Assembly (NCBI GenBank): GCA_965242965.1
Contig: OZ251518.1
Location: 5,440,001-5,504,000 of the forward strand
Source: Candidatus Poribacteria bacterium
Lineage (GTDB): Bacteria > Poribacteria > WGA-4E > WGA-3G
DNA length: 64,000 nucleotides
Direction: 5' to 3'
The notes beneath the pieces are model-generated. The model was not told the origin of the DNA and searched no databases. It saw nothing but the letters and a program-made list of their open reading frames with translations. This document shows positions 1 to 64,000 of the stretch, piece by piece. The stretch's first letter is position 1; the number at the start of each line of letters is the position of its first letter. The translations under genes and the position numbers were made by a program.

Positions 1-228
1 TTCGATGGATATGCCCTGTTTCGTGGCGAGTGCGGTGAGTTGCTCAGCCACTTCAGGTTCCACGGTAACAAGGTTCGTTTTTGATGTGAGATTAACAACC
101 TCAAATGCGACTTCGTGGGTTTCATCCCAATAATCGGCGAGGCTGTGCGTATCCCAGAATTCGCCAATCTCCTCCAATGTGGCCGTGGTAGGGGGCATTG
201 AATCGCGCGCTTTAACTTTTTCTGCCAT
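1..228 (-). CDS. CopG/BrnA-like antitoxin, partial (runs off window start)
   Basis: Manual translation from ATG at 228: MAEKVKARDSMPPTTATLEEIGEFWDTHSLADYWDETHEV...; the EFWDTHS motif is typical of CopG-type antitoxins. Not in the ORF track. Confidence 0.7.
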   Translation of the reverse strand, partial: MAEKVKARDSMPPTTATLEEIGEFWDTHSLADYWDETHEVAFEVVNLTSKTNLVTVEPEVAEQLTALATKQGISIE

Positions 229-360
229 AGCGTTTTCGCTTTCCCCGGCATGCATCGAGACCAGGAGGTCTCTCCTACCGGGGTGTATTGAGACCTGGAG
301 GTCTCTCCTACCCAGAGGGCATCGAGACCGGCGCGCCTATCGACACTTCCTTTTTTTTCC

Positions 361-1596
361 TTAAAATTCGGCGCGTGCCATGAAAGTCGCGTAAATCGTC
401 GCGGTGCGCACCAGATCTGGGATATGCACGCGTTCGTCTATCGCATGGCCGCCCTCGCCGCGGGGGCCGTAGCCGATACCGGGCAATCCACTGTTTACAA
501 AGAAATGGAGATCGGTAAACCCGGTCGTCGTCTTAAATTGCGGTTTATTGAAGCGCACCGTCTGCACCACTTTCGCGAACGCCTGTGCAAACGGGGAAGT
601 CTCATCTGTCAGGCACGGTTCGATCTGCAAGAGCGTTTGAATCTCTGCGTTCAGTGCGGTGTAGTATTCACACGCCGTTGAAATCGTATCACGCAGTTCC
701 AATTCGGCGAATCGGAGCGTTTCGTTCGGCGTAATCCGTCTGTCAACGGAGAAAGTGACGTTCGCAGGCACGGTGTTAATTTTATCGCCTTCCGTCCCGC
801 GAAAGGTGCCACCGATGTTGAGCGTTGGGTGCCGTTTTGAGCCATCAGGGAGTGTGAACGCGCGCGTCGGCGATTTCAAATCGCGCTTGAGTCGTTGCAA
901 TGCAGTCACCAACTGCGCCGTTTTCTCAAAGGCGTTGATACCTTTATGGGGTTGCGAACCGTGCGCTGCCTTTCCCTTCACGGCAATGTCGAGCCACAGC
1001 ACGCCGTTATGTCCGTTGCCGATGTTCATGCCGCCTCCGCCCTCGCAATTGATGACGTAATCCGCGTTGACTAACCCCTGTTCGACGATATAGCCCGCGC
1101 CCAAATCGCCCCCGGTCTCCTCGTCGCAGGTAAATGAGCATTCGATGTTGAACATCGGTTTCGCGCCAGTCTCCTGAAGCGACTGCATTGCAAACAGCAG
1201 CGCGGCGATGGCATCCTTCATATCATCGGCACCGCGGCCGTAGAGCCACTCATCGTGAAATTCGCCGTTGAAGGGTGGAAACCGCCAGTCGCCCGCGACC
1301 GGCACGACATCGTAGTGTGCATTGAAATGCACCGTTTTTTCGGCACCGACATCCCAACGCGCGATGAGGTTGAAGCGGGGATGGCTGTCTGCGTTGGAGA
1401 TGAATTTGTTCGCGTAGTCCGTTGGGACTGGCACTACCTGCGTCTGCATCCCCAATTCTTGGCACTTCGCTTCCAAGTATCCGACAATCTCGGCGTAGTT
1501 ATTGCCGGGCGGATTGACGGTAGGAATTCTGACGAGGGATTGAAGCAGCGCGCACAGTGCGGGTTGGTTTTCCTTGATATAGGTTTGTATGGCCAT
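361..1596 (-). CDS. M20 family metallopeptidase (ArgE/DapE-like)
   Basis: Motifs NAHYDVVP, YGRGADDMK, DEETGG, GKAAHGS, HAIDE. Confidence 0.9.
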   Translation of the reverse strand: MAIQTYIKENQPALCALLQSLVRIPTVNPPGNNYAEIVGYLEAKCQELGMQTQVVPVPTDYANKFISNADSHPRFNLIARWDVGAEKTVHFNAHYDVVPVAGDWRFPPFNGEFHDEWLYGRGADDMKDAIAALLFAMQSLQETGAKPMFNIECSFTCDEETGGDLGAGYIVEQGLVNADYVINCEGGGGMNIGNGHNGVLWLDIAVKGKAAHGSQPHKGINAFEKTAQLVTALQRLKRDLKSPTRAFTLPDGSKRHPTLNIGGTFRGTEGDKINTVPANVTFSVDRRITPNETLRFAELELRDTISTACEYYTALNAEIQTLLQIEPCLTDETSPFAQAFAKVVQTVRFNKPQFKTTTGFTDLHFFVNSGLPGIGYGPRGEGGHAIDERVHIPDLVRTATIYATFMARAEF

Positions 1597-1630
1597 TCAC
1601 ATTTTTCCTTTCGTTCTGGGTGGTTTTGCC

Positions 1631-1906
1631 CTACACGGTATACCACTTGATTTCTTCGGGGTTAATGACTACCATGCGAGAAATCCGCCCGAGTTCCTCT
1701 TGCGTGAGCGTTTTGGCGAGATTCGCCCAAACCAGGTCATCGCGTTCCGCCAAGTTATAGTTCTCAATATCAAATTTTCGGCTGATGATGAGGATACGGA
1801 CGTATTCGTCTCCATCGTCAAACACGTCGATGAAGTAGCCGGGTCCGCCGAACGAGCCGGCCTCCAGTGTTTCCTCAATTTTCTGCCGCAATGCCGCGCG
1901 AACCAT
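1631..1906 (-). CDS. small protein, BolA-like
   Basis: ATG at 1906 with AAGGAGG RBS; VRILIISRKF..ERDDLVW pattern; paralog of the adjacent ORF. Confidence 0.55.
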   Translation of the reverse strand: MVRAALRQKIEETLEAGSFGGPGYFIDVFDDGDEYVRILIISRKFDIENYNLAERDDLVWANLAKTLTQEELGRISRMVVINPEEIKWYTV

Positions 1907-1919
1907 CGCTATTCCTCCT

Positions 1920-2189
1920 TTACAAGATGTGGACTTCTTTGGGATGTCTGCCGATAGTGAGGAAGACGCGGCTCCATTCATCCATGGGCAAATGTCCCCA
2001 TATCTGATTGTCAATGATGTCTCCTCTTTCGTCCGATGTCATACCGCTCTTGAACTTTCGGCTGACGACGACGATATGGACACTCTCATGGGCAGAGCCA
2101 TCGGATACGTCAACGAAATCTTTCTCGTCGTTGAAATACCCATCTTTGAGCAGGCGGTAAATCTTCCGTTTCACCTTTTCGCATGCCAT
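1920..2189 (-). CDS. small protein, BolA-like
   Basis: GAGGAGG RBS; HIVVVSRKF...ERGDII resembles the BolA H-x-x-x-V-S-x-x-F...R pattern. Confidence 0.55.
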   Translation of the reverse strand: MACEKVKRKIYRLLKDGYFNDEKDFVDVSDGSAHESVHIVVVSRKFKSGMTSDERGDIIDNQIWGHLPMDEWSRVFLTIGRHPKEVHIL

Positions 2190-2255
2190 GGATAAGTCCT
2201 CCTCTAGCTGCCGCCTCCTCTCCCCGGCTTGCTCGCGGATGCCGTTATGTAAATT

Positions 2256-2520
2256 GAGGGCGTTTCATAAATCGCTCAACATCGCGGGGACAGGCCCCGC
2301 GCTACGGTGAAAAAACGCCGCGCCTTCACGTAGGGCGAGGGCCTGTCCCTCGCCATGCGTTTTGGTGGCAGACTGCATCCCCCCTGTAGGTCAAGATCGC
2401 CTGATCTTGACCCGTTCGGGAGCGGGCGCTCCCGAACTACAGATGTAGGTCCAATGCCTGCCGGTATTCGCCCGCCTCCAAGGCAGGATAAATACCGAAA
2501 CGGAGTTATGAAACACCCTC
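2256..2520. mobile_element. MITE with 14-bp TIRs and 9-bp target duplication
   Basis: GAGGGCGTTTCATA...TATGAAACACCCTC, flanked by ATGTAAATT at 2247-2255 and 2521-2529; contains REP-like palindromes; no transposase. Confidence 0.85.
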
Positions 2521-2585
2521 ATGTAAATTGATATTCATAATAAATAGGATACCATACCTCGCGACTGGAATGCAAACCTAATTGT

Positions 2586-3002
2586 CTATGACGTGACGAC
2601 AGCCTGGTCTCCCGCCGACAAATGCCCTACCGTTTCACCCGTTTCCGTAAACGTTCGCGTCACGTTTACGGAGGCGTACGTCCACAAAATTTTCATTGGT
2701 GCATTGCTTTCATTCCAGAAGCGGTGTGGGATGCCCGCTGGCACGAACGTCGTGTCAAACGCCTTCATCGTGAAGACTTCGCCATCCACTTCGCAGGCTG
2801 CCTCTCCCTCCAGAATGGTGACAGATTCGTCACAGTTGTGATAGTGACGCGCGATTGCGGCACCGGGCTCAAACATCGTCACACCGTTCGTTAGCGAAGT
2901 AGAATTGAGCCACTTACCGGCAAGCGGCACGGTTTTTACGCCAGTCCCCCGTTCGACCGGGGTTTGCTGCTCAAAAGTGATGACATGCGCTTTTGTGTCC
3001 AT
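2586..3002 (-). CDS. cupin domain protein
   Basis: HYHNCDE...GIPHRF cupin motifs; GGAGG RBS. Confidence 0.85.
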   Translation of the reverse strand: MDTKAHVITFEQQTPVERGTGVKTVPLAGKWLNSTSLTNGVTMFEPGAAIARHYHNCDESVTILEGEAACEVDGEVFTMKAFDTTFVPAGIPHRFWNESNAPMKILWTYASVNVTRTFTETGETVGHLSAGDQAVVTS

Positions 3003-3145
3003 CTGTTACCCTCCTCCGATTTTCTTGTTGTTAGAGAGTTTACCTTTAATAAGAAAAAATGTCAAGGCATGAAAAACGTTCTTGACTTTCCAAAGGAAAG
3101 ATGCCACAATAAAGCGAAATCCTCTCCGCACAGCGAAAATCGGTT

Positions 3146-4543
3146 ATGAAAAACGATAAAAAAACAATCTTCGGTTGGTGCATGTATGACTGGGCGAATT
3201 CTGCCTACGGCACTACCGTAGTTGCTGCGCTATTGCCAAACTATTTCGCGCTAGCCGTTGTCGGTAAAGCCGGTGTCAACATCGCCGGACAGACGTTCAG
3301 CGCGACGGCGTTATGGGGTTATATGCTTGGCGCGTCTGCACTTGTGGTGTTCTTCTGCGCGCCTGTGCTTGGTGCCATCGCCGATTTCTCTGCCGCGAAA
3401 AAGAAGTTCCTCATCGGTTTCGCGTATACCGGCAGCCTCTTCGCAACGCTCCTCTATTTCTGCACCGCCGGCGATGTCTGGCTGACTGTTCTGCTCTTCG
3501 TCGGTTCACAAGTCTGCTTTGTCGCCGCGAACGTCTTCTACGATGCGTTCCTGCCGCAAATCGCCACGCCAGAAAGATTGGATGCTGTTTCTAGCCGAGG
3601 CTATGCCTTTGGCTATGTCGGCGGGGGGTTGCAATTTGCCATCGCGCTCGCTCTCGTCGCCAGGCACGATGTTATTGGGATTAGTGAATCGATGGCGGCG
3701 CGCATCGGCATCGGAATGGCAGGGCTTTGGTGGGCTGGATGGACGCTGTTTACCGTTAAATTTTTGAAAGAGTCAAGGCGGGGAGAGTTATCTGATGGAG
3801 GTGCATCGAGACCAGGAGGGCTTTCCTACCAAGAGGCAGAAGCATCGAGACCGGGAGGTCTCTCCTACGGGGAGAGGGGACAGGAGATTGGCAATGCGGA
3901 ACTGCAGTGGCACGACTATCTGAAAATCGGCATCAGCCGAACTATTGCAACTGCCAAAAAGGTGCGGCGGTTTAAACACCTCACCCTCTTTCTCATCGCT
4001 TATCTTGTTTACAACGACGGCATCCACACCGTCAGCACGATGGCGACGATTTACGGCACGCAGGAACTCAACCTCTCCACGACGGTGTTGATGGTAACGC
4101 TCCTCGCCGTTCAAATCATCGCAATAGGCGGCGCGCTCGTGTTCAGCCGCATCGCGAACTTGCTTGGGACGAAGCGGACAGTCATGCTGACGCTGCTGCT
4201 CTGGAGCGGCGTTGTTACCTACGCCTATTTTACGCGAACCGCAACCGAATTCTTTATGCTCGGTGCTGTCGTCGGACTCGTCCTTGGCGGCTCGCAGGCA
4301 CTCAGCCGCTCCTTCTACGGCGCGATGATTCCTGAAGAAGCAAGTGCCGAATTTTACGGATTTTATTCTGTTTTTAGCAAGTTTTCTGCTACCTTCGGCC
4401 CGCTCACATTCGCGTTTATCGCGCAAGTTACAGGCAATGCAAGACTCTCGATCATCTCGCTGGTGGTATTCTTCGTTGTGGGGTTGGTGTTGCTAGCGTT
4501 TGTGGATGAGGAAAAGGCGAAGGTGGATAGGTTGACATTTTGA
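3146..4543 (+). CDS. MFS transporter (UMF1/ATG22-like)
   Basis: WCMYDWANSAY N-terminus, 12-TM pattern, GGSQALSRS; in-frame REP-derived insert in the central loop. Confidence 0.9.
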   Translation: MKNDKKTIFGWCMYDWANSAYGTTVVAALLPNYFALAVVGKAGVNIAGQTFSATALWGYMLGASALVVFFCAPVLGAIADFSAAKKKFLIGFAYTGSLFATLLYFCTAGDVWLTVLLFVGSQVCFVAANVFYDAFLPQIATPERLDAVSSRGYAFGYVGGGLQFAIALALVARHDVIGISESMAARIGIGMAGLWWAGWTLFTVKFLKESRRGELSDGGASRPGGLSYQEAEASRPGGLSYGERGQEIGNAELQWHDYLKIGISRTIATAKKVRRFKHLTLFLIAYLVYNDGIHTVSTMATIYGTQELNLSTTVLMVTLLAVQIIAIGGALVFSRIANLLGTKRTVMLTLLLWSGVVTYAYFTRTATEFFMLGAVVGLVLGGSQALSRSFYGAMIPEEASAEFYGFYSVFSKFSATFGPLTFAFIAQVTGNARLSIISLVVFFVVGLVLLAFVDEEKAKVDRLTF

Positions 4544-4553
4544 TAGAGTGAAG

Positions 4554-4884
4554 CGCGCGGGGGAGGTAGGGAACGCGGGGGACAGGTCCCCGCGCTACGG
4601 GGAAATCGCCCCCCCCTCACCGTAGGGCGAGGGCCTGTCCCTCGCCAGCGTTATTGCACCAGGCCCTGTAGATCAGGAGTGCCTGCTCCTGACCCGTTTG
4701 TGATTAGGCGATCACAAACTACAGAGGCTAAAGGACCTAAAACGCCGCCTCGGGACGATGGAGATCGCGGGGGACAGGCCCCCGCGCTACGGGAACATCG
4801 AGACCGGGAGGTCTCTCCTACGGGGAAAGAAATCGAGACCAGGAGGTCTCTCCTACCGAATGCGTCGAAATATGAAACACCCTC
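4554..4884. repeat. cluster of GTAG-type REP palindromes ending in a MITE right TIR
   Basis: Multiple CGCGGGGGACAGGCCCCCGCGCTAC and CGAGACCRGGAGGTCTCTCCTAC copies; TATGAAACACCCTC at 4871-4884. Confidence 0.75.
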
Positions 4885-4887
4885 AGA

Positions 4888-5748
4888 TTAATTCACTACC
4901 TCGAAAACAATCGGGAGTTCCAACCGCAAACTGCTCGCGTTATGGCCATCAGGAAACGGCGGATACGGGACAGCATTTTGGATGGCGGCGATGGCGGCGT
5001 TATCTAACGCAAGCGAACCGGAAGAGGCTGTCACTTCCGGGTTCCGCACGGTGCCGTCCTTAAACAGCGTAAACCGTATCGTTGCAGCCGTGCCGTCCTC
5101 TAAATTCTGCACGCGTGGCGGAAACCGCTGCACCCGCTTAATCCGTTCGCGCACCTGCTTCAGGAATTCGTTAAACGACTGCTTGGCACTGCCAAAATTG
5201 ACAGAGGCGAGCTCAAGATTGCCCGGTTCGTTGAATTCCACCTGCGCGAGACTTGAGCCCATATCCATCTGTGTCACCAAACTCGTCGTCTCAAACTTCG
5301 GCACTTCAAACTTGGGTGTTGTCGTGACGATGTTCGCCTGCCGCGATTCGCTAAACAGGTTGCGGCCGAGCCCCTCCATGTTGGGTACCATCGTCGGACG
5401 CGTGGAGACATCGCTCGTCGGTAAGGTGAAGCGTGCGTTGCCCATCGGAATCTTAGCACTCGTTGTCACGGGCTGTCCCTTCGGCGCGCGAACCTTGAGT
5501 GCCTTCGGTTTCTGAGCCTCCCGCATTTTACGCTGCTGCGTCCGCCGCTTCGGCTGCGGTTTCTCCTCGGCAACGAGGACGCTCTGCATCGCATCTTTAT
5601 TTCTCTCCAAAACCGTCTTCCGAATCAAATAGACACCGAGGACGATTATCCCGATGACGTGCAAGCCGATGGAGACTCCCGCCGCGATTTTCCGGCGGCG
5701 TTTTCCTTTTGCCTTCGCCGCCGCGTAGTTAGAGTGAGCATAGTTCAT
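4888..5748 (-). CDS. TonB family energy transducer
   Basis: N-terminal TM with S-x-x-L-H; C-terminal TonB_C (SSGSLALDNAAIAAI...PYPPFP). Confidence 0.85.
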   Translation of the reverse strand: MNYAHSNYAAAKAKGKRRRKIAAGVSIGLHVIGIIVLGVYLIRKTVLERNKDAMQSVLVAEEKPQPKRRTQQRKMREAQKPKALKVRAPKGQPVTTSAKIPMGNARFTLPTSDVSTRPTMVPNMEGLGRNLFSESRQANIVTTTPKFEVPKFETTSLVTQMDMGSSLAQVEFNEPGNLELASVNFGSAKQSFNEFLKQVRERIKRVQRFPPRVQNLEDGTAATIRFTLFKDGTVRNPEVTASSGSLALDNAAIAAIQNAVPYPPFPDGHNASSLRLELPIVFEVVN

Positions 5749-5802
5749 TATGTTTCTTCCTCCAATGAAGGTTTGCGGGGGACAGGCCCCCGTGATACGG
5801 TT

Positions 5803-6489
5803 TTAATCTTGATAACTTAACAATTTGTAACGCTGATTTTTTACCACTACCGAACCGAGAATCTTCAGTTCCATCTTTTTCCCTTCGGCATTCCGTAATG
5901 TCAAAACGGTTCCGCGAAGCAGTTGGAACCCATCGTAAGTTTCCATCGGTTTATCAAAGCGGATATCCACGAACGTCAGATTATGTCCGCCGTAGCGTGC
6001 GATGGCTCTTTTCATGCCGATGTTGCATTTTTTATTCAGGTTCTCCCAGGCGAAATCACCAGGGAAATTACTCGGCGGCCGGCTTGCGGAGAAGGCGGGC
6101 CAGAGCCAAGCGAGATACGCCTCGCGTTGCACGCGCAGCTGGTTCAACTTGGCGATGTCTTTCCGATTCAAAGCGTCAACGACTGCCATGCCAATTTGGC
6201 CTGGCGAGGCGAGACTATTTGTCCACGCGGGTTTCTCACAGCCGCTGAGGCTAATCCAAGAGAGGAGTAGGGCGGCGATGAGTGAGCGCACGCGGGAGAC
6301 AAGCCCCCGCGCTACGGAGAAATGCGCGTCACTGCTATCGATGAGCGAACGCGCGCGGGGGACAGGCCCTCGCGCTACGGAGAAGTGCGCGTCGCTGCTA
6401 TCGATGAGAGAACGCGCGCGGGGGACAGGCCCCCGCGCTACGGAGAGACGCGTGTCTCTGATGTCAGAAAGTGGCCTAATACTGCGCAC
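5803..6489 (-). CDS. putative lipoprotein; start uncertain (N-terminus contains three REP-derived 21-aa repeats)
   Basis: Lipobox LSGC after a hydrophobic stretch; 63-bp tandem repeats at ~6283-6450. Confidence 0.6.
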   Translation of the reverse strand: MRSIRPLSDIRDTRLSVARGPVPRARSLIDSSDAHFSVARGPVPRARSLIDSSDAHFSVARGLVSRVRSLIAALLLSWISLSGCEKPAWTNSLASPGQIGMAVVDALNRKDIAKLNQLRVQREAYLAWLWPAFSASRPPSNFPGDFAWENLNKKCNIGMKRAIARYGGHNLTFVDIRFDKPMETYDGFQLLRGTVLTLRNAEGKKMELKILGSVVVKNQRYKLLSYQD

Positions 6490-7810
6490 TTGTCGTCCAT
6501 CCCGTTGTCCAATTGCTGGAGGGATCTACGCCGCCGATAAAGTTTACCTGTTGGAAGAACCCATCAGCGGGCGGCTGCGCAGGCACGACTGCGGCTGCAC
6601 CGGCACCCGGCGTGAAGTTAGGCGCGGTTTTGTTGAACGGCAGTGCCAGCCCCGGGTCTTCCTCTACATTATCGTTGCCGGAAGCCCAGGCGGCTTCGTC
6701 AAACCCATCGTCGTCTTTTTCATCGCCGAAATTGCCCTTCTTGTTCTCAAAGAAGATGCTGTTTTTCACCACCAACGCACCGCTGTTCGCCTGTGCATGC
6801 GTGGACTCAGTGTTCAGGTCCAACCCCATTTTGTTGAAGCCGGTGACGATGAAGTTGGCGTAGGTGCCTGCCGCGCCTTCACGAATCAACATACCGGTGT
6901 CGCTTTCAGGTCCGTCCGGATCACCGATGAGCGTGACGTTATAGATAGTCGCGTTGGAGCGCGGTGTCGCCTCGTTGTCCTTGCTGCTGTTGTCGACTTC
7001 AAAGCCGTTGTCTGCGTCGTCGCCGTATTGCTGCGCAACCCAGAATTGGCCCTTGCCGGTCCAACCGTCTGTCCAGTCAAACGAGTCATCGCGCGCACCT
7101 GTGACGAGCGCGTATTTGAGATTAACAGTGCCGCCGAACATCTCAATGCCATCATCTTGATTCATGTGCACCTGCACGTGCTCAATAATGGTGCCGGAGC
7201 CGACACCCTGCAGTGCGATGCCGTTGAGTTCATTGTCCGGGCTAAATTCGATGCCGGCGTATTCCACGCGGACATACTGCAGCACGCCGCTGCTATCCGC
7301 GGGATTGTTGCCGCCGAAGGCACCCGTGTCGCCTTCCCCGAAGGTTTCGCCTTGGTTCGTGGGCGCATTGCCGTTGATGATGAGGCCTCCCCACTGCCCG
7401 CGGGCGTGCGAACCATCAGGCGCATCGCTCGTCATCACAATCGGTGCGCTCGCCGTGCCGGCAGCCATAATCTTTGAACCGCGGGCGATAATGAGCGTCC
7501 CTTGACTTGCGCCTTCGCCATAGACGGTAACGCCCGGTTCAATCGTCAACGTCGCGCCGCCTTCAACAAACACGGCACCCTTCAAGAGGTAGTCGTAGTC
7601 CGCGCTGAGCGTTTTGTCCGCTGTCACCCGGCCTTCCAACACGACTACCTCACGGCCGCCAGCATTGATAATGGTTTCTCCCACCTCCGTGGTTCCATCG
7701 GTTTCGCTAGCAGTATCCTCTTCGTCATCTGCCCCGCAGCCGGCGAAAATCATCGCGATACCGGCTATGGCGATGAGCATCAACTGAATTTTAAACGTAA
7801 TCTTTGACAT
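6476..7810 (-). CDS. lipoprotein with parallel beta-helix, of the type found next to TonB receptors
   Basis: Lipobox FAGC; WGGLIING, SGVLQYVRVEYAG, DDGIEMFGG, DDSFDW motifs. Confidence 0.8.
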   Translation of the reverse strand: MSKITFKIQLMLIAIAGIAMIFAGCGADDEEDTASETDGTTEVGETIINAGGREVVVLEGRVTADKTLSADYDYLLKGAVFVEGGATLTIEPGVTVYGEGASQGTLIIARGSKIMAAGTASAPIVMTSDAPDGSHARGQWGGLIINGNAPTNQGETFGEGDTGAFGGNNPADSSGVLQYVRVEYAGIEFSPDNELNGIALQGVGSGTIIEHVQVHMNQDDGIEMFGGTVNLKYALVTGARDDSFDWTDGWTGKGQFWVAQQYGDDADNGFEVDNSSKDNEATPRSNATIYNVTLIGDPDGPESDTGMLIREGAAGTYANFIVTGFNKMGLDLNTESTHAQANSGALVVKNSIFFENKKGNFGDEKDDDGFDEAAWASGNDNVEEDPGLALPFNKTAPNFTPGAGAAAVVPAQPPADGFFQQVNFIGGVDPSSNWTTGWTTSAQY

Positions 7811-8056
7811 GAGTTTCTAAAGCTCCTTTTTTTGAGCAGCATTTACAAGATTATGAAGATTACCCAAATTATGCGACTCGCGTCAATCCGCTTGTCGTCA
7901 CGCTTACGATTTTTCGGCAACCTTCCTCAATAGCATTTGCGGCTTCAGGTGCCGCGTCACATTTAAGGATACCCAAGAATTGTTACAAAATCGTTACGAT
8001 GTTATGAATTATTTTTACCGTTATGGACACGGTGGCCTTGGCATCGTAAGTTAATC

Positions 8057-8326
8057 GAGGGTGTTTCATATCTCGATGCACCCCCGTAGGAGAGACCTCC
8101 TGGTCGCGATGGGGTGCTCCTCACGCCTGTAGTTCAGGATCGCCTGATCCTGAACCGTTCGGGAGCAGGTGCTCCCGAACTACAGAGGGGGGCGATGCCT
8201 GCCGGTAGGCGGGACATCCTTGTCCCGATAGGTTTAAAAATCGAGACCGGGAGGTCTCTCCTACGGTATTGCATCGAGACCGGGAGGTCTCTCCTACCCG
8301 AAGAAATCGGGATATGAAATACCCTC
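8057..8326. mobile_element. MITE copy (same TIR family)
   Basis: GAGGGTGTTTCATA...TATGAAATACCCTC; flanks AGTTAATC/ACCTAATC only partly match. Confidence 0.7.
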
Positions 8327-8454
8327 ACCTAATCTTGCCAATCTTGTCAATCTTGGAAATCCTGCTCCTGTTTTGGTATCGTAAGTTGAGAATTTCGGGC
8401 TCAGGCGCGAGGGACCTAATCCTGTCAATCGTGTCACTCTTGCAAATCCTGCTA

Positions 8455-11298
8455 CTAGAGATTATAGCTTATCCCTAACGAGAAGGAACGCCCCAGTTTA
8501 TAGCGAACATAGTCCTCCTCACCCTGTTTGAAATGAACATAAGGATCCAGCAGATTCTTCGCAGAAAAACTGATTTGGAAATAGTCCGCCACCGTCCGGC
8601 TGAGACTGGCATCCAACTGCCCACGGGGTTGCTCATAGACATCTGGCACGCCGTGATTCCCCACCTCCGAAAGCCGCTTGCCGAAGATGTTATAGGCAAG
8701 CGCGCTGGAAAGCCCCCAATTGGCATCGTCATACCCCAATGAGACGTTGACAATATAGGGACACTGCCCCTGCAGCGGCCGCTCCGAAGAAGTCTGGATG
8801 CCGACATCCGGTAGCACAACGCGCGACGTAATCAGCGCGGCGTTGGTGTTGATAGAAAACTTGCTGAGTGCAGGTGTCAGCACGCCTAAATTCTGGCGCG
8901 CCTCTAACTCCACACCGTAGTTGTTCGCCGCATCGGCGTTTTCGTAAGTAATACGGACTTCTGCCTGCGGTTGGACAATCTGTTCGATCGGTTTCTGGAA
9001 CCGTTTATAGAATACACTCACGGCGACAACGCCGCCGAGCCGCGGGAACGCTTCCCACCGGAAATCGTAGTTGTTTATTTGCGTTCGTTCCAATTCGGGA
9101 TTGCCGAGGATGGTTCGCCCACCGACAAAATCGGTAAATTCAAAGGGTGCCAATTCACGGAAATCTGGCCGTGTTATCGTGCGCGAGGCGGCGACTCGCA
9201 GATTCATCCGCTCTGTCAACCGATAGGTGAGGTTGATGCCGGGCAACAGGTCCAGCGTCTCCAAATCCGCCACAATCGGCTGCGCCGATGCAGAAAACGG
9301 ATCATAGGTAGTAACGTTCTGTGCAGACGACTCCAACCGCACGCCTGTCATAAACTGCCATTTCTGAGTGACAGGCATGTCCAGCATGAGATAACCAGCA
9401 TAGACATCGTGGCCGGCGAGGTAATTATCGGTTGCCCGCGTTGATTCGCGCAGCTCAAACACCCGCGGCGCGATGTTATCCACATGGAAAAGGACTTCCG
9501 GCGGCGAGGCGAGATCTACGGTGGCATCCACATTATCGGCTGGCAAGAATCGGAACCGCCGGGCATCAAACGTTCTTTCTCGGCTGCGCCAAAGCCCACC
9601 GAATTTGAAGAGCCCTTCCGCGCTGATAGGAATACGCCAGTCAACGCGCGCGTTGTATTCATCGTCCTCCAGATCGAAGAAAAATCGGCTGCCACTATGT
9701 GTGACATCGCGGAAGGTGAACCTGCCGTTGCCTCTGTCCTCGTAAATCGTCTCGCGTGTGTCTGGTTCATCGCGCGAGGCGCGCGAATAGGTGAGTCGCC
9801 ATTCCATGGAAAGGTCTGGCCGTGGAGATGCTACCGTTTCATCGGTAAGGGCTGGTGCCCCGAATTCAAAATCGTGCGTGCCTGCTAACTGCCCAGAGAA
9901 GAGTTCGCGTTCAACATAGCGAAGCCGCGCGCTCCGCAGATCAGTGTTTCTATCGGCGTTAAAACCTTCCCACGTGCGGGTTTCATCTTCTGCCGTGTGC
10001 GTGAAAAGCGTGCGCATACTGAGTTGATGCCCCGGTGAAAAACGGAGACTCGCATTCAGCACACTCCCCCAGTCCACTTCATTCCCACTCCGTTCAACAT
10101 TATAGGAGGTGACAGGTGAAAGCACTTCATTTAATCCGATGCGGAAGGCGTTCCGCACCTGCGTGCCGTAACTATGGCTGTTTCCATAGGAAAGGACACC
10201 GAGGTAACCGAACTCTTTGCCGAAAAGGGTATTGCTGTTGCCGAGGCTGAATTTATAACTTTGGTTTGCTGGCAACTGCTGACGTTGGGGAGACCAGGTA
10301 TTTGAAAAAGCGCGTCCGAACTCCTGTATATCTTCCGGTGTGAAACCGGTGGTGGTAAACCTGCCTCGTTCGCGGATAGGGAGTTCTGCTGCATTTTCCT
10401 GAATGATAGCGGGTAACGCGCGCGTTGCATCGTCAAACCCTAGAAAATCCAGATTGCCACCCGGGTATGTCAATCCATTTGCGCCAGTCGCCTGCGTATT
10501 GAAACCGGTTGACATGGAGAGAGACATCGTCGATTTTTCGGGGAAATCCTTGGTAAATACCTGCACGGATCCGCCTGCGAAGCCCCCCGGCTGGTCTGGG
10601 GAAAACGTCTTCACTGTCTGCAAACTGGCTAAGAGGCTTGCAGGAAAAATGTCCATCGGGACGACCCGGCGATTCGGTTCGGGGCTCGGAATCTCAACGT
10701 TGTTGAGCAGTGTATTGCTGTAGCGTTCTCCCAACCCGCGCACAAACACGTAACGGCCACCGACGATGCTGACACCGGTGACCCGTTTAATCGCCTCGCC
10801 TGCAGAAGAGGCGGGGAGGCGGCTAATTTCTTCCGTGCTGATACTGTCTTCAATGCGCGAACTTCGCATCCGTTTTTCGAGGAGCCCGCGTTCACTTGCC
10901 TGGCTCAGTTGAACCGGCAGTTTAATAGCGTCCAGTTTCACCACCTGCGGTGCGAGTGCGACGCGCACTGGTTCCTGAGGTGGTTGCGCAATGTCCACCT
11001 GAAAATCGGCGAGCGCGACTGCAGTGTAAAACGGCGCGGTGACTTGCAGCGTGTAGATGCCGCTGGGGATTTTCAGCGTCCATGTGCCGGCGGCATCGGT
11101 ATGCACGCGGAGGTTGGTATCCACTACTTTAATCGCCGCGCCTTCGATGGGCAGCTCGGTATCACTATTGACGACGCTACCTGTGATTGTTACGAGTTGT
11201 TCTGTTTCGCCGTGCGCGCCCGCTGCGCAAAGCCACAAAAGCAACACTCCAACGCACCAAAAATTCTGTTGGCCTTCCATTTTTCTCCCTATAAACAT
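8455..11298 (-). CDS. TonB-dependent receptor
   Basis: Signal peptide, carboxypeptidase-regulatory-like domain, plug (VFVRGLGERY), RPDFRELAP, GNPEL, C-terminal ISYNL. Confidence 0.92.
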   Translation of the reverse strand: MFIGRKMEGQQNFWCVGVLLLWLCAAGAHGETEQLVTITGSVVNSDTELPIEGAAIKVVDTNLRVHTDAAGTWTLKIPSGIYTLQVTAPFYTAVALADFQVDIAQPPQEPVRVALAPQVVKLDAIKLPVQLSQASERGLLEKRMRSSRIEDSISTEEISRLPASSAGEAIKRVTGVSIVGGRYVFVRGLGERYSNTLLNNVEIPSPEPNRRVVPMDIFPASLLASLQTVKTFSPDQPGGFAGGSVQVFTKDFPEKSTMSLSMSTGFNTQATGANGLTYPGGNLDFLGFDDATRALPAIIQENAAELPIRERGRFTTTGFTPEDIQEFGRAFSNTWSPQRQQLPANQSYKFSLGNSNTLFGKEFGYLGVLSYGNSHSYGTQVRNAFRIGLNEVLSPVTSYNVERSGNEVDWGSVLNASLRFSPGHQLSMRTLFTHTAEDETRTWEGFNADRNTDLRSARLRYVERELFSGQLAGTHDFEFGAPALTDETVASPRPDLSMEWRLTYSRASRDEPDTRETIYEDRGNGRFTFRDVTHSGSRFFFDLEDDEYNARVDWRIPISAEGLFKFGGLWRSRERTFDARRFRFLPADNVDATVDLASPPEVLFHVDNIAPRVFELRESTRATDNYLAGHDVYAGYLMLDMPVTQKWQFMTGVRLESSAQNVTTYDPFSASAQPIVADLETLDLLPGINLTYRLTERMNLRVAASRTITRPDFRELAPFEFTDFVGGRTILGNPELERTQINNYDFRWEAFPRLGGVVAVSVFYKRFQKPIEQIVQPQAEVRITYENADAANNYGVELEARQNLGVLTPALSKFSINTNAALITSRVVLPDVGIQTSSERPLQGQCPYIVNVSLGYDDANWGLSSALAYNIFGKRLSEVGNHGVPDVYEQPRGQLDASLSRTVADYFQISFSAKNLLDPYVHFKQGEEDYVRYKLGRSFSLGISYNL

Positions 11299-11329
11299 GC
11301 CTAAAATTTGTTCTCAACGTTAGTTCTAT

Positions 11330-11654
11330 GAGGGTGTTTCATATCTCAATGTTTTCCCGGTAGGCGGGACATCCTTGTCCCGATAGGCACATCGAGACCG
11401 GGAGGGCTCTCCTACCGGCAGGCATCGGGCCCACCGCTGTAGTTCGGGAGCGCCCGCTCCCGAACGGGTCAGGATCAGCCACTCCTGCCCTCCATGGGGG
11501 ATGCGCTCTGGCAGCCAAACGCATGGCGAGGGAAACCCTCTCGGATGCGCGTGTGGCATCCGAGGGCCCTCGCCCTACGGAAAGGGGATGCGTTTTTTTT
11601 TATCGTAGCGCGGGGCCTGTCACCGCGACGTTGAGCGATTTATGAAACACCTTC
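11330..11654. mobile_element. MITE copy with 8-bp target duplication
   Basis: GAGGGTGTTTCATA...TATGAAACACCTTC; flanks AGTTCTAT / AGTTCCAT. Confidence 0.8.
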
Positions 11655-11785
11655 AGTTCCATCCACATCCAATGGTAACTAAATTATAATTTCCAAATGT
11701 GACAAAATTGTGTATTTTTTTTGACAAAAAAAAGAAAACTTGATTTTATCTTGGATGTGTGGATAATGAAGGGAGGAGGACACGC

Positions 11786-12415
11786 ATGGGCTCGGAATTA
11801 AAACGGAAAAGCATCCATTTCTCAGGATTAATCTTACCGCTCGTCTATCTCTGGCTTGACAGAGCCTTCCTTCTTCTGCTCGTGGGAGGCATCACCTGCG
11901 TTGCGCTACTGGTTGAGCTCGGCAAATGGAAATCGCCGCGGTTCCGTGCGTTCTTCTTCCGCGTCTTCTCGCCGCTCCTCCGGACGCACGAACGCCAAGG
12001 CGCGATTACCGGGGCTACCTATTACCTCATCAGCGCGCTGCTCTGCATCCACTTTTTTGACAAGGCACTGGCGATTGTCTGCATCTTCTTCATGGTGCTA
12101 GGCGATATGTCCGCTGCGTTAGTAGGAAAGAGATGGGGAAAAACGAAGTTGATCGGCGAGAAGAGTTTAGAGGGGAGTCTTGCCTGTTTCGTCGTCTGCA
12201 CGGCTATCTCCATAGTTTTCTTCTATTTGCCGGAGACGCATCTATGGAAACTGCCGCCGTTAGCGGATGCGCGTCGGTTTCATCCGCTCCTCGGCATTGG
12301 AGGGGCGTTTATCGCCACCGTCGTGGAGCTTCTCCCGCTTCGGGTTGATGATAATTTGACGGTGCCGCTTATTGCTGGCGCGGTGATGCAGGTGGTGAGT
12401 AGTGTGGGAGTATGA
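11786..12415 (+). CDS. CTP-dependent polyprenol/diacylglycerol kinase (phytol/dolichol kinase family)
   Basis: ELKRKSIH, GDMSAALVG, KSLEGS, DDNLTVP; GGAGG RBS. Confidence 0.85.
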   Translation: MGSELKRKSIHFSGLILPLVYLWLDRAFLLLLVGGITCVALLVELGKWKSPRFRAFFFRVFSPLLRTHERQGAITGATYYLISALLCIHFFDKALAIVCIFFMVLGDMSAALVGKRWGKTKLIGEKSLEGSLACFVVCTAISIVFFYLPETHLWKLPPLADARRFHPLLGIGGAFIATVVELLPLRVDDNLTVPLIAGAVMQVVSSVGV

Positions 12416-12651
12416 ACCGCATTGTTCAAATTTTTCCCTTGTTAAAATACGAGAGGTTTGGTAAACTGATAGTGTTTCATAAATCGTTCAACGTCGCGGG
12501 GACAGGCACCCGTGATACGGGGAAAATGGAGAATTGCCGGTAGGGGAGAAATCGAGACCAGGAGGTCTCTCCTACCGGGGATGCATTGAGACCGGGAGGT
12601 CTCTCCTACAGGGAAGGTGCCGTAGACAGGCCGTTACGCTTAAACCAAAGT

Positions 12652-12750
12652 TATCGTAAACGTAGTCATTGACAACGTCAATGACGGCTGACGTAGAGGG
12701 ATGTTCATGCACCAACTATCCTAATCGAACGCCTCGCGAACAACAAAAGA
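12652..12750 (+). repeat. ~100-nt dispersed element abutting a start codon (copy 1 of 3)
   Basis: Hairpin GTCATTGAC-AAC-GTCAATGAC plus ATCGAACGCCTYGCGAACAACAAAA tail; homologous to 13870-13975 and 17341-17471. Confidence 0.7.
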
Positions 12751-13869
12751 ATGGCATACATCAAACTTCAAAACATTGTCAAACGCTACGGTGATGTCAC
12801 CGCAGTCAAAGATTTTAATCTGGAGATTGAAGATAAGGAATTCGTCGTCTTCTTGGGTCCCTCCGGTTGTGGGAAGACGACGACTCTCCGCCTCATCGCA
12901 GGACTTGAGCACCCCGAAGAAGGCGATATCCTGATTGATGGAGAGCGCGTTAACCACCTGTCTCCCGCTGACCGGGACATCGCCTTTGTGTTCCAATTCT
13001 ACGCGCTTTATCCGCACCTCACCGTCTACGATAACATCGCCTTCCCGCTCAAGGCTGTCAAGGTGGAAAAGTCGGAGGTGGATGCACGCGTTAGAAAGGT
13101 TGCGGCGATTTTGCAAATAGCCGAAATGCTGAATCGGAAGCCGAGTGTCCTCAGCGGCGGCGAGATGCAACGCGTTGCGCTCGGGCGTGCGATGGTGCGC
13201 CAGCCGAAAGTCTATCTGCTTGATGAACCGATGGCGAACTTGGATGCCAAACTCCGGGACGATACGCGCGCTGAATTGAAACGTCTCCAACATGAAATCG
13301 GCGCGACAACGATTTTTGTTACGCATGACCAGGTTGAAGCGATGTCCCTCGCCGATCGCATCGCTGTCATGCACCAGGGTGTGCTACAGCAGATCGGGAC
13401 ACCGCACGAGATTTACAACCGCCCGAAGAGCCTTTTCGTCGCCGGGTTCATGGGCATGCCGACGATGAACCTTCTCGATGCAGGGCTCGGTTCGCGCGAG
13501 GGGCAACCGATGTTGCGGCTCAGCCATACCGACATCTGGCTCCCGCTTTCGCCGCGGCAACAAGCACGTTTCACCGCGGATATAGCGAGAAACAGTCTGG
13601 TTTTCGGCATCCGTCCGGAGCACATTACTGCGAGGCATGAACCGGGCGAACGAAGCCTCGCCGCCGAAGTGCATCTCATTGAACCGCTTGGTTCTGTTAA
13701 CATCTTGGATCTGCGTCTCGGGATGGATTCAGCGACGCAGGAACCGATTCTCCTCCGCGTGCGCACGCATCCAACCTTTCCTGTGACAGTAGGCGAGAAG
13801 GTCTGGTTCGATTTTGATGAGGAACAGACGCATCTTTTTGATGGGCAAACGGAGAAGGCTATCATTTGA
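12751..13869 (+). CDS. sugar ABC transporter ATP-binding protein (MalK/UgpC-like)
   Basis: GPSGCGKTT, LSGGEMQR, LLDEP, VTHDQ; C-terminal TOBE domain. Confidence 0.92.
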   Translation: MAYIKLQNIVKRYGDVTAVKDFNLEIEDKEFVVFLGPSGCGKTTTLRLIAGLEHPEEGDILIDGERVNHLSPADRDIAFVFQFYALYPHLTVYDNIAFPLKAVKVEKSEVDARVRKVAAILQIAEMLNRKPSVLSGGEMQRVALGRAMVRQPKVYLLDEPMANLDAKLRDDTRAELKRLQHEIGATTIFVTHDQVEAMSLADRIAVMHQGVLQQIGTPHEIYNRPKSLFVAGFMGMPTMNLLDAGLGSREGQPMLRLSHTDIWLPLSPRQQARFTADIARNSLVFGIRPEHITARHEPGERSLAAEVHLIEPLGSVNILDLRLGMDSATQEPILLRVRTHPTFPVTVGEKVWFDFDEEQTHLFDGQTEKAII

Positions 13870-13899
13870 ATAGCATCAAAAACCGAGTCATCAACAACG

Positions 13900-14769
13900 T
13901 TGATGACAGCAGATATACGGAGAGAAATGTTCACCGACAGAAACCCTAATCGAACGCCTTGCGAGCAACGAAAAATCCCGTGTCAATTAGCCGCCTTTGA
14001 TTTAGATGGCACCCTCTTAAACAGCGAACATGAAGTCCCCGCGGCGCACCGCGATGCGCTTCGGGCACTCGTTGAAAACGATGTGCTTGTCGTCCTCATC
14101 TCTGGCAGGATGCACCGTTCTATCCAACCGATTAGCGATGCGCTCGGGTTAGCGAACCCGATTATCTCCTATAACGGCGCGATGGTGAAGCACGCGACTA
14201 CGGGGGAAGTGTATCACCACACGCCTGTCCCGGCGGACGCGGCGATGGCAATCGTGAACGAGTGCATCACGCGGGATTTGCATCTCAACTACTGCTTGAA
14301 CGACGAACTCTATGTCGCAGAGCATAACGCATGGAGCGCGCTCTATGAACACCGAACGGGTGTCCCTGCGACACCGGTAGGCGATTTGCGCGAATTGGCA
14401 GGCGAAACGCCGACGAAGATGTTGATTATCCACGCGCCGGAAGAATTGCCGACGTTGCTGAACTATTTCAAGACGACTTATGGTGAGGAACTTTACGTCA
14501 CGCAAACACAGGCGGAGTATATTGAGTTCATGAATCCGGCAGTGACGAAGGGACGTGCCCTCACCGCGCTCGCCGCGCAGTTTGACATTCCGATGGAGAC
14601 GGTGGTAGCGTTCGGGGATAGTTATAACGATGAGACGCTGCTCAGTGCGGCAGGTTTTGGTGTGGCGATGGGCAACGCTGTTGCGCCTATTAAGGCGTGT
14701 GCTGATTACATCACCGGCACGAACGATGAGAACGGGGTATCGCAAGCGATTTGGGAGTTGATTCTCTGA
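13900..14769 (+). CDS. Cof-type HAD hydrolase (start uncertain)
   Basis: FDLDGTLL, SGR, KG, FGDSYND motifs. Confidence 0.9.
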   Translation: MMTADIRREMFTDRNPNRTPCEQRKIPCQLAAFDLDGTLLNSEHEVPAAHRDALRALVENDVLVVLISGRMHRSIQPISDALGLANPIISYNGAMVKHATTGEVYHHTPVPADAAMAIVNECITRDLHLNYCLNDELYVAEHNAWSALYEHRTGVPATPVGDLRELAGETPTKMLIIHAPEELPTLLNYFKTTYGEELYVTQTQAEYIEFMNPAVTKGRALTALAAQFDIPMETVVAFGDSYNDETLLSAAGFGVAMGNAVAPIKACADYITGTNDENGVSQAIWELIL

Positions 14770-14776
14770 TGTGACA

Positions 14777-15295
14777 CCGTAGCGCGAGGGCCTGTCCCTC
14801 GCGTTTTGGGGTTGATTCTGTGCCCACCGTAGCGCGAGGGCCTGTCCCTCGCGATGTGATAATATCGCGAGCGATGCGGGAGTTCATCTTGTGTTCCGCC
14901 GTAGCGCGAGGGCCTGTCCCTCGCGATGCGCTGGTATCGCGATCTGGCTTTGCGGGGGACAGGCCCCCGCACTACGTATCTGCGGGAGTTCATCCTGTGT
15001 GTTCCCGTAGCGCGAGGGCCTGTCCCTCGCGATGCGCTGGTATCGCGATCTGGCTTTGCGGGGGACAGGCCCCCGCACTACGTATCTGCGGGAGTTCATC
15101 CTGTGTGTTCCCGTAGCGCGAGGGCCTGTCCCTCGCGATGTGCTAGTATCACAAGCGGGCTTTGCGGGGGACAGGCCCCCGCACTACGTATCTGCGGGAG
15201 TTCATCCTGTGTTCCGCCGTAGCGCGAGGGCCCGTCCCTCGCGATGCGCTGGTATCACGAGCGGGCTTTGCGGGGGACAGGCTCCCGCACTACGG
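14777..15295. repeat. tandem array of paired inverted REP palindromes (BIME-like, ~106-bp period)
   Basis: Repeated CCGTAGCGCGAGGGCCTGTCCCTCGCG ... GCGGGGGACAGGCCCCCGCACTACG with near-identical linkers. Confidence 0.85.
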
Positions 15296-15334
15296 ACCTG
15301 GGGGAGGTTCATGTCCGGTGGCACCCTCCCTGTC

Positions 15335-15583
15335 CTACCGCGCGTTCTCATAAGGAAAATCCGCGATGAGGACGTAGGAATTCCCCTCCTGTCTCAGCGA
15401 CATCTGCGCTGCACTTATCGTGAAGTTGAAGTAGCGCGCCAGCACTTCTGCCAATTCGCGATGCATCTGTTTGATGTCTTGGTTCCCGATATCAACCCGG
15501 TCCTGCATAATCACCAGTTTCAACCGTTGCTGCGCGATACCGCTTGACTTCGGTTTGCGCCCAAATATTTTCAAAAATTTCAT
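15335..15583 (-). CDS. minE: cell division topological specificity factor MinE (copy 2)
   Basis: SSGIAQQRLKLVIMQDR...ELAEVLARY; downstream of minD. Confidence 0.85.
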   Translation of the reverse strand: MKFLKIFGRKPKSSGIAQQRLKLVIMQDRVDIGNQDIKQMHRELAEVLARYFNFTISAAQMSLRQEGNSYVLIADFPYENAR

Positions 15584-15597
15584 AACGTATCTCCTTT

Positions 15598-15855
15598 CTA
15601 TTCCGCCGCGCGCCGTTGCGGAAAATCTGCCGTTAACACATAGGAATTCCCTCGCTGTTTGAGGGACATCCGCACGGCATCTATCTGAAAGTCAAAATGC
15701 TTCGACAGCACTTGCATGATTTCAAGTTGCAGGCTGCGCATTGACTCTTCATCAACATTGAAATTGAATCGATCTTGCGAGATAACGACTTTGAGCCGTT
15801 CCCTCGCGATACTGCTGGACTTGGGTCTCCTCCCAAATAACCGTAGCCAATCCAT
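15598..15855 (-). CDS. minE: cell division topological specificity factor MinE (copy 1)
   Basis: SSSIARERLKVVISQDR...EIMQVLSKH. Confidence 0.88.
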   Translation of the reverse strand: MDWLRLFGRRPKSSSIARERLKVVISQDRFNFNVDEESMRSLQLEIMQVLSKHFDFQIDAVRMSLKQRGNSYVLTADFPQRRAAE

Positions 15856-15864
15856 GCTGACTCC

Positions 15865-16659
15865 CTACCTATTCCCGGAGAACCACTCCAGAATGTTTGA
15901 GAAAAAGCCTTTTTCTCGGATTTCCGGAATCGGGATGCGCTGTCCTGTCAACCGCTTCGCGATGCGCATGTAAGCTTGCGCCGCCTGCGAGCTGTTGTCA
16001 TGCACCAGCGGAATCCCACGATTCGTTGAGGAGATGACACCGCGGTCTTCCGGGACAACGCCGATGAGATTGAGATTCAACAGGCTGACGACATCGTCCT
16101 TGCTCACCATGCTGCCTTTGCGCACCATCTCCGGGGACAACCTGTTCAGGATGAGGTTAATAGGTTCGACTCCTTCGTGTTGCAGGAGCCCGGTAATCCG
16201 GTCTGCGTCGCGGATGGCCGAGACATCTGGGGTTGTGACGACGAGTGCCTCTTCTGCGCCTGCGGCGGCGTTGCGGAACCCGCTTTCAATACCGGCAGGC
16301 GAATCCACCAGCACGAAATCGTTATTGCTTCGCAATTCCTCGCAGATGGCTTTCATCTGTTCGGGTTGGATGTCGTCCTTGTTATTTTTCTGCGATGCGG
16401 CGAGGAGCGTCAGGCCTTCCACGCGCTTGTCTTTGACGAGTGCCCTCGTCAACTCGCATTGATTGTCTATCACATCCATCGACGTGTAGACGACGCGGCC
16501 CTCTAACCCCATGACGACATCGAGGTTCCGAAGCCCGACATCCGCGTCTATCACGACGACTGTCTTTCCGATGAGGGCAAGCGCGGTGCCTAGGTTGGCC
16601 GTGGATGTTGTCTTGCCAACGCCACCCTTGCCTGATGTTACGACGATAACCTTGCCCAT
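15865..16659 (-). CDS. minD: septum site-determining ATPase MinD
   Basis: SGKGGVGKTT, DVGLRNLD, DSPAGIE, C-terminal amphipathic GFFSNILEWF. Confidence 0.95.
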   Translation of the reverse strand: MGKVIVVTSGKGGVGKTTSTANLGTALALIGKTVVVIDADVGLRNLDVVMGLEGRVVYTSMDVIDNQCELTRALVKDKRVEGLTLLAASQKNNKDDIQPEQMKAICEELRSNNDFVLVDSPAGIESGFRNAAAGAEEALVVTTPDVSAIRDADRITGLLQHEGVEPINLILNRLSPEMVRKGSMVSKDDVVSLLNLNLIGVVPEDRGVISSTNRGIPLVHDNSSQAAQAYMRIAKRLTGQRIPIPEIREKGFFSNILEWFSGNR

Positions 16660-16677
16660 CGATAGTTCTCCTTCCTA

Positions 16678-17340
16678 TTAGAGTTTCACAAATTCCTCTA
16701 CGATGATGATATCTTCCATGCCGACGCGGGCGATTTCTGGGTAACCGCGCGACTTTTGTCCGACAAACGGACGGCTAATATAGTTGCCGATTTGCAGTTG
16801 CAGCGGGACGAGATTCATCGCGACGATGACAGCCGTTAATTTGCCGTTCATCCCGGCATGCGCGCTACCGCGCAACGAGCCGAGCACAATGATGTCGCCG
16901 CCCGCACTCACCTCGCCGCCTGGATTCACATCACCGTAGATAATCAGGTTCCCTCCCGGGAAATCCTCTGTCTGTCCGGAACGAATTGTCTCCCGGACAA
17001 CCCGCGTCTTTTCGATACCGCCGCGCTCCGTGCGAGCGGCACGTGGATGTTCCTCAACTCGGGAGGCGGTGCTGGCATCTGTGCCATCGGCGATGTTGAT
17101 GCCACGAACTACCATCCCGTAAGTGTCTTGGAGTTCGGTTTTGAGAGCATCCAGGTCTGCCTCGGTTAAGAGGGGTGCCTGCATGTCAATCTGCACGGAG
17201 ACACCCGCTAACGGCTGGTTCAGCCGGGCAAACTCCTGCTGAACTGCCTTTGTGACATCGGCTACCGAGAGTGTCGGCGTGATGACAAGGTGCAAACCGT
17301 CCTGATATGCTCTAAGTCCTACAATTGATGATTTTCCCAT
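16678..17340 (-). CDS. minC: septum site-determining protein MinC
   Basis: TIRSGQ, GDVNPGGEV, GSLRGSAHAG. Confidence 0.9.
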   Translation of the reverse strand: MGKSSIVGLRAYQDGLHLVITPTLSVADVTKAVQQEFARLNQPLAGVSVQIDMQAPLLTEADLDALKTELQDTYGMVVRGINIADGTDASTASRVEEHPRAARTERGGIEKTRVVRETIRSGQTEDFPGGNLIIYGDVNPGGEVSAGGDIIVLGSLRGSAHAGMNGKLTAVIVAMNLVPLQLQIGNYISRPFVGQKSRGYPEIARVGMEDIIIVEEFVKL

Positions 17341-17793
17341 TTTTTGTTGTTCGCAAGGCGTTCGATCTTTTTGTTGTTCGCAAGGCGTTCGATAACGGCG
17401 GTTGGTGCAATACCGTTTCTCGCCGTATATCCGTCATTGACGTTGTCAATGACTACATTTTCGATGCTATTTTTTCAGCGTTCTCGAACGGTATCCCGCT
17501 TCTCCCAATCCCTTGCCGCGAACCAGTCCTCTAATCCTGAAAATCTTGGAAATCCTGGAAATCCTGCTCAGATTTACAAGATTATCACGATTAAGAGCAG
17601 GATTATCACGGTCACGCCTGTCAAGACGATCAGGTTTCCCTGATTGTCCCTCTTCCAAGATTTCACAGGATTATGTCGCTGGGGCACCGGACACCGTTTT
17701 GGCAGCCCCCCGCGGTCTGGGTGCATCAGAAACCTAGAATCTTGCTAATCTCGCTCAATCTTGAAAATCCTGCTCCTTTTTCGACGGCGTGCC

Positions 17794-19068
17794 TTACGCC
17801 TCTATTTGCGCAAGCACGTAGGGGCCTTCTGGAATTGCTGCTATCCGCGTGTTGTCACCGTAGCGCGTCAAAATCGCCGCAATACCCGCCTGCGGTTCTC
17901 GCACAGGCTGCACGAACAACTTCGCCTGTTGCGGATACGGAATGCCCTCTGAATAGAAATAGATGTCCGCCTTCCGGGCGACTTTCGCCAATTCTTCCAA
18001 CTGCCACTGATCGATGACGAAGTTCGCGGGATTGTAAAGTCCCTCTACGAACGCCCGCAAATCACGCGTCTTGAAAACCAGATCGGTGAACGGGCCACTC
18101 CCAATACCCTCGCCGCACGCCGCGACGAGCAGAATACTTCCCCCTTCTTTCACAATCTCAACGGCGGTGAGGAGTCCCTTAATCGCCTGATAGAACGTCG
18201 TATCCAACGGATGCCCCGCACTGGAGACGACGACTGCATCCACTGGCTCAGGCAGCGTTGCCTTCGCCTGATTCTCCACGAACTGCGCGCCGACGCGGTG
18301 CGAAGCCACCATGTCCCCGGCGAAAACGCCTGTGATGCGCCGTGCTTTATCAATTGCGACATTCAGATTGAAATCGACACCCGCCATCAAGGCAATCTCT
18401 GTTGCCTCCTCGTGGAACGGATTCCCGTCGAGTATCCCCACAGCGGACTTAGGATGTTCCATCAAATGCGGGCCGTGCATGATTTTCATCGTCTCTACCG
18501 AAGCGAGCCCGGGGCAAATCGCTTTCCGTCCGCCGGAATAGCCCGCCATCAAGTGCGGTTCAATTAGCCCCGTAATTACCTTCAAATCAGCGGCGAGGTA
18601 AGTTTTATCAATGTGAACTGGCGTGCCGTTCGCCGTTTTTCCGAGATAGGCGTGCGTCCCCGGGGCTTGCGAGAAATGGTTGAGGATGCGATACGTCTCC
18701 ATAATGTCACGTCCCACCATCCCCTCCAATTCTTCGCCTTCGTTTGGCCGGTGGATGCCGGTGGCGATGAGTATCGTTATCTTCTCGCGCGGGATGCCCG
18801 ATGCCACGAGCGTCTCCAGCATCGGCGGAAGAATTATTTGATTCGGGACAGGGCGCGTCACATCGGAGATGACGATGCAGGCGGAGTCGCGGCCTCGCGC
18901 CAATTCCGCTAACGCCGGTGACGCAATCGGTTCTGCAATCGCTTGCCGCACCGCGGCATCAGCATCCGCCAACGGCGCGCTTTCCGACGTTTCTAAGATG
19001 CCCGCCAGATTATTGTCGGGAATGTTTATCGGCAATGTTCCGTGCCCGTACCGCATCTCAATTTGCAT
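17794..19068 (-). CDS. larA: nickel-dependent lactate racemase LarA family
   Basis: Likely start MQIEMRYG; SDVTRP, ATGIHR, PHLMAGYSGGRK, DTTFYQAIKG, DQWQ. Confidence 0.85.
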   Translation of the reverse strand: MQIEMRYGHGTLPINIPDNNLAGILETSESAPLADADAAVRQAIAEPIASPALAELARGRDSACIVISDVTRPVPNQIILPPMLETLVASGIPREKITILIATGIHRPNEGEELEGMVGRDIMETYRILNHFSQAPGTHAYLGKTANGTPVHIDKTYLAADLKVITGLIEPHLMAGYSGGRKAICPGLASVETMKIMHGPHLMEHPKSAVGILDGNPFHEEATEIALMAGVDFNLNVAIDKARRITGVFAGDMVASHRVGAQFVENQAKATLPEPVDAVVVSSAGHPLDTTFYQAIKGLLTAVEIVKEGGSILLVAACGEGIGSGPFTDLVFKTRDLRAFVEGLYNPANFVIDQWQLEELAKVARKADIYFYSEGIPYPQQAKLFVQPVREPQAGIAAILTRYGDNTRIAAIPEGPYVLAQIEA

Positions 19069-19152
19069 TTCTGATTTTCCTAAAAACTTGACTTTTTTCG
19101 CGATGCATGTTAAAATTCCATGAAAAATCCAAACACGGAGAACCAAACAGAC

Positions 19153-19533
19153 ATGCAACGCATTGAAGTTACCACAAAACCTAACGGTGCCGGCCGCAAC
19201 TGGCTTGAAGTCGGCTATTTTGAGACTGATGCCCTTGACAGGAAGCAGTGGATTAAGAAAAACGTGCCGCATCAGGATGCCAAACTGACGGTGGATAGGC
19301 AATATTCGGCGCGCGGCGAAACCATCGATTGGATTCTGCTCATCCCCGAAAATTACCCGTTCACGCTTATCAAAGTCACTTATGATAGGCTGAACCCGCG
19401 AGAACTTGAAGTCTTGTGGGCACCGGAGGGCACGCCGCAACCGGAAACTTCCCGCGAAGATAAAATCAAGCGCGCGTTGGAACTCGCATCCGATAACGAA
19501 GAGCTGACCGGGCTGCTAAAGGAACTCCTCTAA
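19153..19533 (+). CDS. hypothetical protein
   Basis: GGAG upstream of MQRIEVTT; protein-like composition; divergent from larA. Confidence 0.65.
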   Translation: MQRIEVTTKPNGAGRNWLEVGYFETDALDRKQWIKKNVPHQDAKLTVDRQYSARGETIDWILLIPENYPFTLIKVTYDRLNPRELEVLWAPEGTPQPETSREDKIKRALELASDNEELTGLLKELL

Positions 19534-19724
19534 ACAAGCAGAACGCACATCCTCCGCTTATCTCCAAAACCGGCTCGCTTGTCCCTCGCGATGTTTACTG
19601 TGCCGTTTTCCCGTAGCGCGAGGGCCTGTCCCTCGCGGGCTTACTGTCCCGCTTGTCCGTAGCGCGAGTGCCTGTCCCTCGCGATGTTTACGGTGGGGAC
19701 ATGCCTCAACCCTACATTTACCAA

Positions 19725-21098
19725 TTACCAGCCATAACGTTCGGGCCCCCAAGGCTTCGTTATCAATTCCTGCTTCGCCATCACCATCGTCTTGCTCGGC
19801 ACATCATCGTAGAGAATAACGCCTGGGCCGACAACGCTGTAAGCCCCGATGCGCCGTCCCGGCATGATAATAGCGTTGACACCGGTTCGGCAATAATCGC
19901 CCATGTAAGTGGCGTTCGCGCCGTAAGTAGGGATTTCATAACGTCCCTCTATCTGCATCGGCGTATCCTTATCGTCAAACCGCAGCGTTCCGCATACCGT
20001 CGCTGCGCCGATATCGGTGGCGCATCCGAAAACGCCGGACATCTCGCAGTAGTGATACAGATAAACCTTGTCAAACATCACTCCCGCCATCTCTGCGCCG
20101 TGTCCGACGATGCATCGGTTGCCGATGACGCTGCTGCCAATGTCGCAGTAATCGCTGATGCGGCACTGCTTTCCGACGAAGATGTTCCCATGCAAAATCG
20201 CGCCGTTCGTGATGTTGTTGTTCTCCCCTGCAATCAGTGTGCCATTGATGACGACGCGCGGGCCAATAACCGAGTTCTTGCCTAACACGACGCGGCCGTT
20301 AATCTCAGCGGCATCCGAAATCTGTGCCCCTTTCGCGATGTCGTCAGCATCGAGTTGCGTAGCGAGGTAGTCTACCAGTCGCCGATTCGCTTCCAGCACG
20401 TGCCACGGTTTATCGACATCGACGAAGAACTCTGTCGTCTCAACTGCCATCACCGATTTTCCATCGTCCACCATCAACTGAATAGATTGCGCGATGTCCG
20501 ATTCCGGTGGTGGCATTCCGCCGACAGGCACGCGCGTGACGATACCGGGATTCCTTAAGAGATAGGGTGTCGTCTCCTTCTCGCGAAAAGCGTAAACGCC
20601 GCAGAGCCTATGCGAACCGCCACGCGGATGTCCTTCAATGCCTGTCACACATTCGCTGCTGGTGCCTGCACAGAGCCAATCGCTTGCATCTTCCTCTCCG
20701 AGAGGTTGCACCAGCGCGGCGGCTTCAACTTTTTCTTCGATGCACCTGTTAATCAAATTACGTAAATTATCAGGTGTGGTTACAATATCTCCCGGAACTA
20801 CCAGATAAAGTTCGTTTTTGAGGCATTTGAGTGCTTCCAGCGTCGCCGTTGCGGTGCCATCGCGCGTCTGTTGCGTGACAAACGCCACTTCGGGGATGTC
20901 GGCGACCGCACCGCGGACCTGCTGAGCGTAATGTCCCACGACAACGATAACCTGTTCACATCCTATCTGAACGAGGTTTTCCACTATTCGGCGCACGATG
21001 GGCGTATTGGCAACAGGCAGCGTGCATTTCTGTCGGAATTCGCCGTAGGGCCAAACCTTCTTGCCTAACCCTGCGGCGAGAACAATTGCGCTGAACAT
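19725..21098 (-). CDS. sugar-phosphate nucleotidyltransferase with hexapeptide repeats (GlmU-like)
   Basis: VLAAGLG motif; C-terminal left-handed beta-helix repeats. Confidence 0.85.
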   Translation of the reverse strand: MFSAIVLAAGLGKKVWPYGEFRQKCTLPVANTPIVRRIVENLVQIGCEQVIVVVGHYAQQVRGAVADIPEVAFVTQQTRDGTATATLEALKCLKNELYLVVPGDIVTTPDNLRNLINRCIEEKVEAAALVQPLGEEDASDWLCAGTSSECVTGIEGHPRGGSHRLCGVYAFREKETTPYLLRNPGIVTRVPVGGMPPPESDIAQSIQLMVDDGKSVMAVETTEFFVDVDKPWHVLEANRRLVDYLATQLDADDIAKGAQISDAAEINGRVVLGKNSVIGPRVVINGTLIAGENNNITNGAILHGNIFVGKQCRISDYCDIGSSVIGNRCIVGHGAEMAGVMFDKVYLYHYCEMSGVFGCATDIGAATVCGTLRFDDKDTPMQIEGRYEIPTYGANATYMGDYCRTGVNAIIMPGRRIGAYSVVGPGVILYDDVPSKTMVMAKQELITKPWGPERYGW

Positions 21099-21866
<768 letters not shown>

Positions 21867-21892
21867 TCAAATTGCCACGATAAGGAGAAAAT

Positions 21893-22858
21893 ATGGGATA
21901 TAACGATGGCAGGAAACAGTTGGAGCGGATTCTCAAGCTAGCCAACCTCCTCCAGAAATCACCATTGAGAGTCCGAGTTCTGGCTGAGCGTTTCGACGTT
22001 CATGTCACGCGTATCTACGACGATATAAAGATTCTTGAGAAGTTCTTCGTTGTGGAAAAGGAGCGGGCGCGCTATTGGATTAAGACTGAACGTCCGCGTC
22101 CGCATCCAGAAATCACGAAACAAGAGTTCAATGCTTTAACGGCTGCAGTTGAGGCTGTGAAGGGCGCGCCTTTTGAGAATCGCCTCAAACGCGTATTAGC
22201 AAAATTTGATGAACCCCTCGCCGCGCGCATCCGGATTGAAATTGAGAGAGAGGCGCAGATTTCGGTGAAGATCAAAGCCGGAAACCGCCATGATGAGGTT
22301 GAGGGACATTTTCGCACGTTGGAGAAGTCTCTTTACCTGCAGCAGGCGGTGCGCGCTATGTATCAGCCCGGTGGCAAAACGGAGACAGTTGCACACGTGC
22401 TTCATCCGTATGCCATCTTCTTCCGGAAGGAAGATTGGTATTTAGAGGCGCGCTCCAATTTATCGGAGAACGCGTCGCTCACCTTCAAAATCCTCCGTTT
22501 CCGGGAAATTGAACTGCTAGATGCGTCGTTTGAGCGTCCTGCGGCATTTTCATTAGCAGCGAATCTTGCGTCGCGCTGGGAGTTGTTTAGCGGTGAACCT
22601 ACCACCGTGCTCCTCAAAATTGCCTCGCACAAAGCGTATCTAGTTGAGGAGAAGGAGCGTCACGCTTCTCAGGAGATTGTGGAGCGTTGCGCGGACGGTT
22701 CGGTAGTCGTGCGGTATCACGTGCCGCCGGAGGAATTCACGTTTTGGGTATTGAGTTTGGGGGACGCGGCGGAGATTTTGGACCCGCCAGAATTCCGTTC
22801 GGAGGTTGCGGCAATAGTGCAGCGGATGCACGCCGTGTATTTTGCGGATGGCGAGTAG
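21893..22858 (+). CDS. HTH-WYL-WCX transcriptional regulator, CRISPR-adjacent
   Basis: N-terminal HTH (TRIYDDI), HPYAIF..DWYL, FKILR, LGDAAEILDP. Confidence 0.9.
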   Translation: MGYNDGRKQLERILKLANLLQKSPLRVRVLAERFDVHVTRIYDDIKILEKFFVVEKERARYWIKTERPRPHPEITKQEFNALTAAVEAVKGAPFENRLKRVLAKFDEPLAARIRIEIEREAQISVKIKAGNRHDEVEGHFRTLEKSLYLQQAVRAMYQPGGKTETVAHVLHPYAIFFRKEDWYLEARSNLSENASLTFKILRFREIELLDASFERPAAFSLAANLASRWELFSGEPTTVLLKIASHKAYLVEEKERHASQEIVERCADGSVVVRYHVPPEEFTFWVLSLGDAAEILDPPEFRSEVAAIVQRMHAVYFADGE

Positions 22859-22930
22859 GTGAATTGGGCTCGGGGAGGCTTTGGTTTGATAAAGCCCGGA
22901 GCCTTCTTGGGCCAATTCGCGATTTTTTTC

Positions 22931-22959
22931 TTGACTTTTGCGGTTGAATATGGTATCAT
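22931..22959 (+). promoter_or_regulatory. sigma70 promoter for the crRNA-like RNA
   Basis: TTGACT-17 bp-TATCAT with extended TG; no ORF follows before the next promoter. Confidence 0.7.
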
Positions 22960-22974
22960 ATTAAACATCGATAG

Positions 22975-23064
22975 AAGCCGCTCGATTGCGAGATTGAAAA
23001 ATTTGGATTTTCGTATGCTACAGCCCCGAATTTCCTATAAGAATCTCAAGCGTGAGATGGATTT
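22975..23064 (+). ncRNA. crRNA-like mini-array (degenerate repeat - short spacer - degenerate repeat)
   Basis: AAGCcgCTCGATTGCGAGATTGAAAa matches the 3' part of the array repeat; the second copy keeps a hairpin ATCTCA-AGCG-TGAGAT; the spacer from 23001 matches 23113-23135. Confidence 0.8.
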
Positions 23065-23074
23065 GATTTTTTCC

Positions 23075-23103
23075 TTGACATTCCGCTGAAAATGTGTTAT
23101 AAT
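23075..23103 (+). promoter_or_regulatory. consensus sigma70 promoter of the DUF3800 gene
   Basis: TTGACA-17 bp-TATAAT with extended TG. Confidence 0.85.
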
Positions 23104-23152
23104 TAAGATGTCATTTGTATTTATAGTATGTTACACGAAAAAAAGGAGGAAA

Positions 23153-23749
23153 ATGAGAATCAACTTTAAACGAACGACAGCGGGGACAAAACGAATTGAG
23201 TTCTACGTTGACGAATCCGGGCAAGATACTCGAGGAGAGTTGTTCATCGTCGCCGGCGTGGCAGTAAAAAACAGCGATGAGCTCCGCCAGCATTGCGTGT
23301 CCCTTGAAAGGACTTCGGGGAAAGGTAAAGTGAAGTGGGCAAGCGCCGAAAGAACAAGGCGTTTGGCTTACCTACGCACCGCAATCTCAGATGCCTCCTC
23401 TTTCGGGGCCACTATATTCTACAGCGTTTTTCGTAAAACCACAGATTATGATGGCGCGACAATTGAAGGCGTTGCGCGAGCCATGCGTCGTTTGTCAACT
23501 CGCAATTCCTCGGTTTTTGTCTACGTTGATGCCCTGGGAGGCGAAAAGTGCCGCGAATACGGAACCCGTTTGCGAAAACTCGGATGTTCTCTCAAACGGG
23601 TGCGCGGATGTTCAGATGAAAACGAACCGCTCATCAGGTTAGCAGATGCCGTGGCAGGAGCAGCTGCGGAATTGATTAAATACGATTCCGAAGACCTGGG
23701 TGAGATTTTCTCGCAAGCCAAACAGCAAGGCACCATTGTTGAACTTTAA
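23153..23749 (+). CDS. DUF3800 family protein (RNase H-like fold)
   Basis: AAGGAGG RBS then MRINF; N-terminal YVDESG and C-terminal SDENEPLIRLADAVAG fit the DUF3800 signature. Confidence 0.8.
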   Translation: MRINFKRTTAGTKRIEFYVDESGQDTRGELFIVAGVAVKNSDELRQHCVSLERTSGKGKVKWASAERTRRLAYLRTAISDASSFGATIFYSVFRKTTDYDGATIEGVARAMRRLSTRNSSVFVYVDALGGEKCREYGTRLRKLGCSLKRVRGCSDENEPLIRLADAVAGAAAELIKYDSEDLGEIFSQAKQQGTIVEL

Positions 23750-23752
23750 AAC

Positions 23753-23961
23753 AGAAAACCACCCCCGCGTCAGGGGGTGGGCAACCTATTCTCCCGGCCG
23801 GCCGGAAGACAGCTCAGCATACGCAATAGTCTTCGGCTGCTATTTTACTTCTGATAAAGGGTAGAATACCACCCTGGCGAGAGGGTGGGCAACCTATTCT
23901 CCCGGCCGGCCGGAAGACAGCTCAGCATACGCAATAGTTTTCGGCTGCGATTTTACTTCTG
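23753..23961 (+). ncRNA. two tandem ~100-nt structured RNA-like units downstream of DUF3800
   Basis: 23753-23853 and 23863-23961 are near identical; differences concentrate in hairpin 1 and keep pairing. Strand inferred from the upstream gene. Confidence 0.65.
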
Positions 23962-24191
23962 GTATTAAAATTATACCCTATTCCGCGCGAAAAGTCAAGA
24001 AAATTCCGCGAAATCTGACATTTTCGTAAAAAAAGACCGGGTTTTTTGATTTTTCAGGTCGATTTTTTTTGATTTTTGCGTAAAACGCTAAATTCTTGTG
24101 GTATAATTAAAGCAGATTGATAATCGGTTGCATGTTTGCAAGGTTGCTGCTATAATGAACAGCAAACCAATGCAATCGGAAAGGAGACATC

Positions 24192-27083
24192 ATGGCAAGA
24201 CAGAAATCCGGAGTGGAGGAGTTCTGGTTGTCACTCGGTATCGGTTCCGGGCGTGACGACATCTTCTGCGCTTATGTAAACGAAATCGCCAATCGGAAAC
24301 TGCGCGCCTATCAGGAAATCATCCAATACGGCGCGAAGGCGGGAGAATCGCTCTATCTCCATATCCTCAACGGGATTTTCGTTCTGGAACGGTTACGTCC
24401 ACGCTTGGAATTGGATGACGTTGAAGTCCAAGTGTTGTTCAGTGCCTTCAGCGTCCATGACATGAACAAACTTAACGAGTTTCAGAGCGTGAAGCGTTCG
24501 TTCAATTATCTGGCCAACGCAACGAATGTCAGTGCGGTGTTGACAGAACTTGAGATGGAACGGTTCTTCCCGGATTGGGAAGATTACCTGAAAGACATTG
24601 AGGTGCTTGTCCGCGCCCACTCGCGGTTTCACAACGTCTACGACGAAACCCTCGCTCTGGACTACGCTCCGTATTCCCTGTGCAGGGACAGGATTTTGAA
24701 CTATCTTGTCCCGATTATCCAAGCGATAGATGTCATCGATCTATCGAAAACATTGGAGGAACGTGCAAAGAAAGGAGACTTCCTCCGCACGCTCAACCCG
24801 ATTTTCGATGATGCGCAGTACCGGTTCGTCTACCATAAAGTCAGCGAGCAGCGCGGCATTTTGACGAACCTCATCCATAACGAAATTGCGGCGTACCTTG
24901 AGAAAGAAAAACAGTTGTTGCCGCTCCTATTTTATCCGGACGGGGTCGCGTACCTCGTTGAGCGGCACCGCGATGTCCAGATGACGAACGACGAAATCGC
25001 GACGGTTGGCAACCGGATTGTCGCTAGTGTTGAATCAGAAACCAGCAAAGGATTCAGCAAGTTTATCAAAGGCAGTCCGGCAGGTATCAAGATTGATGAG
25101 AAATGCCTCGCACTCGGGCTACCTTTTGAATGCCTCTGGAACGAGGTGCGAAACATCATCAGCGAGCGGCAGTATGTCGCAAACGCAAAAGTGGATGAAA
25201 TGAACGCTAAGTGTCGGGCACGACTGGAAAAGGTTCGCGAGAAGTCAGGGGAGCCGATGCAGCTCTCTCAGCCTCCGGACTTTGAGAATTCAGGTGGGCA
25301 GCTGAGTTTATTTAACTTAGATGCTCCGGAATCGAGCCTTGTGAATCAGGTCCTGTCGGAGAAAACTCCTTTGCTGCCTCCCGATGATGCAGCTCTGAGG
25401 TTGGGGGAGTTGGTTCGGACATACTACATCTTCCTGAACAAACACTTTGCTCACACCCTTACGGATGCTTGGAAGCATGTTTACAATCTACTTGCGTTGC
25501 CATCGCAAACCGAGGATGCAAATTGTCGTCCGCGATACGAACTTTTTGATGCCCTCTACGACCGGGGGTACATCATCGGGCGAGACCTTTACAACAGCGG
25601 CAGAAACTTTGATGAAATCTATGAGTTGATTGTCCAAGATGGGACAATTCTCATGGAGACTGCACAAACCGAAAGCGAATTCGGAATTCTCGCGGATTAC
25701 GTTCGCAAGTACGTTGATTTTGACTTCACTGTCGGCAGAGACCGGCACTTCGCGACACATCTGGAACGTTATGTAAAGGATAATCACTCGCAGTGTAGCA
25801 CTTGCGGCTCAGAATTTGATACGGCTCTCTGGATGAAGGCAGATGTGCCGCCGAATATCAAGGTGCAGCAATTTTCAAATCGGCTGCAGGGAGGCTCATC
25901 GCGGGAACCGAAACGTCGGGTTTGTAGCATTTGCCGAACGCAATACATGCTGGATAAACTCTGTTACAGGGTTGGAGGAAAAACGGCTATGTTTTTTATC
26001 CACCTGTATCCGCCATCGTTTTTCACCGATGTGTTAATCGACGCTTTTCGGGCGGCACAAGAGAGATTCCGCAACCCGGATTTACCATCGGTATTTCTCA
26101 AGACAGACGATGTGCTCCGGCACTATCGAGAACAGACTCAATTAGAGTTGAAGTTTTCTCATACGAAGGTTAATGGGAACCCGTTGCCGAAATTTTCCGA
26201 GGCTCTTGGCAATATTTTAACAGTGCCTGTTAACGCGCCGGGGGATAACCACACAGAGAGGGTTTTGTTTGCTATCGAAAACGCCCTACTTTATCAACGT
26301 TTTCTGGGGTGCCGGGCGGTGTTAACTGATTCATCAATCCCCCTCTTTTCGGGAGACCAATTCAGGCATTTTTTTATCGACCATATTCCATCTGGATTTC
26401 GCGGGTGGTTACCGGAAAATGACATGGATAGTGCCGAAACCCAAAAGGTTTTTGCACAATTGCTCAGACTCCATGAGATCCGTGAGAAGATCGGAAGCAT
26501 TAATGCGGCAGATCTCGTCCGATTGATTCGGTGCCTGAATTACGATGTGCTTGAACTTTACTACGTAACCCATCGAATGATTAAACGCGAACATGCCGGA
26601 AATGAACGCCGGCAATTCACAACCGTCCGCGGCACGGCAAACCTTCTTGCTGATGTCGTGGCACAGAAAGGAGGCGAACCGATTATGCCTTACCTCAAGG
26701 AGCTCGCGCGTATCGCGTGGCAGGGGCAACTGAAAGGCGATAGTCTTGAGGACAACGCGCTCGCGAAACCTCTTGATGTGGCGTTTGACAGCCTAGAACG
26801 GTGGCAGCCTGATCGCGAAACCGCAGAGGAAGCGCGAGCCATCATGTCAAAAGAGGTTGCCCGCGCCATTAAGCGCGTCAACAAGCAGTTCTTCGGCGCG
26901 AAAAAGTTGGAGAACATTTCACAGTTTGTGACGGTGCTGTTCGATCAGATTTACCAAAATGTCTACCATGGCAATCTGCTTGAGCTGCTTGAAAACCGTA
27001 GACGGATCCGCGCCGGGTATCTCTACTTCATCACGGAGATGATTCCCAAGCGCGAGAAAGAGAAGGAGGAACAACAGTCATGA
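24192..27083 (+). CDS. cas10d: type I-D large subunit Cas10d/Csc3 with HD nuclease domain
   Basis: SLYLHILNG, VHDMNK, C-x2-C...C-x2-C zinc finger with FSNRL; upstream of csc2/csc1. Confidence 0.9.
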   Translation: MARQKSGVEEFWLSLGIGSGRDDIFCAYVNEIANRKLRAYQEIIQYGAKAGESLYLHILNGIFVLERLRPRLELDDVEVQVLFSAFSVHDMNKLNEFQSVKRSFNYLANATNVSAVLTELEMERFFPDWEDYLKDIEVLVRAHSRFHNVYDETLALDYAPYSLCRDRILNYLVPIIQAIDVIDLSKTLEERAKKGDFLRTLNPIFDDAQYRFVYHKVSEQRGILTNLIHNEIAAYLEKEKQLLPLLFYPDGVAYLVERHRDVQMTNDEIATVGNRIVASVESETSKGFSKFIKGSPAGIKIDEKCLALGLPFECLWNEVRNIISERQYVANAKVDEMNAKCRARLEKVREKSGEPMQLSQPPDFENSGGQLSLFNLDAPESSLVNQVLSEKTPLLPPDDAALRLGELVRTYYIFLNKHFAHTLTDAWKHVYNLLALPSQTEDANCRPRYELFDALYDRGYIIGRDLYNSGRNFDEIYELIVQDGTILMETAQTESEFGILADYVRKYVDFDFTVGRDRHFATHLERYVKDNHSQCSTCGSEFDTALWMKADVPPNIKVQQFSNRLQGGSSREPKRRVCSICRTQYMLDKLCYRVGGKTAMFFIHLYPPSFFTDVLIDAFRAAQERFRNPDLPSVFLKTDDVLRHYREQTQLELKFSHTKVNGNPLPKFSEALGNILTVPVNAPGDNHTERVLFAIENALLYQRFLGCRAVLTDSSIPLFSGDQFRHFFIDHIPSGFRGWLPENDMDSAETQKVFAQLLRLHEIREKIGSINAADLVRLIRCLNYDVLELYYVTHRMIKREHAGNERRQFTTVRGTANLLADVVAQKGGEPIMPYLKELARIAWQGQLKGDSLEDNALAKPLDVAFDSLERWQPDRETAEEARAIMSKEVARAIKRVNKQFFGAKKLENISQFVTVLFDQIYQNVYHGNLLELLENRRRIRAGYLYFITEMIPKREKEKEEQQS
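26685..27083 (+). CDS. probable Cas11d small subunit from an internal start in cas10d
   Basis: AAAGGAGG at 26667-26674 before in-frame ATG (MPYLKELARIAW); internal Cas11d is established for type I-D. Confidence 0.65.
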   Translation: MPYLKELARIAWQGQLKGDSLEDNALAKPLDVAFDSLERWQPDRETAEEARAIMSKEVARAIKRVNKQFFGAKKLENISQFVTVLFDQIYQNVYHGNLLELLENRRRIRAGYLYFITEMIPKREKEKEEQQS

Positions 27084-28066
27084 GTATTCTTGACAACTAC
27101 ACCGGATCCATGGTTGGGCAATACGAAAACTTCCCGCAGAGCCGCTATTTAACCTTGGTGGTGCTGCGGAAGGCGGAATCCGAGATGATTTTCCGCACCG
27201 AAGGTTCCGGCGAGGGACTGACACGCGATTCTGTCCACGCAGGACTTCAAAAACGAGAGATTATCTCTCGCGTGACGATTAGCAAGCGGAAACAGACAGC
27301 TGTTGAACGTCGCGCCGGCCGCGAACTTTTGCGGCAGCACAACCTGCTGTTCTATGCGGCGAACAAAGGAAAACGCGAAGAAAGTGCCGATAACATCTGT
27401 GCATTGAACCGCAACAAGCCGTGCGGGATTTGCGTAGACTGCATGATTTACGGTTATGCCGTTGGCGGTGGCGGCGCGCAGAAATCGCGCGTCATTACGG
27501 ACGACGCGTTCAGCATTCTGCCTTACCAAACGGTAACGGCAAAACGAACGTTCAACGCGCTTTACGATAACAACACCATGCGCGATCCTGTGACCGGCAA
27601 GCCGTCTTCCAGCATCCAAGAGGACGAGTATGTCAAGCCTGAAACATTGTTTATTGACATGCAAACCCTCAAGGATTTGACTGCGAATGAGATTCGCTAC
27701 GTCATCGCGAACGTGCTTCGGAGTCGCCGCTACGGAGCCATCTCGTCACGGCTGGGCAAGATGCGGAACACTATCGTCGGAGCGATTTTTAGCGATTGTG
27801 AGCTCTTCAGCAATCTGGAGTTGACACAGCGCGTTTACGACCTGCTCGGTGAACAGGGACGGCAATTTCCACTTGATGAGACGAAAGTCAAGACGGCAAT
27901 TGCCGCGGCGGTAGAAGGACTTGCCGGCGAAGTCATCGGGACGCAAAAACCAATTTCTGAAGAAGAGTTAACCAAACTCATCAAGGAGATTCGGCAGACA
28001 TTCGCATCACCAACTGACGTGAAAGAACTGCTAGAGGCGATTACCGCGCTCTATCCGCGTGGGTAA
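27080..28066 (+). CDS. csc2: type I-D Cas7/Csc2
   Basis: FRTEG, KRKQTAVERR, CGICVDCMIYGYA, KSRV, RYGA. Confidence 0.92.
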   Translation: MSILDNYTGSMVGQYENFPQSRYLTLVVLRKAESEMIFRTEGSGEGLTRDSVHAGLQKREIISRVTISKRKQTAVERRAGRELLRQHNLLFYAANKGKREESADNICALNRNKPCGICVDCMIYGYAVGGGGAQKSRVITDDAFSILPYQTVTAKRTFNALYDNNTMRDPVTGKPSSSIQEDEYVKPETLFIDMQTLKDLTANEIRYVIANVLRSRRYGAISSRLGKMRNTIVGAIFSDCELFSNLELTQRVYDLLGEQGRQFPLDETKVKTAIAAAVEGLAGEVIGTQKPISEEELTKLIKEIRQTFASPTDVKELLEAITALYPRG

Positions 28067-28112
28067 GTGAGACATGGGGTAGGCATCGCCTACCCTATGC
28101 GGGAGGTATCAC

Positions 28113-28829
28113 ATGCATATTTACCGTTGTGAATTCCAACTCATGGAGAACCTCTTTTTCGCCAGTCGCGAGGTGAACAACTTTTTTCAAACCGAGCCGG
28201 TTATCGGTAACTACGCACTCGCTTACGCGCTCGGGTTGTGTCATGCTGGTTATCACAACAGCGGCGACATCACCTATGCCGAAGATTTGGAGCAGCTCAA
28301 CGAAGCAGGTGTCTATATTACGCCGGGGACGTTGACTGGGAAAACCCGCTTCACGGTGGTGCAATTCAACGCCCTTTCAGACTCGTATTGGTATCAGATG
28401 GAACAGAACGCCATTTCGGTGGACCGGGGGTGCATTTTCAACCCAAGATTGAAAGCACGCGCGGCGAATTTTCCGCAGATTGGACGGCTCAAACTGCTCT
28501 CAATTGGAAACACGGGCGTTTTCTACGTGACAAGCCAAGAAACCGTCCGGATTCCGCGTTACATCCGCCTCGGAAAATTCATGAGCAAGACGAAAATCTC
28601 CGCTCAAAAACAGCACTATCGGGAAACGAAGGCGGAAGACGTATCCTATCCGGATTATCTCAATCCGAACGATCTGCCGCCGGAGACAGAAATTGGCATG
28701 TTTGATTTGCTCAATATTCGTCCGACACCGCTCATTCGCCATGTTCAGTTGTCAGGCGATTTCTATCAGTTAGCGGATGAGGCGAAAACGCGATTGCCCG
28801 CGGGAATGCGGTTTTATACCGATTTTTAG
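28113..28829 (+). CDS. csc1: type I-D Cas5/Csc1
   Basis: LFFASRE, NYALAYALG, NFPQIG, PRYIRLGKFMSK. Confidence 0.92.
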   Translation: MHIYRCEFQLMENLFFASREVNNFFQTEPVIGNYALAYALGLCHAGYHNSGDITYAEDLEQLNEAGVYITPGTLTGKTRFTVVQFNALSDSYWYQMEQNAISVDRGCIFNPRLKARAANFPQIGRLKLLSIGNTGVFYVTSQETVRIPRYIRLGKFMSKTKISAQKQHYRETKAEDVSYPDYLNPNDLPPETEIGMFDLLNIRPTPLIRHVQLSGDFYQLADEAKTRLPAGMRFYTDF

Positions 28830-28917
28830 ATTGACTGCCAGTTTTACCGTAGGGTAGGCATCGCGCTGCTAAATTGTGGTGCAATGCACACCCTACCTAT
28901 TCTATGGAGGCATCCCC

Positions 28918-31239
28918 ATGCCAGAGATAACTGTCACCCTAAATGCCGGGTATGAAAAAATTAACCCGACGAACCAATTTGACTTTAGGCATCCGCCGCT
29001 CTACCATCAACACCGGACTTATGATGCGCTGAAGACGAACGAGCTCGTCATCAACACCTACAACACGGGCACGGGCAAAACACTCGCCTCGCTGCTCCGG
29101 CTGTTCGATCTCGCGGGCGAAAACGTTTTGTTCATCGCCCCGACGAACGAACTCATCCACCAGCATGCGGATGACATTCGCGAGTTTGTTACCGAACACA
29201 GACTGAATTTCGTCGTTGCTGAGGTTACGGGACAAAAGTTGCGTGAATGGCAGGTGGTTGACGCTCCGGGATATCGTGTGAGAAATGCCAGAAAGTTGCA
29301 CGAGCTCATCCAAAACCCGCGCGACTACTTTCCCGAGTTGACACGGCGAACGCCGCTCATCCTCGTCACAAATCCAGATCTCTTTTACCTCTGTTTTTAC
29401 ACTGTCTACTCGCCGTTGGATAGTGCAAACCTTTTCCGCGATTTTCTTGGGGAATTTGACTACGTCGTCATTGACGAGTTTCACTACTACAACGCTAAGC
29501 AGTTTGCCAATTTCCTGATGTTTTTCATGTTGTCAAAAGAGTACGGCTACTTTGAAAAGGGACGGAAAATCTGTCTGCTGTCGGCTACTCCTGATGAGAA
29601 GGTCCTCACCTATCTTGAAAAGATTGGGCTCACCTACGCGCTCGTTAGTTCCGACAATGAACCGGCGGAGAGCAATGCTTATGGGAAGATACAGACCCTC
29701 GCCACGCTGGAATTGACGGTGCATAGTGCCAAGATGCACGAGGTGCTCAAGGCGCAACCTGATAGCATCGGGGCCTTACTTGATTCAGGGATGGACGGTG
29801 CTATCATCAGTAGTTCTCTCCGAACTATTAATGAGATTAAACGGGCCCTTCAACAAGTGGGTCTGCGCGAAAAACTCGGTTTAATCACGGGGGCTGTCAG
29901 CACGCGCGAGCGTCGTGTGGCGACAAAGCAGTTTCCGTGCGTCCTTGCAACCCCCACGGTAGACATCGGATACAACTTCACCAAGGCGGGTAAATCGCGT
30001 CAGAACATCGATTTCGTCTGCTTTGACGCGCTCTATGGCTCTGAGTTTACCCAACGCGTCGGCAGAGCCGGCCGGTTATTGGGCAAACCTGACACCAGTC
30101 ACCTGAGCATCGGCCACGCCTTTGTCCAAGGAAAACTCTATTCGCAGTTGGACGCGGGAGCGAGTTACGAACGGAGAGAGTTTGCCCAAATTGTGAAAGA
30201 GGCATTGGGCGAGGATAACCGTTTTTACCACTACATCCAGTCCTATGCTATTCTGGAAGCGTTCTATCCGCTTTATGAGCATTTCAAGCGAACCTCGGAA
30301 GAACGCCAAGGGCGCGTCCGTGAGATTTTTGACACACTGAAGGAAGTCTTTGCGCCGGAGAGTGATGTCACCTTCGACGAACTTGCGAAAAAGTTACGGT
30401 GGCATTCCACTTACGAAAAAATTATTGAGGCGCACCGTAAGAATGCTTACGACGAATTCATTCAACAGGCACAGGAAAAAGCGGCGTGGAGTTATTTGGA
30501 GCATCAGAGTTGGATCCAGGGCAAATTGGACGAGTTCCGTCTTGTCCCACCTCCACAATTGAACAAGGCAATCAAAGGTTTCCTCAAACGCCGCGCCAAC
30601 CGAGAACAAGTCGTTGAATACGCGAAACAGAAATTTCATCCGATTCAGTCGCTCTTCAACTTTCGGAACTCGGAGATAGGGATTCGGTGCGGTATCTATG
30701 ACCCGAGCCATCTCTTTCAAAACACTGCCAAGCATACCGAGTATGATCTCTTTCACATCTTGGCACACTGCGAATTCACAGTGCTAGATAAGAATGAGTA
30801 TCACAACCGCACCGGCGACCGGGGAAATTACTGCGAATGCTTCGTGCACGTTCGCGATTTCAAAAACCCACCGGCTCGCGTCCAATTTGAATACGATGCC
30901 AGCGGGGTTGATAGGGAAACTTTTGAACAGCAACATTGTTGGGGACCTACCGCGCTGAAAGGATTGCGGTTGGGATTAACCCAGAACGGATATGTTCCAC
31001 TGAAAATTCAAGGTATTGTGGCAGAACGGCATCTCACCTGCCTGCTGTCAAAGATGGAAAATCGCTATGCTCTCAACCGCATTCTTGAGACGAAGCGACA
31101 AGTCGCTTATCCGTTGCACGTAACCTTCGCCGATGGACGACAGGCGGAGTATAAACTCATCTTCGGATCGCAGGCGTTCCTCATTCATGCGGAATTGCAA
31201 GGAAAATCGAAAGAGAAGCAACGTTCGGTAAACCCATAG
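28918..31239 (+). CDS. cas3: type I-D helicase Cas3' (no HD domain)
   Basis: TGTGKT, DEFH, SAT, QRVGRAGR; GGAGG RBS before MPEIT. Confidence 0.9.
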   Translation: MPEITVTLNAGYEKINPTNQFDFRHPPLYHQHRTYDALKTNELVINTYNTGTGKTLASLLRLFDLAGENVLFIAPTNELIHQHADDIREFVTEHRLNFVVAEVTGQKLREWQVVDAPGYRVRNARKLHELIQNPRDYFPELTRRTPLILVTNPDLFYLCFYTVYSPLDSANLFRDFLGEFDYVVIDEFHYYNAKQFANFLMFFMLSKEYGYFEKGRKICLLSATPDEKVLTYLEKIGLTYALVSSDNEPAESNAYGKIQTLATLELTVHSAKMHEVLKAQPDSIGALLDSGMDGAIISSSLRTINEIKRALQQVGLREKLGLITGAVSTRERRVATKQFPCVLATPTVDIGYNFTKAGKSRQNIDFVCFDALYGSEFTQRVGRAGRLLGKPDTSHLSIGHAFVQGKLYSQLDAGASYERREFAQIVKEALGEDNRFYHYIQSYAILEAFYPLYEHFKRTSEERQGRVREIFDTLKEVFAPESDVTFDELAKKLRWHSTYEKIIEAHRKNAYDEFIQQAQEKAAWSYLEHQSWIQGKLDEFRLVPPPQLNKAIKGFLKRRANREQVVEYAKQKFHPIQSLFNFRNSEIGIRCGIYDPSHLFQNTAKHTEYDLFHILAHCEFTVLDKNEYHNRTGDRGNYCECFVHVRDFKNPPARVQFEYDASGVDRETFEQQHCWGPTALKGLRLGLTQNGYVPLKIQGIVAERHLTCLLSKMENRYALNRILETKRQVAYPLHVTFADGRQAEYKLIFGSQAFLIHAELQGKSKEKQRSVNP

Positions 31240-31251
31240 GAGGTAAATTCC

Positions 31252-32085
31252 ATGCCAATCAGCACCGTCCTCTCTCTCATACCAGAAACCAACGTGACGC
31301 TACGCCCAACAATGGGACACCACGCACACGCCGCGTTTCTCTCCATCATGAAAGAAGCTAACCGCGAACTTGCCGAGGAACTCCACGCGCAAGCCGCACA
31401 GAAACCTTTCACTGTCTCACCCTTGATGGCGAAAGGCACGCCGCGCGGAAAAAATCAACGCCACATCCGCGCCGGCACCGAATGCAAACTCCGATTCACG
31501 TTCCTTGATGACGAACTCTTCGCGCACTTCGGTGTCGCTTTCTTGACGTTCACCATCCCGCCGATTCAGTTGGGGAACGCAAAGTTTCAGGTGAAAAAGT
31601 GGGTAGCACACGCATCGGATGCGGAAAAGTGGGGCGGCAACGCCACTTACGCTCAACTCATCCAAAACGCATCCGACGATACCCACATCCGACTCCGCTT
31701 CTATTCGCCAACCGCCTTCCGCACGCTGACACCGCGCGGACAGAAAACGCAAAACCACACCCAGATCGATCTGGTGCGCTGTTATCAGAGTTGGATAAAC
31801 AAGTGGAACGCTTTCTCACCTGTCAAATTGGAGAAAACTGAGTTCCTCGCATTCATCGCCGAACACGCGCGGCTATCGCAAGCCGAAACGAAAACACGTG
31901 CCCTCAACTTCGGACGACACACCGAAATCGGATGCGTAGGGCACTGCACATGTCGCCTCGTTTCTGAGGACCCGCAACATCTTCGCCACATTCTGATCGC
32001 CAACTGTTTAGCCGATTTCGCCTTCTATTGCGGCACCGGCTACAAAACCACGATGGGGATGGGGCAAACCAAACGCCTTCGTTAG
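31252..32085 (+). CDS. cas6: CRISPR pre-crRNA endoribonuclease Cas6
   Basis: KPFTVSPL, FYSPTAF, C-terminal GTGYKTTMGMG loop. Confidence 0.93.
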   Translation: MPISTVLSLIPETNVTLRPTMGHHAHAAFLSIMKEANRELAEELHAQAAQKPFTVSPLMAKGTPRGKNQRHIRAGTECKLRFTFLDDELFAHFGVAFLTFTIPPIQLGNAKFQVKKWVAHASDAEKWGGNATYAQLIQNASDDTHIRLRFYSPTAFRTLTPRGQKTQNHTQIDLVRCYQSWINKWNAFSPVKLEKTEFLAFIAEHARLSQAETKTRALNFGRHTEIGCVGHCTCRLVSEDPQHLRHILIANCLADFAFYCGTGYKTTMGMGQTKRLR

Positions 32086-32305
32086 TCATAAGATTTTATG
32101 GGGGACGGTTTTCTCGCGCTACAGGCATCGCGGGGGACAGGCCCCCGCGCTACGATAATAAAAGAAAAGGCATGGCGGGGATGGCACGAATTTTACAGCC
32201 CCCGCGCGACCTTCCGGTAGGAGAGACCTCCTGGTCTCGATGCAATAGTTGTGCCGGTAGACGAGCTCTCCCGGTCTCGATGCAATAAAAGAAAAGGAGA
32301 CAAAA

Positions 32306-33943
32306 ATGTCCGAAACCTACATTCCGCTCTCACAAATCAACACCTACGTTTTCTGCCCCCGGCGGTTCTACTATGAATCGGTGGAGGGACATCAGATGAT
32401 TAACGCGCACGTTGAGGAGGGGAAAATTAAGCATGAGCATGTCCACACCAAAGTGAAAAATCGGCGCAAAGGCGACAAGACTATCTCACGGCGGCAATAC
32501 CTTGCCTCCGATACCCTCGGCGTTTCGGGATACACGGATCTGGTTGAGGAGAAAAACGGCGTGCCATACCCGGTTGAATTCAAAAAGGCGGGGATGGGGA
32601 ATTGGCTCAATGACCAGGTGCAACTCTGTCTACAGGGGATGCTCCTTGAAGAGAAAACCGGCGTATCCATTCCGCACGGTTATATCTTCTACATCGGTTC
32701 CAAGCGACGGCGCAAGGTTCCGTTTGATGCAGAACTCCGCGAGACGACACGCAACTACCTCAACGAGGCCCGAGCCCTATTGGCATCGCGGAAGATTCCA
32801 AAGCCTGTCCACGATAATCGATGCAACGGATGTAGCATGCGCCCAGTCTGCCTGCCCGACGAAGTGGCTTACCTCCACGAATTGGATGAACGTCCGAAAC
32901 GCATCAAGCCTGCACTCGGCATTGATAATGTCCTCTACGTTGATGAGCCGGGATGCGCCATCAAGAAGACAGGCGAACGCATCCTTGTGGCGAAAGAAAA
33001 TGAGATTATCCGTGATATTCCGCTCATCCATCTCGGACAAGTCGTCATTTCAGGGAACGTGAATTTGACGACACCGGCGATGCAAACGCTCTTACACGAA
33101 GGCATCCCGGTGGTGTTTCTCTCCGCATACGGCCGGTATCACGGCGCGCTGACACCGCAAGTTTCCCGCAATTCGCTTTTGCGCCGGGCGCAACACCGGG
33201 TTGCTGATAACGCCGAGAGGTGCCTCGCGCTCTCCAAAGCCTTCGTGCATGGGAAAATCTGGAACATGCGCACGATGCTCCAACGCCGCAAATGGCGCGC
33301 CGAAAAAGGCACCGAGGACGCACTCGCGCCGCTCCTTGCAAGCATTAAGGCGATGCATGGCATGCAAAAACGGATCCCGCGCGCGACAGAACTCACGCAA
33401 CTGCTCGGAATGGAAGGCAACGCCTCCGCCGAGTATTTCCGTTCCTTCGCTTTCATGCTCAAATCGGAGATGGGATTTGATTTTGAACGCCGGAGCCGGA
33501 GACCTCCTGCAGATGCAACGAATGCCCTTCTCAGCTTCGCTTACTCGCTGTTGACAGCGGATGTGATGGCCGCAATCCAGATAGTCGGGATGGACCCGTA
33601 TATCGGTTTCTTCCATCAGGTGAAATACGGAAAGCCGTGCCTCGCCTTGGATCTGATGGAGGAATTTCGCCCTATCATCGCCGATTCTGTTGTCATCACG
33701 CTGATCAACACCCGGCAAATTACCCCGGCCGATTTCGAGAAGTCCCACGGAGGATGGTATCTCAAATCAAATGCCCGAAAGAAGTTTTACGCCGCTTACG
33801 AGACGCGGAAAAATGAGACGCTCACGCATCCCGTGTTCAAATATAAACTCAGTTTCCGCCGAGCGATGGAGTTGCAAGCGCGTTTGCTCGCAAAATATCT
33901 GACAGATGAAATCGACGCATACACGCCGCTCACCGTCCGGTAG
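32306..33943 (+). CDS. cas1: Cas4-Cas1 fusion
   Basis: N-terminal Cas4 (FCPRR, VEFK, C-x2-C-x5-C); C-terminal Cas1 (EG, NALLSFAY, GFFH, LALDLMEEFRP). Confidence 0.93.
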   Translation: MSETYIPLSQINTYVFCPRRFYYESVEGHQMINAHVEEGKIKHEHVHTKVKNRRKGDKTISRRQYLASDTLGVSGYTDLVEEKNGVPYPVEFKKAGMGNWLNDQVQLCLQGMLLEEKTGVSIPHGYIFYIGSKRRRKVPFDAELRETTRNYLNEARALLASRKIPKPVHDNRCNGCSMRPVCLPDEVAYLHELDERPKRIKPALGIDNVLYVDEPGCAIKKTGERILVAKENEIIRDIPLIHLGQVVISGNVNLTTPAMQTLLHEGIPVVFLSAYGRYHGALTPQVSRNSLLRRAQHRVADNAERCLALSKAFVHGKIWNMRTMLQRRKWRAEKGTEDALAPLLASIKAMHGMQKRIPRATELTQLLGMEGNASAEYFRSFAFMLKSEMGFDFERRSRRPPADATNALLSFAYSLLTADVMAAIQIVGMDPYIGFFHQVKYGKPCLALDLMEEFRPIIADSVVITLINTRQITPADFEKSHGGWYLKSNARKKFYAAYETRKNETLTHPVFKYKLSFRRAMELQARLLAKYLTDEIDAYTPLTVR

Positions 33944-34029
33944 GAGAGCCCTCCCGGTCTCGATGCCCCGGGTAGGCGCGCCCTCCCGGTCTCGATGCTC
34001 CCAATCCGGATACCGAAAGGAGCAACCCG

Positions 34030-34302
34030 ATGCTTTACACCGTCGCTTACGACATCACCGATGACAACCGCCGTGCCAAAGTCGCGAAAATCCTTCAGGA
34101 CTTTGGCACGCGCGTCCAATACAGCCTCTTTGAATGCAACACCGACAGGCGCGCGTTCCTCCGATTACAGCATCGGTTGGAAGCGGAGATCGATCTGGCA
34201 GAGGATACCATCACGTTTTATCACCTCTGTGCGGCTTGCGAAAAACAGATCCACCGCCTCGGACTAAAAAAAGGGCTTGACAAAAAATCGTATATAGTGT
34301 AA
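34030..34302 (+). CDS. cas2: CRISPR-associated endonuclease Cas2
   Basis: VAYDITDD.RR..VAK.L..FG.RVQYSLFEC. Confidence 0.95.
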   Translation: MLYTVAYDITDDNRRAKVAKILQDFGTRVQYSLFECNTDRRAFLRLQHRLEAEIDLAEDTITFYHLCAACEKQIHRLGLKKGLDKKSYIV

Positions 34303-34514
34303 AATAAAACGTGAAATTAACTTTCAGGAAAAATCTGTCAAGGAAAGGGGACCGGAATTCCTGTATCCCTGGCAGAGGGGAGATTGAGCCTTATGTGTCT
34401 TGGCTGGACAGGATTCTTGCACAGGCAGTTAGCATGCGCCATCGTGCTGAAAATGCACGCTGGCAGAAGTGCAGGTGTTCAGCCAAGGCGTGTCAGGGGC
34501 TCCGCAGGCACGGA

Positions 34515-36795
34515 CCTGAAATGACAAGCATCTCGATTACGAGATTGAAACTATAATCTAAGTGTGGTTCGAGATGCCTCTCAAACGACCTGAAATGACA
34601 AGCATCTCGATTACGAGATTGAAACTATACTCTCATCAGTGATGCCGCGACGCTTTAGGTATTCCTGAAATGACAAGCATCTCGATTACGAGATTGAAAC
34701 TGTGAAACCGGGGGCGTTGCACATGTTTGAACCTGAAATGACAAGCATCTCGATTACGAGATTGAAACGAAGCTCGCGCAGATGGCGCAGTTCGATGGGA
34801 CGTTCCCTGAAATGACAAGCATCTCGATTACGAGATTGAAACATGAACGTGGGTGCGGCCATAATAAATGAGCAGGACCTGAAATGACAAGCATCTCGAT
34901 TACGAGATTGAAACTGACATGGTAGGAAGCCTCGCAGCGGACTTGCAAGAGGTCCTGAAATGACAAGCATCTCGATTACGAGATTGAAACGAATTACGGG
35001 TTCGACGAGACATTGCAACTGCCACAAAGCCTGAAATGACAAGCATCTCGATTACGAGATTGAAACTTCGGCAGGCGATTGTGCTCATGTTCGGTTAAGA
35101 GCTCCTGAAATGACAAGCATCTCGATTACGAGATTGAAACGAACTACACGGCACATGAGGTGTGCATTTTCCCGACGGCCCTGAAATGACAAGCATCTCG
35201 ATTACGAGATTGAAACTCGCCGAAATACTCGCGTTGCGCTTTCAGGATACGTGTCCCCTGAAATGACAAGCATCTCGATTACGAGATTGAAACCCGTATG
35301 CACGGTATTTGGAAGGCGGCACCAAGCACATGCCTGAAATGACAAGCATCTCGATTACGAGATTGAAACTATTAGAAACCTAATCTTGCCACCAAACTTT
35401 AGGGTGAGCCTGAAATGACAAGCATCTCGATTACGAGATTGAAACTCCTATAGGTATTGCGCGCCAAAGGATTTTCATGTGCCAACCTGAAATGACAAGC
35501 ATCTCGATTACGAGATTGAAACGGTATAGGGTGCAGATGCCCCCGTTCGTTGCTTGAAATACCTGAAATGACAAGCATCTCGATTACGAGATTGAAACAG
35601 TGTCAAGCACCTTGCTCACCTTGAACGTCTCCACGACCTGAAATGACAAGCATCTCGATTACGAGATTGAAACGTCCGCAATAGCGTCGAACCCCATTCC
35701 CGTGAACCGCGCACCCTGAAATGACAAGCATCTCGATTACGAGATTGAAACATTACAAACAGCCTACGCCGAGATCAGCAGTTATCCTGAAATGACAAGC
35801 ATCTCGATTACGAGATTGAAACTGTCAATGGCTTGATGATTACGCGCTGCGAACGCCGGTGCCTGAAATGACAAGCATCTCGATTACGAGATTGAAACCA
35901 GGTAGGCGAGTGTTGCGCCTGTAATGAAGGCGATGACCTGAAATGACAAGCATCTCGATTACGAGATTGAAACTGTGCCGTGAGCATCCGTGCAATGCCC
36001 CGCAGGGCCCGCCTGAAATGACAAGCATCTCGATTACGAGATTGAAACTTACAGACGCTCCAACGGCGTTTAGACTCTCATCCGCCTGAAATGACAAGCA
36101 TCTCGATTACGAGATTGAAACAAGGAGGTTCGGGGGCGGGGAGCTAAGAAGGAGTTTAAACCTGAAATGACAAGCATCTCGATTACGAGATTGAAACGCA
36201 TCCACCTCAGCCGCCAGCCGATGCGCCATCGACCCCTGAAATGACAAGCATCTCGATTACGAGATTGAAACGGAAGCATGGGTTGCCTGAACGGGTAAAG
36301 CAACGCATAACCTGAAATGACAAGCATCTCGATTACGAGATTGAAACGCTGCTGATGGCGACTACGTTGTGTATCTGCGCGCCCCTGAAATGACAAGCAT
36401 CTCGATTACGAGATTGAAACCATCCGATGCTAGGCACGACGTGGAAAAAGATGAAGCGTGACCTGAAATGACAAGCATCTCGATTGCGAGATTGAAACGA
36501 CGTGATGGTGGGTATGCGGGAGTATGCCCGCATGACGCCCTGAAATGACAAGCATCTCGATTGCGAGATTGAAACGCTTTTCAGGCGAAGCAGACCGTGA
36601 GCTACTTTTTCCTGAAATGACAAGCATCTCGATTGCGAGATTGAAACGCGGATGCAACGCTGCAGGGGAGTGTCCTCTCTTGTACCCTGAAATGACAAGC
36701 ATCTCGATTGCGAGATTGAAACCAGAATCTCCGTGCACCGAGGCGACAGCCCGACACGCCTGACCTGAAAAGCATCTCGATTGCGAGATTGAAAC
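34515..36795 (+). CRISPR. CRISPR array, 31 repeats / 30 spacers by manual count; 37-bp repeat CCTGAAATGACAAGCATCTCGATTACGAGATTGAAAC
   Basis: Identical repeats with unique ~31-41-nt spacers; leader 34303-34514 after cas2; last five repeats carry an ATTG loop; terminal repeat degenerate. Confidence 0.98.
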
Positions 36796-37171
36796 GGGTA
36801 GAGATCGGGCGATCTCTACCTACAGAGGAATGTGGGCTCAAGTTCTACTTACAGAGGGACGCGGTCAGGGATTCACGAACCTAAGGAGACGTTTTCCGGC
36901 GATGCGTTGTTTTTCTGATAACTGTCCGATACGATAGCCGTTTTGGTAACGGAGGGTGGGGAACTGTCCGTCGCGAGGTCAGATTGAACCGTGAACGCTT
37001 GCGGGGGACAGGCCCCCGCACTACGAGACATGACGGTTTCCGCTGCGGGGGACAGGCCCCCGCACTACGAGACATGGACAGTTCTCTCTTCCTGCCTGAT
37101 TTTTCAACAAAATTTGACTGCGATTCGCTTTTCGTGTATAATGTCACCTATATTTACAACCGCACGGCAGG

Positions 37172-39079
37172 ATGATAATGCGAGACGCGACAGACCGGTT
37201 TTCTCCACTCAGTTTGAAGGCAGTCGGCATCGGACTGCTGCTCATCCCACTTAACGCAATATGGCAGATGATGGGCCTCCGCTGGGACATCGCGCACATG
37301 TCGATGATCTCGCTGCTTTACAACACGGTCACGCTGCTATTTGTTTTAACCGTCGTCAATCGCCTCTCTCAAAAAGTTGCACCGCGCCTCGCGCTCTCGC
37401 CTGCTGAATTGCTGACGATTTATGTCATGCTCTGCCTCTCCACGGCTATCGGCGGACACATGTGCGTGCAGATTCTTATCCCTATTATCGGATACGTTTC
37501 CGCCTTCGCAACGCCGGAAAACGATTGGCAATCGCTCTTTTGGCACTACGTTCCATCATGGACATCAGTCACCGATAAACGCGCGCTCACAGAGTTCTTC
37601 GGCGGCGGTTCGACGTTTTACCGATACCTTGAAGCGTGGATAACGCCGCTGGTGTGGTGGGCACTCTTCCTCGTCGCGCTGTTCTCGGTGATGCTCTGCA
37701 TCAATTTCATCTTCCGCAAGCAGTGGACAGAGAACGAGAAGTTGAGTTATCCGCTGATTCAGTTGCCGCTCGCTATGGCGAATCCGAGGAGCGGCTTTTT
37801 CCGCAGTCGCGCCATGTGGATTGGGTTCGGCATCGCTGCTGGCATCGATCTACTCAACGGGCTCAACTATCTCTATCCGCAGGTGCCGCGTCTCAGCGGT
37901 ATCCGCGCGTATGACATCGCCGACTTCTTTACTACCCGCCCGTGGAACGCGATTAATTGGCTGCCAGTCGGCGTTTATCCGTTCGCCGTTGGATTGGCGT
38001 TCTTCATGCCGCTGGAGTTATCGTTTTCGTGCTGGTTCTTTTATCTCTATTGGCAATTGCTGCGTGTGCTAGGCAGCGCGCTCGGTTTCGCACCGCAATT
38101 CCCTTACGCAGCCGAGCAGTCTTTCGGCGCGTATATCGGCATCGGGTTTGTCGCTGTCTGGAGTGCGCGCCGGTATCTGATGCAGGTAGTGCGGACACTT
38201 TTTCGCTGGGGTGCGGGGACAACTGAACCGGTCTCCTATCGGGCGGCGGTGGTATGGCTGCTGCTCAGCCTTGCCTTTCTGGTGGGATTTTGCTATCAGA
38301 TGGGGATGTCGCTGTGGGTAATAGCGGTATTCTTCGCGCTCTATTTCGCATTGGCTACGGGGATTACGCGGATGCGCGCTGAACTCGGTTCGCCTGTCCA
38401 TGACCAGCACTATGCGGGCCCAGACCGGATGATGTATTCTATGTTCGGCGCGAAGCGACTCGGCGCGAGCAACATGACAGGACTCGCCTATCTCTACTTT
38501 TTCAATCGCGCCTACGATTGTCTCCTGATGCCGCATCACTTGGAAGGGTTGAAAATTGCAGAGCGCGCCCGCATTGATAGCCAAAATTCGGGAAGAAAAT
38601 TCGCCATCGCAATCATTATCGCCATCGGTGTCGGCATCGTCGCGACGATTTGGGCGTATCTGCATGTCTCTTACCACGATGGCGTTTACACGGCGTGGGC
38701 AGGCAGAGAGACGTTTGAGCGGCTCGGCAGAAGGCTCACGCAGCCGGCAGGCGCGGACACTGCGGTTATCGGCGCGGTCAGCGTGGGAACGCTTGGTGCC
38801 GTGCTTTTAGCATTCCTGCGCGGACGGTGGATGTGGTTTCCGTTTCACGCCGCCGGTTATGCTGTCACCAGCACCTTCACAATGAACTTCTTCTGGTTCT
38901 CGCTTTTCGTCAGTTTCGTGCTGAAGTGGGTGATTACCAAGCATGGCGGCATCGGCGGTTTCAGGAAGGCGGCACCATTTTTCCTCGGGCTGGTGCTCGG
39001 TGAGTTTGTCGTGACGACGTTCTGGGGCACGGTGGCGATTGTGTTTGGGTTGGAGACGTATATTACGATTAATTTATGA
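37172..39079 (+). CDS. multi-pass membrane protein, DUF6785-like
   Basis: ELLTIYVM, QWTENEKLSYPL, RMRAELG, PFHAAGY, PFFLGLVLGE. Confidence 0.7.
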   Translation: MIMRDATDRFSPLSLKAVGIGLLLIPLNAIWQMMGLRWDIAHMSMISLLYNTVTLLFVLTVVNRLSQKVAPRLALSPAELLTIYVMLCLSTAIGGHMCVQILIPIIGYVSAFATPENDWQSLFWHYVPSWTSVTDKRALTEFFGGGSTFYRYLEAWITPLVWWALFLVALFSVMLCINFIFRKQWTENEKLSYPLIQLPLAMANPRSGFFRSRAMWIGFGIAAGIDLLNGLNYLYPQVPRLSGIRAYDIADFFTTRPWNAINWLPVGVYPFAVGLAFFMPLELSFSCWFFYLYWQLLRVLGSALGFAPQFPYAAEQSFGAYIGIGFVAVWSARRYLMQVVRTLFRWGAGTTEPVSYRAAVVWLLLSLAFLVGFCYQMGMSLWVIAVFFALYFALATGITRMRAELGSPVHDQHYAGPDRMMYSMFGAKRLGASNMTGLAYLYFFNRAYDCLLMPHHLEGLKIAERARIDSQNSGRKFAIAIIIAIGVGIVATIWAYLHVSYHDGVYTAWAGRETFERLGRRLTQPAGADTAVIGAVSVGTLGAVLLAFLRGRWMWFPFHAAGYAVTSTFTMNFFWFSLFVSFVLKWVITKHGGIGGFRKAAPFFLGLVLGEFVVTTFWGTVAIVFGLETYITINL

Positions 39080-39439
39080 GGAAAGGCGGCTGCGTTCGTT
39101 TCAAACCCCTCTCCCGTCCGTAGCGCGAGGGCCTGTCCCTCGCGAACGTTCAGAACCTTCCTTCCATCCGTAGTGCGAGGGCCTGTCCCTCGCGAACGTT
39201 ATTGTAGCAATTGGACATGCCCGAGGACATTGGGGGCCCCACCTCTGTAGTTCGGGATCGCCCGATCCCGAACAGGTCAAGATCAGGCGATCTTGACCTA
39301 CAGTGGTGATGCGGGTTGCCAGCCAAACGCATGGCGAGGGCCTGTCCCTCGCGATCTCCATTGTCAAGAGAGGCGTTTTAGGTCCTACTATTGCATCGAG
39401 ACCAGGAGGTCTCTCCTACCGGGAAGACATTATAGACAA

Positions 39440-40519
39440 TTACGCCACCTCCCACTCTTTCAAACCCGTTGGCATCGGCGCGGGCCGTTCGGTGGTGCTC
39501 TCTATCTCAACATGCTCGCTAGTTTCAGAGGACTTGTCAAAAGCGAGCATTACCTCTAGCACATGATACGCTAAATCGCCGTTTGCGCGATGCGCGCGCC
39601 CCGCCAGAATTGCGGCCACCATGTCAATCACGCCTATCATTCTAGCGTTGTTAGGGAAGGCGAGCGGCACTGACTCCCAGCCTTCGCGCGCGTCGGCAAC
39701 GTTCACCGTCCCACCGAAGCCGTTCGGATCTGGGACTTGCATTGAGCCGGTTTCGCCGTAGATTTCAATGCACGGCAAACTGTGCCGCCACATATCAAAA
39801 CTCATCATCATCGTGATGAGCGCGCCGTTATGAAATTCCATCGTGCCGGTGAGGTGCGTCGTCGTTTTGACAGGGATGCGCAGTCCTTTCACCGCTTCAC
39901 TCGTCGCGATGCGTTCTTCAAACGCCTTCGTCGTCATTGCCGCGACGCGCTTGACAGGACCGAGGAGATTCACCAAAGCGGTGACGTAGTAGGGCCCCAT
40001 GTCTAACATCGGGCCGCCGCCAATATCATAATAGAAGGCGGGGTTAGGATGCCAACTTTCGTGTCCGTGTCCGCACATAAACGCCGTGCCGGCGATAGGT
40101 TTGCCGATTGCGCCTGCATCCAATGCTTGCCGAGAAGTCTGGATACCCGCGCCGAGAAAGGTATCGGGTGCGGAACCAACGCGGAGTCCCTTCTCCGCCG
40201 CGAGTGCGATGAGTTGCTTGCCGCTTTCAACGTCTACGCCGAGAGGCTTTTCGCTATAGACATGTTTGCCTGCCTCCAGCACCTGCAGTCCGACTTCCAC
40301 GTGCGCCCGCGGAATGGTAAGATTGACGACGAGTTCAATCTCCGAGTCGGAGAGGAGTTCGTCGACGGTGAGTGCCTCGCAGCCGTGTCTTTCTGCCTGC
40401 GCTTGAGCGGCTTCCATGCGGAGGTCTGCGCATGCCTTGATTTGTAAAATATCCGTTTTCTGTGCGCCGCCGAAGTAGGCACCGCTTATCGTGCCACAGC
40501 CAATAATTCCGATTTTCAT
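39440..40519 (-). CDS. Gfo/Idh/MocA oxidoreductase
   Basis: IGCGTIS, KHVYSEKP, GGGPMLDMGPY. Confidence 0.9.
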   Translation of the reverse strand: MKIGIIGCGTISGAYFGGAQKTDILQIKACADLRMEAAQAQAERHGCEALTVDELLSDSEIELVVNLTIPRAHVEVGLQVLEAGKHVYSEKPLGVDVESGKQLIALAAEKGLRVGSAPDTFLGAGIQTSRQALDAGAIGKPIAGTAFMCGHGHESWHPNPAFYYDIGGGPMLDMGPYYVTALVNLLGPVKRVAAMTTKAFEERIATSEAVKGLRIPVKTTTHLTGTMEFHNGALITMMMSFDMWRHSLPCIEIYGETGSMQVPDPNGFGGTVNVADAREGWESVPLAFPNNARMIGVIDMVAAILAGRAHRANGDLAYHVLEVMLAFDKSSETSEHVEIESTTERPAPMPTGLKEWEVA

Positions 40520-40596
40520 ATTGTGTGATGCATCCTTTTGCGTGTGAATTTGGTTGTGTTTATTGTAGCACGCGCGCGGGATATTTGCAAATATGG

Positions 40597-40820
40597 AGCA
40601 GGATTTCCAAGATTATGGAGCAGGATTTTCGAGATTTTCAGGATTAAGATTTTCAAGATTTCCGGGATTAGGAAGCGGGATTTTCAAGATTCTCAGGATT
40701 AGGATTTCCAAGATTTCTAGGATTAGGAAGCGGGATTTTCAAGATTCTCAGGATTAGGATTTCCAAAATTATGAAGCAAGATTTTCAAGATTTCCGGGAT
40801 TAGGATTTTCAAGATTTCCA
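40597..40820. repeat. low-complexity array of ~9-bp units (e.g. CARGATTTT)
   Basis: Repeated CAGGATTTT/CAAGATTTC/CAGGATTAG units; shorter tracts elsewhere in the window. Confidence 0.8.
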
Positions 40821-40896
40821 ATAAAAAAACCTATTGACACACGACAGGATTTTGACTATAATAATCGTAAATTCCGACTAAACATGGAGAAGCAGT

Positions 40897-43079
40897 ATGG
40901 GAAACCGAATTGCAATCGGGAATCTCAAGGTAGATGAAGGCTTATATGCATTGGTGAGAGACGAAATCGCGCCGGGCACCGGCATCGAAGCGGATGCGTT
41001 CTGGGAGGCATTCAGCGACATCGTCACGACGATGGCACTCGAAAACCGCGCGCTCTTGGATAAACGCGACGCGATGCAGCAGCAACTTGATGCGTGGCAC
41101 CTCGCGCGCAAAGGTGAACCGATAGACAGCGCGGCATACACCGCATTCCTTGCCGAAATTGGGTATCTGGTTCCGGAAGGCGAGAATTTTCGCGTAACGA
41201 CAGAGAACGTTGACTCGGAAATCGCCACCCTTTCCGGGCCACAACTTGTCGTTCCGACAGATAATGCGCGCTATGCGCTCAACGCCGCGAACGCCCGGTG
41301 GGGCAGTCTCTACGACGCGCTCTACGGCACCGATGTTATCAGCGAGGAAGATGGCGCGACGCGCGGCACCGACTATAACCCCATCCGCGGTGCGAAAGTC
41401 ATCGCCGAAACCGAGAAGTTTTTAGATGCCGCGGTCGGACTAGCATCGGGCAGTTTTTCTGACGTTACGCAATTTTCTCTCAAAGCGGTTGCGGGGCAGC
41501 AACAACTGCACGCGCGCCTCAACGATGGCGGTGAGGTTGGCTTGGCGGATGTCAATAAATTTGTCGGCTTCGCACGAGATAGCGATGAACTCCGCGCGAT
41601 TTTATTCCAAAACAACGGATTGCACATTGAAGTGCAGATTAACCGGGAACATCCCGTTGGCAAGGCGCATGCAGCCGGTGTAGTTGATGTCCTTCTGAAT
41701 CGGCGATAACGACAATTCAGGATTGTGAAGACTCTGTCGCCGCCGTGGATGCCGCCGATAAAGTCCAAGTCTATCGCAACTGGAACGGCATCATGCGAGG
41801 CACGCTGGAGACGACGTTCGAGAAAAACGGCAAGCCGCTCACGCGCCGCTTGGCACCAGATAAAACCTTCACCGCGCCTGATGGAAGCACGTTGACGTTG
41901 CCCGGGCGCAGTCTCCTCCTGATTCGGAACGTCGGACTCCATATTTATACGGATGCTGTCACGATGGCATATGGCAAGGAAATTCCGGAGGGGTTTTTAG
42001 ATGCGATGGTGACAACGTTCGCCGCCATGCACGATTTGCAGGGTAACGGCGAGTTCACGAATAGCCGAACGGGTAGCGTTTACATTGTCAAGCCGAAGTT
42101 CCACGGACCTGAAGAAGTCGCGTTCACGGTGCGGCTGTTTGAGCGGATAGAGTCCGCGCTTGGGCTCGCGCCAAATACCGTGAAAATCGGGATTATGGAT
42201 GAGGAACGGCGCACCACCGTCAACCTCAAGGCGTGCATCCGCGAGGCGAAGGCGCGCATCGTCTTTATCAACACCGGATTTTTGGATAGAACCGGCGATG
42301 AAATCCACACCAGTATGGAGGCGGGCGCGGTGATTCCGAAGATGGACATCCGCGACGAGCCGTGGATGCGTGCGTATGAAGATTGGAACGTTGATCTCGG
42401 CATTGAGACAGGATTGCCCGGCACTGCGCAAATCGGGAAGGGGATGTGGACGAAACCTGATGAGATGGCGGAGATGCTTGAGACGAAAGTGAATCATCCG
42501 TTAGCGGGTGCAACGACAGCGTGGGTCCCTTCCCCGACAGCGGCGACGCTCCACGCGATGCATTACCATCGTGTCAGCGTCGCAAAGCGGTTAGACGAAC
42601 TTTCCTTGCGAGAGCGCGCAAGTCTGGCAGACCTGTTGACTCCGCCACTTTTAGAGGAACGCGTTGTCTCTCCCGACGAAATTCAGCAGGAGTTGGATAA
42701 CAACGCGCAGGGCATCCTCGGCTATGTCGTGCGATGGGTAGAGCAGGGTATCGGCTGTTCAAAAATTCCGGATATCCACAACGTCGGTTTGATGGAAGAC
42801 CGGGCGACGCTGAGGATATCAAGTCAGCACATCGCGAATTGGCTGCACCACGGTATCGTTACGGAATCGCAAGTTACGGAGACGTTCCAGCGGATGGCGG
42901 CAGTCGTTGATGCACAGAACGCAGGCGATGCTGCATATCGGAATATGTCGCCGAATTATGCCGAAAGCATCGCGTTTCAGGCGGCGTTGGATCTGGTTTT
43001 CAAAGGGTGCGAGGTGCCGAACGGCTATACGGAGTTTGTGTTGCATCCGCGGCGGCGAGAGGTGAAGGCGAGGAAGTGA
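40897..43079 (+). pseudogene. glcB: malate synthase G split by a 1-nt frameshift (pseudogene or sequence error)
   Basis: [49 protein letters not shown]; the expected [17 protein letters not shown] lacks one G at ~41697. Confidence 0.88.
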
Positions 43080-43157
43080 ACGTTCGCGAGGGACGGGCCC
43101 TCGCGCTACGGTAGCCTCTGCCTTTTCTGTCGTTCTGTCGAGACCGGGAGGTATCTT

Positions 43158-44006
43158 CTAAAGCCGATAGAACTTCACGGCGTTATCGTGGAACAGGTTT
43201 CTTATCTCCTGCGGTGAGCATCCTGCAACTGCATCCTGCAACGTCTGCACCCAACGCGGATAGGTTGAGGCTTGCGTTGAGACGGGCCAGTCGCTGCCGT
43301 ATATCACCCGCTTGAAACCGAAGCAGGCGATGACATGCTCAATATAGGGCTGAAGGTGCGCCGGGGTCCATGCACCGTGGTCTGCCTCCGTTACCAACCC
43401 TGAGATTTTGCAATGGACGTTGGGGAATTCCGCCAGCGTTTCTATCTCCTGCTGCCACGGCTCAAGCCGTTGATTTTTGATGTCGGGTTTGCCGATATGA
43501 TCCAAGATAAATTGGATTTCGGGGCACTGCTCTACTAGCCGAATCGTATTGGCGAGCTGCGGGTGGAAGATACAGAGATCGAAACTCAATCCGTAGTCAG
43601 CGAGGGTTTTGACACCCCGCACGAAGTCAGGTTGGATGCAGAAATCGACGCTTTCGGATTGGATGAGGCGGCGAATGCCTTTGACGAGTGAATTCTCGGC
43701 GAGTTTCTCGACAAACGGCGCGACGCGCTCGCCTTCTTCCAGCGGTGCCCATGCCACGATGCCTTGAATTCTCGGGTCGGACGCGGCGAGGGAGGTTACC
43801 CACGCTGTTTCCTTCAGTCCGTCATCGGGATGCGTATCGCATTGCACGAAGACCACGGCTTCGACAGGCAGTTCGCCGTGCGCGGCGGTATAATCTGCTA
43901 GCAGATAGGGTTTGTTGAGCAGCGGTACGCTTTCCAGCCAAGGGTACCTGAGCTGCTCTGGGTGCCAAAGATGAACGTGTGTATCAATGATTGTGAGTTT
44001 TTCCAT
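43158..44006 (-). CDS. amidohydrolase_2 family (sugar lactonase-like)
   Basis: IDTHVHLW, LDHIGKP, CKISGL, GSDWPV. Confidence 0.88.
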   Translation of the reverse strand: MEKLTIIDTHVHLWHPEQLRYPWLESVPLLNKPYLLADYTAAHGELPVEAVVFVQCDTHPDDGLKETAWVTSLAASDPRIQGIVAWAPLEEGERVAPFVEKLAENSLVKGIRRLIQSESVDFCIQPDFVRGVKTLADYGLSFDLCIFHPQLANTIRLVEQCPEIQFILDHIGKPDIKNQRLEPWQQEIETLAEFPNVHCKISGLVTEADHGAWTPAHLQPYIEHVIACFGFKRVIYGSDWPVSTQASTYPRWVQTLQDAVAGCSPQEIRNLFHDNAVKFYRL

Positions 44007-44129
44007 CGGGTGCTCCTTATTTGGGGGCTATTTTAGCGGTTTTGCGTTGGATTGTCAAGAAGAAAATTTGACATGGGCAATGATGACATGCTATAATTGT
44101 GAAGCAGGACGCAGAATCCACATTTGGAC

Positions 44130-44831
44130 GAGAGTGTTTCATATCGCGATGCACACCCGTAGGCGCGCCCTCCCGGTCTTGATGTTCCCGTAGCGCGGGG
44201 GCCCTCGGATGCCATACGCGCATCCGAGCGGGTTTCCCCCGCGTTGTCCAGCGTCAAGAGATGGCGTTTTAGGTGCTTTAGCACCTACATGTCTATAGAA
44301 ACACGTGTCGTGCCATTTTCAAGGTCTTTTAAGACCTTAATAAAAAACACGCGCGGCCCTGGCAAAATCTATTAAGGACCTAAAGGACCTTAGGTTCTTC
44401 GCGGCGGCGTGCTATAGACATTAAGGTCCTACGGACCTAAGAGACGTTTTTTTTCGTAGCGCGGGTGCCTGTCCCCCGCGAGCGTTGGATTCCGCGGCAC
44501 GCACGATGGCGAGGGAAACCCGCTCGCATGCGCGTGTGGCATGCGAGGGCCCTCGCCCTACGGTGCGGGGGTGGCGTTTTTTTTCGTAGCGCGGGGGCCT
44601 GTCCCCCGCGATCGCCATCGTCACGATGTGTGTTTCCCCCGCTGTAGTTTGTGCTCGCCCGCTCCCGAACGGATCAGGATCAGGCGATCCTGATCTACAG
44701 GGATGATAAGGTCTGGCAGCAAGACGCATGGCGAGGGCCTGTCCCTCGCCCTACGGTGAGGGGAAGGCGTTTTTTTCATCGTAGCGCGAGGGCCTGTCAC
44801 CACGACGTTGGGCGATTTATGAAACACCCTG
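44130..44831. mobile_element. large composite MITE-like element packed with REPs
   Basis: GAGAGTGTTTCATA...TATGAAACACCCTG ends; no TSD seen. Confidence 0.55.
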
Positions 44832-44867
44832 GGTAAACTATCAAACATTCCTAACAAAGGAGAAAAT

Positions 44868-45668
44868 ATGTCAAAAAGACGAATCGTTCTAGTGGCAGGG
44901 AAGGCGAGCCACGGCGGCGGTGCGCATGAACACCCCGGCGGATGCAACCTCCTCGCCGATCTACTCAATAAAACCGATGCAGATGTTGAATCCGTTGTCT
45001 ATCAAGGTTGGCCAACCGATGCTGCCGCTTTTGATGATACGGCCGCTATCATCGTCTATTCAGATGGCGGCGCGAGGCACCTCTGCATCCCGCACCTCGC
45101 GCAGATTGCTGAACTCGCAGATAAAGGCATCGGCATCGCGATGTTGCACTATGCAGTTGAAGTGCCGAAAGGTGAACCGGGGGACCGCTTCCTCGATTGG
45201 ATCGGCGGCTATTTTGAGACGCACCTCTCTGTCAATCCGTATTGGACAGCGACGTTCACTTTGTTCCCGGAACACCCCACGACGCGCGGGATAGAGCCGT
45301 TTTCGTTAGAGGACGAGTGGTATTATCACATGCGGTTTCGTGAAAATATGCAGGGTGTCACGCCGTTATTGAGTGCCATCGCGCCTGAATCAACGCTGAC
45401 GAGACCGGACGGACCGCACAGCGGTAACCCGCACGTGCGCAAATCGGTTGCCAACGGCGAACCGCAACATCTGGCATGGTGCGTGGAGCGCGCAGATGGC
45501 GGCCGCGGTTTCGGATTTACCGGCGGACACCTGCACAGCAATTGGGCCGATGACCGGCTTCGCAAGTTCATCCTCAATGCCATCGCATGGACAGCGCAGG
45601 TGGAAGTTCCCGAAGGCGGCATTTCCACGCCGACACCAACAGCGGCGGAATTGGAGGGATATTTGTAA
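44868..45668 (+). CDS. ThuA-like domain protein
   Basis: SHGGGAHEH, LHYAV, DEWYY, GRGFGFTGGH. Confidence 0.8.
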   Translation: MSKRRIVLVAGKASHGGGAHEHPGGCNLLADLLNKTDADVESVVYQGWPTDAAAFDDTAAIIVYSDGGARHLCIPHLAQIAELADKGIGIAMLHYAVEVPKGEPGDRFLDWIGGYFETHLSVNPYWTATFTLFPEHPTTRGIEPFSLEDEWYYHMRFRENMQGVTPLLSAIAPESTLTRPDGPHSGNPHVRKSVANGEPQHLAWCVERADGGRGFGFTGGHLHSNWADDRLRKFILNAIAWTAQVEVPEGGISTPTPTAAELEGYL

Positions 45669-45884
45669 GGGTGGATTTCTACATCCATCCGTCCTGCCCG
45701 GTTACCGTAGTGCGAGGGCCTGTCCCTCGCAAGCTGTCCTACCACTTACCGTAGTGCGAGGGCCTGTCCCTCACAAGCTGTCCTACTACTTTCCGTAGTG
45801 CGAGGGCCTGTCCCTCGCAAGCCGCTGCACGACACGTTTAACGGTGCAGATTTCTATAACTGCCCATTTGACAGGAGCGAAAAC

Positions 45885-46745
45885 ATGAGCCAAGACTTAC
45901 AAGATTATCTCTTCGACCTGCAGGGGTATCTCATTTTACAAAACGCGCTCTCGGAGGAAGACCTCGGGGCGATTAACGGTTGGATCGATGCACACTGGGA
46001 ATACGTAGAAACCCCGTGGGAAACCGGCAATCTTGAAAACAGCCGGATGCCGCGCTGGCTCGGCAATATTGAGACGCACACCTACAATGTCGAAAATGGT
46101 GTGAATTTCCAGAATATCATTGAGGGTGGCGATGTCTTCGAGAAGCTGATCGATCATCCGGCGTGGATTCATCTCGTCCAGAAATACATCCATTCCGAAG
46201 TCAACGGGCTTTCCATCCACGAGAATTTCCTGAATGTGCGCGGCAAAGGCGGTTTCATCCATATCCACTGCGGTGGACATGTCCCGCTGAGTTACCTCAC
46301 TTTCAGGCAGGAAAATACCGGCGAATGGATGGTTGGGCAGATTAACGTGCTGATGGCACTCAACGACATCGGACCCGGGGATGGCCCGCCCGTGCTGGTT
46401 CCGAGCAGCCACAAATGCACGGAGATCCACCCACGTTTGGAACAAGATGGCAAGGGTTTGGTTTACGATGGCATCACCGGGAAACCGGCGGGCACCGCCG
46501 TCGCGACGAAGGAGATTTATCTGAAGGCAGGTGATGTGGTAATGTTTACGGATGCGATTACGCACGGTTCGGCGGAACGCACTAATCCGGGGTATCGCCG
46601 TTCGATCGTCTACCGTTATTCGCCGAGGTATGTCCGCGAGCGTTTTGACTATCCGCATTCGGCGGAGTTATTGGCCCGGTTGACACCGGCGCAGCGTAAG
46701 ATTATCCAACCGATGTCGCCGCGTCGGCCGCCGGAGGTTAGGTAA
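45885..46745 (+). CDS. phytanoyl-CoA dioxygenase family (Fe/2OG) protein
   Basis: YLFDLQGYL, GPGDG..LVPSSHK, KAGDVVMF..AITHG; AGGAG RBS. Confidence 0.82.
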   Translation: MSQDLQDYLFDLQGYLILQNALSEEDLGAINGWIDAHWEYVETPWETGNLENSRMPRWLGNIETHTYNVENGVNFQNIIEGGDVFEKLIDHPAWIHLVQKYIHSEVNGLSIHENFLNVRGKGGFIHIHCGGHVPLSYLTFRQENTGEWMVGQINVLMALNDIGPGDGPPVLVPSSHKCTEIHPRLEQDGKGLVYDGITGKPAGTAVATKEIYLKAGDVVMFTDAITHGSAERTNPGYRRSIVYRYSPRYVRERFDYPHSAELLARLTPAQRKIIQPMSPRRPPEVR

Positions 46746-48236
46746 TTGTCACCACAGAAAACCCTCTGGGGCGGCCGATTCAGCACCAGCCTCACTACCG
46801 AAACCGTCGCCTTCACCCAGTCCGTTGCGGCAGACACGCGCCTGATCGGATACGACATCTGGGGCAGCCAAGCGCATGCGATTATGCTCGCACGGCAAGG
46901 TATCATCGCGGAAGAGGACTTGCGCGAGATTTTGCGCTGGCTGCAAAAGGCAGAAGAGGATTTCAAAAACGGCACGCTGACGCTTGAGCCGAGTAAAGAA
47001 GACGTGCACATGAACGTTGAATCGTATCTTATTGAGAACGCGGGACGCGAATTCGGCGGAAAACTCCACACCGCACGTTCTCGGAATGACCAGGTGCTTG
47101 TTGACGCGCGCCTCTACATTCGGGAAGAAATCCTCAACGTCCAGCGCGGCCTCTCCGCACTTTGCGATGCGTTCCTTAAGATTGCTGAGGAGCATACCGA
47201 AACCGTGATGCCCGGCTATACGCATACGCAACATGCGCAGCCGATTAGCCTCGGTTTTTGGGCGAGTGCCTACGTGAGCATGTTCCTCCGGGACCAGAAG
47301 CGGTTGCATTCCGCCTACGCGCTTGCCAATACAAACCCACTCGGTGCGTGCGCCTTGGCAGGCACGACTTTTCCCATCGACCGGCACCTCACAACAAAGC
47401 TGCTTGGTTTTGACGCGCCGCATGAACACGCTCTTGACGTTATCAGCAGTCGTGATTTCATCGCGGAGACACTCTTCGCGCTGTCGTTAGTCATGGCAAA
47501 CCTTTCGCGAATTAGCGAAGAGATTGTCTATTGGACGACGTATGAATTCGGGATGGCGGTGCTTGACGATGCCTATAGTTTCGGGAGTTCCATCATGCCG
47601 CAGAAAAAGAATCCTGACATCGCGGAGCTCACGCGAGGCCGTACCGGGCGTGTTTACGGGGCCCTGTTCGATCTCCTGACAAATCTCAAGGGGTTGCCGA
47701 TGGGTTACAACCGAGATTTTCAGGAGGACAAGCCGCCCTTGTGGGAGGCGTTTGACATCGTCAAGGCGTGCCTCGGAGTGCTACCGGAACTGCTTGGGAC
47801 GACAGATTTCCGCGAAGAACGGATGGCAGAATTGGCGAACGCCAACTTTGCAACGGCGACAGAATTGGCGAATTATCTCGTCACGGAACACGACATCAGT
47901 TTCCGAGAATGCCACGAGATTGTCGGATGGCTCGTCGGGGAATTGGTGAAGCAAGACAAGACGTTCGCTGACTGGGAAGCAACGCAGTGCCTGCTGAAGG
48001 AAAAAGGCATTGAGATTCCGATTGCGCAACTGCAACAGATTCTGGATGCGGCGTTGGCAATCCGCAACAACCGAAGCCTCGGCGGCACGTCTCCCGATGA
48101 AGTGTATCGGATGTGCGAGGTGTTTGAAGAGCAGTTGAACGAAATCGCGTTGCAAATCTACACTCGTCAAACGCAGATTGACGATGCCCACCGCGAGACG
48201 CTGCGAACGGTTGAAGAGGTTCTGAAGCAGGATTAA
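46746..48236 (+). CDS. argH: argininosuccinate lyase
   Basis: LWGGRF, HTARSRNDQV, MPGYTH, GSSIMPQKKNPD. Confidence 0.95.
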   Translation: MSPQKTLWGGRFSTSLTTETVAFTQSVAADTRLIGYDIWGSQAHAIMLARQGIIAEEDLREILRWLQKAEEDFKNGTLTLEPSKEDVHMNVESYLIENAGREFGGKLHTARSRNDQVLVDARLYIREEILNVQRGLSALCDAFLKIAEEHTETVMPGYTHTQHAQPISLGFWASAYVSMFLRDQKRLHSAYALANTNPLGACALAGTTFPIDRHLTTKLLGFDAPHEHALDVISSRDFIAETLFALSLVMANLSRISEEIVYWTTYEFGMAVLDDAYSFGSSIMPQKKNPDIAELTRGRTGRVYGALFDLLTNLKGLPMGYNRDFQEDKPPLWEAFDIVKACLGVLPELLGTTDFREERMAELANANFATATELANYLVTEHDISFRECHEIVGWLVGELVKQDKTFADWEATQCLLKEKGIEIPIAQLQQILDAALAIRNNRSLGGTSPDEVYRMCEVFEEQLNEIALQIYTRQTQIDDAHRETLRTVEEVLKQD

Positions 48237-48853
48237 CAGGATTTGCAAGATTTCCAACTAGTCTCGATGCCTCCCAGTAGGAGAGACCTCCTGGTCTCGA
48301 TTTTTCCCGGTAGGAGAGACCTCCCGGTCTCGATGCATTCGGGGGTTCCCGTAGTGCGAGGGCCTGTCCCTCGCCGAGCCAAAATTCTCCTTTCACCGTA
48401 TCGCGGTGGGAAAACCTGTCCCTCGCGATTCCTTCTGTCTGGAGCAGGATTTGCAAGATATGAGCAGGATTTGCAAGATTTTCAAGATTAGCAGGATTAG
48501 GGGTTTTTATCGCGCCGAAATGTCTCTTTAGGTCTGTTAAGTCCTGCATGTCTGTAGCACAATCGGACATCAGCAGTCCTAAGGTCCGTTAGGACCTTAA
48601 TCCGAAGCCGCATGGTTGTTTGACGAAAGCGGCTTGCGTTCCCTATTGTCTGAATCAGGATTTACAGGATTAGAGGATTTCCAAGATTAGGGAATCTGTG
48701 CAGTCAATATCCTTTGGAATTCTGTCTGCATTTCCGATATGCCGCGCTGACGAAAAATGCCTTTAGGTCCGTAGGACCTTAATGTCTATAGAAAAACAGA
48801 CCGCGAAGAATTCTAAGGTCCGGAAGCCCTTAATGTGGAGATGCATTTTTCCC

Positions 48854-48882
48854 TTGACAAACGGGATTTTATCTGCTATAAT
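48854..48882 (+). promoter_or_regulatory. consensus sigma70 promoter
   Basis: TTGACA-17 bp-TATAAT with extended TG. Confidence 0.8.
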
Positions 48883-48902
48883 TTTTGTTACGAAATATGC
48901 AT

Positions 48903-49007
48903 GAATGCCCAATTAGCCGGAGACATACGGTTTTCGGTTTTCGTGCTGCTTCTACTCTCGTTCTCCCGCGGAGGGAGAGGGGACTTACGACATTAATTGG
49001 GTAATTC
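48903..49007 (+). ncRNA. candidate structured leader RNA (multibranch)
   Basis: Closing stem 48906-48915/48994-49003 encloses hairpins 48916-48938 and 48961-48979. Confidence 0.45.
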
Positions 49008-49022
49008 AAAGGAGATTAAATT

Positions 49023-50720
49023 GTGAATTTAGATAAGGAACGGGAGCGGTTATCACAAGCGGCTAACTTGGAGTGGCTTCGACGCGACTGGAAAATGTCT
49101 GAGATGATTACCGTAGACCTGTCACATGAACATCCTTTGCAAGGACATTTCATCCATCAGTGTGCTCTGATTCCACAAGATTTGGTTGGCCTAGAATTTT
49201 CCAAAGCAACTTTGGAAGAGACACGTTTGTATAATGGTGGGGTTCCCGCAGCTTTTTCCCCTACATGGGGCAGTGAAGGACAGGTGGAATACTTCCGTTA
49301 TGGAGTTGAAAACGGTGTTGAACCTCTGATTATTAGGCGTTATTTCCATGGACTCCGAGAGGGCTACAAGGAGATATCGGAGGAGTTCCGCCACTTCCAC
49401 CGGCTCTATCACGATAGGAAAACGGATAAGTACATCAAAATTGATGATGCTGGAAATGAAGAGGTAGTGGCTGTTGTTCAGCCCAACCAGATTGATATCC
49501 GGCTTAAGGAGATTCGCCAGTTTTTAGCTGTCAAACAGATGTTCCTATCAATTTGTTTTGAGTTTACTGAGTACTCGGAACACTCGCTGGAAGATCTTGG
49601 AATTGACTCAGATTCGGGGAGCGATCTCCAGCGCGATAACGATAGGCTTCTGTGTTGGACGCATTACTATGGGGACTACAGTTATGCATCCCGCAAATCG
49701 TTTAGCAGGTTGATGGGAAAACGGCTCATCAAACCGCTCCCAAAGTCCAAGAGCGGATTCGGGGATTTTGCGGAGCAAGGTAGGGAGTATGTCGAGTTCA
49801 TCTTTGACGTTGACGAAAATGGAGATGGAATTTGTCATACGTGCGACCCAGATAAACTGGATTTTCCTAAGAGAAATCCAGATGCTCCTTTCCATCTGAT
49901 TCCTATCCACTTTTCCAAGAAGGTTTTAGATAAGTATTACAACGAACCCGGCAAATATACGGTGCGGGATTCTGAGGTGAGTTGTGGTTCGCTGTGGTAT
50001 GTGAAAATCGACAACCATGCCCCGGACAAAGTCTGCGTGATGTTCCGTGATCTGTGCTATCTGCCTTACACGGAGCAACTCCATTGGCGGGTGCACAACG
50101 TTCTGCCGGAAGGCGGGGTGAGTGAAACGTTCTATGGGCGCAACATTGATGGGCTGTGGATGAATTCAGATCAGCCGGATCTCTTGTTCAAACAACATTA
50201 TGAACTCTTGCAAAGGACTTGTGACGAATGTCTGGGGTGGCAATTGTTGAAGCCCCTCGGTCCTGGAGACGAGTACCGCCTCAAGCGCATAAGGGTTCCT
50301 GCCGTTGACGAGGAATCCGATTTTAAAGATTTGGTATCAGATCTCACAAGCGTATTAATCGACAAATCGCTCAACGAAAAACGCTTGAAGGATTTGATTC
50401 CGGTTGCCGAGCGAAAGAAGGGTGAAAGGAGCATCAGCCTCCTTGAATCGGCTTTCAAGTGCCGCGGTGTCGCCGGAAGTGAGAAGCATATTCGCTTCCT
50501 CCGTTCTCTTTGGGATTTGCGGACGACTCGCAGTAGTGCGCATCCTGAAATCCTAGAGGACCCAAGGTATGAAAAAGCCGCTAAGCATTTTGAGCTTGAT
50601 AATCTGAATTGCAGCGCGGCGTTCTCCAAAATTCTTGAGCAGGCTGTGGCATTTCTTGAATTCCTCACCGGTGTCGTGCGTAGCGGCAAACTCGGCGATA
50701 AAAACGGTGGCGATAGTTGA
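49023..50720 (+). CDS. uncharacterised 565-aa protein with a C-terminal R-x6-H (HEPN-like) motif
   Basis: Long ORF with AAAGGAG RBS, more AT-rich than neighbours; LRTTRSSAH in a helical C-terminal region. Confidence 0.65.
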   Translation: MNLDKERERLSQAANLEWLRRDWKMSEMITVDLSHEHPLQGHFIHQCALIPQDLVGLEFSKATLEETRLYNGGVPAAFSPTWGSEGQVEYFRYGVENGVEPLIIRRYFHGLREGYKEISEEFRHFHRLYHDRKTDKYIKIDDAGNEEVVAVVQPNQIDIRLKEIRQFLAVKQMFLSICFEFTEYSEHSLEDLGIDSDSGSDLQRDNDRLLCWTHYYGDYSYASRKSFSRLMGKRLIKPLPKSKSGFGDFAEQGREYVEFIFDVDENGDGICHTCDPDKLDFPKRNPDAPFHLIPIHFSKKVLDKYYNEPGKYTVRDSEVSCGSLWYVKIDNHAPDKVCVMFRDLCYLPYTEQLHWRVHNVLPEGGVSETFYGRNIDGLWMNSDQPDLLFKQHYELLQRTCDECLGWQLLKPLGPGDEYRLKRIRVPAVDEESDFKDLVSDLTSVLIDKSLNEKRLKDLIPVAERKKGERSISLLESAFKCRGVAGSEKHIRFLRSLWDLRTTRSSAHPEILEDPRYEKAAKHFELDNLNCSAAFSKILEQAVAFLEFLTGVVRSGKLGDKNGGDS

Positions 50721-51254
50721 CCTGCACTTCGGTGCAACGGGCGGAGAGAGACATCCGCCCTTAACACCGAAAAAGAAACCCACACATCAACGAGAAACCC
50801 TAATCCTGAAAATCCTCTAATCTTGCAAATCCGCGATTCAGACAATAGGGGAATACGCCGCTTGCAACCATGCCCATGCGCTTAACATTAAAGTGAGGGG
50901 GTTTCATAAATCGCTCAACGTCGCGGTGACATGCCCCCGCGCTACGATGAAAAAGAACCTCTTGTAAATCCGCGATTCAAACAAAAACTTTGACGAAAAG
51001 CACCAAATTTGCTACAATAGCGTTGTTTGCCGAGATAACCGATGAACAAGATGAACAGGTTAGTTACCGTAGGGCGAGGGCCTTTCCCTCGCTGGGCGGC
51101 GGTATTAACAGAAAACGTCCAGCTGTCCCCGTTCACCGTAGGGCGAGGGCCTTTCCCTCTCCTTGCATCGAAATCCGAATGAGGGCGGATGTCCGTATCC
51201 ACCCTCTTCAGTGGGAGAGACCTCCCGGTCCCGATACACAAAAGGAGAAATTGA

Positions 51255-52916
51255 ATGAAAAGATTAACGCTTTTAACTTTGACCTTGGTGTTAACTGCCT
51301 TGGCGCAGTTGAGCACGCCGCCCGTGCAAGCAGAGGTTTCTATTCCGGATGCCGAGTTAGCGGCGGTTATCCGCGAAACCCTGGAGCTGCCAGCAGGCGC
51401 AGCAATCACGGTGGATGCGATGCGCAATTTAACGGAGCTTAAGACAAGCCTCCTTGGGATAGCAGACCTCACCGGGCTGGAGCATGCAGTCAACTTGGAG
51501 GTGCTGGATCTCTGGGGCACCGGTGTATCGGATGTGTCTGCGCTGGAAAACCTGACAAACTTGGAGTGGCTGTATCTCGGCTGGACCGCCGTTTCGGATG
51601 TGTCTGCGCTGGAAAACCTGACAAACTTGGAGTGGCTGCGTCTCGGCGACACCGCCGTTTCGGATGTGTCTGCGCTGGAAAACCTGACAAACTTGGTGGA
51701 GCTGGCTCTCAGCGGCACCGCCGTTTCGGATGTGTCTGCGCTGGAAAACCTGACAAACTTGGAGGTGCTGTGGCTCAGCTTCACCGATGTCTCGGATGTG
51801 TCGCCCTTGCTAGGGTTGAGTCTGCCCGGAGATTGGACCGGCAAAGGGCTGACTCTCTGGGACTGCCTGCTAAGTTACGCCTCTATCCACACGCATATTC
51901 CTGCCTTGCAGGCGAAGGGGATAGAGGTGGGATTCGACAACGTCGCGCATCCTGCTTTGTTGAAAGTCTCTGGGGATGGGCAAGAGGGCGCGGGTGCAAC
52001 AGCGTTGCCAAATCCTTTTGTCGTGGAGGCGATGGATGAGCACGGTGAGCCGATAGTCGGCAGGATAGTCGAATTTGATATCCTTGGCGGCGGTGGGAGT
52101 CTCAGTGCTGAAACGGTGGAGACAGATGCGCAAGGGAACGCGCGGGTAACTCTCACGCTTGGTAGTTCTCAAGGCGTAAATAAGGTCAGGGCATCTTCGG
52201 AGGGGATTCGGTCTTGGGTGTTGTTTACTGCTGTTGGGACAGGAGATGCACCGCCACGCGTTGCGGATATGAATGGGGATGGTGTCGTCAACATTCAGGA
52301 TTTGGTGCTGGTTGCCGGTCAGTTCGGGAAAACGGGTGAGCACGGTGCGGATGTGAATGGGGATGGTGTTGTTAATATTCAGGATCTGGTGTTGGTTGCG
52401 GGTGCGTTTGGGGAAGACGCGGCTGCGCCGTCGGCGGGCGCGGTTTCGCGGGCGCGTTTGACGGTATCGGATGTGGAGGAATGGCTAATTGAAGCGCGGG
52501 CATCGATTCGTTCCGGCTCGGGCGATCCCGAACTACAGATAGGGAGTGCATCGGGACCGGGAGGTCTATCCCACCGGCGTGGGATTGCGGTGTTGGAGCA
52601 GCTCCTCGCCAGCCTCATGCCAAAGGAGACGGCACTGCTTGCCAATTATCCGAATCCGTTCAATCCGGAGACGTGGATACCGTATGAATTAGCAAAGACT
52701 GCCGAAGTCACGGTCTCCCTCCATGCGTCGGATGGGAAACTCGTCCGCACGCTAACGTTAGGGCAAATGCCTGCCGGTGTGTATCAAGGGAAAAACCGTG
52801 CGGCGTATTGGGATGGCCGGAATGCGCAGGGTGAGCCTGTTGCAAGTGGCGTGTATTTCTACACGTTGCAGGCAGGAGAGTTTTCTGCGACGCGGAAGAT
52901 GGTGATTCGGAAGTAA
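51255..52916 (+). CDS. secreted LRR protein with Ig-like, dockerin-like and FlgD/T9SS-like C-terminal domains
   Basis: Signal peptide; 22-aa LRRs (66-bp DNA repeats); two DxNGDGVVNIQDLV; NYPNPFNPETWIPY...YWDGRN. Confidence 0.88.
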   Translation: MKRLTLLTLTLVLTALAQLSTPPVQAEVSIPDAELAAVIRETLELPAGAAITVDAMRNLTELKTSLLGIADLTGLEHAVNLEVLDLWGTGVSDVSALENLTNLEWLYLGWTAVSDVSALENLTNLEWLRLGDTAVSDVSALENLTNLVELALSGTAVSDVSALENLTNLEVLWLSFTDVSDVSPLLGLSLPGDWTGKGLTLWDCLLSYASIHTHIPALQAKGIEVGFDNVAHPALLKVSGDGQEGAGATALPNPFVVEAMDEHGEPIVGRIVEFDILGGGGSLSAETVETDAQGNARVTLTLGSSQGVNKVRASSEGIRSWVLFTAVGTGDAPPRVADMNGDGVVNIQDLVLVAGQFGKTGEHGADVNGDGVVNIQDLVLVAGAFGEDAAAPSAGAVSRARLTVSDVEEWLIEARASIRSGSGDPELQIGSASGPGGLSHRRGIAVLEQLLASLMPKETALLANYPNPFNPETWIPYELAKTAEVTVSLHASDGKLVRTLTLGQMPAGVYQGKNRAAYWDGRNAQGEPVASGVYFYTLQAGEFSATRKMVIRK

Positions 52917-52930
52917 AAAACCGTTCCCGT

Positions 52931-53490
52931 TCACCGTAGGGCGAGGGCCTGTCCCTCGCCGTGCGTCGGTCGTGACAGCAAACATCCGTGGTCTCTCGGT
53001 TGCGGGCGTTTTCTGCCTAGGTCGGTAGATAGCGAGGGACAGGTAATTTGCCTCGTCTCTGTAGGTCCAGATCGCCCGATCTTGACCCGTTCGGGATCAG
53101 GATCCCGAACTACAGTCACTGGGGCACGCGGGCGATCGCGGGGGACAGGCCCCCGCGCTACGGGAAGAAATAGGCAATCGCCGCCTCGCACGTAGGGCGA
53201 GGGCCTGTCCCTCGCCGTGCGTCGGTCGTGACAGCAAACATCCGTGGTCTCTCGGTTGCGGGCGTTTTTCGCAGCGGTTGAGAGATCGCGGGGGACAGGC
53301 CCCCGCGCTACGGTAAGAAATAGGCAATCGCCACATGGCACGTAGGGCGAGGGCCTGTCCCTCGCCATGCCCCGGTCGTGACAGCAAACGGCCGTGGTCT
53401 CTGGGTTGTGGACCTTTTCCGCAGGGGTTGAGAGATCGCGGGGGACAGGCCCCCGCGCTACGGTAAGAAAGATGATTTGCCTCGCCAAGA
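52931..53490. repeat. tandem composite REP units
   Basis: Three related units, each bounded by GTAGGGCGAGGGCCTGTCCCTCGCC and an inverted partner. Confidence 0.8.
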
Positions 53491-53606
53491 GGTTCCTAAT
53501 CTTGTAAATCTTGTAAATCCTGCTAATCCTGCTTCAGACAATTAAGAGCGCGGAGGACAGGTCCCCGTGCTACGAACTACGAAGGTCCAAGCCAAATAGC
53601 GGGCGA

Positions 53607-54338
53607 ATGGTGGAGGATTACACATTGAAAGACAGACTCGACAAACTCATTATCGCTTTGGATACCGATGATAGAGAGAAAATTGAACGGATATCCAAAT
53701 CGGTTATTGAAATGAAGGTGTCGTGGGTGAAAATTGGATTTCAGGCGTTTACCGCCGTTGGCAGCGAAGGATTTGAATCCCTCTGCCAGAATAGGCATCG
53801 CATTTTTCTCGACCTGAAGTTTCACGACATTCCAAACACGGTGGCGCGGGATGTCGGCACCATGACGAAACGGGGCGCGCACATGATTAACATGCACGCC
53901 GCCGGTGGCATTGAGATGATGCAGGCGGCGAGGACCAGCGCGGATGACGCTTCCTCTGGGAACTCCTGTCCTATCTTACTCGGCGTGACAATGCTCACCA
54001 GCATTGATGAACCCGGTTTTCAGACAACTTTCGGTTCTGAGCGGCAACTCACAGAACAAGTGGTTCATCTCGCCAGACAGACACAAGAGTCCGGATTGGA
54101 CGGAGTCGTCGCATCGCCGCTAGAAATTGAAGCGATTCGGGAGGCATGCGGCGACGATTTTGTGATCGTCACACCCGGTATTCGGCCGAAATGGGCCGCT
54201 ACAGGAGATCAGCGTCGATTCACAACGCCGGCGGAGGCGATTAACCGGGGTGCGGACTACATCGTTGTCGGCAGACCGGTTTTGGAAGCGGCAGACCCGG
54301 GGGAAGCCATCGAAAAAATCCTTGACGAAATGGTTTGA
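53607..54338 (+). CDS. pyrF: orotidine-5'-phosphate decarboxylase
   Basis: IFLDLKFHDIPNT, VTPGIRP, VVGRP. Confidence 0.95.
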   Translation: MVEDYTLKDRLDKLIIALDTDDREKIERISKSVIEMKVSWVKIGFQAFTAVGSEGFESLCQNRHRIFLDLKFHDIPNTVARDVGTMTKRGAHMINMHAAGGIEMMQAARTSADDASSGNSCPILLGVTMLTSIDEPGFQTTFGSERQLTEQVVHLARQTQESGLDGVVASPLEIEAIREACGDDFVIVTPGIRPKWAATGDQRRFTTPAEAINRGADYIVVGRPVLEAADPGEAIEKILDEMV

Positions 54339-54395
54339 GAAAAGGTAGAATGCCGATAAAACCGCATAGCGGCTTTATGTCTATAGAGGTTAACC

Positions 54396-55835
54396 ATGAA
54401 CCTAATCTGTATCTGCTTAGACACGTTTCGCGCCGACATCATCGGCAGCGGGAAGAAGTTCAGCCACGCGCGAACGCCGAACCTTGACGCGCTTGCATCC
54501 GAGAGCGTCCGATTTACGCGTGCCTTTGGTGAAGGCCAACCGACGCTGCAAGTCCGCCGCGCGAATTTCACGGGGATGCGCAGTTTCCCGTGGAAATATA
54601 ACTTTGACCGGCGCGGGCATTGGCATCACGCCCCCGGCTGGCATAAGATTCCACCCGAACAGGATACGCTCGCCGAAGTGTTGCTGGAACGCGGGTATCT
54701 CACCGCGCTCATCGCCGATACGTATCACATGTTCAAACCGACGATGAACTTCTCGCGCGGCTTCGCGCATTTCGATTTCATCAGGGGACAAGAATCGGAT
54801 AATTGGCGCAGCGGCGACCCGAGGTTGATTGAAGCGCAACTCCGGGAGCACGTGCGGGAACCGCTGAATTGGCGGCGGCACGCCGGTTTAGTCAACTATC
54901 TGCTTTGCCAACGCCACCGCAAATCGGAAGATGATTACAGTTGTGCGCGCGTCTTCCGAGCGGCATCCGATTGGCTTGACGATAATCACACCGCCGGTCC
55001 TTTCTTCCTGTGGGTGGATAGTTTCGACCCGCATGAACCGTGGGATCCGCCCAAACCCTACGCCGATTTCTACTTCCCGGATTATGAAGGAAAAGATTTC
55101 ATCACGCCGGGCAGCGCAAACGAAGGCGAGGGGCCCACCGAAGCGGAACTCCGCCGCATCGAGGCACTCTATCTCGGCGAGGTGACGTTCGTGGATAAGT
55201 GGGTAGGCGCGCTGCTTGACAAGATAGACACGCTGAATCTTCGCGATGACACCATCGTCGTGTTGATGTCCGACCACGGGACGCAACTCCGCGATCACGG
55301 AAGCTTCGGTAAAGGGGCGAACAAACTGCATCCGTTCAATACGCAGCTCAACCTGATGATTCGGCATCCGAATGGCCCGAGGGAGCTCGAGGTCTCCGCC
55401 TTCGTCCAAAATCACGATCTGATGCCGACGCTTCTGAATCAACTCGGAATTCCGTGCGGTTGGACAGATGGCGAGGATATGTGGCCGCTCGTTACACAGG
55501 AGAAAGCGTTCTTGCGCGAACGGATTATCACCGGATGGGCTGGGTTTATTACCGGCAATGCGCGCGGGCGCGTCAGCGTGCGCGATAACCGTTGGAATTT
55601 CTGCACCTCTGTCGGTTATCGCGATGAGAAAGGCGATGAACTGTTTAATATACGGAAAGATCCGGAGGAGAAAGTCAACGTCGCGAGCGAGCATCCATCG
55701 GTTGTTGCGGAACGCCGGCGGGATGTGGAAGCGTTGATTGGGCAGCCGTTGCCGGGGCATTTCATTGAAGTGTGCGACCCGGGGCATGCACCGATGACGC
55801 GGTGGCTGCAGGGGAAGTTGGCGGAGATGTCCTAA
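54396..55835 (+). CDS. sulfatase-like hydrolase
   Basis: DTFRAD, TPNLD, FDPHEPWDPP, SDHG; catalytic motif atypical (PTLQVRR). Confidence 0.85.
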   Translation: MNLICICLDTFRADIIGSGKKFSHARTPNLDALASESVRFTRAFGEGQPTLQVRRANFTGMRSFPWKYNFDRRGHWHHAPGWHKIPPEQDTLAEVLLERGYLTALIADTYHMFKPTMNFSRGFAHFDFIRGQESDNWRSGDPRLIEAQLREHVREPLNWRRHAGLVNYLLCQRHRKSEDDYSCARVFRAASDWLDDNHTAGPFFLWVDSFDPHEPWDPPKPYADFYFPDYEGKDFITPGSANEGEGPTEAELRRIEALYLGEVTFVDKWVGALLDKIDTLNLRDDTIVVLMSDHGTQLRDHGSFGKGANKLHPFNTQLNLMIRHPNGPRELEVSAFVQNHDLMPTLLNQLGIPCGWTDGEDMWPLVTQEKAFLRERIITGWAGFITGNARGRVSVRDNRWNFCTSVGYRDEKGDELFNIRKDPEEKVNVASEHPSVVAERRRDVEALIGQPLPGHFIEVCDPGHAPMTRWLQGKLAEMS

Positions 55836-55892
55836 AGTTTGGATATTTTGCGTCCGGCTAGTTCACTGCTTATATCGAATGGGGATGAAAAG

Positions 55893-56297
55893 ATGAATAA
55901 GCACAGAATCGTGGCAGACTTCCACAACGCTGATGAACAAGGAAGGCTCCGTCTGACGTGCATTGGGACAATTCGAGATGTAGCAAAACTCGGTATCGGC
56001 CTACATGATGGGATGGAATTGGTTCTGGTTGACGATGATCTGGAAGTTGATAGCATCGTTGAATGGAATCCTGATGAAGCCTGTTGGGTTGCCGCGATTG
56101 ACTGGGACGCGATACGGGATGTGCCGATGCCTGAAACACGAAGGAACGTTGCCAGCTCGTTCTGGTTCTGTAGCAGCCCCGGTCCCGATGGCGGCATCAC
56201 CGGTTTCCTCGCGTTAACGTTGACGCAAGGCATCGCGAAAAATCCTGCTCTTTCCCTTGGCAAAACCGAGGATTCAGGATTTGGAAAAGTTGGTTGA
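55893..56297 (+). CDS. hypothetical protein
   Basis: MNKHRIVADFHNADEQGRLRL...WVAAIDW; the C-terminal third may be non-native. Confidence 0.55.
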   Translation: MNKHRIVADFHNADEQGRLRLTCIGTIRDVAKLGIGLHDGMELVLVDDDLEVDSIVEWNPDEACWVAAIDWDAIRDVPMPETRRNVASSFWFCSSPGPDGGITGFLALTLTQGIAKNPALSLGKTEDSGFGKVG

Positions 56298-56332
56298 CAT
56301 CATCTCACGAAAAGTGGTATAATAATTCTATC

Positions 56333-57277
56333 ATGACACAATATGACGATGCAGCAAAATATCATCTGCTGCAAAACGCTGACACCCTCCTCCCGTATCT
56401 GCAGGATGCACCGAACCTGAAAGTGCTGCGGCGGCTGGATACGCAGCAGCCGACGTTGAAAACGCGGCATGCCGATAGCACGTGGGAGATAAGCGTTGAT
56501 GGAGAGGAGGGCATTTCGCATGTGGAAGTGCAGACGCATAATAGTCCGGAGCCGATGCCGTTCCGCGTGGCGGGGTATCACGGTTTCCTCATTGGGGAGC
56601 ATAAGAAGCCGGTGTATAGCACGGTTATCTACTTGCATGCCAAGGCGGGGCGGAATGACCCGGGTGGTTATGGTTATGAGTGGCATGGGCAGCCGTGTTA
56701 TCTGCTGACATATCGAGTAGTGCGTCTGATTGAGCTGGACGGCCCCTCGGTGTTGGAATTGCAGGCCCCGGGCTTGATGCCGTTTACGCCGTTGATGCGT
56801 CCCCCCGATGGGATGAGCGCGGAACGATGGTTGCAAGAGTGTATTGATGCAACCTCCTCGCTGTCTGTCAGTGTGGCGCATCGGCACGACTTGCTGGCAC
56901 TTCTGAGTATCTTCGGGAAATTGGGTTACGACGAGTCACTGATAATGAAGTCAGTGAAGGAGGACATGGTGAACGAATCACTTGTTTTTCAACGCTATGC
57001 CAAACGCTATGCCGAGAGCTATGCTGAAAGCTATGCCGAGGCGGCGATAAAACCGGCGGTTGAGGAAGCACTTGCGCGCGGCATTGAGGAAGGCGAGCGG
57101 AATGCCACGATTGGGACTATCCTCAGTTTCCTTGAAGCGCGTTTTCAGACAACGTCAGTGCATTCCTTAAGACCGCTGCTTGAAACGATTGACGACATGG
57201 AGCGACTCAAGCAGCTGGCTCCTGCCGCCGCGTCGGCAGAGAACCTGGAGACGTTCCTAGAGGCACTCGGCCGCTAA
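56333..57277 (+). CDS. Rpn/YhgA-like PD-(D/E)XK protein
   Basis: RHADS...HVEVQT...MPFR, VIYL, YRVVRL, C-terminal GIEEGER; TTGACA/TATAAT promoter just upstream (near-leaderless). Confidence 0.8.
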   Translation: MTQYDDAAKYHLLQNADTLLPYLQDAPNLKVLRRLDTQQPTLKTRHADSTWEISVDGEEGISHVEVQTHNSPEPMPFRVAGYHGFLIGEHKKPVYSTVIYLHAKAGRNDPGGYGYEWHGQPCYLLTYRVVRLIELDGPSVLELQAPGLMPFTPLMRPPDGMSAERWLQECIDATSSLSVSVAHRHDLLALLSIFGKLGYDESLIMKSVKEDMVNESLVFQRYAKRYAESYAESYAEAAIKPAVEEALARGIEEGERNATIGTILSFLEARFQTTSVHSLRPLLETIDDMERLKQLAPAAASAENLETFLEALGR

Positions 57278-57418
57278 CTTGTCGCTTTGTTCTTAAAGCG
57301 GCAACCGAAGAAAATCCCGATGCAGGAGAATGGGGGTTCTTCGCGAACCGAAGAAGGCGAGAGTCCGAGCGTTCTTGCCTTCTTTGTCTCCTGCCCCGGG
57401 ACCTGCAACATCTCGGCC

Positions 57419-57535
57419 GGGATGAGCGCGCCGCGGTGGTTGCAAGCGTGCATTGATGCAACATCCTTGCTGTCTGTAAGCGTGGCACATCGGCACGACT
57501 TGCTAGCACTTCTCAGCGTGTTTGGAAGGTTAGGT
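57419..57535 (+). pseudogene. fragment of an Rpn paralog
   Basis: 117-bp diverged copy of 56810-56926, cut at a MITE TIR. Confidence 0.75.
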
Positions 57536-57834
57536 GAGGGTGTTTCATATATCGCTCAACGTCGCGGGGACAGGCCCCCGCGCTACGGTGAAAAAACGCC
57601 GCCCCTTCACGTAGGGCGGTGGGAAAACCTGTCCCTCTCTATGTGTTTTGCTATCAAACCTCATCATCCCTATAGTTCAGGATCGTCTGAAGCTCTGGCA
57701 TGTTGGTTTCCAAGCGATCCTGACCCGTTCGGGATCGGGCACTTCCGAACTACAGCGGTGGGCCCGATGCCTGCCGGTATTCGCCCTCCCCCCAAGGCGG
57801 GATAAATACCGAAACGGAATTATGAAACACCCTC
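57536..57834. mobile_element. MITE copy
   Basis: GAGGGTGTTTCATA...TATGAAACACCCTC; closely related to 2256-2520; flanks differ. Confidence 0.8.
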
Positions 57835-57837
57835 ACT

Positions 57838-58014
57838 TTAGTACGACAGTTGGCGTTGGGACATCAACCTGCCGGTGTCTATCGGATTCGGAGTCGTGCG
57901 GCGTATTGGGATGGGAGGAATGAATTGGGAGAACGCGTTGCCAGTGGGATGTATTTCTATACACTTACAGCAGACGATTTCTCGACGACCGGGAAAATGC
58001 TGATGCGGAAGTAA
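57838..58014 (+). pseudogene. orphan C-terminal fragment of a FlgD/T9SS-tail protein
   Basis: LVRQLALGHQPAGVY...AAYWDGRNELGERVASGMYFYTL...KMLMRK*, homologous to the end of 51255..52916; no start. Confidence 0.8.
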
Positions 58015-58133
58015 TTCAAGGGCGTTTCGTTGTGACGGTAACGCATCTCTCTGCAACACGTTTCAATCGGAAGACCGCGGCGGACAGCCCCCGCGCGCCG
58101 GTTTCGGAAACCTTCCTAATGGAGGTGCAATTC

Positions 58134-58748
58134 ATGGTTTTTAGTGATTTCAAGAAAATTTCTGAAGTGCAAGAAACGTTTGATATCATCTATGTGGAAG
58201 ATGACTTCGTCAAGGTTCAAGAGGCAGAACCTTCGGAACAATTCCTGCAAGACTTTGAGTGGACGAGACAGAACCTGAACGTCTTCGTCTCCGAGGCATC
58301 GCGATGTGAGGCGATCATCTTTCCCGTTTTGAAAGAGAACTATAAGGCATACGCCGATAACTACGAACTCTGGATTGGGACATCCATCGCCTACGACGAG
58401 ACCTTGAATGGAACGCCGGATTACCTCATTTCTACTCGCTCTCGATTAGGTAAGACAGTGGTTGGAAAGCCGTTGATAATTCTGGTTGAGGCGAAGTGGA
58501 ACGATTTTGACCGGGGATGGGGACAATGTCTCGCGGAGTTGGTAGCTGCGCAGAAGATGAACAACGACGCGGATTTTCCCGTGTATGGCATTGTCACCGA
58601 TGGCAATTTGTGGCAATTTGGGCGGCTTGTCGGTGACACCTTTGCCCAAAACCGCGCAGATTTTACGTTGGCGAATCTGCCACTGCTGTTTGGCGCAGTG
58701 AAGGCTGTGTTCAAAGCCGCAACTGAGTCTTCATGCAATACGGCGTGA
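58134..58748 (+). CDS. restriction-endonuclease-fold (PD-(D/E)XK) hypothetical protein
   Basis: GTPDY...VEAK...GQCLAEL...YGIVTDGNLWQF; GGAGG RBS. Confidence 0.75.
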   Translation: MVFSDFKKISEVQETFDIIYVEDDFVKVQEAEPSEQFLQDFEWTRQNLNVFVSEASRCEAIIFPVLKENYKAYADNYELWIGTSIAYDETLNGTPDYLISTRSRLGKTVVGKPLIILVEAKWNDFDRGWGQCLAELVAAQKMNNDADFPVYGIVTDGNLWQFGRLVGDTFAQNRADFTLANLPLLFGAVKAVFKAATESSCNTA

Positions 58749-58883
58749 GGGAGCGTGTTCGCATCAAAATTGGACATTTTCTGCGACAATATGCTATACT
58801 ACTCTCAACGTTGGAGTATCGCGACCGGGAGGGCTCTCCTACCGGTGGCGACACTATCAGAATAAGAACGGAGGCGAATTTTC

Positions 58884-59912
58884 ATGAAACAGATTTGCTC
58901 AATAGCAGCGTGGCTTCTCGTTATCGGGGTGATGCTGCACGGCATCGCGAATGGTTACGCCGATAAGCATCAGGCAGAAGAAAAGCCGTTTAAGGTTGCA
59001 ATGCTGCTGTCTGCTTCCATCGATGACCAGGGTTGGACAACGATGGGATATGAGGGGCTCAAAGCCATTGAAAAGGAGCTCGGCGCGGAGATTGCCTACG
59101 TTGAGAACATTAAACCTGCCGCCCAAGCGGCGCAGTTTCGGGCATTCGCGCAGAAAGGGTATCAGCTCATCTTCGGGCACGGATACGAATATCAAGCGAC
59201 AGCGAAAAGCGTTGCGGTAAATTTTCCTGATACTATCTTTGTGAATACTTCGGGGAGCATCGCTGTCGCACCGAATCTGGCCCCCATCGACTCGCGCGCC
59301 GAAGGTGCTACCTATCTCTTGGGCATCATTGCTGGCGCGATGACGAAAAGTGGTAAAATCGGTGTGCTCGGTGGACGCAATGTCCCGTCTATTAATAGCA
59401 CGTTTGTCGCGTTTGAGGCAGGCGCGAAAAGTGTCAACCCCGATGTCAACGTGCAATGGAATTACGTCGGCGATTGGGTGAACCGAGACAGAGCGAAGGA
59501 GATAACCCTCTTGCGGATTAAAGAGGGGTTTGACTTTTTCTTTCACAACGCCGATATAGCGGCACGCGGCATGTATGAAGCGGCGGAAATCGCGCAAGCC
59601 GTCGGGAAACAGGTTTGGACGTTCGGTTCCAACCGCGCGCAGCATGAAGTCTCGCCGACGACAATTTTGGCGAGTTCTGTCATCAAATCATCTCTCTTTG
59701 TGCATATCGCCAGAGATGTCAAGAACGGCACTTTTGAGCCGAAGCCTTATGTCTTCACAATGACGAAAGGCGGCGCGATTGAGATGCGCTATAATCCGAA
59801 GTTGAAGGATAAAGTGCCTGCAGAAGTGCAAAAGCAGGTTGCGGCGGCGGAAAAGCAAATCCTCGCTGGCACGCTGGAAGTGCCGCAAATCGATTTTGCG
59901 AATAACGAATAA
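58884..59912 (+). CDS. BMP family ABC substrate-binding protein
   Basis: SIDDQGW, LIFGHGYEY, YLLGIIAG, GAKSVNP. Confidence 0.88.
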   Translation: MKQICSIAAWLLVIGVMLHGIANGYADKHQAEEKPFKVAMLLSASIDDQGWTTMGYEGLKAIEKELGAEIAYVENIKPAAQAAQFRAFAQKGYQLIFGHGYEYQATAKSVAVNFPDTIFVNTSGSIAVAPNLAPIDSRAEGATYLLGIIAGAMTKSGKIGVLGGRNVPSINSTFVAFEAGAKSVNPDVNVQWNYVGDWVNRDRAKEITLLRIKEGFDFFFHNADIAARGMYEAAEIAQAVGKQVWTFGSNRAQHEVSPTTILASSVIKSSLFVHIARDVKNGTFEPKPYVFTMTKGGAIEMRYNPKLKDKVPAEVQKQVAAAEKQILAGTLEVPQIDFANNE

Positions 59913-59975
59913 AAAACGTGCCGGTGAGCGCGGACTCAAACCGCGCCTATCGGTTCACCAGAAGGAAAACATTAC

Positions 59976-60995
59976 ATGAAACATAAACATTGGATGTCTA
60001 TCTGTCTTCTCACGCTCGGGGTGCTGCTCTTCGGCGGCGCGAATGTTGACGCTGATGGCCATAAGGCGAAGGAATTCAAAGTAGCGATGCTTCTGCCTGC
60101 CTCTATCAGCGATGCCGGGTGGAACGCGCTGGCTTACGATGGGCTGAAAGGCATCGAAAAGGAGCTCGGCGCGAAAATCAGTCACGTGGAAAGCCGAACC
60201 CCGGCAGACCAGGAGGAACACTTCCGTGCCTATGCGTTGGATGGGTATCATCTCATCTTCGGGCACGGATACGAATATCAAGATGCTGCGAAGGCAGTCG
60301 CGCCGGATTTCCCTGAAACGGTTTTTATCACCTCGTCGGGTGGCACTATCATGGACAACGTCTCGCCGATTATCTTTCGGCTTGAGCAAGCCGCCTACCT
60401 GTTGGGTGTCATCTCCGGAATGATGACGCAGACAGACAAAATCGGCATTATCGGCGGACAAAACATTCCATCGGTGAATAGCACATTTATGGCGTTTGAA
60501 GGCGGCGTGAAAAGCGTCAACGCTGATGCGGAGGTGCGCCGTGCCTACGTTGGAGACTGGGAAAACATCGGCAAGGCGAAGGAGCTCGCGCTCGCGCAAA
60601 TTCAGGAAGGCATCGATTTTATCTTTCATAACGCCGATGCGGCGGGACGCGGTGTGTTCGATGCGGTAGAGACATCGCAAGCCCAAGGGAAATTTGCCTG
60701 GACGTTCGGTTCTAACCGCGACCAGAGTGAAGTCTCGCCGACGACGGTGCTTGCCAACGCTGTGATTACACCGGGTGCGTTCTTGCAGGTTGCGCGGCTT
60801 GTCAAAGAGGGCACTTTCAAACCGCAGTCTTACGTTTTCACGATGGCGAGCGATGGCGCAATCGCGATGAACTATAACCCGAAATTGAAGGATAAAGTGC
60901 CTGCAGAAGTGCAAAAGAAGGTAGAAGAAGTCAAGAAGGCAATCCTCGCCGGCACCGTGAAAGTCCCGCAAATTGATTTTGAGGATACCGATTGA
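59976..60995 (+). CDS. BMP family ABC substrate-binding protein (tandem paralog)
   Basis: Same motifs; clear paralog of the upstream gene. Confidence 0.88.
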   Translation: MKHKHWMSICLLTLGVLLFGGANVDADGHKAKEFKVAMLLPASISDAGWNALAYDGLKGIEKELGAKISHVESRTPADQEEHFRAYALDGYHLIFGHGYEYQDAAKAVAPDFPETVFITSSGGTIMDNVSPIIFRLEQAAYLLGVISGMMTQTDKIGIIGGQNIPSVNSTFMAFEGGVKSVNADAEVRRAYVGDWENIGKAKELALAQIQEGIDFIFHNADAAGRGVFDAVETSQAQGKFAWTFGSNRDQSEVSPTTVLANAVITPGAFLQVARLVKEGTFKPQSYVFTMASDGAIAMNYNPKLKDKVPAEVQKKVEEVKKAILAGTVKVPQIDFEDTD

Positions 60996-61234
60996 TATCT
61001 GAGTGCCGTAGCGCGAGGGAAACCTGTCCCTCGCGAGGCTCTCAACAACCGTAGCGCGAGGGCTTATCCCTCGCGGTGCTCTCAACAACCGTAGCGCGAG
61101 GGCTTGTCCCTCGCGATGCCTCTCAATACTGAGTGCCGTAGCGCGAGGGCCTGTCCCTCGCGATGCTTCTTGATACCTGATTACCGTAGCGCGAGGGCCT
61201 GCCCCTCGCGAAGCCTCAACGGAGGATTGGCCCC

Positions 61235-64000
61235 ATGACACAGACATTAACAATTGACGGAAAGGAAGTCGCCTTTTCTGAAGGTGAAACGCTCCTTGAA
61301 ATCGGAGAACGGCATCACAAAGAGATTCCGACGCTCTGTTATGACACGCGGCTTGAACCCTTCGGCGGGTGTCGACTCTGCATCGTTGAATTGGAAGGCG
61401 CGCGCAATCCTGTCGCTTCTTGCACGACGAAAGCGGCACCAGGAATGGTAGTCCGCACTGCAACGGAGCAGATTGAGGCGTATCGGAAGACGCTCGTCGA
61501 TCTGGTCCTCAGCGAAAATCGGGAAGTTGATGTGCATCCGCTGCGAGGGTATGCCTCTGGTGAACTTGCAAGCCTCCGCGATAGATATGGGGTGTGCAGT
61601 GAAGGCGCGCGGGAGACAGGCCCCGGGCGGTTAACGGGCGCGACGTCTGGCACGAGCAAATCCGATGACAATCCTTTCATTCTGCGGGACTATGAGTTGT
61701 GCATCTCGTGTTATCGGTGCGTGCGCGTCTGCGCTGAACAAGAGGGGGACCACGCTATCACCGTAATGAACCGCGGTTTCCACACACAGATTGCCACCGA
61801 GTTTGATGGGCTCCTCAAAGATTCTGCATGCACCTTTTGTGGGCAGTGCATCCAGACATGTCCTACCGGCGCGCTAGCGGATAAGAAGGCACTGCGCGCT
61901 TCCGATACCGTAGCGCGGGGGCCTGTCCCCCGCGTGCCTTCAGCGGTAGAAAGCAGAGAAGCCGAAGGACAGGCCGTCGCACTAGGTGCTGCTCCCTTTG
62001 CCAAAACGCGGACGATATGTCCCTATTGTGGGGTTGGATGTTCGGTGGATATTCTCACGCAAGAAGAGAAAATTGTCGGTATCCACCCGGCGATGGACGG
62101 GCCTGCCAATCTCGGCGCGCTCTGTGTCAAAGGGCAGTTTGCCTATGACTTCGTGCAACATCCCGATCGACTCAAGATACCGCTTGTTCGGGGAGAAGAT
62201 GGCGAACTTCACGAGACAACCTGGGACGACGCGCTGGATAGAGCCGCCGAAGGCTTCCGCAAAACGCACGCGGCGCACGGCAAACACAGCGTTTACGGCA
62301 TCGCCTCTGGGCGCGCCCCGAGCGAAGCCGCCTATCTGATGCAAAAGTTCATCCGCGTCGGTTTCGGCACGAACTACATTGACAATTGCAGCCGTGCCTG
62401 ACACGCGCCAACCGTTGCCGGGCTGGCAGCGACAATTGGACGCGGTGCAATGTCAAATCCGCTTGAGGATATGGAGAAGCCGGATGTGATTTTCTGCATC
62501 GGCACGAATATGACAGAGTGTCACCCTGTCGCCGCGACAGGGTTGAAAAAGGCGGTGGCGCGCGGCGCGAAACTCATCGTCGCCGACCCGAGGCGCATCG
62601 GCTTAGCGGAGATGTCGCATCTCTATCTACCGCTGCGTGTCGGTTCTGATACTGCACTGCTTCTCGGCATGGCGCACGTCATCGCGCGCGAGGGATTAAT
62701 TGACGAAGAGTTTATCAGGAACCGCACCGTCGGTTTTGACGAATTCTTTGAGCACATCTCGCAGTGGACACCCGAGTGGGCTGAAACCATCACCGGTGTG
62801 CCGGCGAAGGACATTGAGACAGCGGCGATTTGGTATGGCAGCGCAGACAAAAGTGCCATCTACTACACCCTCGGCATCACAGAACATATTTGTGGGGTTG
62901 AGAATGTGCAGAGTCTGTGTAATCTCGCGCTGATGACAGGCAACCTTGGGCGCGAAGGCACCGGTATCAACCCGATGCGCGGACAAAACAACATTCAGGG
63001 AGCCGGCGACAGCGGCGCGTTGCCAAATAACTACCCCGGCTTCCAGTCTGTCACTGAACCCGCAAATCAGGCGAAGTTCAAACGCGAGTATGGCACGGAG
63101 ATTGAGTTGGAGAAGGGCATCACGAAGGTAACCGCGCTAGAGTTGTGCGGCGACAGCATCCACGCCATGCTCATTGATGGCGAGAACACCTTACTGTCCG
63201 ACCCGGACCGGGCGCATTGCGAGCATGCGTTGCGTTCACTGGAACACCTCGTCGTCATTGACATTTTTTTGACGGAGACAGCGCAACTCGCCGATGTCGT
63301 CCTCCCAGCGGCGGCGTGGGGAGAGACAGATGGAGTCTGCACGAACACGGAACGTCGGGTGCAGCGGCTGCGCGCAGCAGTCCCTCCCGCCGGCGAAGCG
63401 AAACCGGATTGGTGGATTATCTCTCAAATCGCGCAACGCCTCGGTTTTAACGGGTTTGATTTTGACGCGCCGAAACCGATTTTCAACGAACTCTGCCGGG
63501 TATCGCCGATTTACGCGGGATTAGATTGGGAACGCATTGACAAAGGTGCCAAAAACGGTGTAAACCAGTGGCCCGTGCCGCACGAAGAGCATCCCGGCAC
63601 GCCACGGTTGCATGAAGGTGAGTTTGTCAACGGGCGCGGCATCTTTTCAAACGTGCATTACCGCGACCCGGCCGAAACGATTGACGAGGCGTTTCCGGTG
63701 TGGCTCACGACGGGCCGCCGCCTGCAGTCTTACCATACCCGCACGCAGACCGGGCGCGCGCAGGGGATTGAGTATCTGCTGCCGGAAGAGACTCTTGAGA
63801 TAAATCCCGCTGATATTGAGAAATGGGGATTATCGGATGGGGAGTGGTGTAAGATGAGCAGCGCGCGCGGGAGTGTTAATATTAAGGTAAAGGCGACGAA
63901 TCGTTCGCCGCGCGGCACCGTTTTCGCCAGCTTCAGTTTCGCCGATGTGCCTGTTAACGTCCTGACTGGCTCTGGCTATGATGCGATAACGCATACGGCG
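61235..64000 (+). CDS. fdhF: selenocysteine-containing formate dehydrogenase alpha subunit, partial (runs off window end)
   Basis: N-terminal 2Fe-2S and 4Fe-4S domains, CPYCGVGC, NCSRA-TGA-HAPTVAGL; the frame continues past TGA with RGQNNIQG and the molybdopterin domain. Confidence 0.9.
62399..62435 (+). promoter_or_regulatory. Sec UGA codon and bacterial SECIS hairpin
   Basis: TGA CAC GCG CCA AC-CGTTGCC-GGGCT-GGCAGCG, positioned like the fdhF SECIS. Confidence 0.85.

What the first reader, a model, noticed from the sequence alone, without database searches (positions are those of the whole stretch)
22931..23961. Candidate new system: CRISPR-repressed DUF3800 protein + tandem ncRNA cassette embedded in a type I-D locus
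Seen: between the WYL gene and cas10d lies a self-contained unit: promoter, crRNA-like mini-array, consensus promoter carrying the matching target, DUF3800 gene, and two structured ~100-nt repeats. Established: crRNA-like RNAs (CreA/CreR type) guide type I Cascade to repress promoters of toxins or cas genes, and DUF3800 genes associate with structured RNA motifs of unknown function. Inference: this is an RNase H-fold ribonucleoprotein toxin or defence effector kept low by I-D Cascade and released when Cascade is lost or blocked by anti-CRISPRs. I do not recall this combination being described.
Basis: partly seen in the sequence, partly recalled or inferred. Interest (0 to 1): 0.92.

Follow-up and report, generated by a model that had tools for sequence, protein, structure and literature searches.

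The report
Cascade-silenced nuclease gene with partner RNA
A CRISPR locus of a sponge symbiont carries a decoy guide RNA aimed at the promoter of a neighbouring nuclease gene that travels with its own small structured RNA, most likely a poison kept silent while the CRISPR machinery works.

Summary
Between the WYL regulator and cas10d of a type I-D locus (Candidatus Poribacteria) lie a promoter, a degenerate repeat-spacer-repeat mini-array, a consensus promoter, a DUF3800 gene and two 108-nt structured units. The mini-array spacer matches a site with a GTC PAM that starts 7 nt after the -10 box of the DUF3800 promoter (9 of 9 seed positions; 0 of 2000 shuffles). In 15 related loci spacer and target co-vary, and mismatches fall at positions 6 and 12.

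Two corrections. The repeats are small RNA genes on the opposite strand, with their own promoter and terminator. The DUF3800 gene plus convergent RNA is a module found in many phyla and matches no Rfam family.

The closely related DUF3800 genes never lacked the RNA. The RNA often survives loss of DUF3800. I read this as a CreA/CrePA-like Cascade-repressed toxin whose RNA acts as antitoxin or partner. No experiment or expression data support this.

The general scheme, I-D mini-arrays aimed at cargo promoters, was predicted by Shmakov et al. in 2023. It is therefore a new variant of a known kind. The new parts are the DUF3800 cargo (two subfamilies), the RNA family and the decay asymmetry.

The parts
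21893..22858 (+). WYL/WCX regulator gene (context, left border)
   Evidence: Pfam WCX E 3.1e-14 and WYL E 1.4e-9. PADLOC WYL E 6.9e-26.
22931..22959 (+). P1, promoter of the mini-array
   Evidence: TTGACT, 17-nt spacer, TATCAT; 10 of 12 with TG. A promoter is seen in this place in related loci, by eye.
22964..23000 (+). psiR1, degenerate CRISPR repeat: hairpin 22981-22992 and 8-nt handle 22993-23000
   Evidence: 2 mismatches in the 3' 20 nt; the only match outside the array. 14 of 37 mismatches overall. A comparable repeat is found in 15 related loci.
23001..23044 (+). psi-spacer (seed 23001-23010)
   Evidence: Matches the target at 23113 at 9 of 9 seed positions, 0 of 2000 shuffles. Co-varies with the target across loci.
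23045..23064 (+). psiR2, second degenerate repeat: hairpin with a compensated stem, then a degenerate handle
   Evidence: Read from the sequence. A hairpin followed by GAGAT is kept in all 14 loci printed.
23075..23103 (+). P2, promoter of DUF3800
   Evidence: TTGACA, 17-nt spacer, TATAAT; 12 of 12 with TG.
23110..23112 (+). PAM GTC
   Evidence: The type I-D PAM is GTN or GTH according to review PMC10212523 (passages).
23113..23136 (+). Partially matching protospacer over the expected transcription start and 5' UTR
   Evidence: Positions 1-5 and 7-10 match, followed by a 1-nt insertion; 20 of 24 identical when gapped.
23153..23749 (+). DUF3800 gene, 198 aa, preceded by AAGGAGG
   Evidence: PF12686 E 2.4e-9. 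E21, D126, E156 and D165 are invariant and D20 nearly so in 12 homologues.
23747..23856 (-). RNA unit 1, ending in a terminator hairpin (23780-23759) and a U-run next to the DUF3800 stop codon
   Evidence: Covariance model R1, 122.5 bits. Terminator-like site. Structure.
23857..23964 (-). RNA unit 2, next to promoter P3, with a weak U-run
   Evidence: Covariance model R1, 115.9 bits. Alignment A1.
23970..23998 (-). P3, promoter of the RNA units
   Evidence: TTGACT, 17-nt spacer, TATAAT; 11 of 12. A matching minus-strand promoter follows the last unit in the related loci printed, including the non-CRISPR loci.
24192..27083 (+). cas10d (context, right border), first gene of the type I-D operon
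   Evidence: NCBIfam TIGR03174 Cas10d/Csc3, E 2.8e-42. Csc2, Csc1 and Cas3' equivalogs follow.
34515..36795 (+). CRISPR array, 31 repeats of 37 nt (context)

Best explanation
This is a Cascade-repressed toxin module of the CreA/CrePA kind, built into a type I-D locus.

1. P1 transcribes a mini-array. Cas6 would cut it at the two retained repeat hairpins to give a crRNA-like RNA with the normal 8-nt handle.
2. Loaded into I-D Cascade, this RNA would recognise the GTC PAM and pair with about 10 nt (16-17 nt in relatives) of the template strand exactly at the start site of the consensus promoter P2.
3. That much pairing is enough to bind and block transcription, and too little for a full R-loop and Cas3' recruitment. 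DUF3800 stays off while functional Cascade is present.
4. DUF3800 is a stand-alone RNase H-fold nuclease and probably toxic when made.
5. It travels with a convergent, separately promoted, structured small RNA (two tandem copies here). I take this RNA to be its antitoxin or neutralising partner.
6. If Cascade is lost or blocked, P2 fires. Its transcript has no terminator before the RNA genes. It would collide with their transcription and pair with their RNAs, so the balance tips towards free DUF3800 and growth arrest.

**Shown:** the anatomy, the PAM, the spacer-target co-variation, the RNA structure and strand, and the linkage and decay patterns.

**Inferred:** processing of the mini-array, Cascade binding, repression, toxicity, the antitoxin role and the switch.
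For: **Repeat and target in the window.**
- The repeat-like element is unique outside the array.
- GT PAM plus 9 of 9 seed positions; 0 of 2000 shuffles reach this.

**Across relatives.**
- A first set of 14 loci with a psiR1 was scored. 11 of 14 have a GT PAM with a 9 of 9 seed. Scoring each spacer against its own upstream region gives 169 of 196, against a mean of 156.3 for permuted pairings; 0 of 100000 permutations reach 169.
- With L060 added the set is 15 loci. Spacer position 4 takes three states and positions 3 and 7 two states each, and the target matches in 15 of 15.
- In the 8 loci without an indel, positions 1-5, 7-11 and 14-16 match 8 of 8. Position 6 matches 3 of 8, position 12 matches 4 of 8, and positions 18-20 match at most 3 of 8. 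Every sixth base is flipped out in Cascade (PMC10212523 passage).
- PAMs: GTT 11, GTC 3, GCT 1.

**Linkage of the mini-array to a cargo.**
- Among CRISPR-linked loci with an apparently intact DUF3800 (L064 may be frameshifted), 15 of 17 carry the mini-array. Among non-CRISPR loci, 0 of 5 do.
- Mini-arrays with different spacers match the promoters of other cargo genes: L040 and L041 at 9 of 9 with 0 of 1000 shuffles, and L042 at 8 of 9 with 15 of 1000.
- The L042 cargo, and its homologue in L131, is a second DUF3800 subfamily.

**Toxin reading.**
- The DUF3800 domain of Adt1 cleaves mRNAs and causes dormancy (preprint passages).
- DUF3800 is the effector of type VII retrons (PMC7736814 passages).
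- In L019 an Antitox_RHH gene overlaps the DUF3800 start. L020 lies among ThsB-TIR, SLATT and AAA_15 genes.

**RNA.**
- 98% of cells paired, 14 pairs with compensatory changes, 0 of 500 shuffles.
- 69 G.U cells against 6 A.C cells on the minus strand.
- 18 of 18 closely related loci with room carry the RNA. In contrast, 6 loci keep the RNA with no DUF3800 and 5 keep it with a broken one.
- Four genomes (92-94% complete) have no PF12686 hit at all yet keep the RNA, with scores of 102-120 bits and 96.6% of cells paired.
Against: - There are no expression data. No run on record as RNA holds the stretch.
- There is no experimental evidence for repression, toxicity or RNA binding.
- In the window itself pairing is limited to about 10 nt before a 1-nt insertion. 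The ungapped 14-position score is not significant on its own (137 of 500 shuffles).
- L025 keeps an intact DUF3800 next to cas genes after deletion of the mini-array, so derepression cannot always be lethal.
- L055 has a GCT PAM.
- L024 has N in place of the first catalytic D.
- Well-kept orphan RNAs in genomes without any DUF3800 fit a function of the RNA beyond neutralising DUF3800 as well as they fit an antitoxin remnant.
- The loci are related, so the permutation figures overstate independence.
Confidence: 0.6

Rival explanations
1. The RNA is an obligate cofactor, substrate or activating ligand of DUF3800, not an antitoxin. Examples would be a tRNA-like RNA or a scaffold of a ribonucleoprotein. 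The pair would be a defence effector that Cascade merely keeps at a low level. The guide-mediated repression stands; only the role of the RNA differs.
For: - Weinberg et al. found 11 unrelated structured motifs next to DUF3800 genes and proposed a demanding shared function (PMC5737381 passages).
- Adt1 is switched on by an RNA fragment.
- Skipping-rope RNA, which Weinberg et al. link to DUF3800 through its associated genes, is a tRNA mimic (abstract and passages).
- The single-stranded core (GCCGAA..ACU and UAGG) is conserved across phyla.
- Orphan RNAs stay intact.
Against: - A cofactor should decay once its enzyme is gone, and the enzyme should sometimes survive loss of the cofactor. The observed pattern is the opposite: 0 of 18 closely related DUF3800 loci lack the RNA, and 11 loci hold the RNA with DUF3800 absent or broken.
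- The units have no variable guide-like segment.
Confidence: 0.2
2. The RNA acts in cis as an antisense regulator, as in type I toxin-antitoxin pairs with 3' overlap. Convergent transcription and duplex formation with a read-through DUF3800 mRNA would control mRNA stability, with no protein binding involved.
For: - The orientation is convergent, with the RNA 3' end at the stop codon, in all 18 close loci. All 30 matches at E up to 0.01, in 29 of 60 distant loci, are on the opposite strand and mostly next to the stop codon.
- No plus-strand terminator was found after DUF3800.
Against: - Pure antisense function needs no conserved three-way junction. Here 25 of 29 pairs co-vary across phyla and the loop nucleotides are conserved.
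- Orphan units without any DUF3800 mRNA to pair with keep their structure.
Confidence: 0.12
3. The circuit is a CreR-like expression control, not an addiction or guard module. DUF3800 and its RNA would assist the type I-D system itself, for example in RNA processing or turnover, and the mini-array would tune their dose to free Cascade.
For: - The module sits inside the cas locus next to the WYL regulator in 14 of 19 closely related loci.
- CreR-type autoregulation is known for types I-B, I-E and V-A (abstract).
- Altae-Tran et al. suggested a role in crRNA biogenesis or degradation for Cas12-linked DUF3800.
Against: - None of the 60 distant DUF3800 loci, 29 of which show the RNA at E up to 0.01, had WYL or the I-D cas genes used as queries within 4 kb. 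5 closely related loci also lie outside CRISPR loci.
- Many I-D loci have lost DUF3800.
- Unrelated small ORFs can take its place behind the mini-array.
Confidence: 0.05
4. The mini-array is a decayed, functionless repeat remnant. The spacer-target likeness would be a leftover of a local duplication.
For: - P1 and P2 share an 18-nt stretch (D6).
- Spacer and target remain alike beyond the indel, as duplicated DNA would.
Against: - Co-variation at several positions, mismatches concentrated at positions 6 and 12, and a conserved GT PAM.
- Hairpin and handle are retained while the 5' part of the repeat has decayed.
- Independent spacers match other cargo promoters.
Confidence: 0.03

Closest known systems
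CrePA (CreA RNA plus protein toxin CreP, type I-F, Acinetobacter) and CreTA (type I-B, I-F)
   Same: Degenerate repeats flank a spacer with partial, PAM-flanked complementarity to the promoter of an adjacent toxic gene inside a cas locus. The logic is addiction or anti-anti-CRISPR guarding (abstract and outline; review passages).
   Different: - The subtype is I-D. The 2025 review I searched does not contain the term I-D.
- The cargo is an RNase H-fold DUF3800 protein, not a KilA-N protein or a small RNA.
- The cargo brings a second, structured RNA with its own promoter.
- Nothing has been tested experimentally.
Type I-D mini-arrays that regulate cargo genes upstream of cas10d (Shmakov et al. 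2023, computational)
   Same: Same subtype, same position (mini-array, cargo, cas10d), targets in cargo promoters, cargo varying between relatives, and toxin-antitoxin enrichment (section 24 read in full).
   Different: The main text does not name DUF3800 or an associated RNA: the paper is not among the 18 papers listed of the 23 that hold the term. Its Figure 6 and Supplementary file 6 could not be seen and may already show such loci.
DUF3800-associated RNA motifs DUF3800-I to XI (Weinberg et al. 2017)
   Same: A structured RNA next to a DUF3800 gene, on either strand, often with a terminator, and of unknown function (passages).
   Different: No Rfam 15 family matches. The window gave nothing at gathering thresholds, and its 22800-24250 stretch gave nothing relevant at E up to 10. 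17 distant loci gave only a tmRNA at gathering thresholds. Here the RNA is tandemly duplicated and the module is wired to CRISPR.
Adt1 (TPR-DUF3800) of Cas12a3/Cas12a2 loci, and the DUF3800 effectors of type VII retrons
   Same: A DUF3800 nuclease domain acts as a growth-arresting effector held inactive until a nucleic-acid-related signal arrives.
   Different: The protein here is a 198-aa stand-alone domain with no TPR or RT partner. Control is transcriptional, through a guide RNA, with a presumed RNA partner.
Type III toxin-antitoxin systems (ToxIN, CptIN, TenpIN)
   Same: A protein toxin, presumably an RNase, with tandem repeats of a structured RNA (abstracts).
   Different: - The RNA lies downstream and convergent, not upstream on the same strand.
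- Each unit has its own terminator.
- The toxin family is unrelated.
- Outside Poribacteria only one match per DUF3800 gene was found.

Membership tests
CreA/CrePA-type CRISPR-repressed toxin module | Ectopic degenerate repeat(s) flanking a pseudo-spacer in or next to a cas operon | tested here: met
   psiR1 at 22964-23000 and psiR2 at 23045-23064, between the WYL gene and cas10d.
CreA/CrePA-type CRISPR-repressed toxin module | [quoted passage not shown] | tested here: met
   GTC PAM with a 9 of 9 seed, starting 7 nt after the -10 box; 0 of 2000 shuffles. Pairing ends at about position 16-17 in relatives.
CreA/CrePA-type CRISPR-repressed toxin module | Spacer and target co-evolve | tested here: met
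   169 of 196 against a permuted mean of 156.3, 0 of 100000 permutations. Positions 3, 4 and 7 vary and match in 15 of 15 loci.
CreA/CrePA-type CRISPR-repressed toxin module | Cascade-dependent transcriptional repression | not testable with these tools
   Needs a reporter assay.
CreA/CrePA-type CRISPR-repressed toxin module | The regulated gene is toxic when derepressed | not testable with these tools
   Only indirect evidence: the decay asymmetry, the genomic context and the literature.
Type I-D CRISPR-Cas | Cas10d/Csc3, Cas7/Csc2, Cas5/Csc1 and Cas3' of subtype I-D | tested here: met
   All four NCBIfam models matched above their cut-offs (three equivalogs; the Cas3' model is typed 'exception'). 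Pfam Csc2 E 1.7e-97.
DUF3800 (PF12686) | Match to the family model above the gathering score | tested here: met
   38.5 bits against a cut-off of 21, E 2.4e-9, covering profile positions 2-146 of 149.
DUF3800 (PF12686) | N-terminal DE motif and conserved C-terminal acidic residues | tested here: met
   E21, D126, E156 and D165 are invariant and D20 nearly so in 12 sequences. The Q of the QxxD motif mentioned in PMC7736814 is R here.
DUF3800 (PF12686) | RNase H-like fold | not tested
The fold is taken from the literature.
Rfam DUF3800-I to XI RNA motifs | Match to one of the curated covariance models | tested here: not met
   The window gave no match at gathering thresholds, and its 22800-24250 stretch none relevant at E up to 10. 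17 distant loci gave none at gathering thresholds.
Type III toxin-antitoxin | Tandem RNA repeats upstream of the toxin gene on the same strand, separated from it by a terminator | tested here: not met
   The units lie downstream and are convergent.
Type III toxin-antitoxin | The RNA binds and inhibits the toxin protein | not testable with these tools
   Needs biochemistry or an RNA-protein model.
Adt1 (TPR-DUF3800) | TPR sensor domain fused to DUF3800 | tested here: not met
   The protein is 198 aa and DUF3800 is its only Pfam hit.

The most novel reading that the evidence does not exclude
The DUF3800 gene with its convergent structured small RNA is a phylum-spanning, RNA-neutralised nuclease toxin: a new class of RNA-antitoxin or abortive-infection module. 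If so, this would explain what the many DUF3800-associated RNA motifs, unexplained since 2017, are for. Poribacterial type I-D systems would have recruited at least two DUF3800 subfamilies as Cascade-repressed guards. The convergent layout would work as a switch, in which toxin transcription destroys its own antitoxin once Cascade is lost or inhibited.
Probability: 0.3. Interest if true: 0.8.

Novelty: new variant of a known kind. Interest (0 to 1): 0.62.

Why it matters
- It would be the first type I-D example of a Cascade-repressed protein toxin for which the evidence is co-variation, not a single sequence match.
- It points to a nuclease family, DUF3800, that is only now being recognised as a CRISPR-linked dormancy effector.
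- The decay asymmetry (DUF3800 never without the RNA, the RNA often without DUF3800) gives a concrete and cheap hypothesis for the long-unexplained DUF3800-associated RNAs: express the gene with and without the RNA.
- The RNA family itself, with a covariance model, structure and strand, appears to be missing from Rfam 15.
- The mini-array and promoter cassette with exchangeable cargo is also a natural reporter for type I-D Cascade activity and for anti-CRISPRs against it.

Tried and rejected
- **Rfam.** The whole window at gathering thresholds gave nothing, and its 22800-24250 stretch at E up to 10 gave only microRNA and sRNA noise. 17 distant loci gave only a tmRNA. L042 7800-10600 gave nothing relevant.
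- **PADLOC and NCBIfam.** No family for the DUF3800 protein.
- **PDB by profile.** No relative at E up to 0.1.
- **Plasmid and phage collections, by tblastn.** No match.
- **Viral contigs.** A pattern for a psiR1 handle plus seed gave 3 matches, all inside coding DNA without the repeat hairpin, so chance.
- **Expression.** No RNA holder is listed.
  - Run X14 is only guessed to be RNA. It holds just 23785-23947, the RNA units, as two short contigs. One carries an A-rich tail on the minus-strand 3' side.
  - I treat this as a hint at most, not as evidence.
- **Other targets of the psi-spacer.** None in the window stood out, and none lies in the cas10d promoter.
- **Shared 11-nt stretch.** The psi-spacer and the RNA units share 11 nt with one mismatch (I12 and I13). 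By my own estimate this is about chance level, and it does not co-vary, judging by eye.
- **RHH partner gene.** It is found only in poribacterial non-CRISPR loci and is not general.
- **Single-sequence folding.** It does not settle the strand, since both strands fold. Co-variation and G.U pairs do.
  - The Atlas and the earlier findings were closed.
  - Complex prediction was not used because it takes no RNA.
- The test was redone by reading the sequences from the stored files.
Full report
**What is there.** The window comes from a Candidatus Poribacteria genome. The titles of related records say so, and sponge metagenome runs hold the stretch.
- Genes 24192-34300 form a type I-D cas operon. 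NCBIfam matches Cas10d/Csc3, Cas7/Csc2, Cas5/Csc1, Cas3' and Cas6. Pfam adds Cas4-Cas1.
- A 31-repeat array follows at 34515-36795.
- A WYL/WCX regulator gene lies upstream at 21893-22858.

**The mini-array.**
- P1 (22931-22959) precedes a degenerate repeat. Its last 20 nt differ from the array repeat at 2 positions, one of which is the variant also carried by the five repeats at the far end of the array. Apart from the 31 array repeats it is the only match in 64 kb, with 0.00 expected by chance.
- The 5' half of the repeat has decayed: 14 of 37 positions are mismatched. What survives is what Cas6 and Cascade need, the hairpin and the 8-nt handle.
- A second hairpin with a compensated stem and a degenerate handle follows 44 nt later.

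**The target.**
- The consensus promoter P2 (12 of 12, extended -10) ends at 23103.
- At 23110-23112 stands GTC. From 23113 the sequence repeats the spacer at positions 1-5 and 7-10. A 1-nt insertion follows, and the likeness then resumes, giving 20 of 24 identical when gapped.
- A GT PAM with a 9 of 9 seed was reached by 0 of 2000 shuffles of the region.
- The ungapped 14-position score of the window alone, 10 of 14, is not significant: 137 of 500 shuffles reach it. For this one locus the case therefore rests on the PAM, the seed and the relatives.
- GTN or GTH is the type I-D PAM, and every sixth base is flipped out in the complex (review PMC10212523, passages).

**Relatives.**
- Homologues of the DUF3800 protein occur in 15 of 60 related genomes. 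A scan of one genome per species confirmed 155 relatives, of which 79 loci were kept.
- Among the 19 closely related poribacterial loci (50% identity or more), 14 lie next to a WYL gene and at least 9 next to cas10d or cas3.
- A mini-array stands in front of DUF3800 in 15 of 17 CRISPR-linked loci with an apparently intact gene (L064 may be frameshifted). L062 has no intergenic space, and L025 has a deletion that fuses P1 to the target region. It stands in front of 0 of 5 loci outside CRISPR.
- In the first 14 loci scored, each spacer against its own upstream region totals 169 of 196, against 156.3 for permuted pairings; 0 of 100000 permutations reach 169.
- With L060 added (15 loci), spacer position 4 takes three states and positions 3 and 7 two states each, always matched by the target (15 of 15).
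- In the 8 loci without an indel, positions 1-5, 7-11 and 14-16 match 8 of 8 and position 13 matches 7 of 8. Position 6 matches only 3 of 8, position 12 only 4 of 8, and positions 18-20 at most 3 of 8.
- PAMs are GTT in 11 loci, GTC in 3 and GCT in 1.
- This is the signature of a guide that binds without licensing cleavage. The loci are related, so these figures overstate independence.

**Exchangeable cargo.**
- In L040 and L041 mini-arrays with quite different spacers match GT-flanked sites just after the -10 box of unrelated small ORFs of 57 and 86 aa with no Pfam family. The seed is 9 of 9, with 0 of 1000 shuffles each.
- In L042 the mini-array matches a GTT-flanked site 934 nt downstream at 8 of 9 (15 of 1000 shuffles). 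The site lies right after the -10 box of a second DUF3800 gene of the classical subfamily: PF12686 E 3.8e-13, with only 24% identity to the window protein over 74 residues.
- Its homologue in L131 also follows a WYL gene and a mini-array with a 9 of 9 GTT target.
- Two DUF3800 subfamilies are thus placed under type I-D mini-arrays.

**The protein.** It is 198 aa, PF12686 at 38.5 bits. E21, D126, E156 and D165 are invariant and D20 nearly so in 12 homologues; L024 has N at position 20. I could not model the fold. The literature gives an RNase H fold:
- Altae-Tran et al. 2023 (passages);
- Mestre et al. 2020, where DUF3800 is the effector of type VII retrons (passages);
- the Adt1 preprint, where the domain cleaves mRNAs and causes dormancy (passages).

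**The RNA.**
- The two units align with 22 further units from 10 related loci (alignment A1).
- On the strand opposite to DUF3800 they fold into five helices: a closing stem, a stem that encloses two hairpins, and a terminal hairpin followed by a U-run. 98% of cells are paired, 14 of 29 pairs show compensatory change, and 0 of 500 shuffles reach this.
- Two G.U pairs are conserved (22 and 23 of 24 sequences). In all, 69 cells are G.U against 6 A.C. The plus strand would carry A.C mismatches at those places.
- A near-consensus minus-strand promoter (23998-23970) and a minus-strand terminator at 23780-23759 fit this reading. No plus-strand terminator follows DUF3800.
- A covariance model (R1) finds the RNA in 17 of 61 related genomes, in every locus checked on the strand opposite to DUF3800.
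- It finds the RNA in 18 of 18 closely related loci with room at 100-126 bits. It also finds it at E up to 0.01 in 29 of 60 distant loci from Patescibacteria, Chloroflexota, Acidobacteriota, Gammaproteobacteria and Entotheonella. There it is again on the opposite strand and mostly next to the stop codon, with one match per DUF3800 gene.
- On the model-fitted alignment of 44 sequences, 91.9% of cells pair and 25 of 29 pairs show compensatory change. A GCCGAA..ACU and UAGG core is kept.
- No Rfam 15 family matches.

**Decay pattern and context.**
- The RNA lies between the WYL gene and cas10d without any DUF3800 in 6 loci (L037-L041, L044), and with a truncated gene in 5 (L027, L042, L043, L045, L046). 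The junctions differ, so there were several separate events.
- Four genomes that are 92-94% complete have no PF12686 match at all. They still keep units of 102-120 bits with 96.6% of cells paired.
- No closely related DUF3800 gene lacks the RNA (0 of 18).
- Outside CRISPR, the gene in L019 is overlapped at its start by an Antitox_RHH gene. The gene in L020 lies among ThsB-TIR, SLATT, QueC/TGT and AAA_15 genes.
- On a protein tree the poribacterial clade is one group (100/100). The non-CRISPR copies nest among CRISPR-linked ones and at least 3 changes of context are needed. L074 was left out of the tree for too few columns.

**Mechanism.** I read the unit as a Cascade-repressed toxin.
- The crRNA-like RNA parks type I-D Cascade on the start site of a very strong promoter.
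- DUF3800 is the poison.
- The convergent RNA is its antitoxin or neutralising partner.
- Loss or inhibition of Cascade lets P2 fire through the RNA genes, which would also lower and titrate the RNA.
- Only the anatomy and the comparative patterns are shown. Processing, binding, repression, toxicity and the role of the RNA are inferred. The rivals differ mainly on the role of the RNA.

**Novelty.**
- CreTA, CreR and CrePA are established for types I-B, I-E, I-F and V-A.
- Shmakov et al. 2023 predicted type I-D mini-arrays that target promoters of cargo, including toxin-antitoxin genes, in front of cas10d (section 24 read in full). The scheme is therefore known.
- DUF3800 has been reported at V-A2, VI-E/VI-F and type III loci.
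- My full-text search for 'DUF3800' found 23 papers, of which 18 were listed. No listed title or opened passage links it to type I-D or to mini-arrays. The terms I-D and cargo are absent from the phage crlRNA preprint.
Figure 6 and Supplementary file 6 of Shmakov et al. may show such loci.
- New here: the DUF3800 cargo in two subfamilies, the position-resolved co-variation, the RNA family with its strand and structure, its spread across phyla, and the toxin-like decay asymmetry.

Noticed in passing
L042:9564-10271 (G017) and L131 (G024): A second, classical DUF3800 subfamily (PF12686 E 3.8e-13) also lies behind a type I-D mini-array whose spacer matches a GTT-flanked site after its -10 box.
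   Followed up: partly
L040:7704-7874 (-) and L041:8784-9041 (+): Small ORFs of 57 and 86 aa with no Pfam family take the cargo position behind mini-arrays with their own matching spacers. They may be further toxins.
   Followed up: partly
L042 just after 10271; L130 and L132 upstream of the gene; L023, L024, L038, L040 and L043 between P3 and the cas10d promoter: A conserved G+C-rich hairpin with a T-run lies convergent at the stop codon of the classical DUF3800 gene. Orphan copies persist in front of cas10d, so it may be a second DUF3800-linked small RNA. Seen by eye only.
   Followed up: no
window 36462-36795 and 22981-23000: The last five array repeats carry the same A-to-G change in the hairpin loop as psiR1.
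   Followed up: no
window 6276-6460, 14746-15312, 19580-19691, 45702-45822, 53134-53470, 61006-61220: Many tandem and dispersed copies of a G+C-rich palindromic element, resembling REP sequences, are spread through the window.
   Followed up: no
window 40579-40820 and 48442-48690: Arrays of short A+T-rich repeats with periods of about 9-55 nt lie in intergenic DNA.
   Followed up: no
window 24125 and 23765-23768: Metagenome contigs of related strains diverge from the window right after the cas10d promoter (loose ends at 24125). Some carry 55 extra letters in the loop of the unit 1 terminator.
   Followed up: no
L024 (G031 C14), DUF3800 residue 20: The first conserved aspartate is N in this otherwise intact, mini-array-linked copy, so the enzyme may be inactive.
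   Followed up: no
L025 (G022): An intact DUF3800 lies next to cas genes, but a deletion has removed the mini-array and joined P1 to the target region.
   Followed up: partly
L028, L029 and about 20 further loci with 31-38% identity: A more distant DUF3800 subclade, also present in Poribacteria, shows no match to RNA model R1. It may have a different partner RNA.
   Followed up: no
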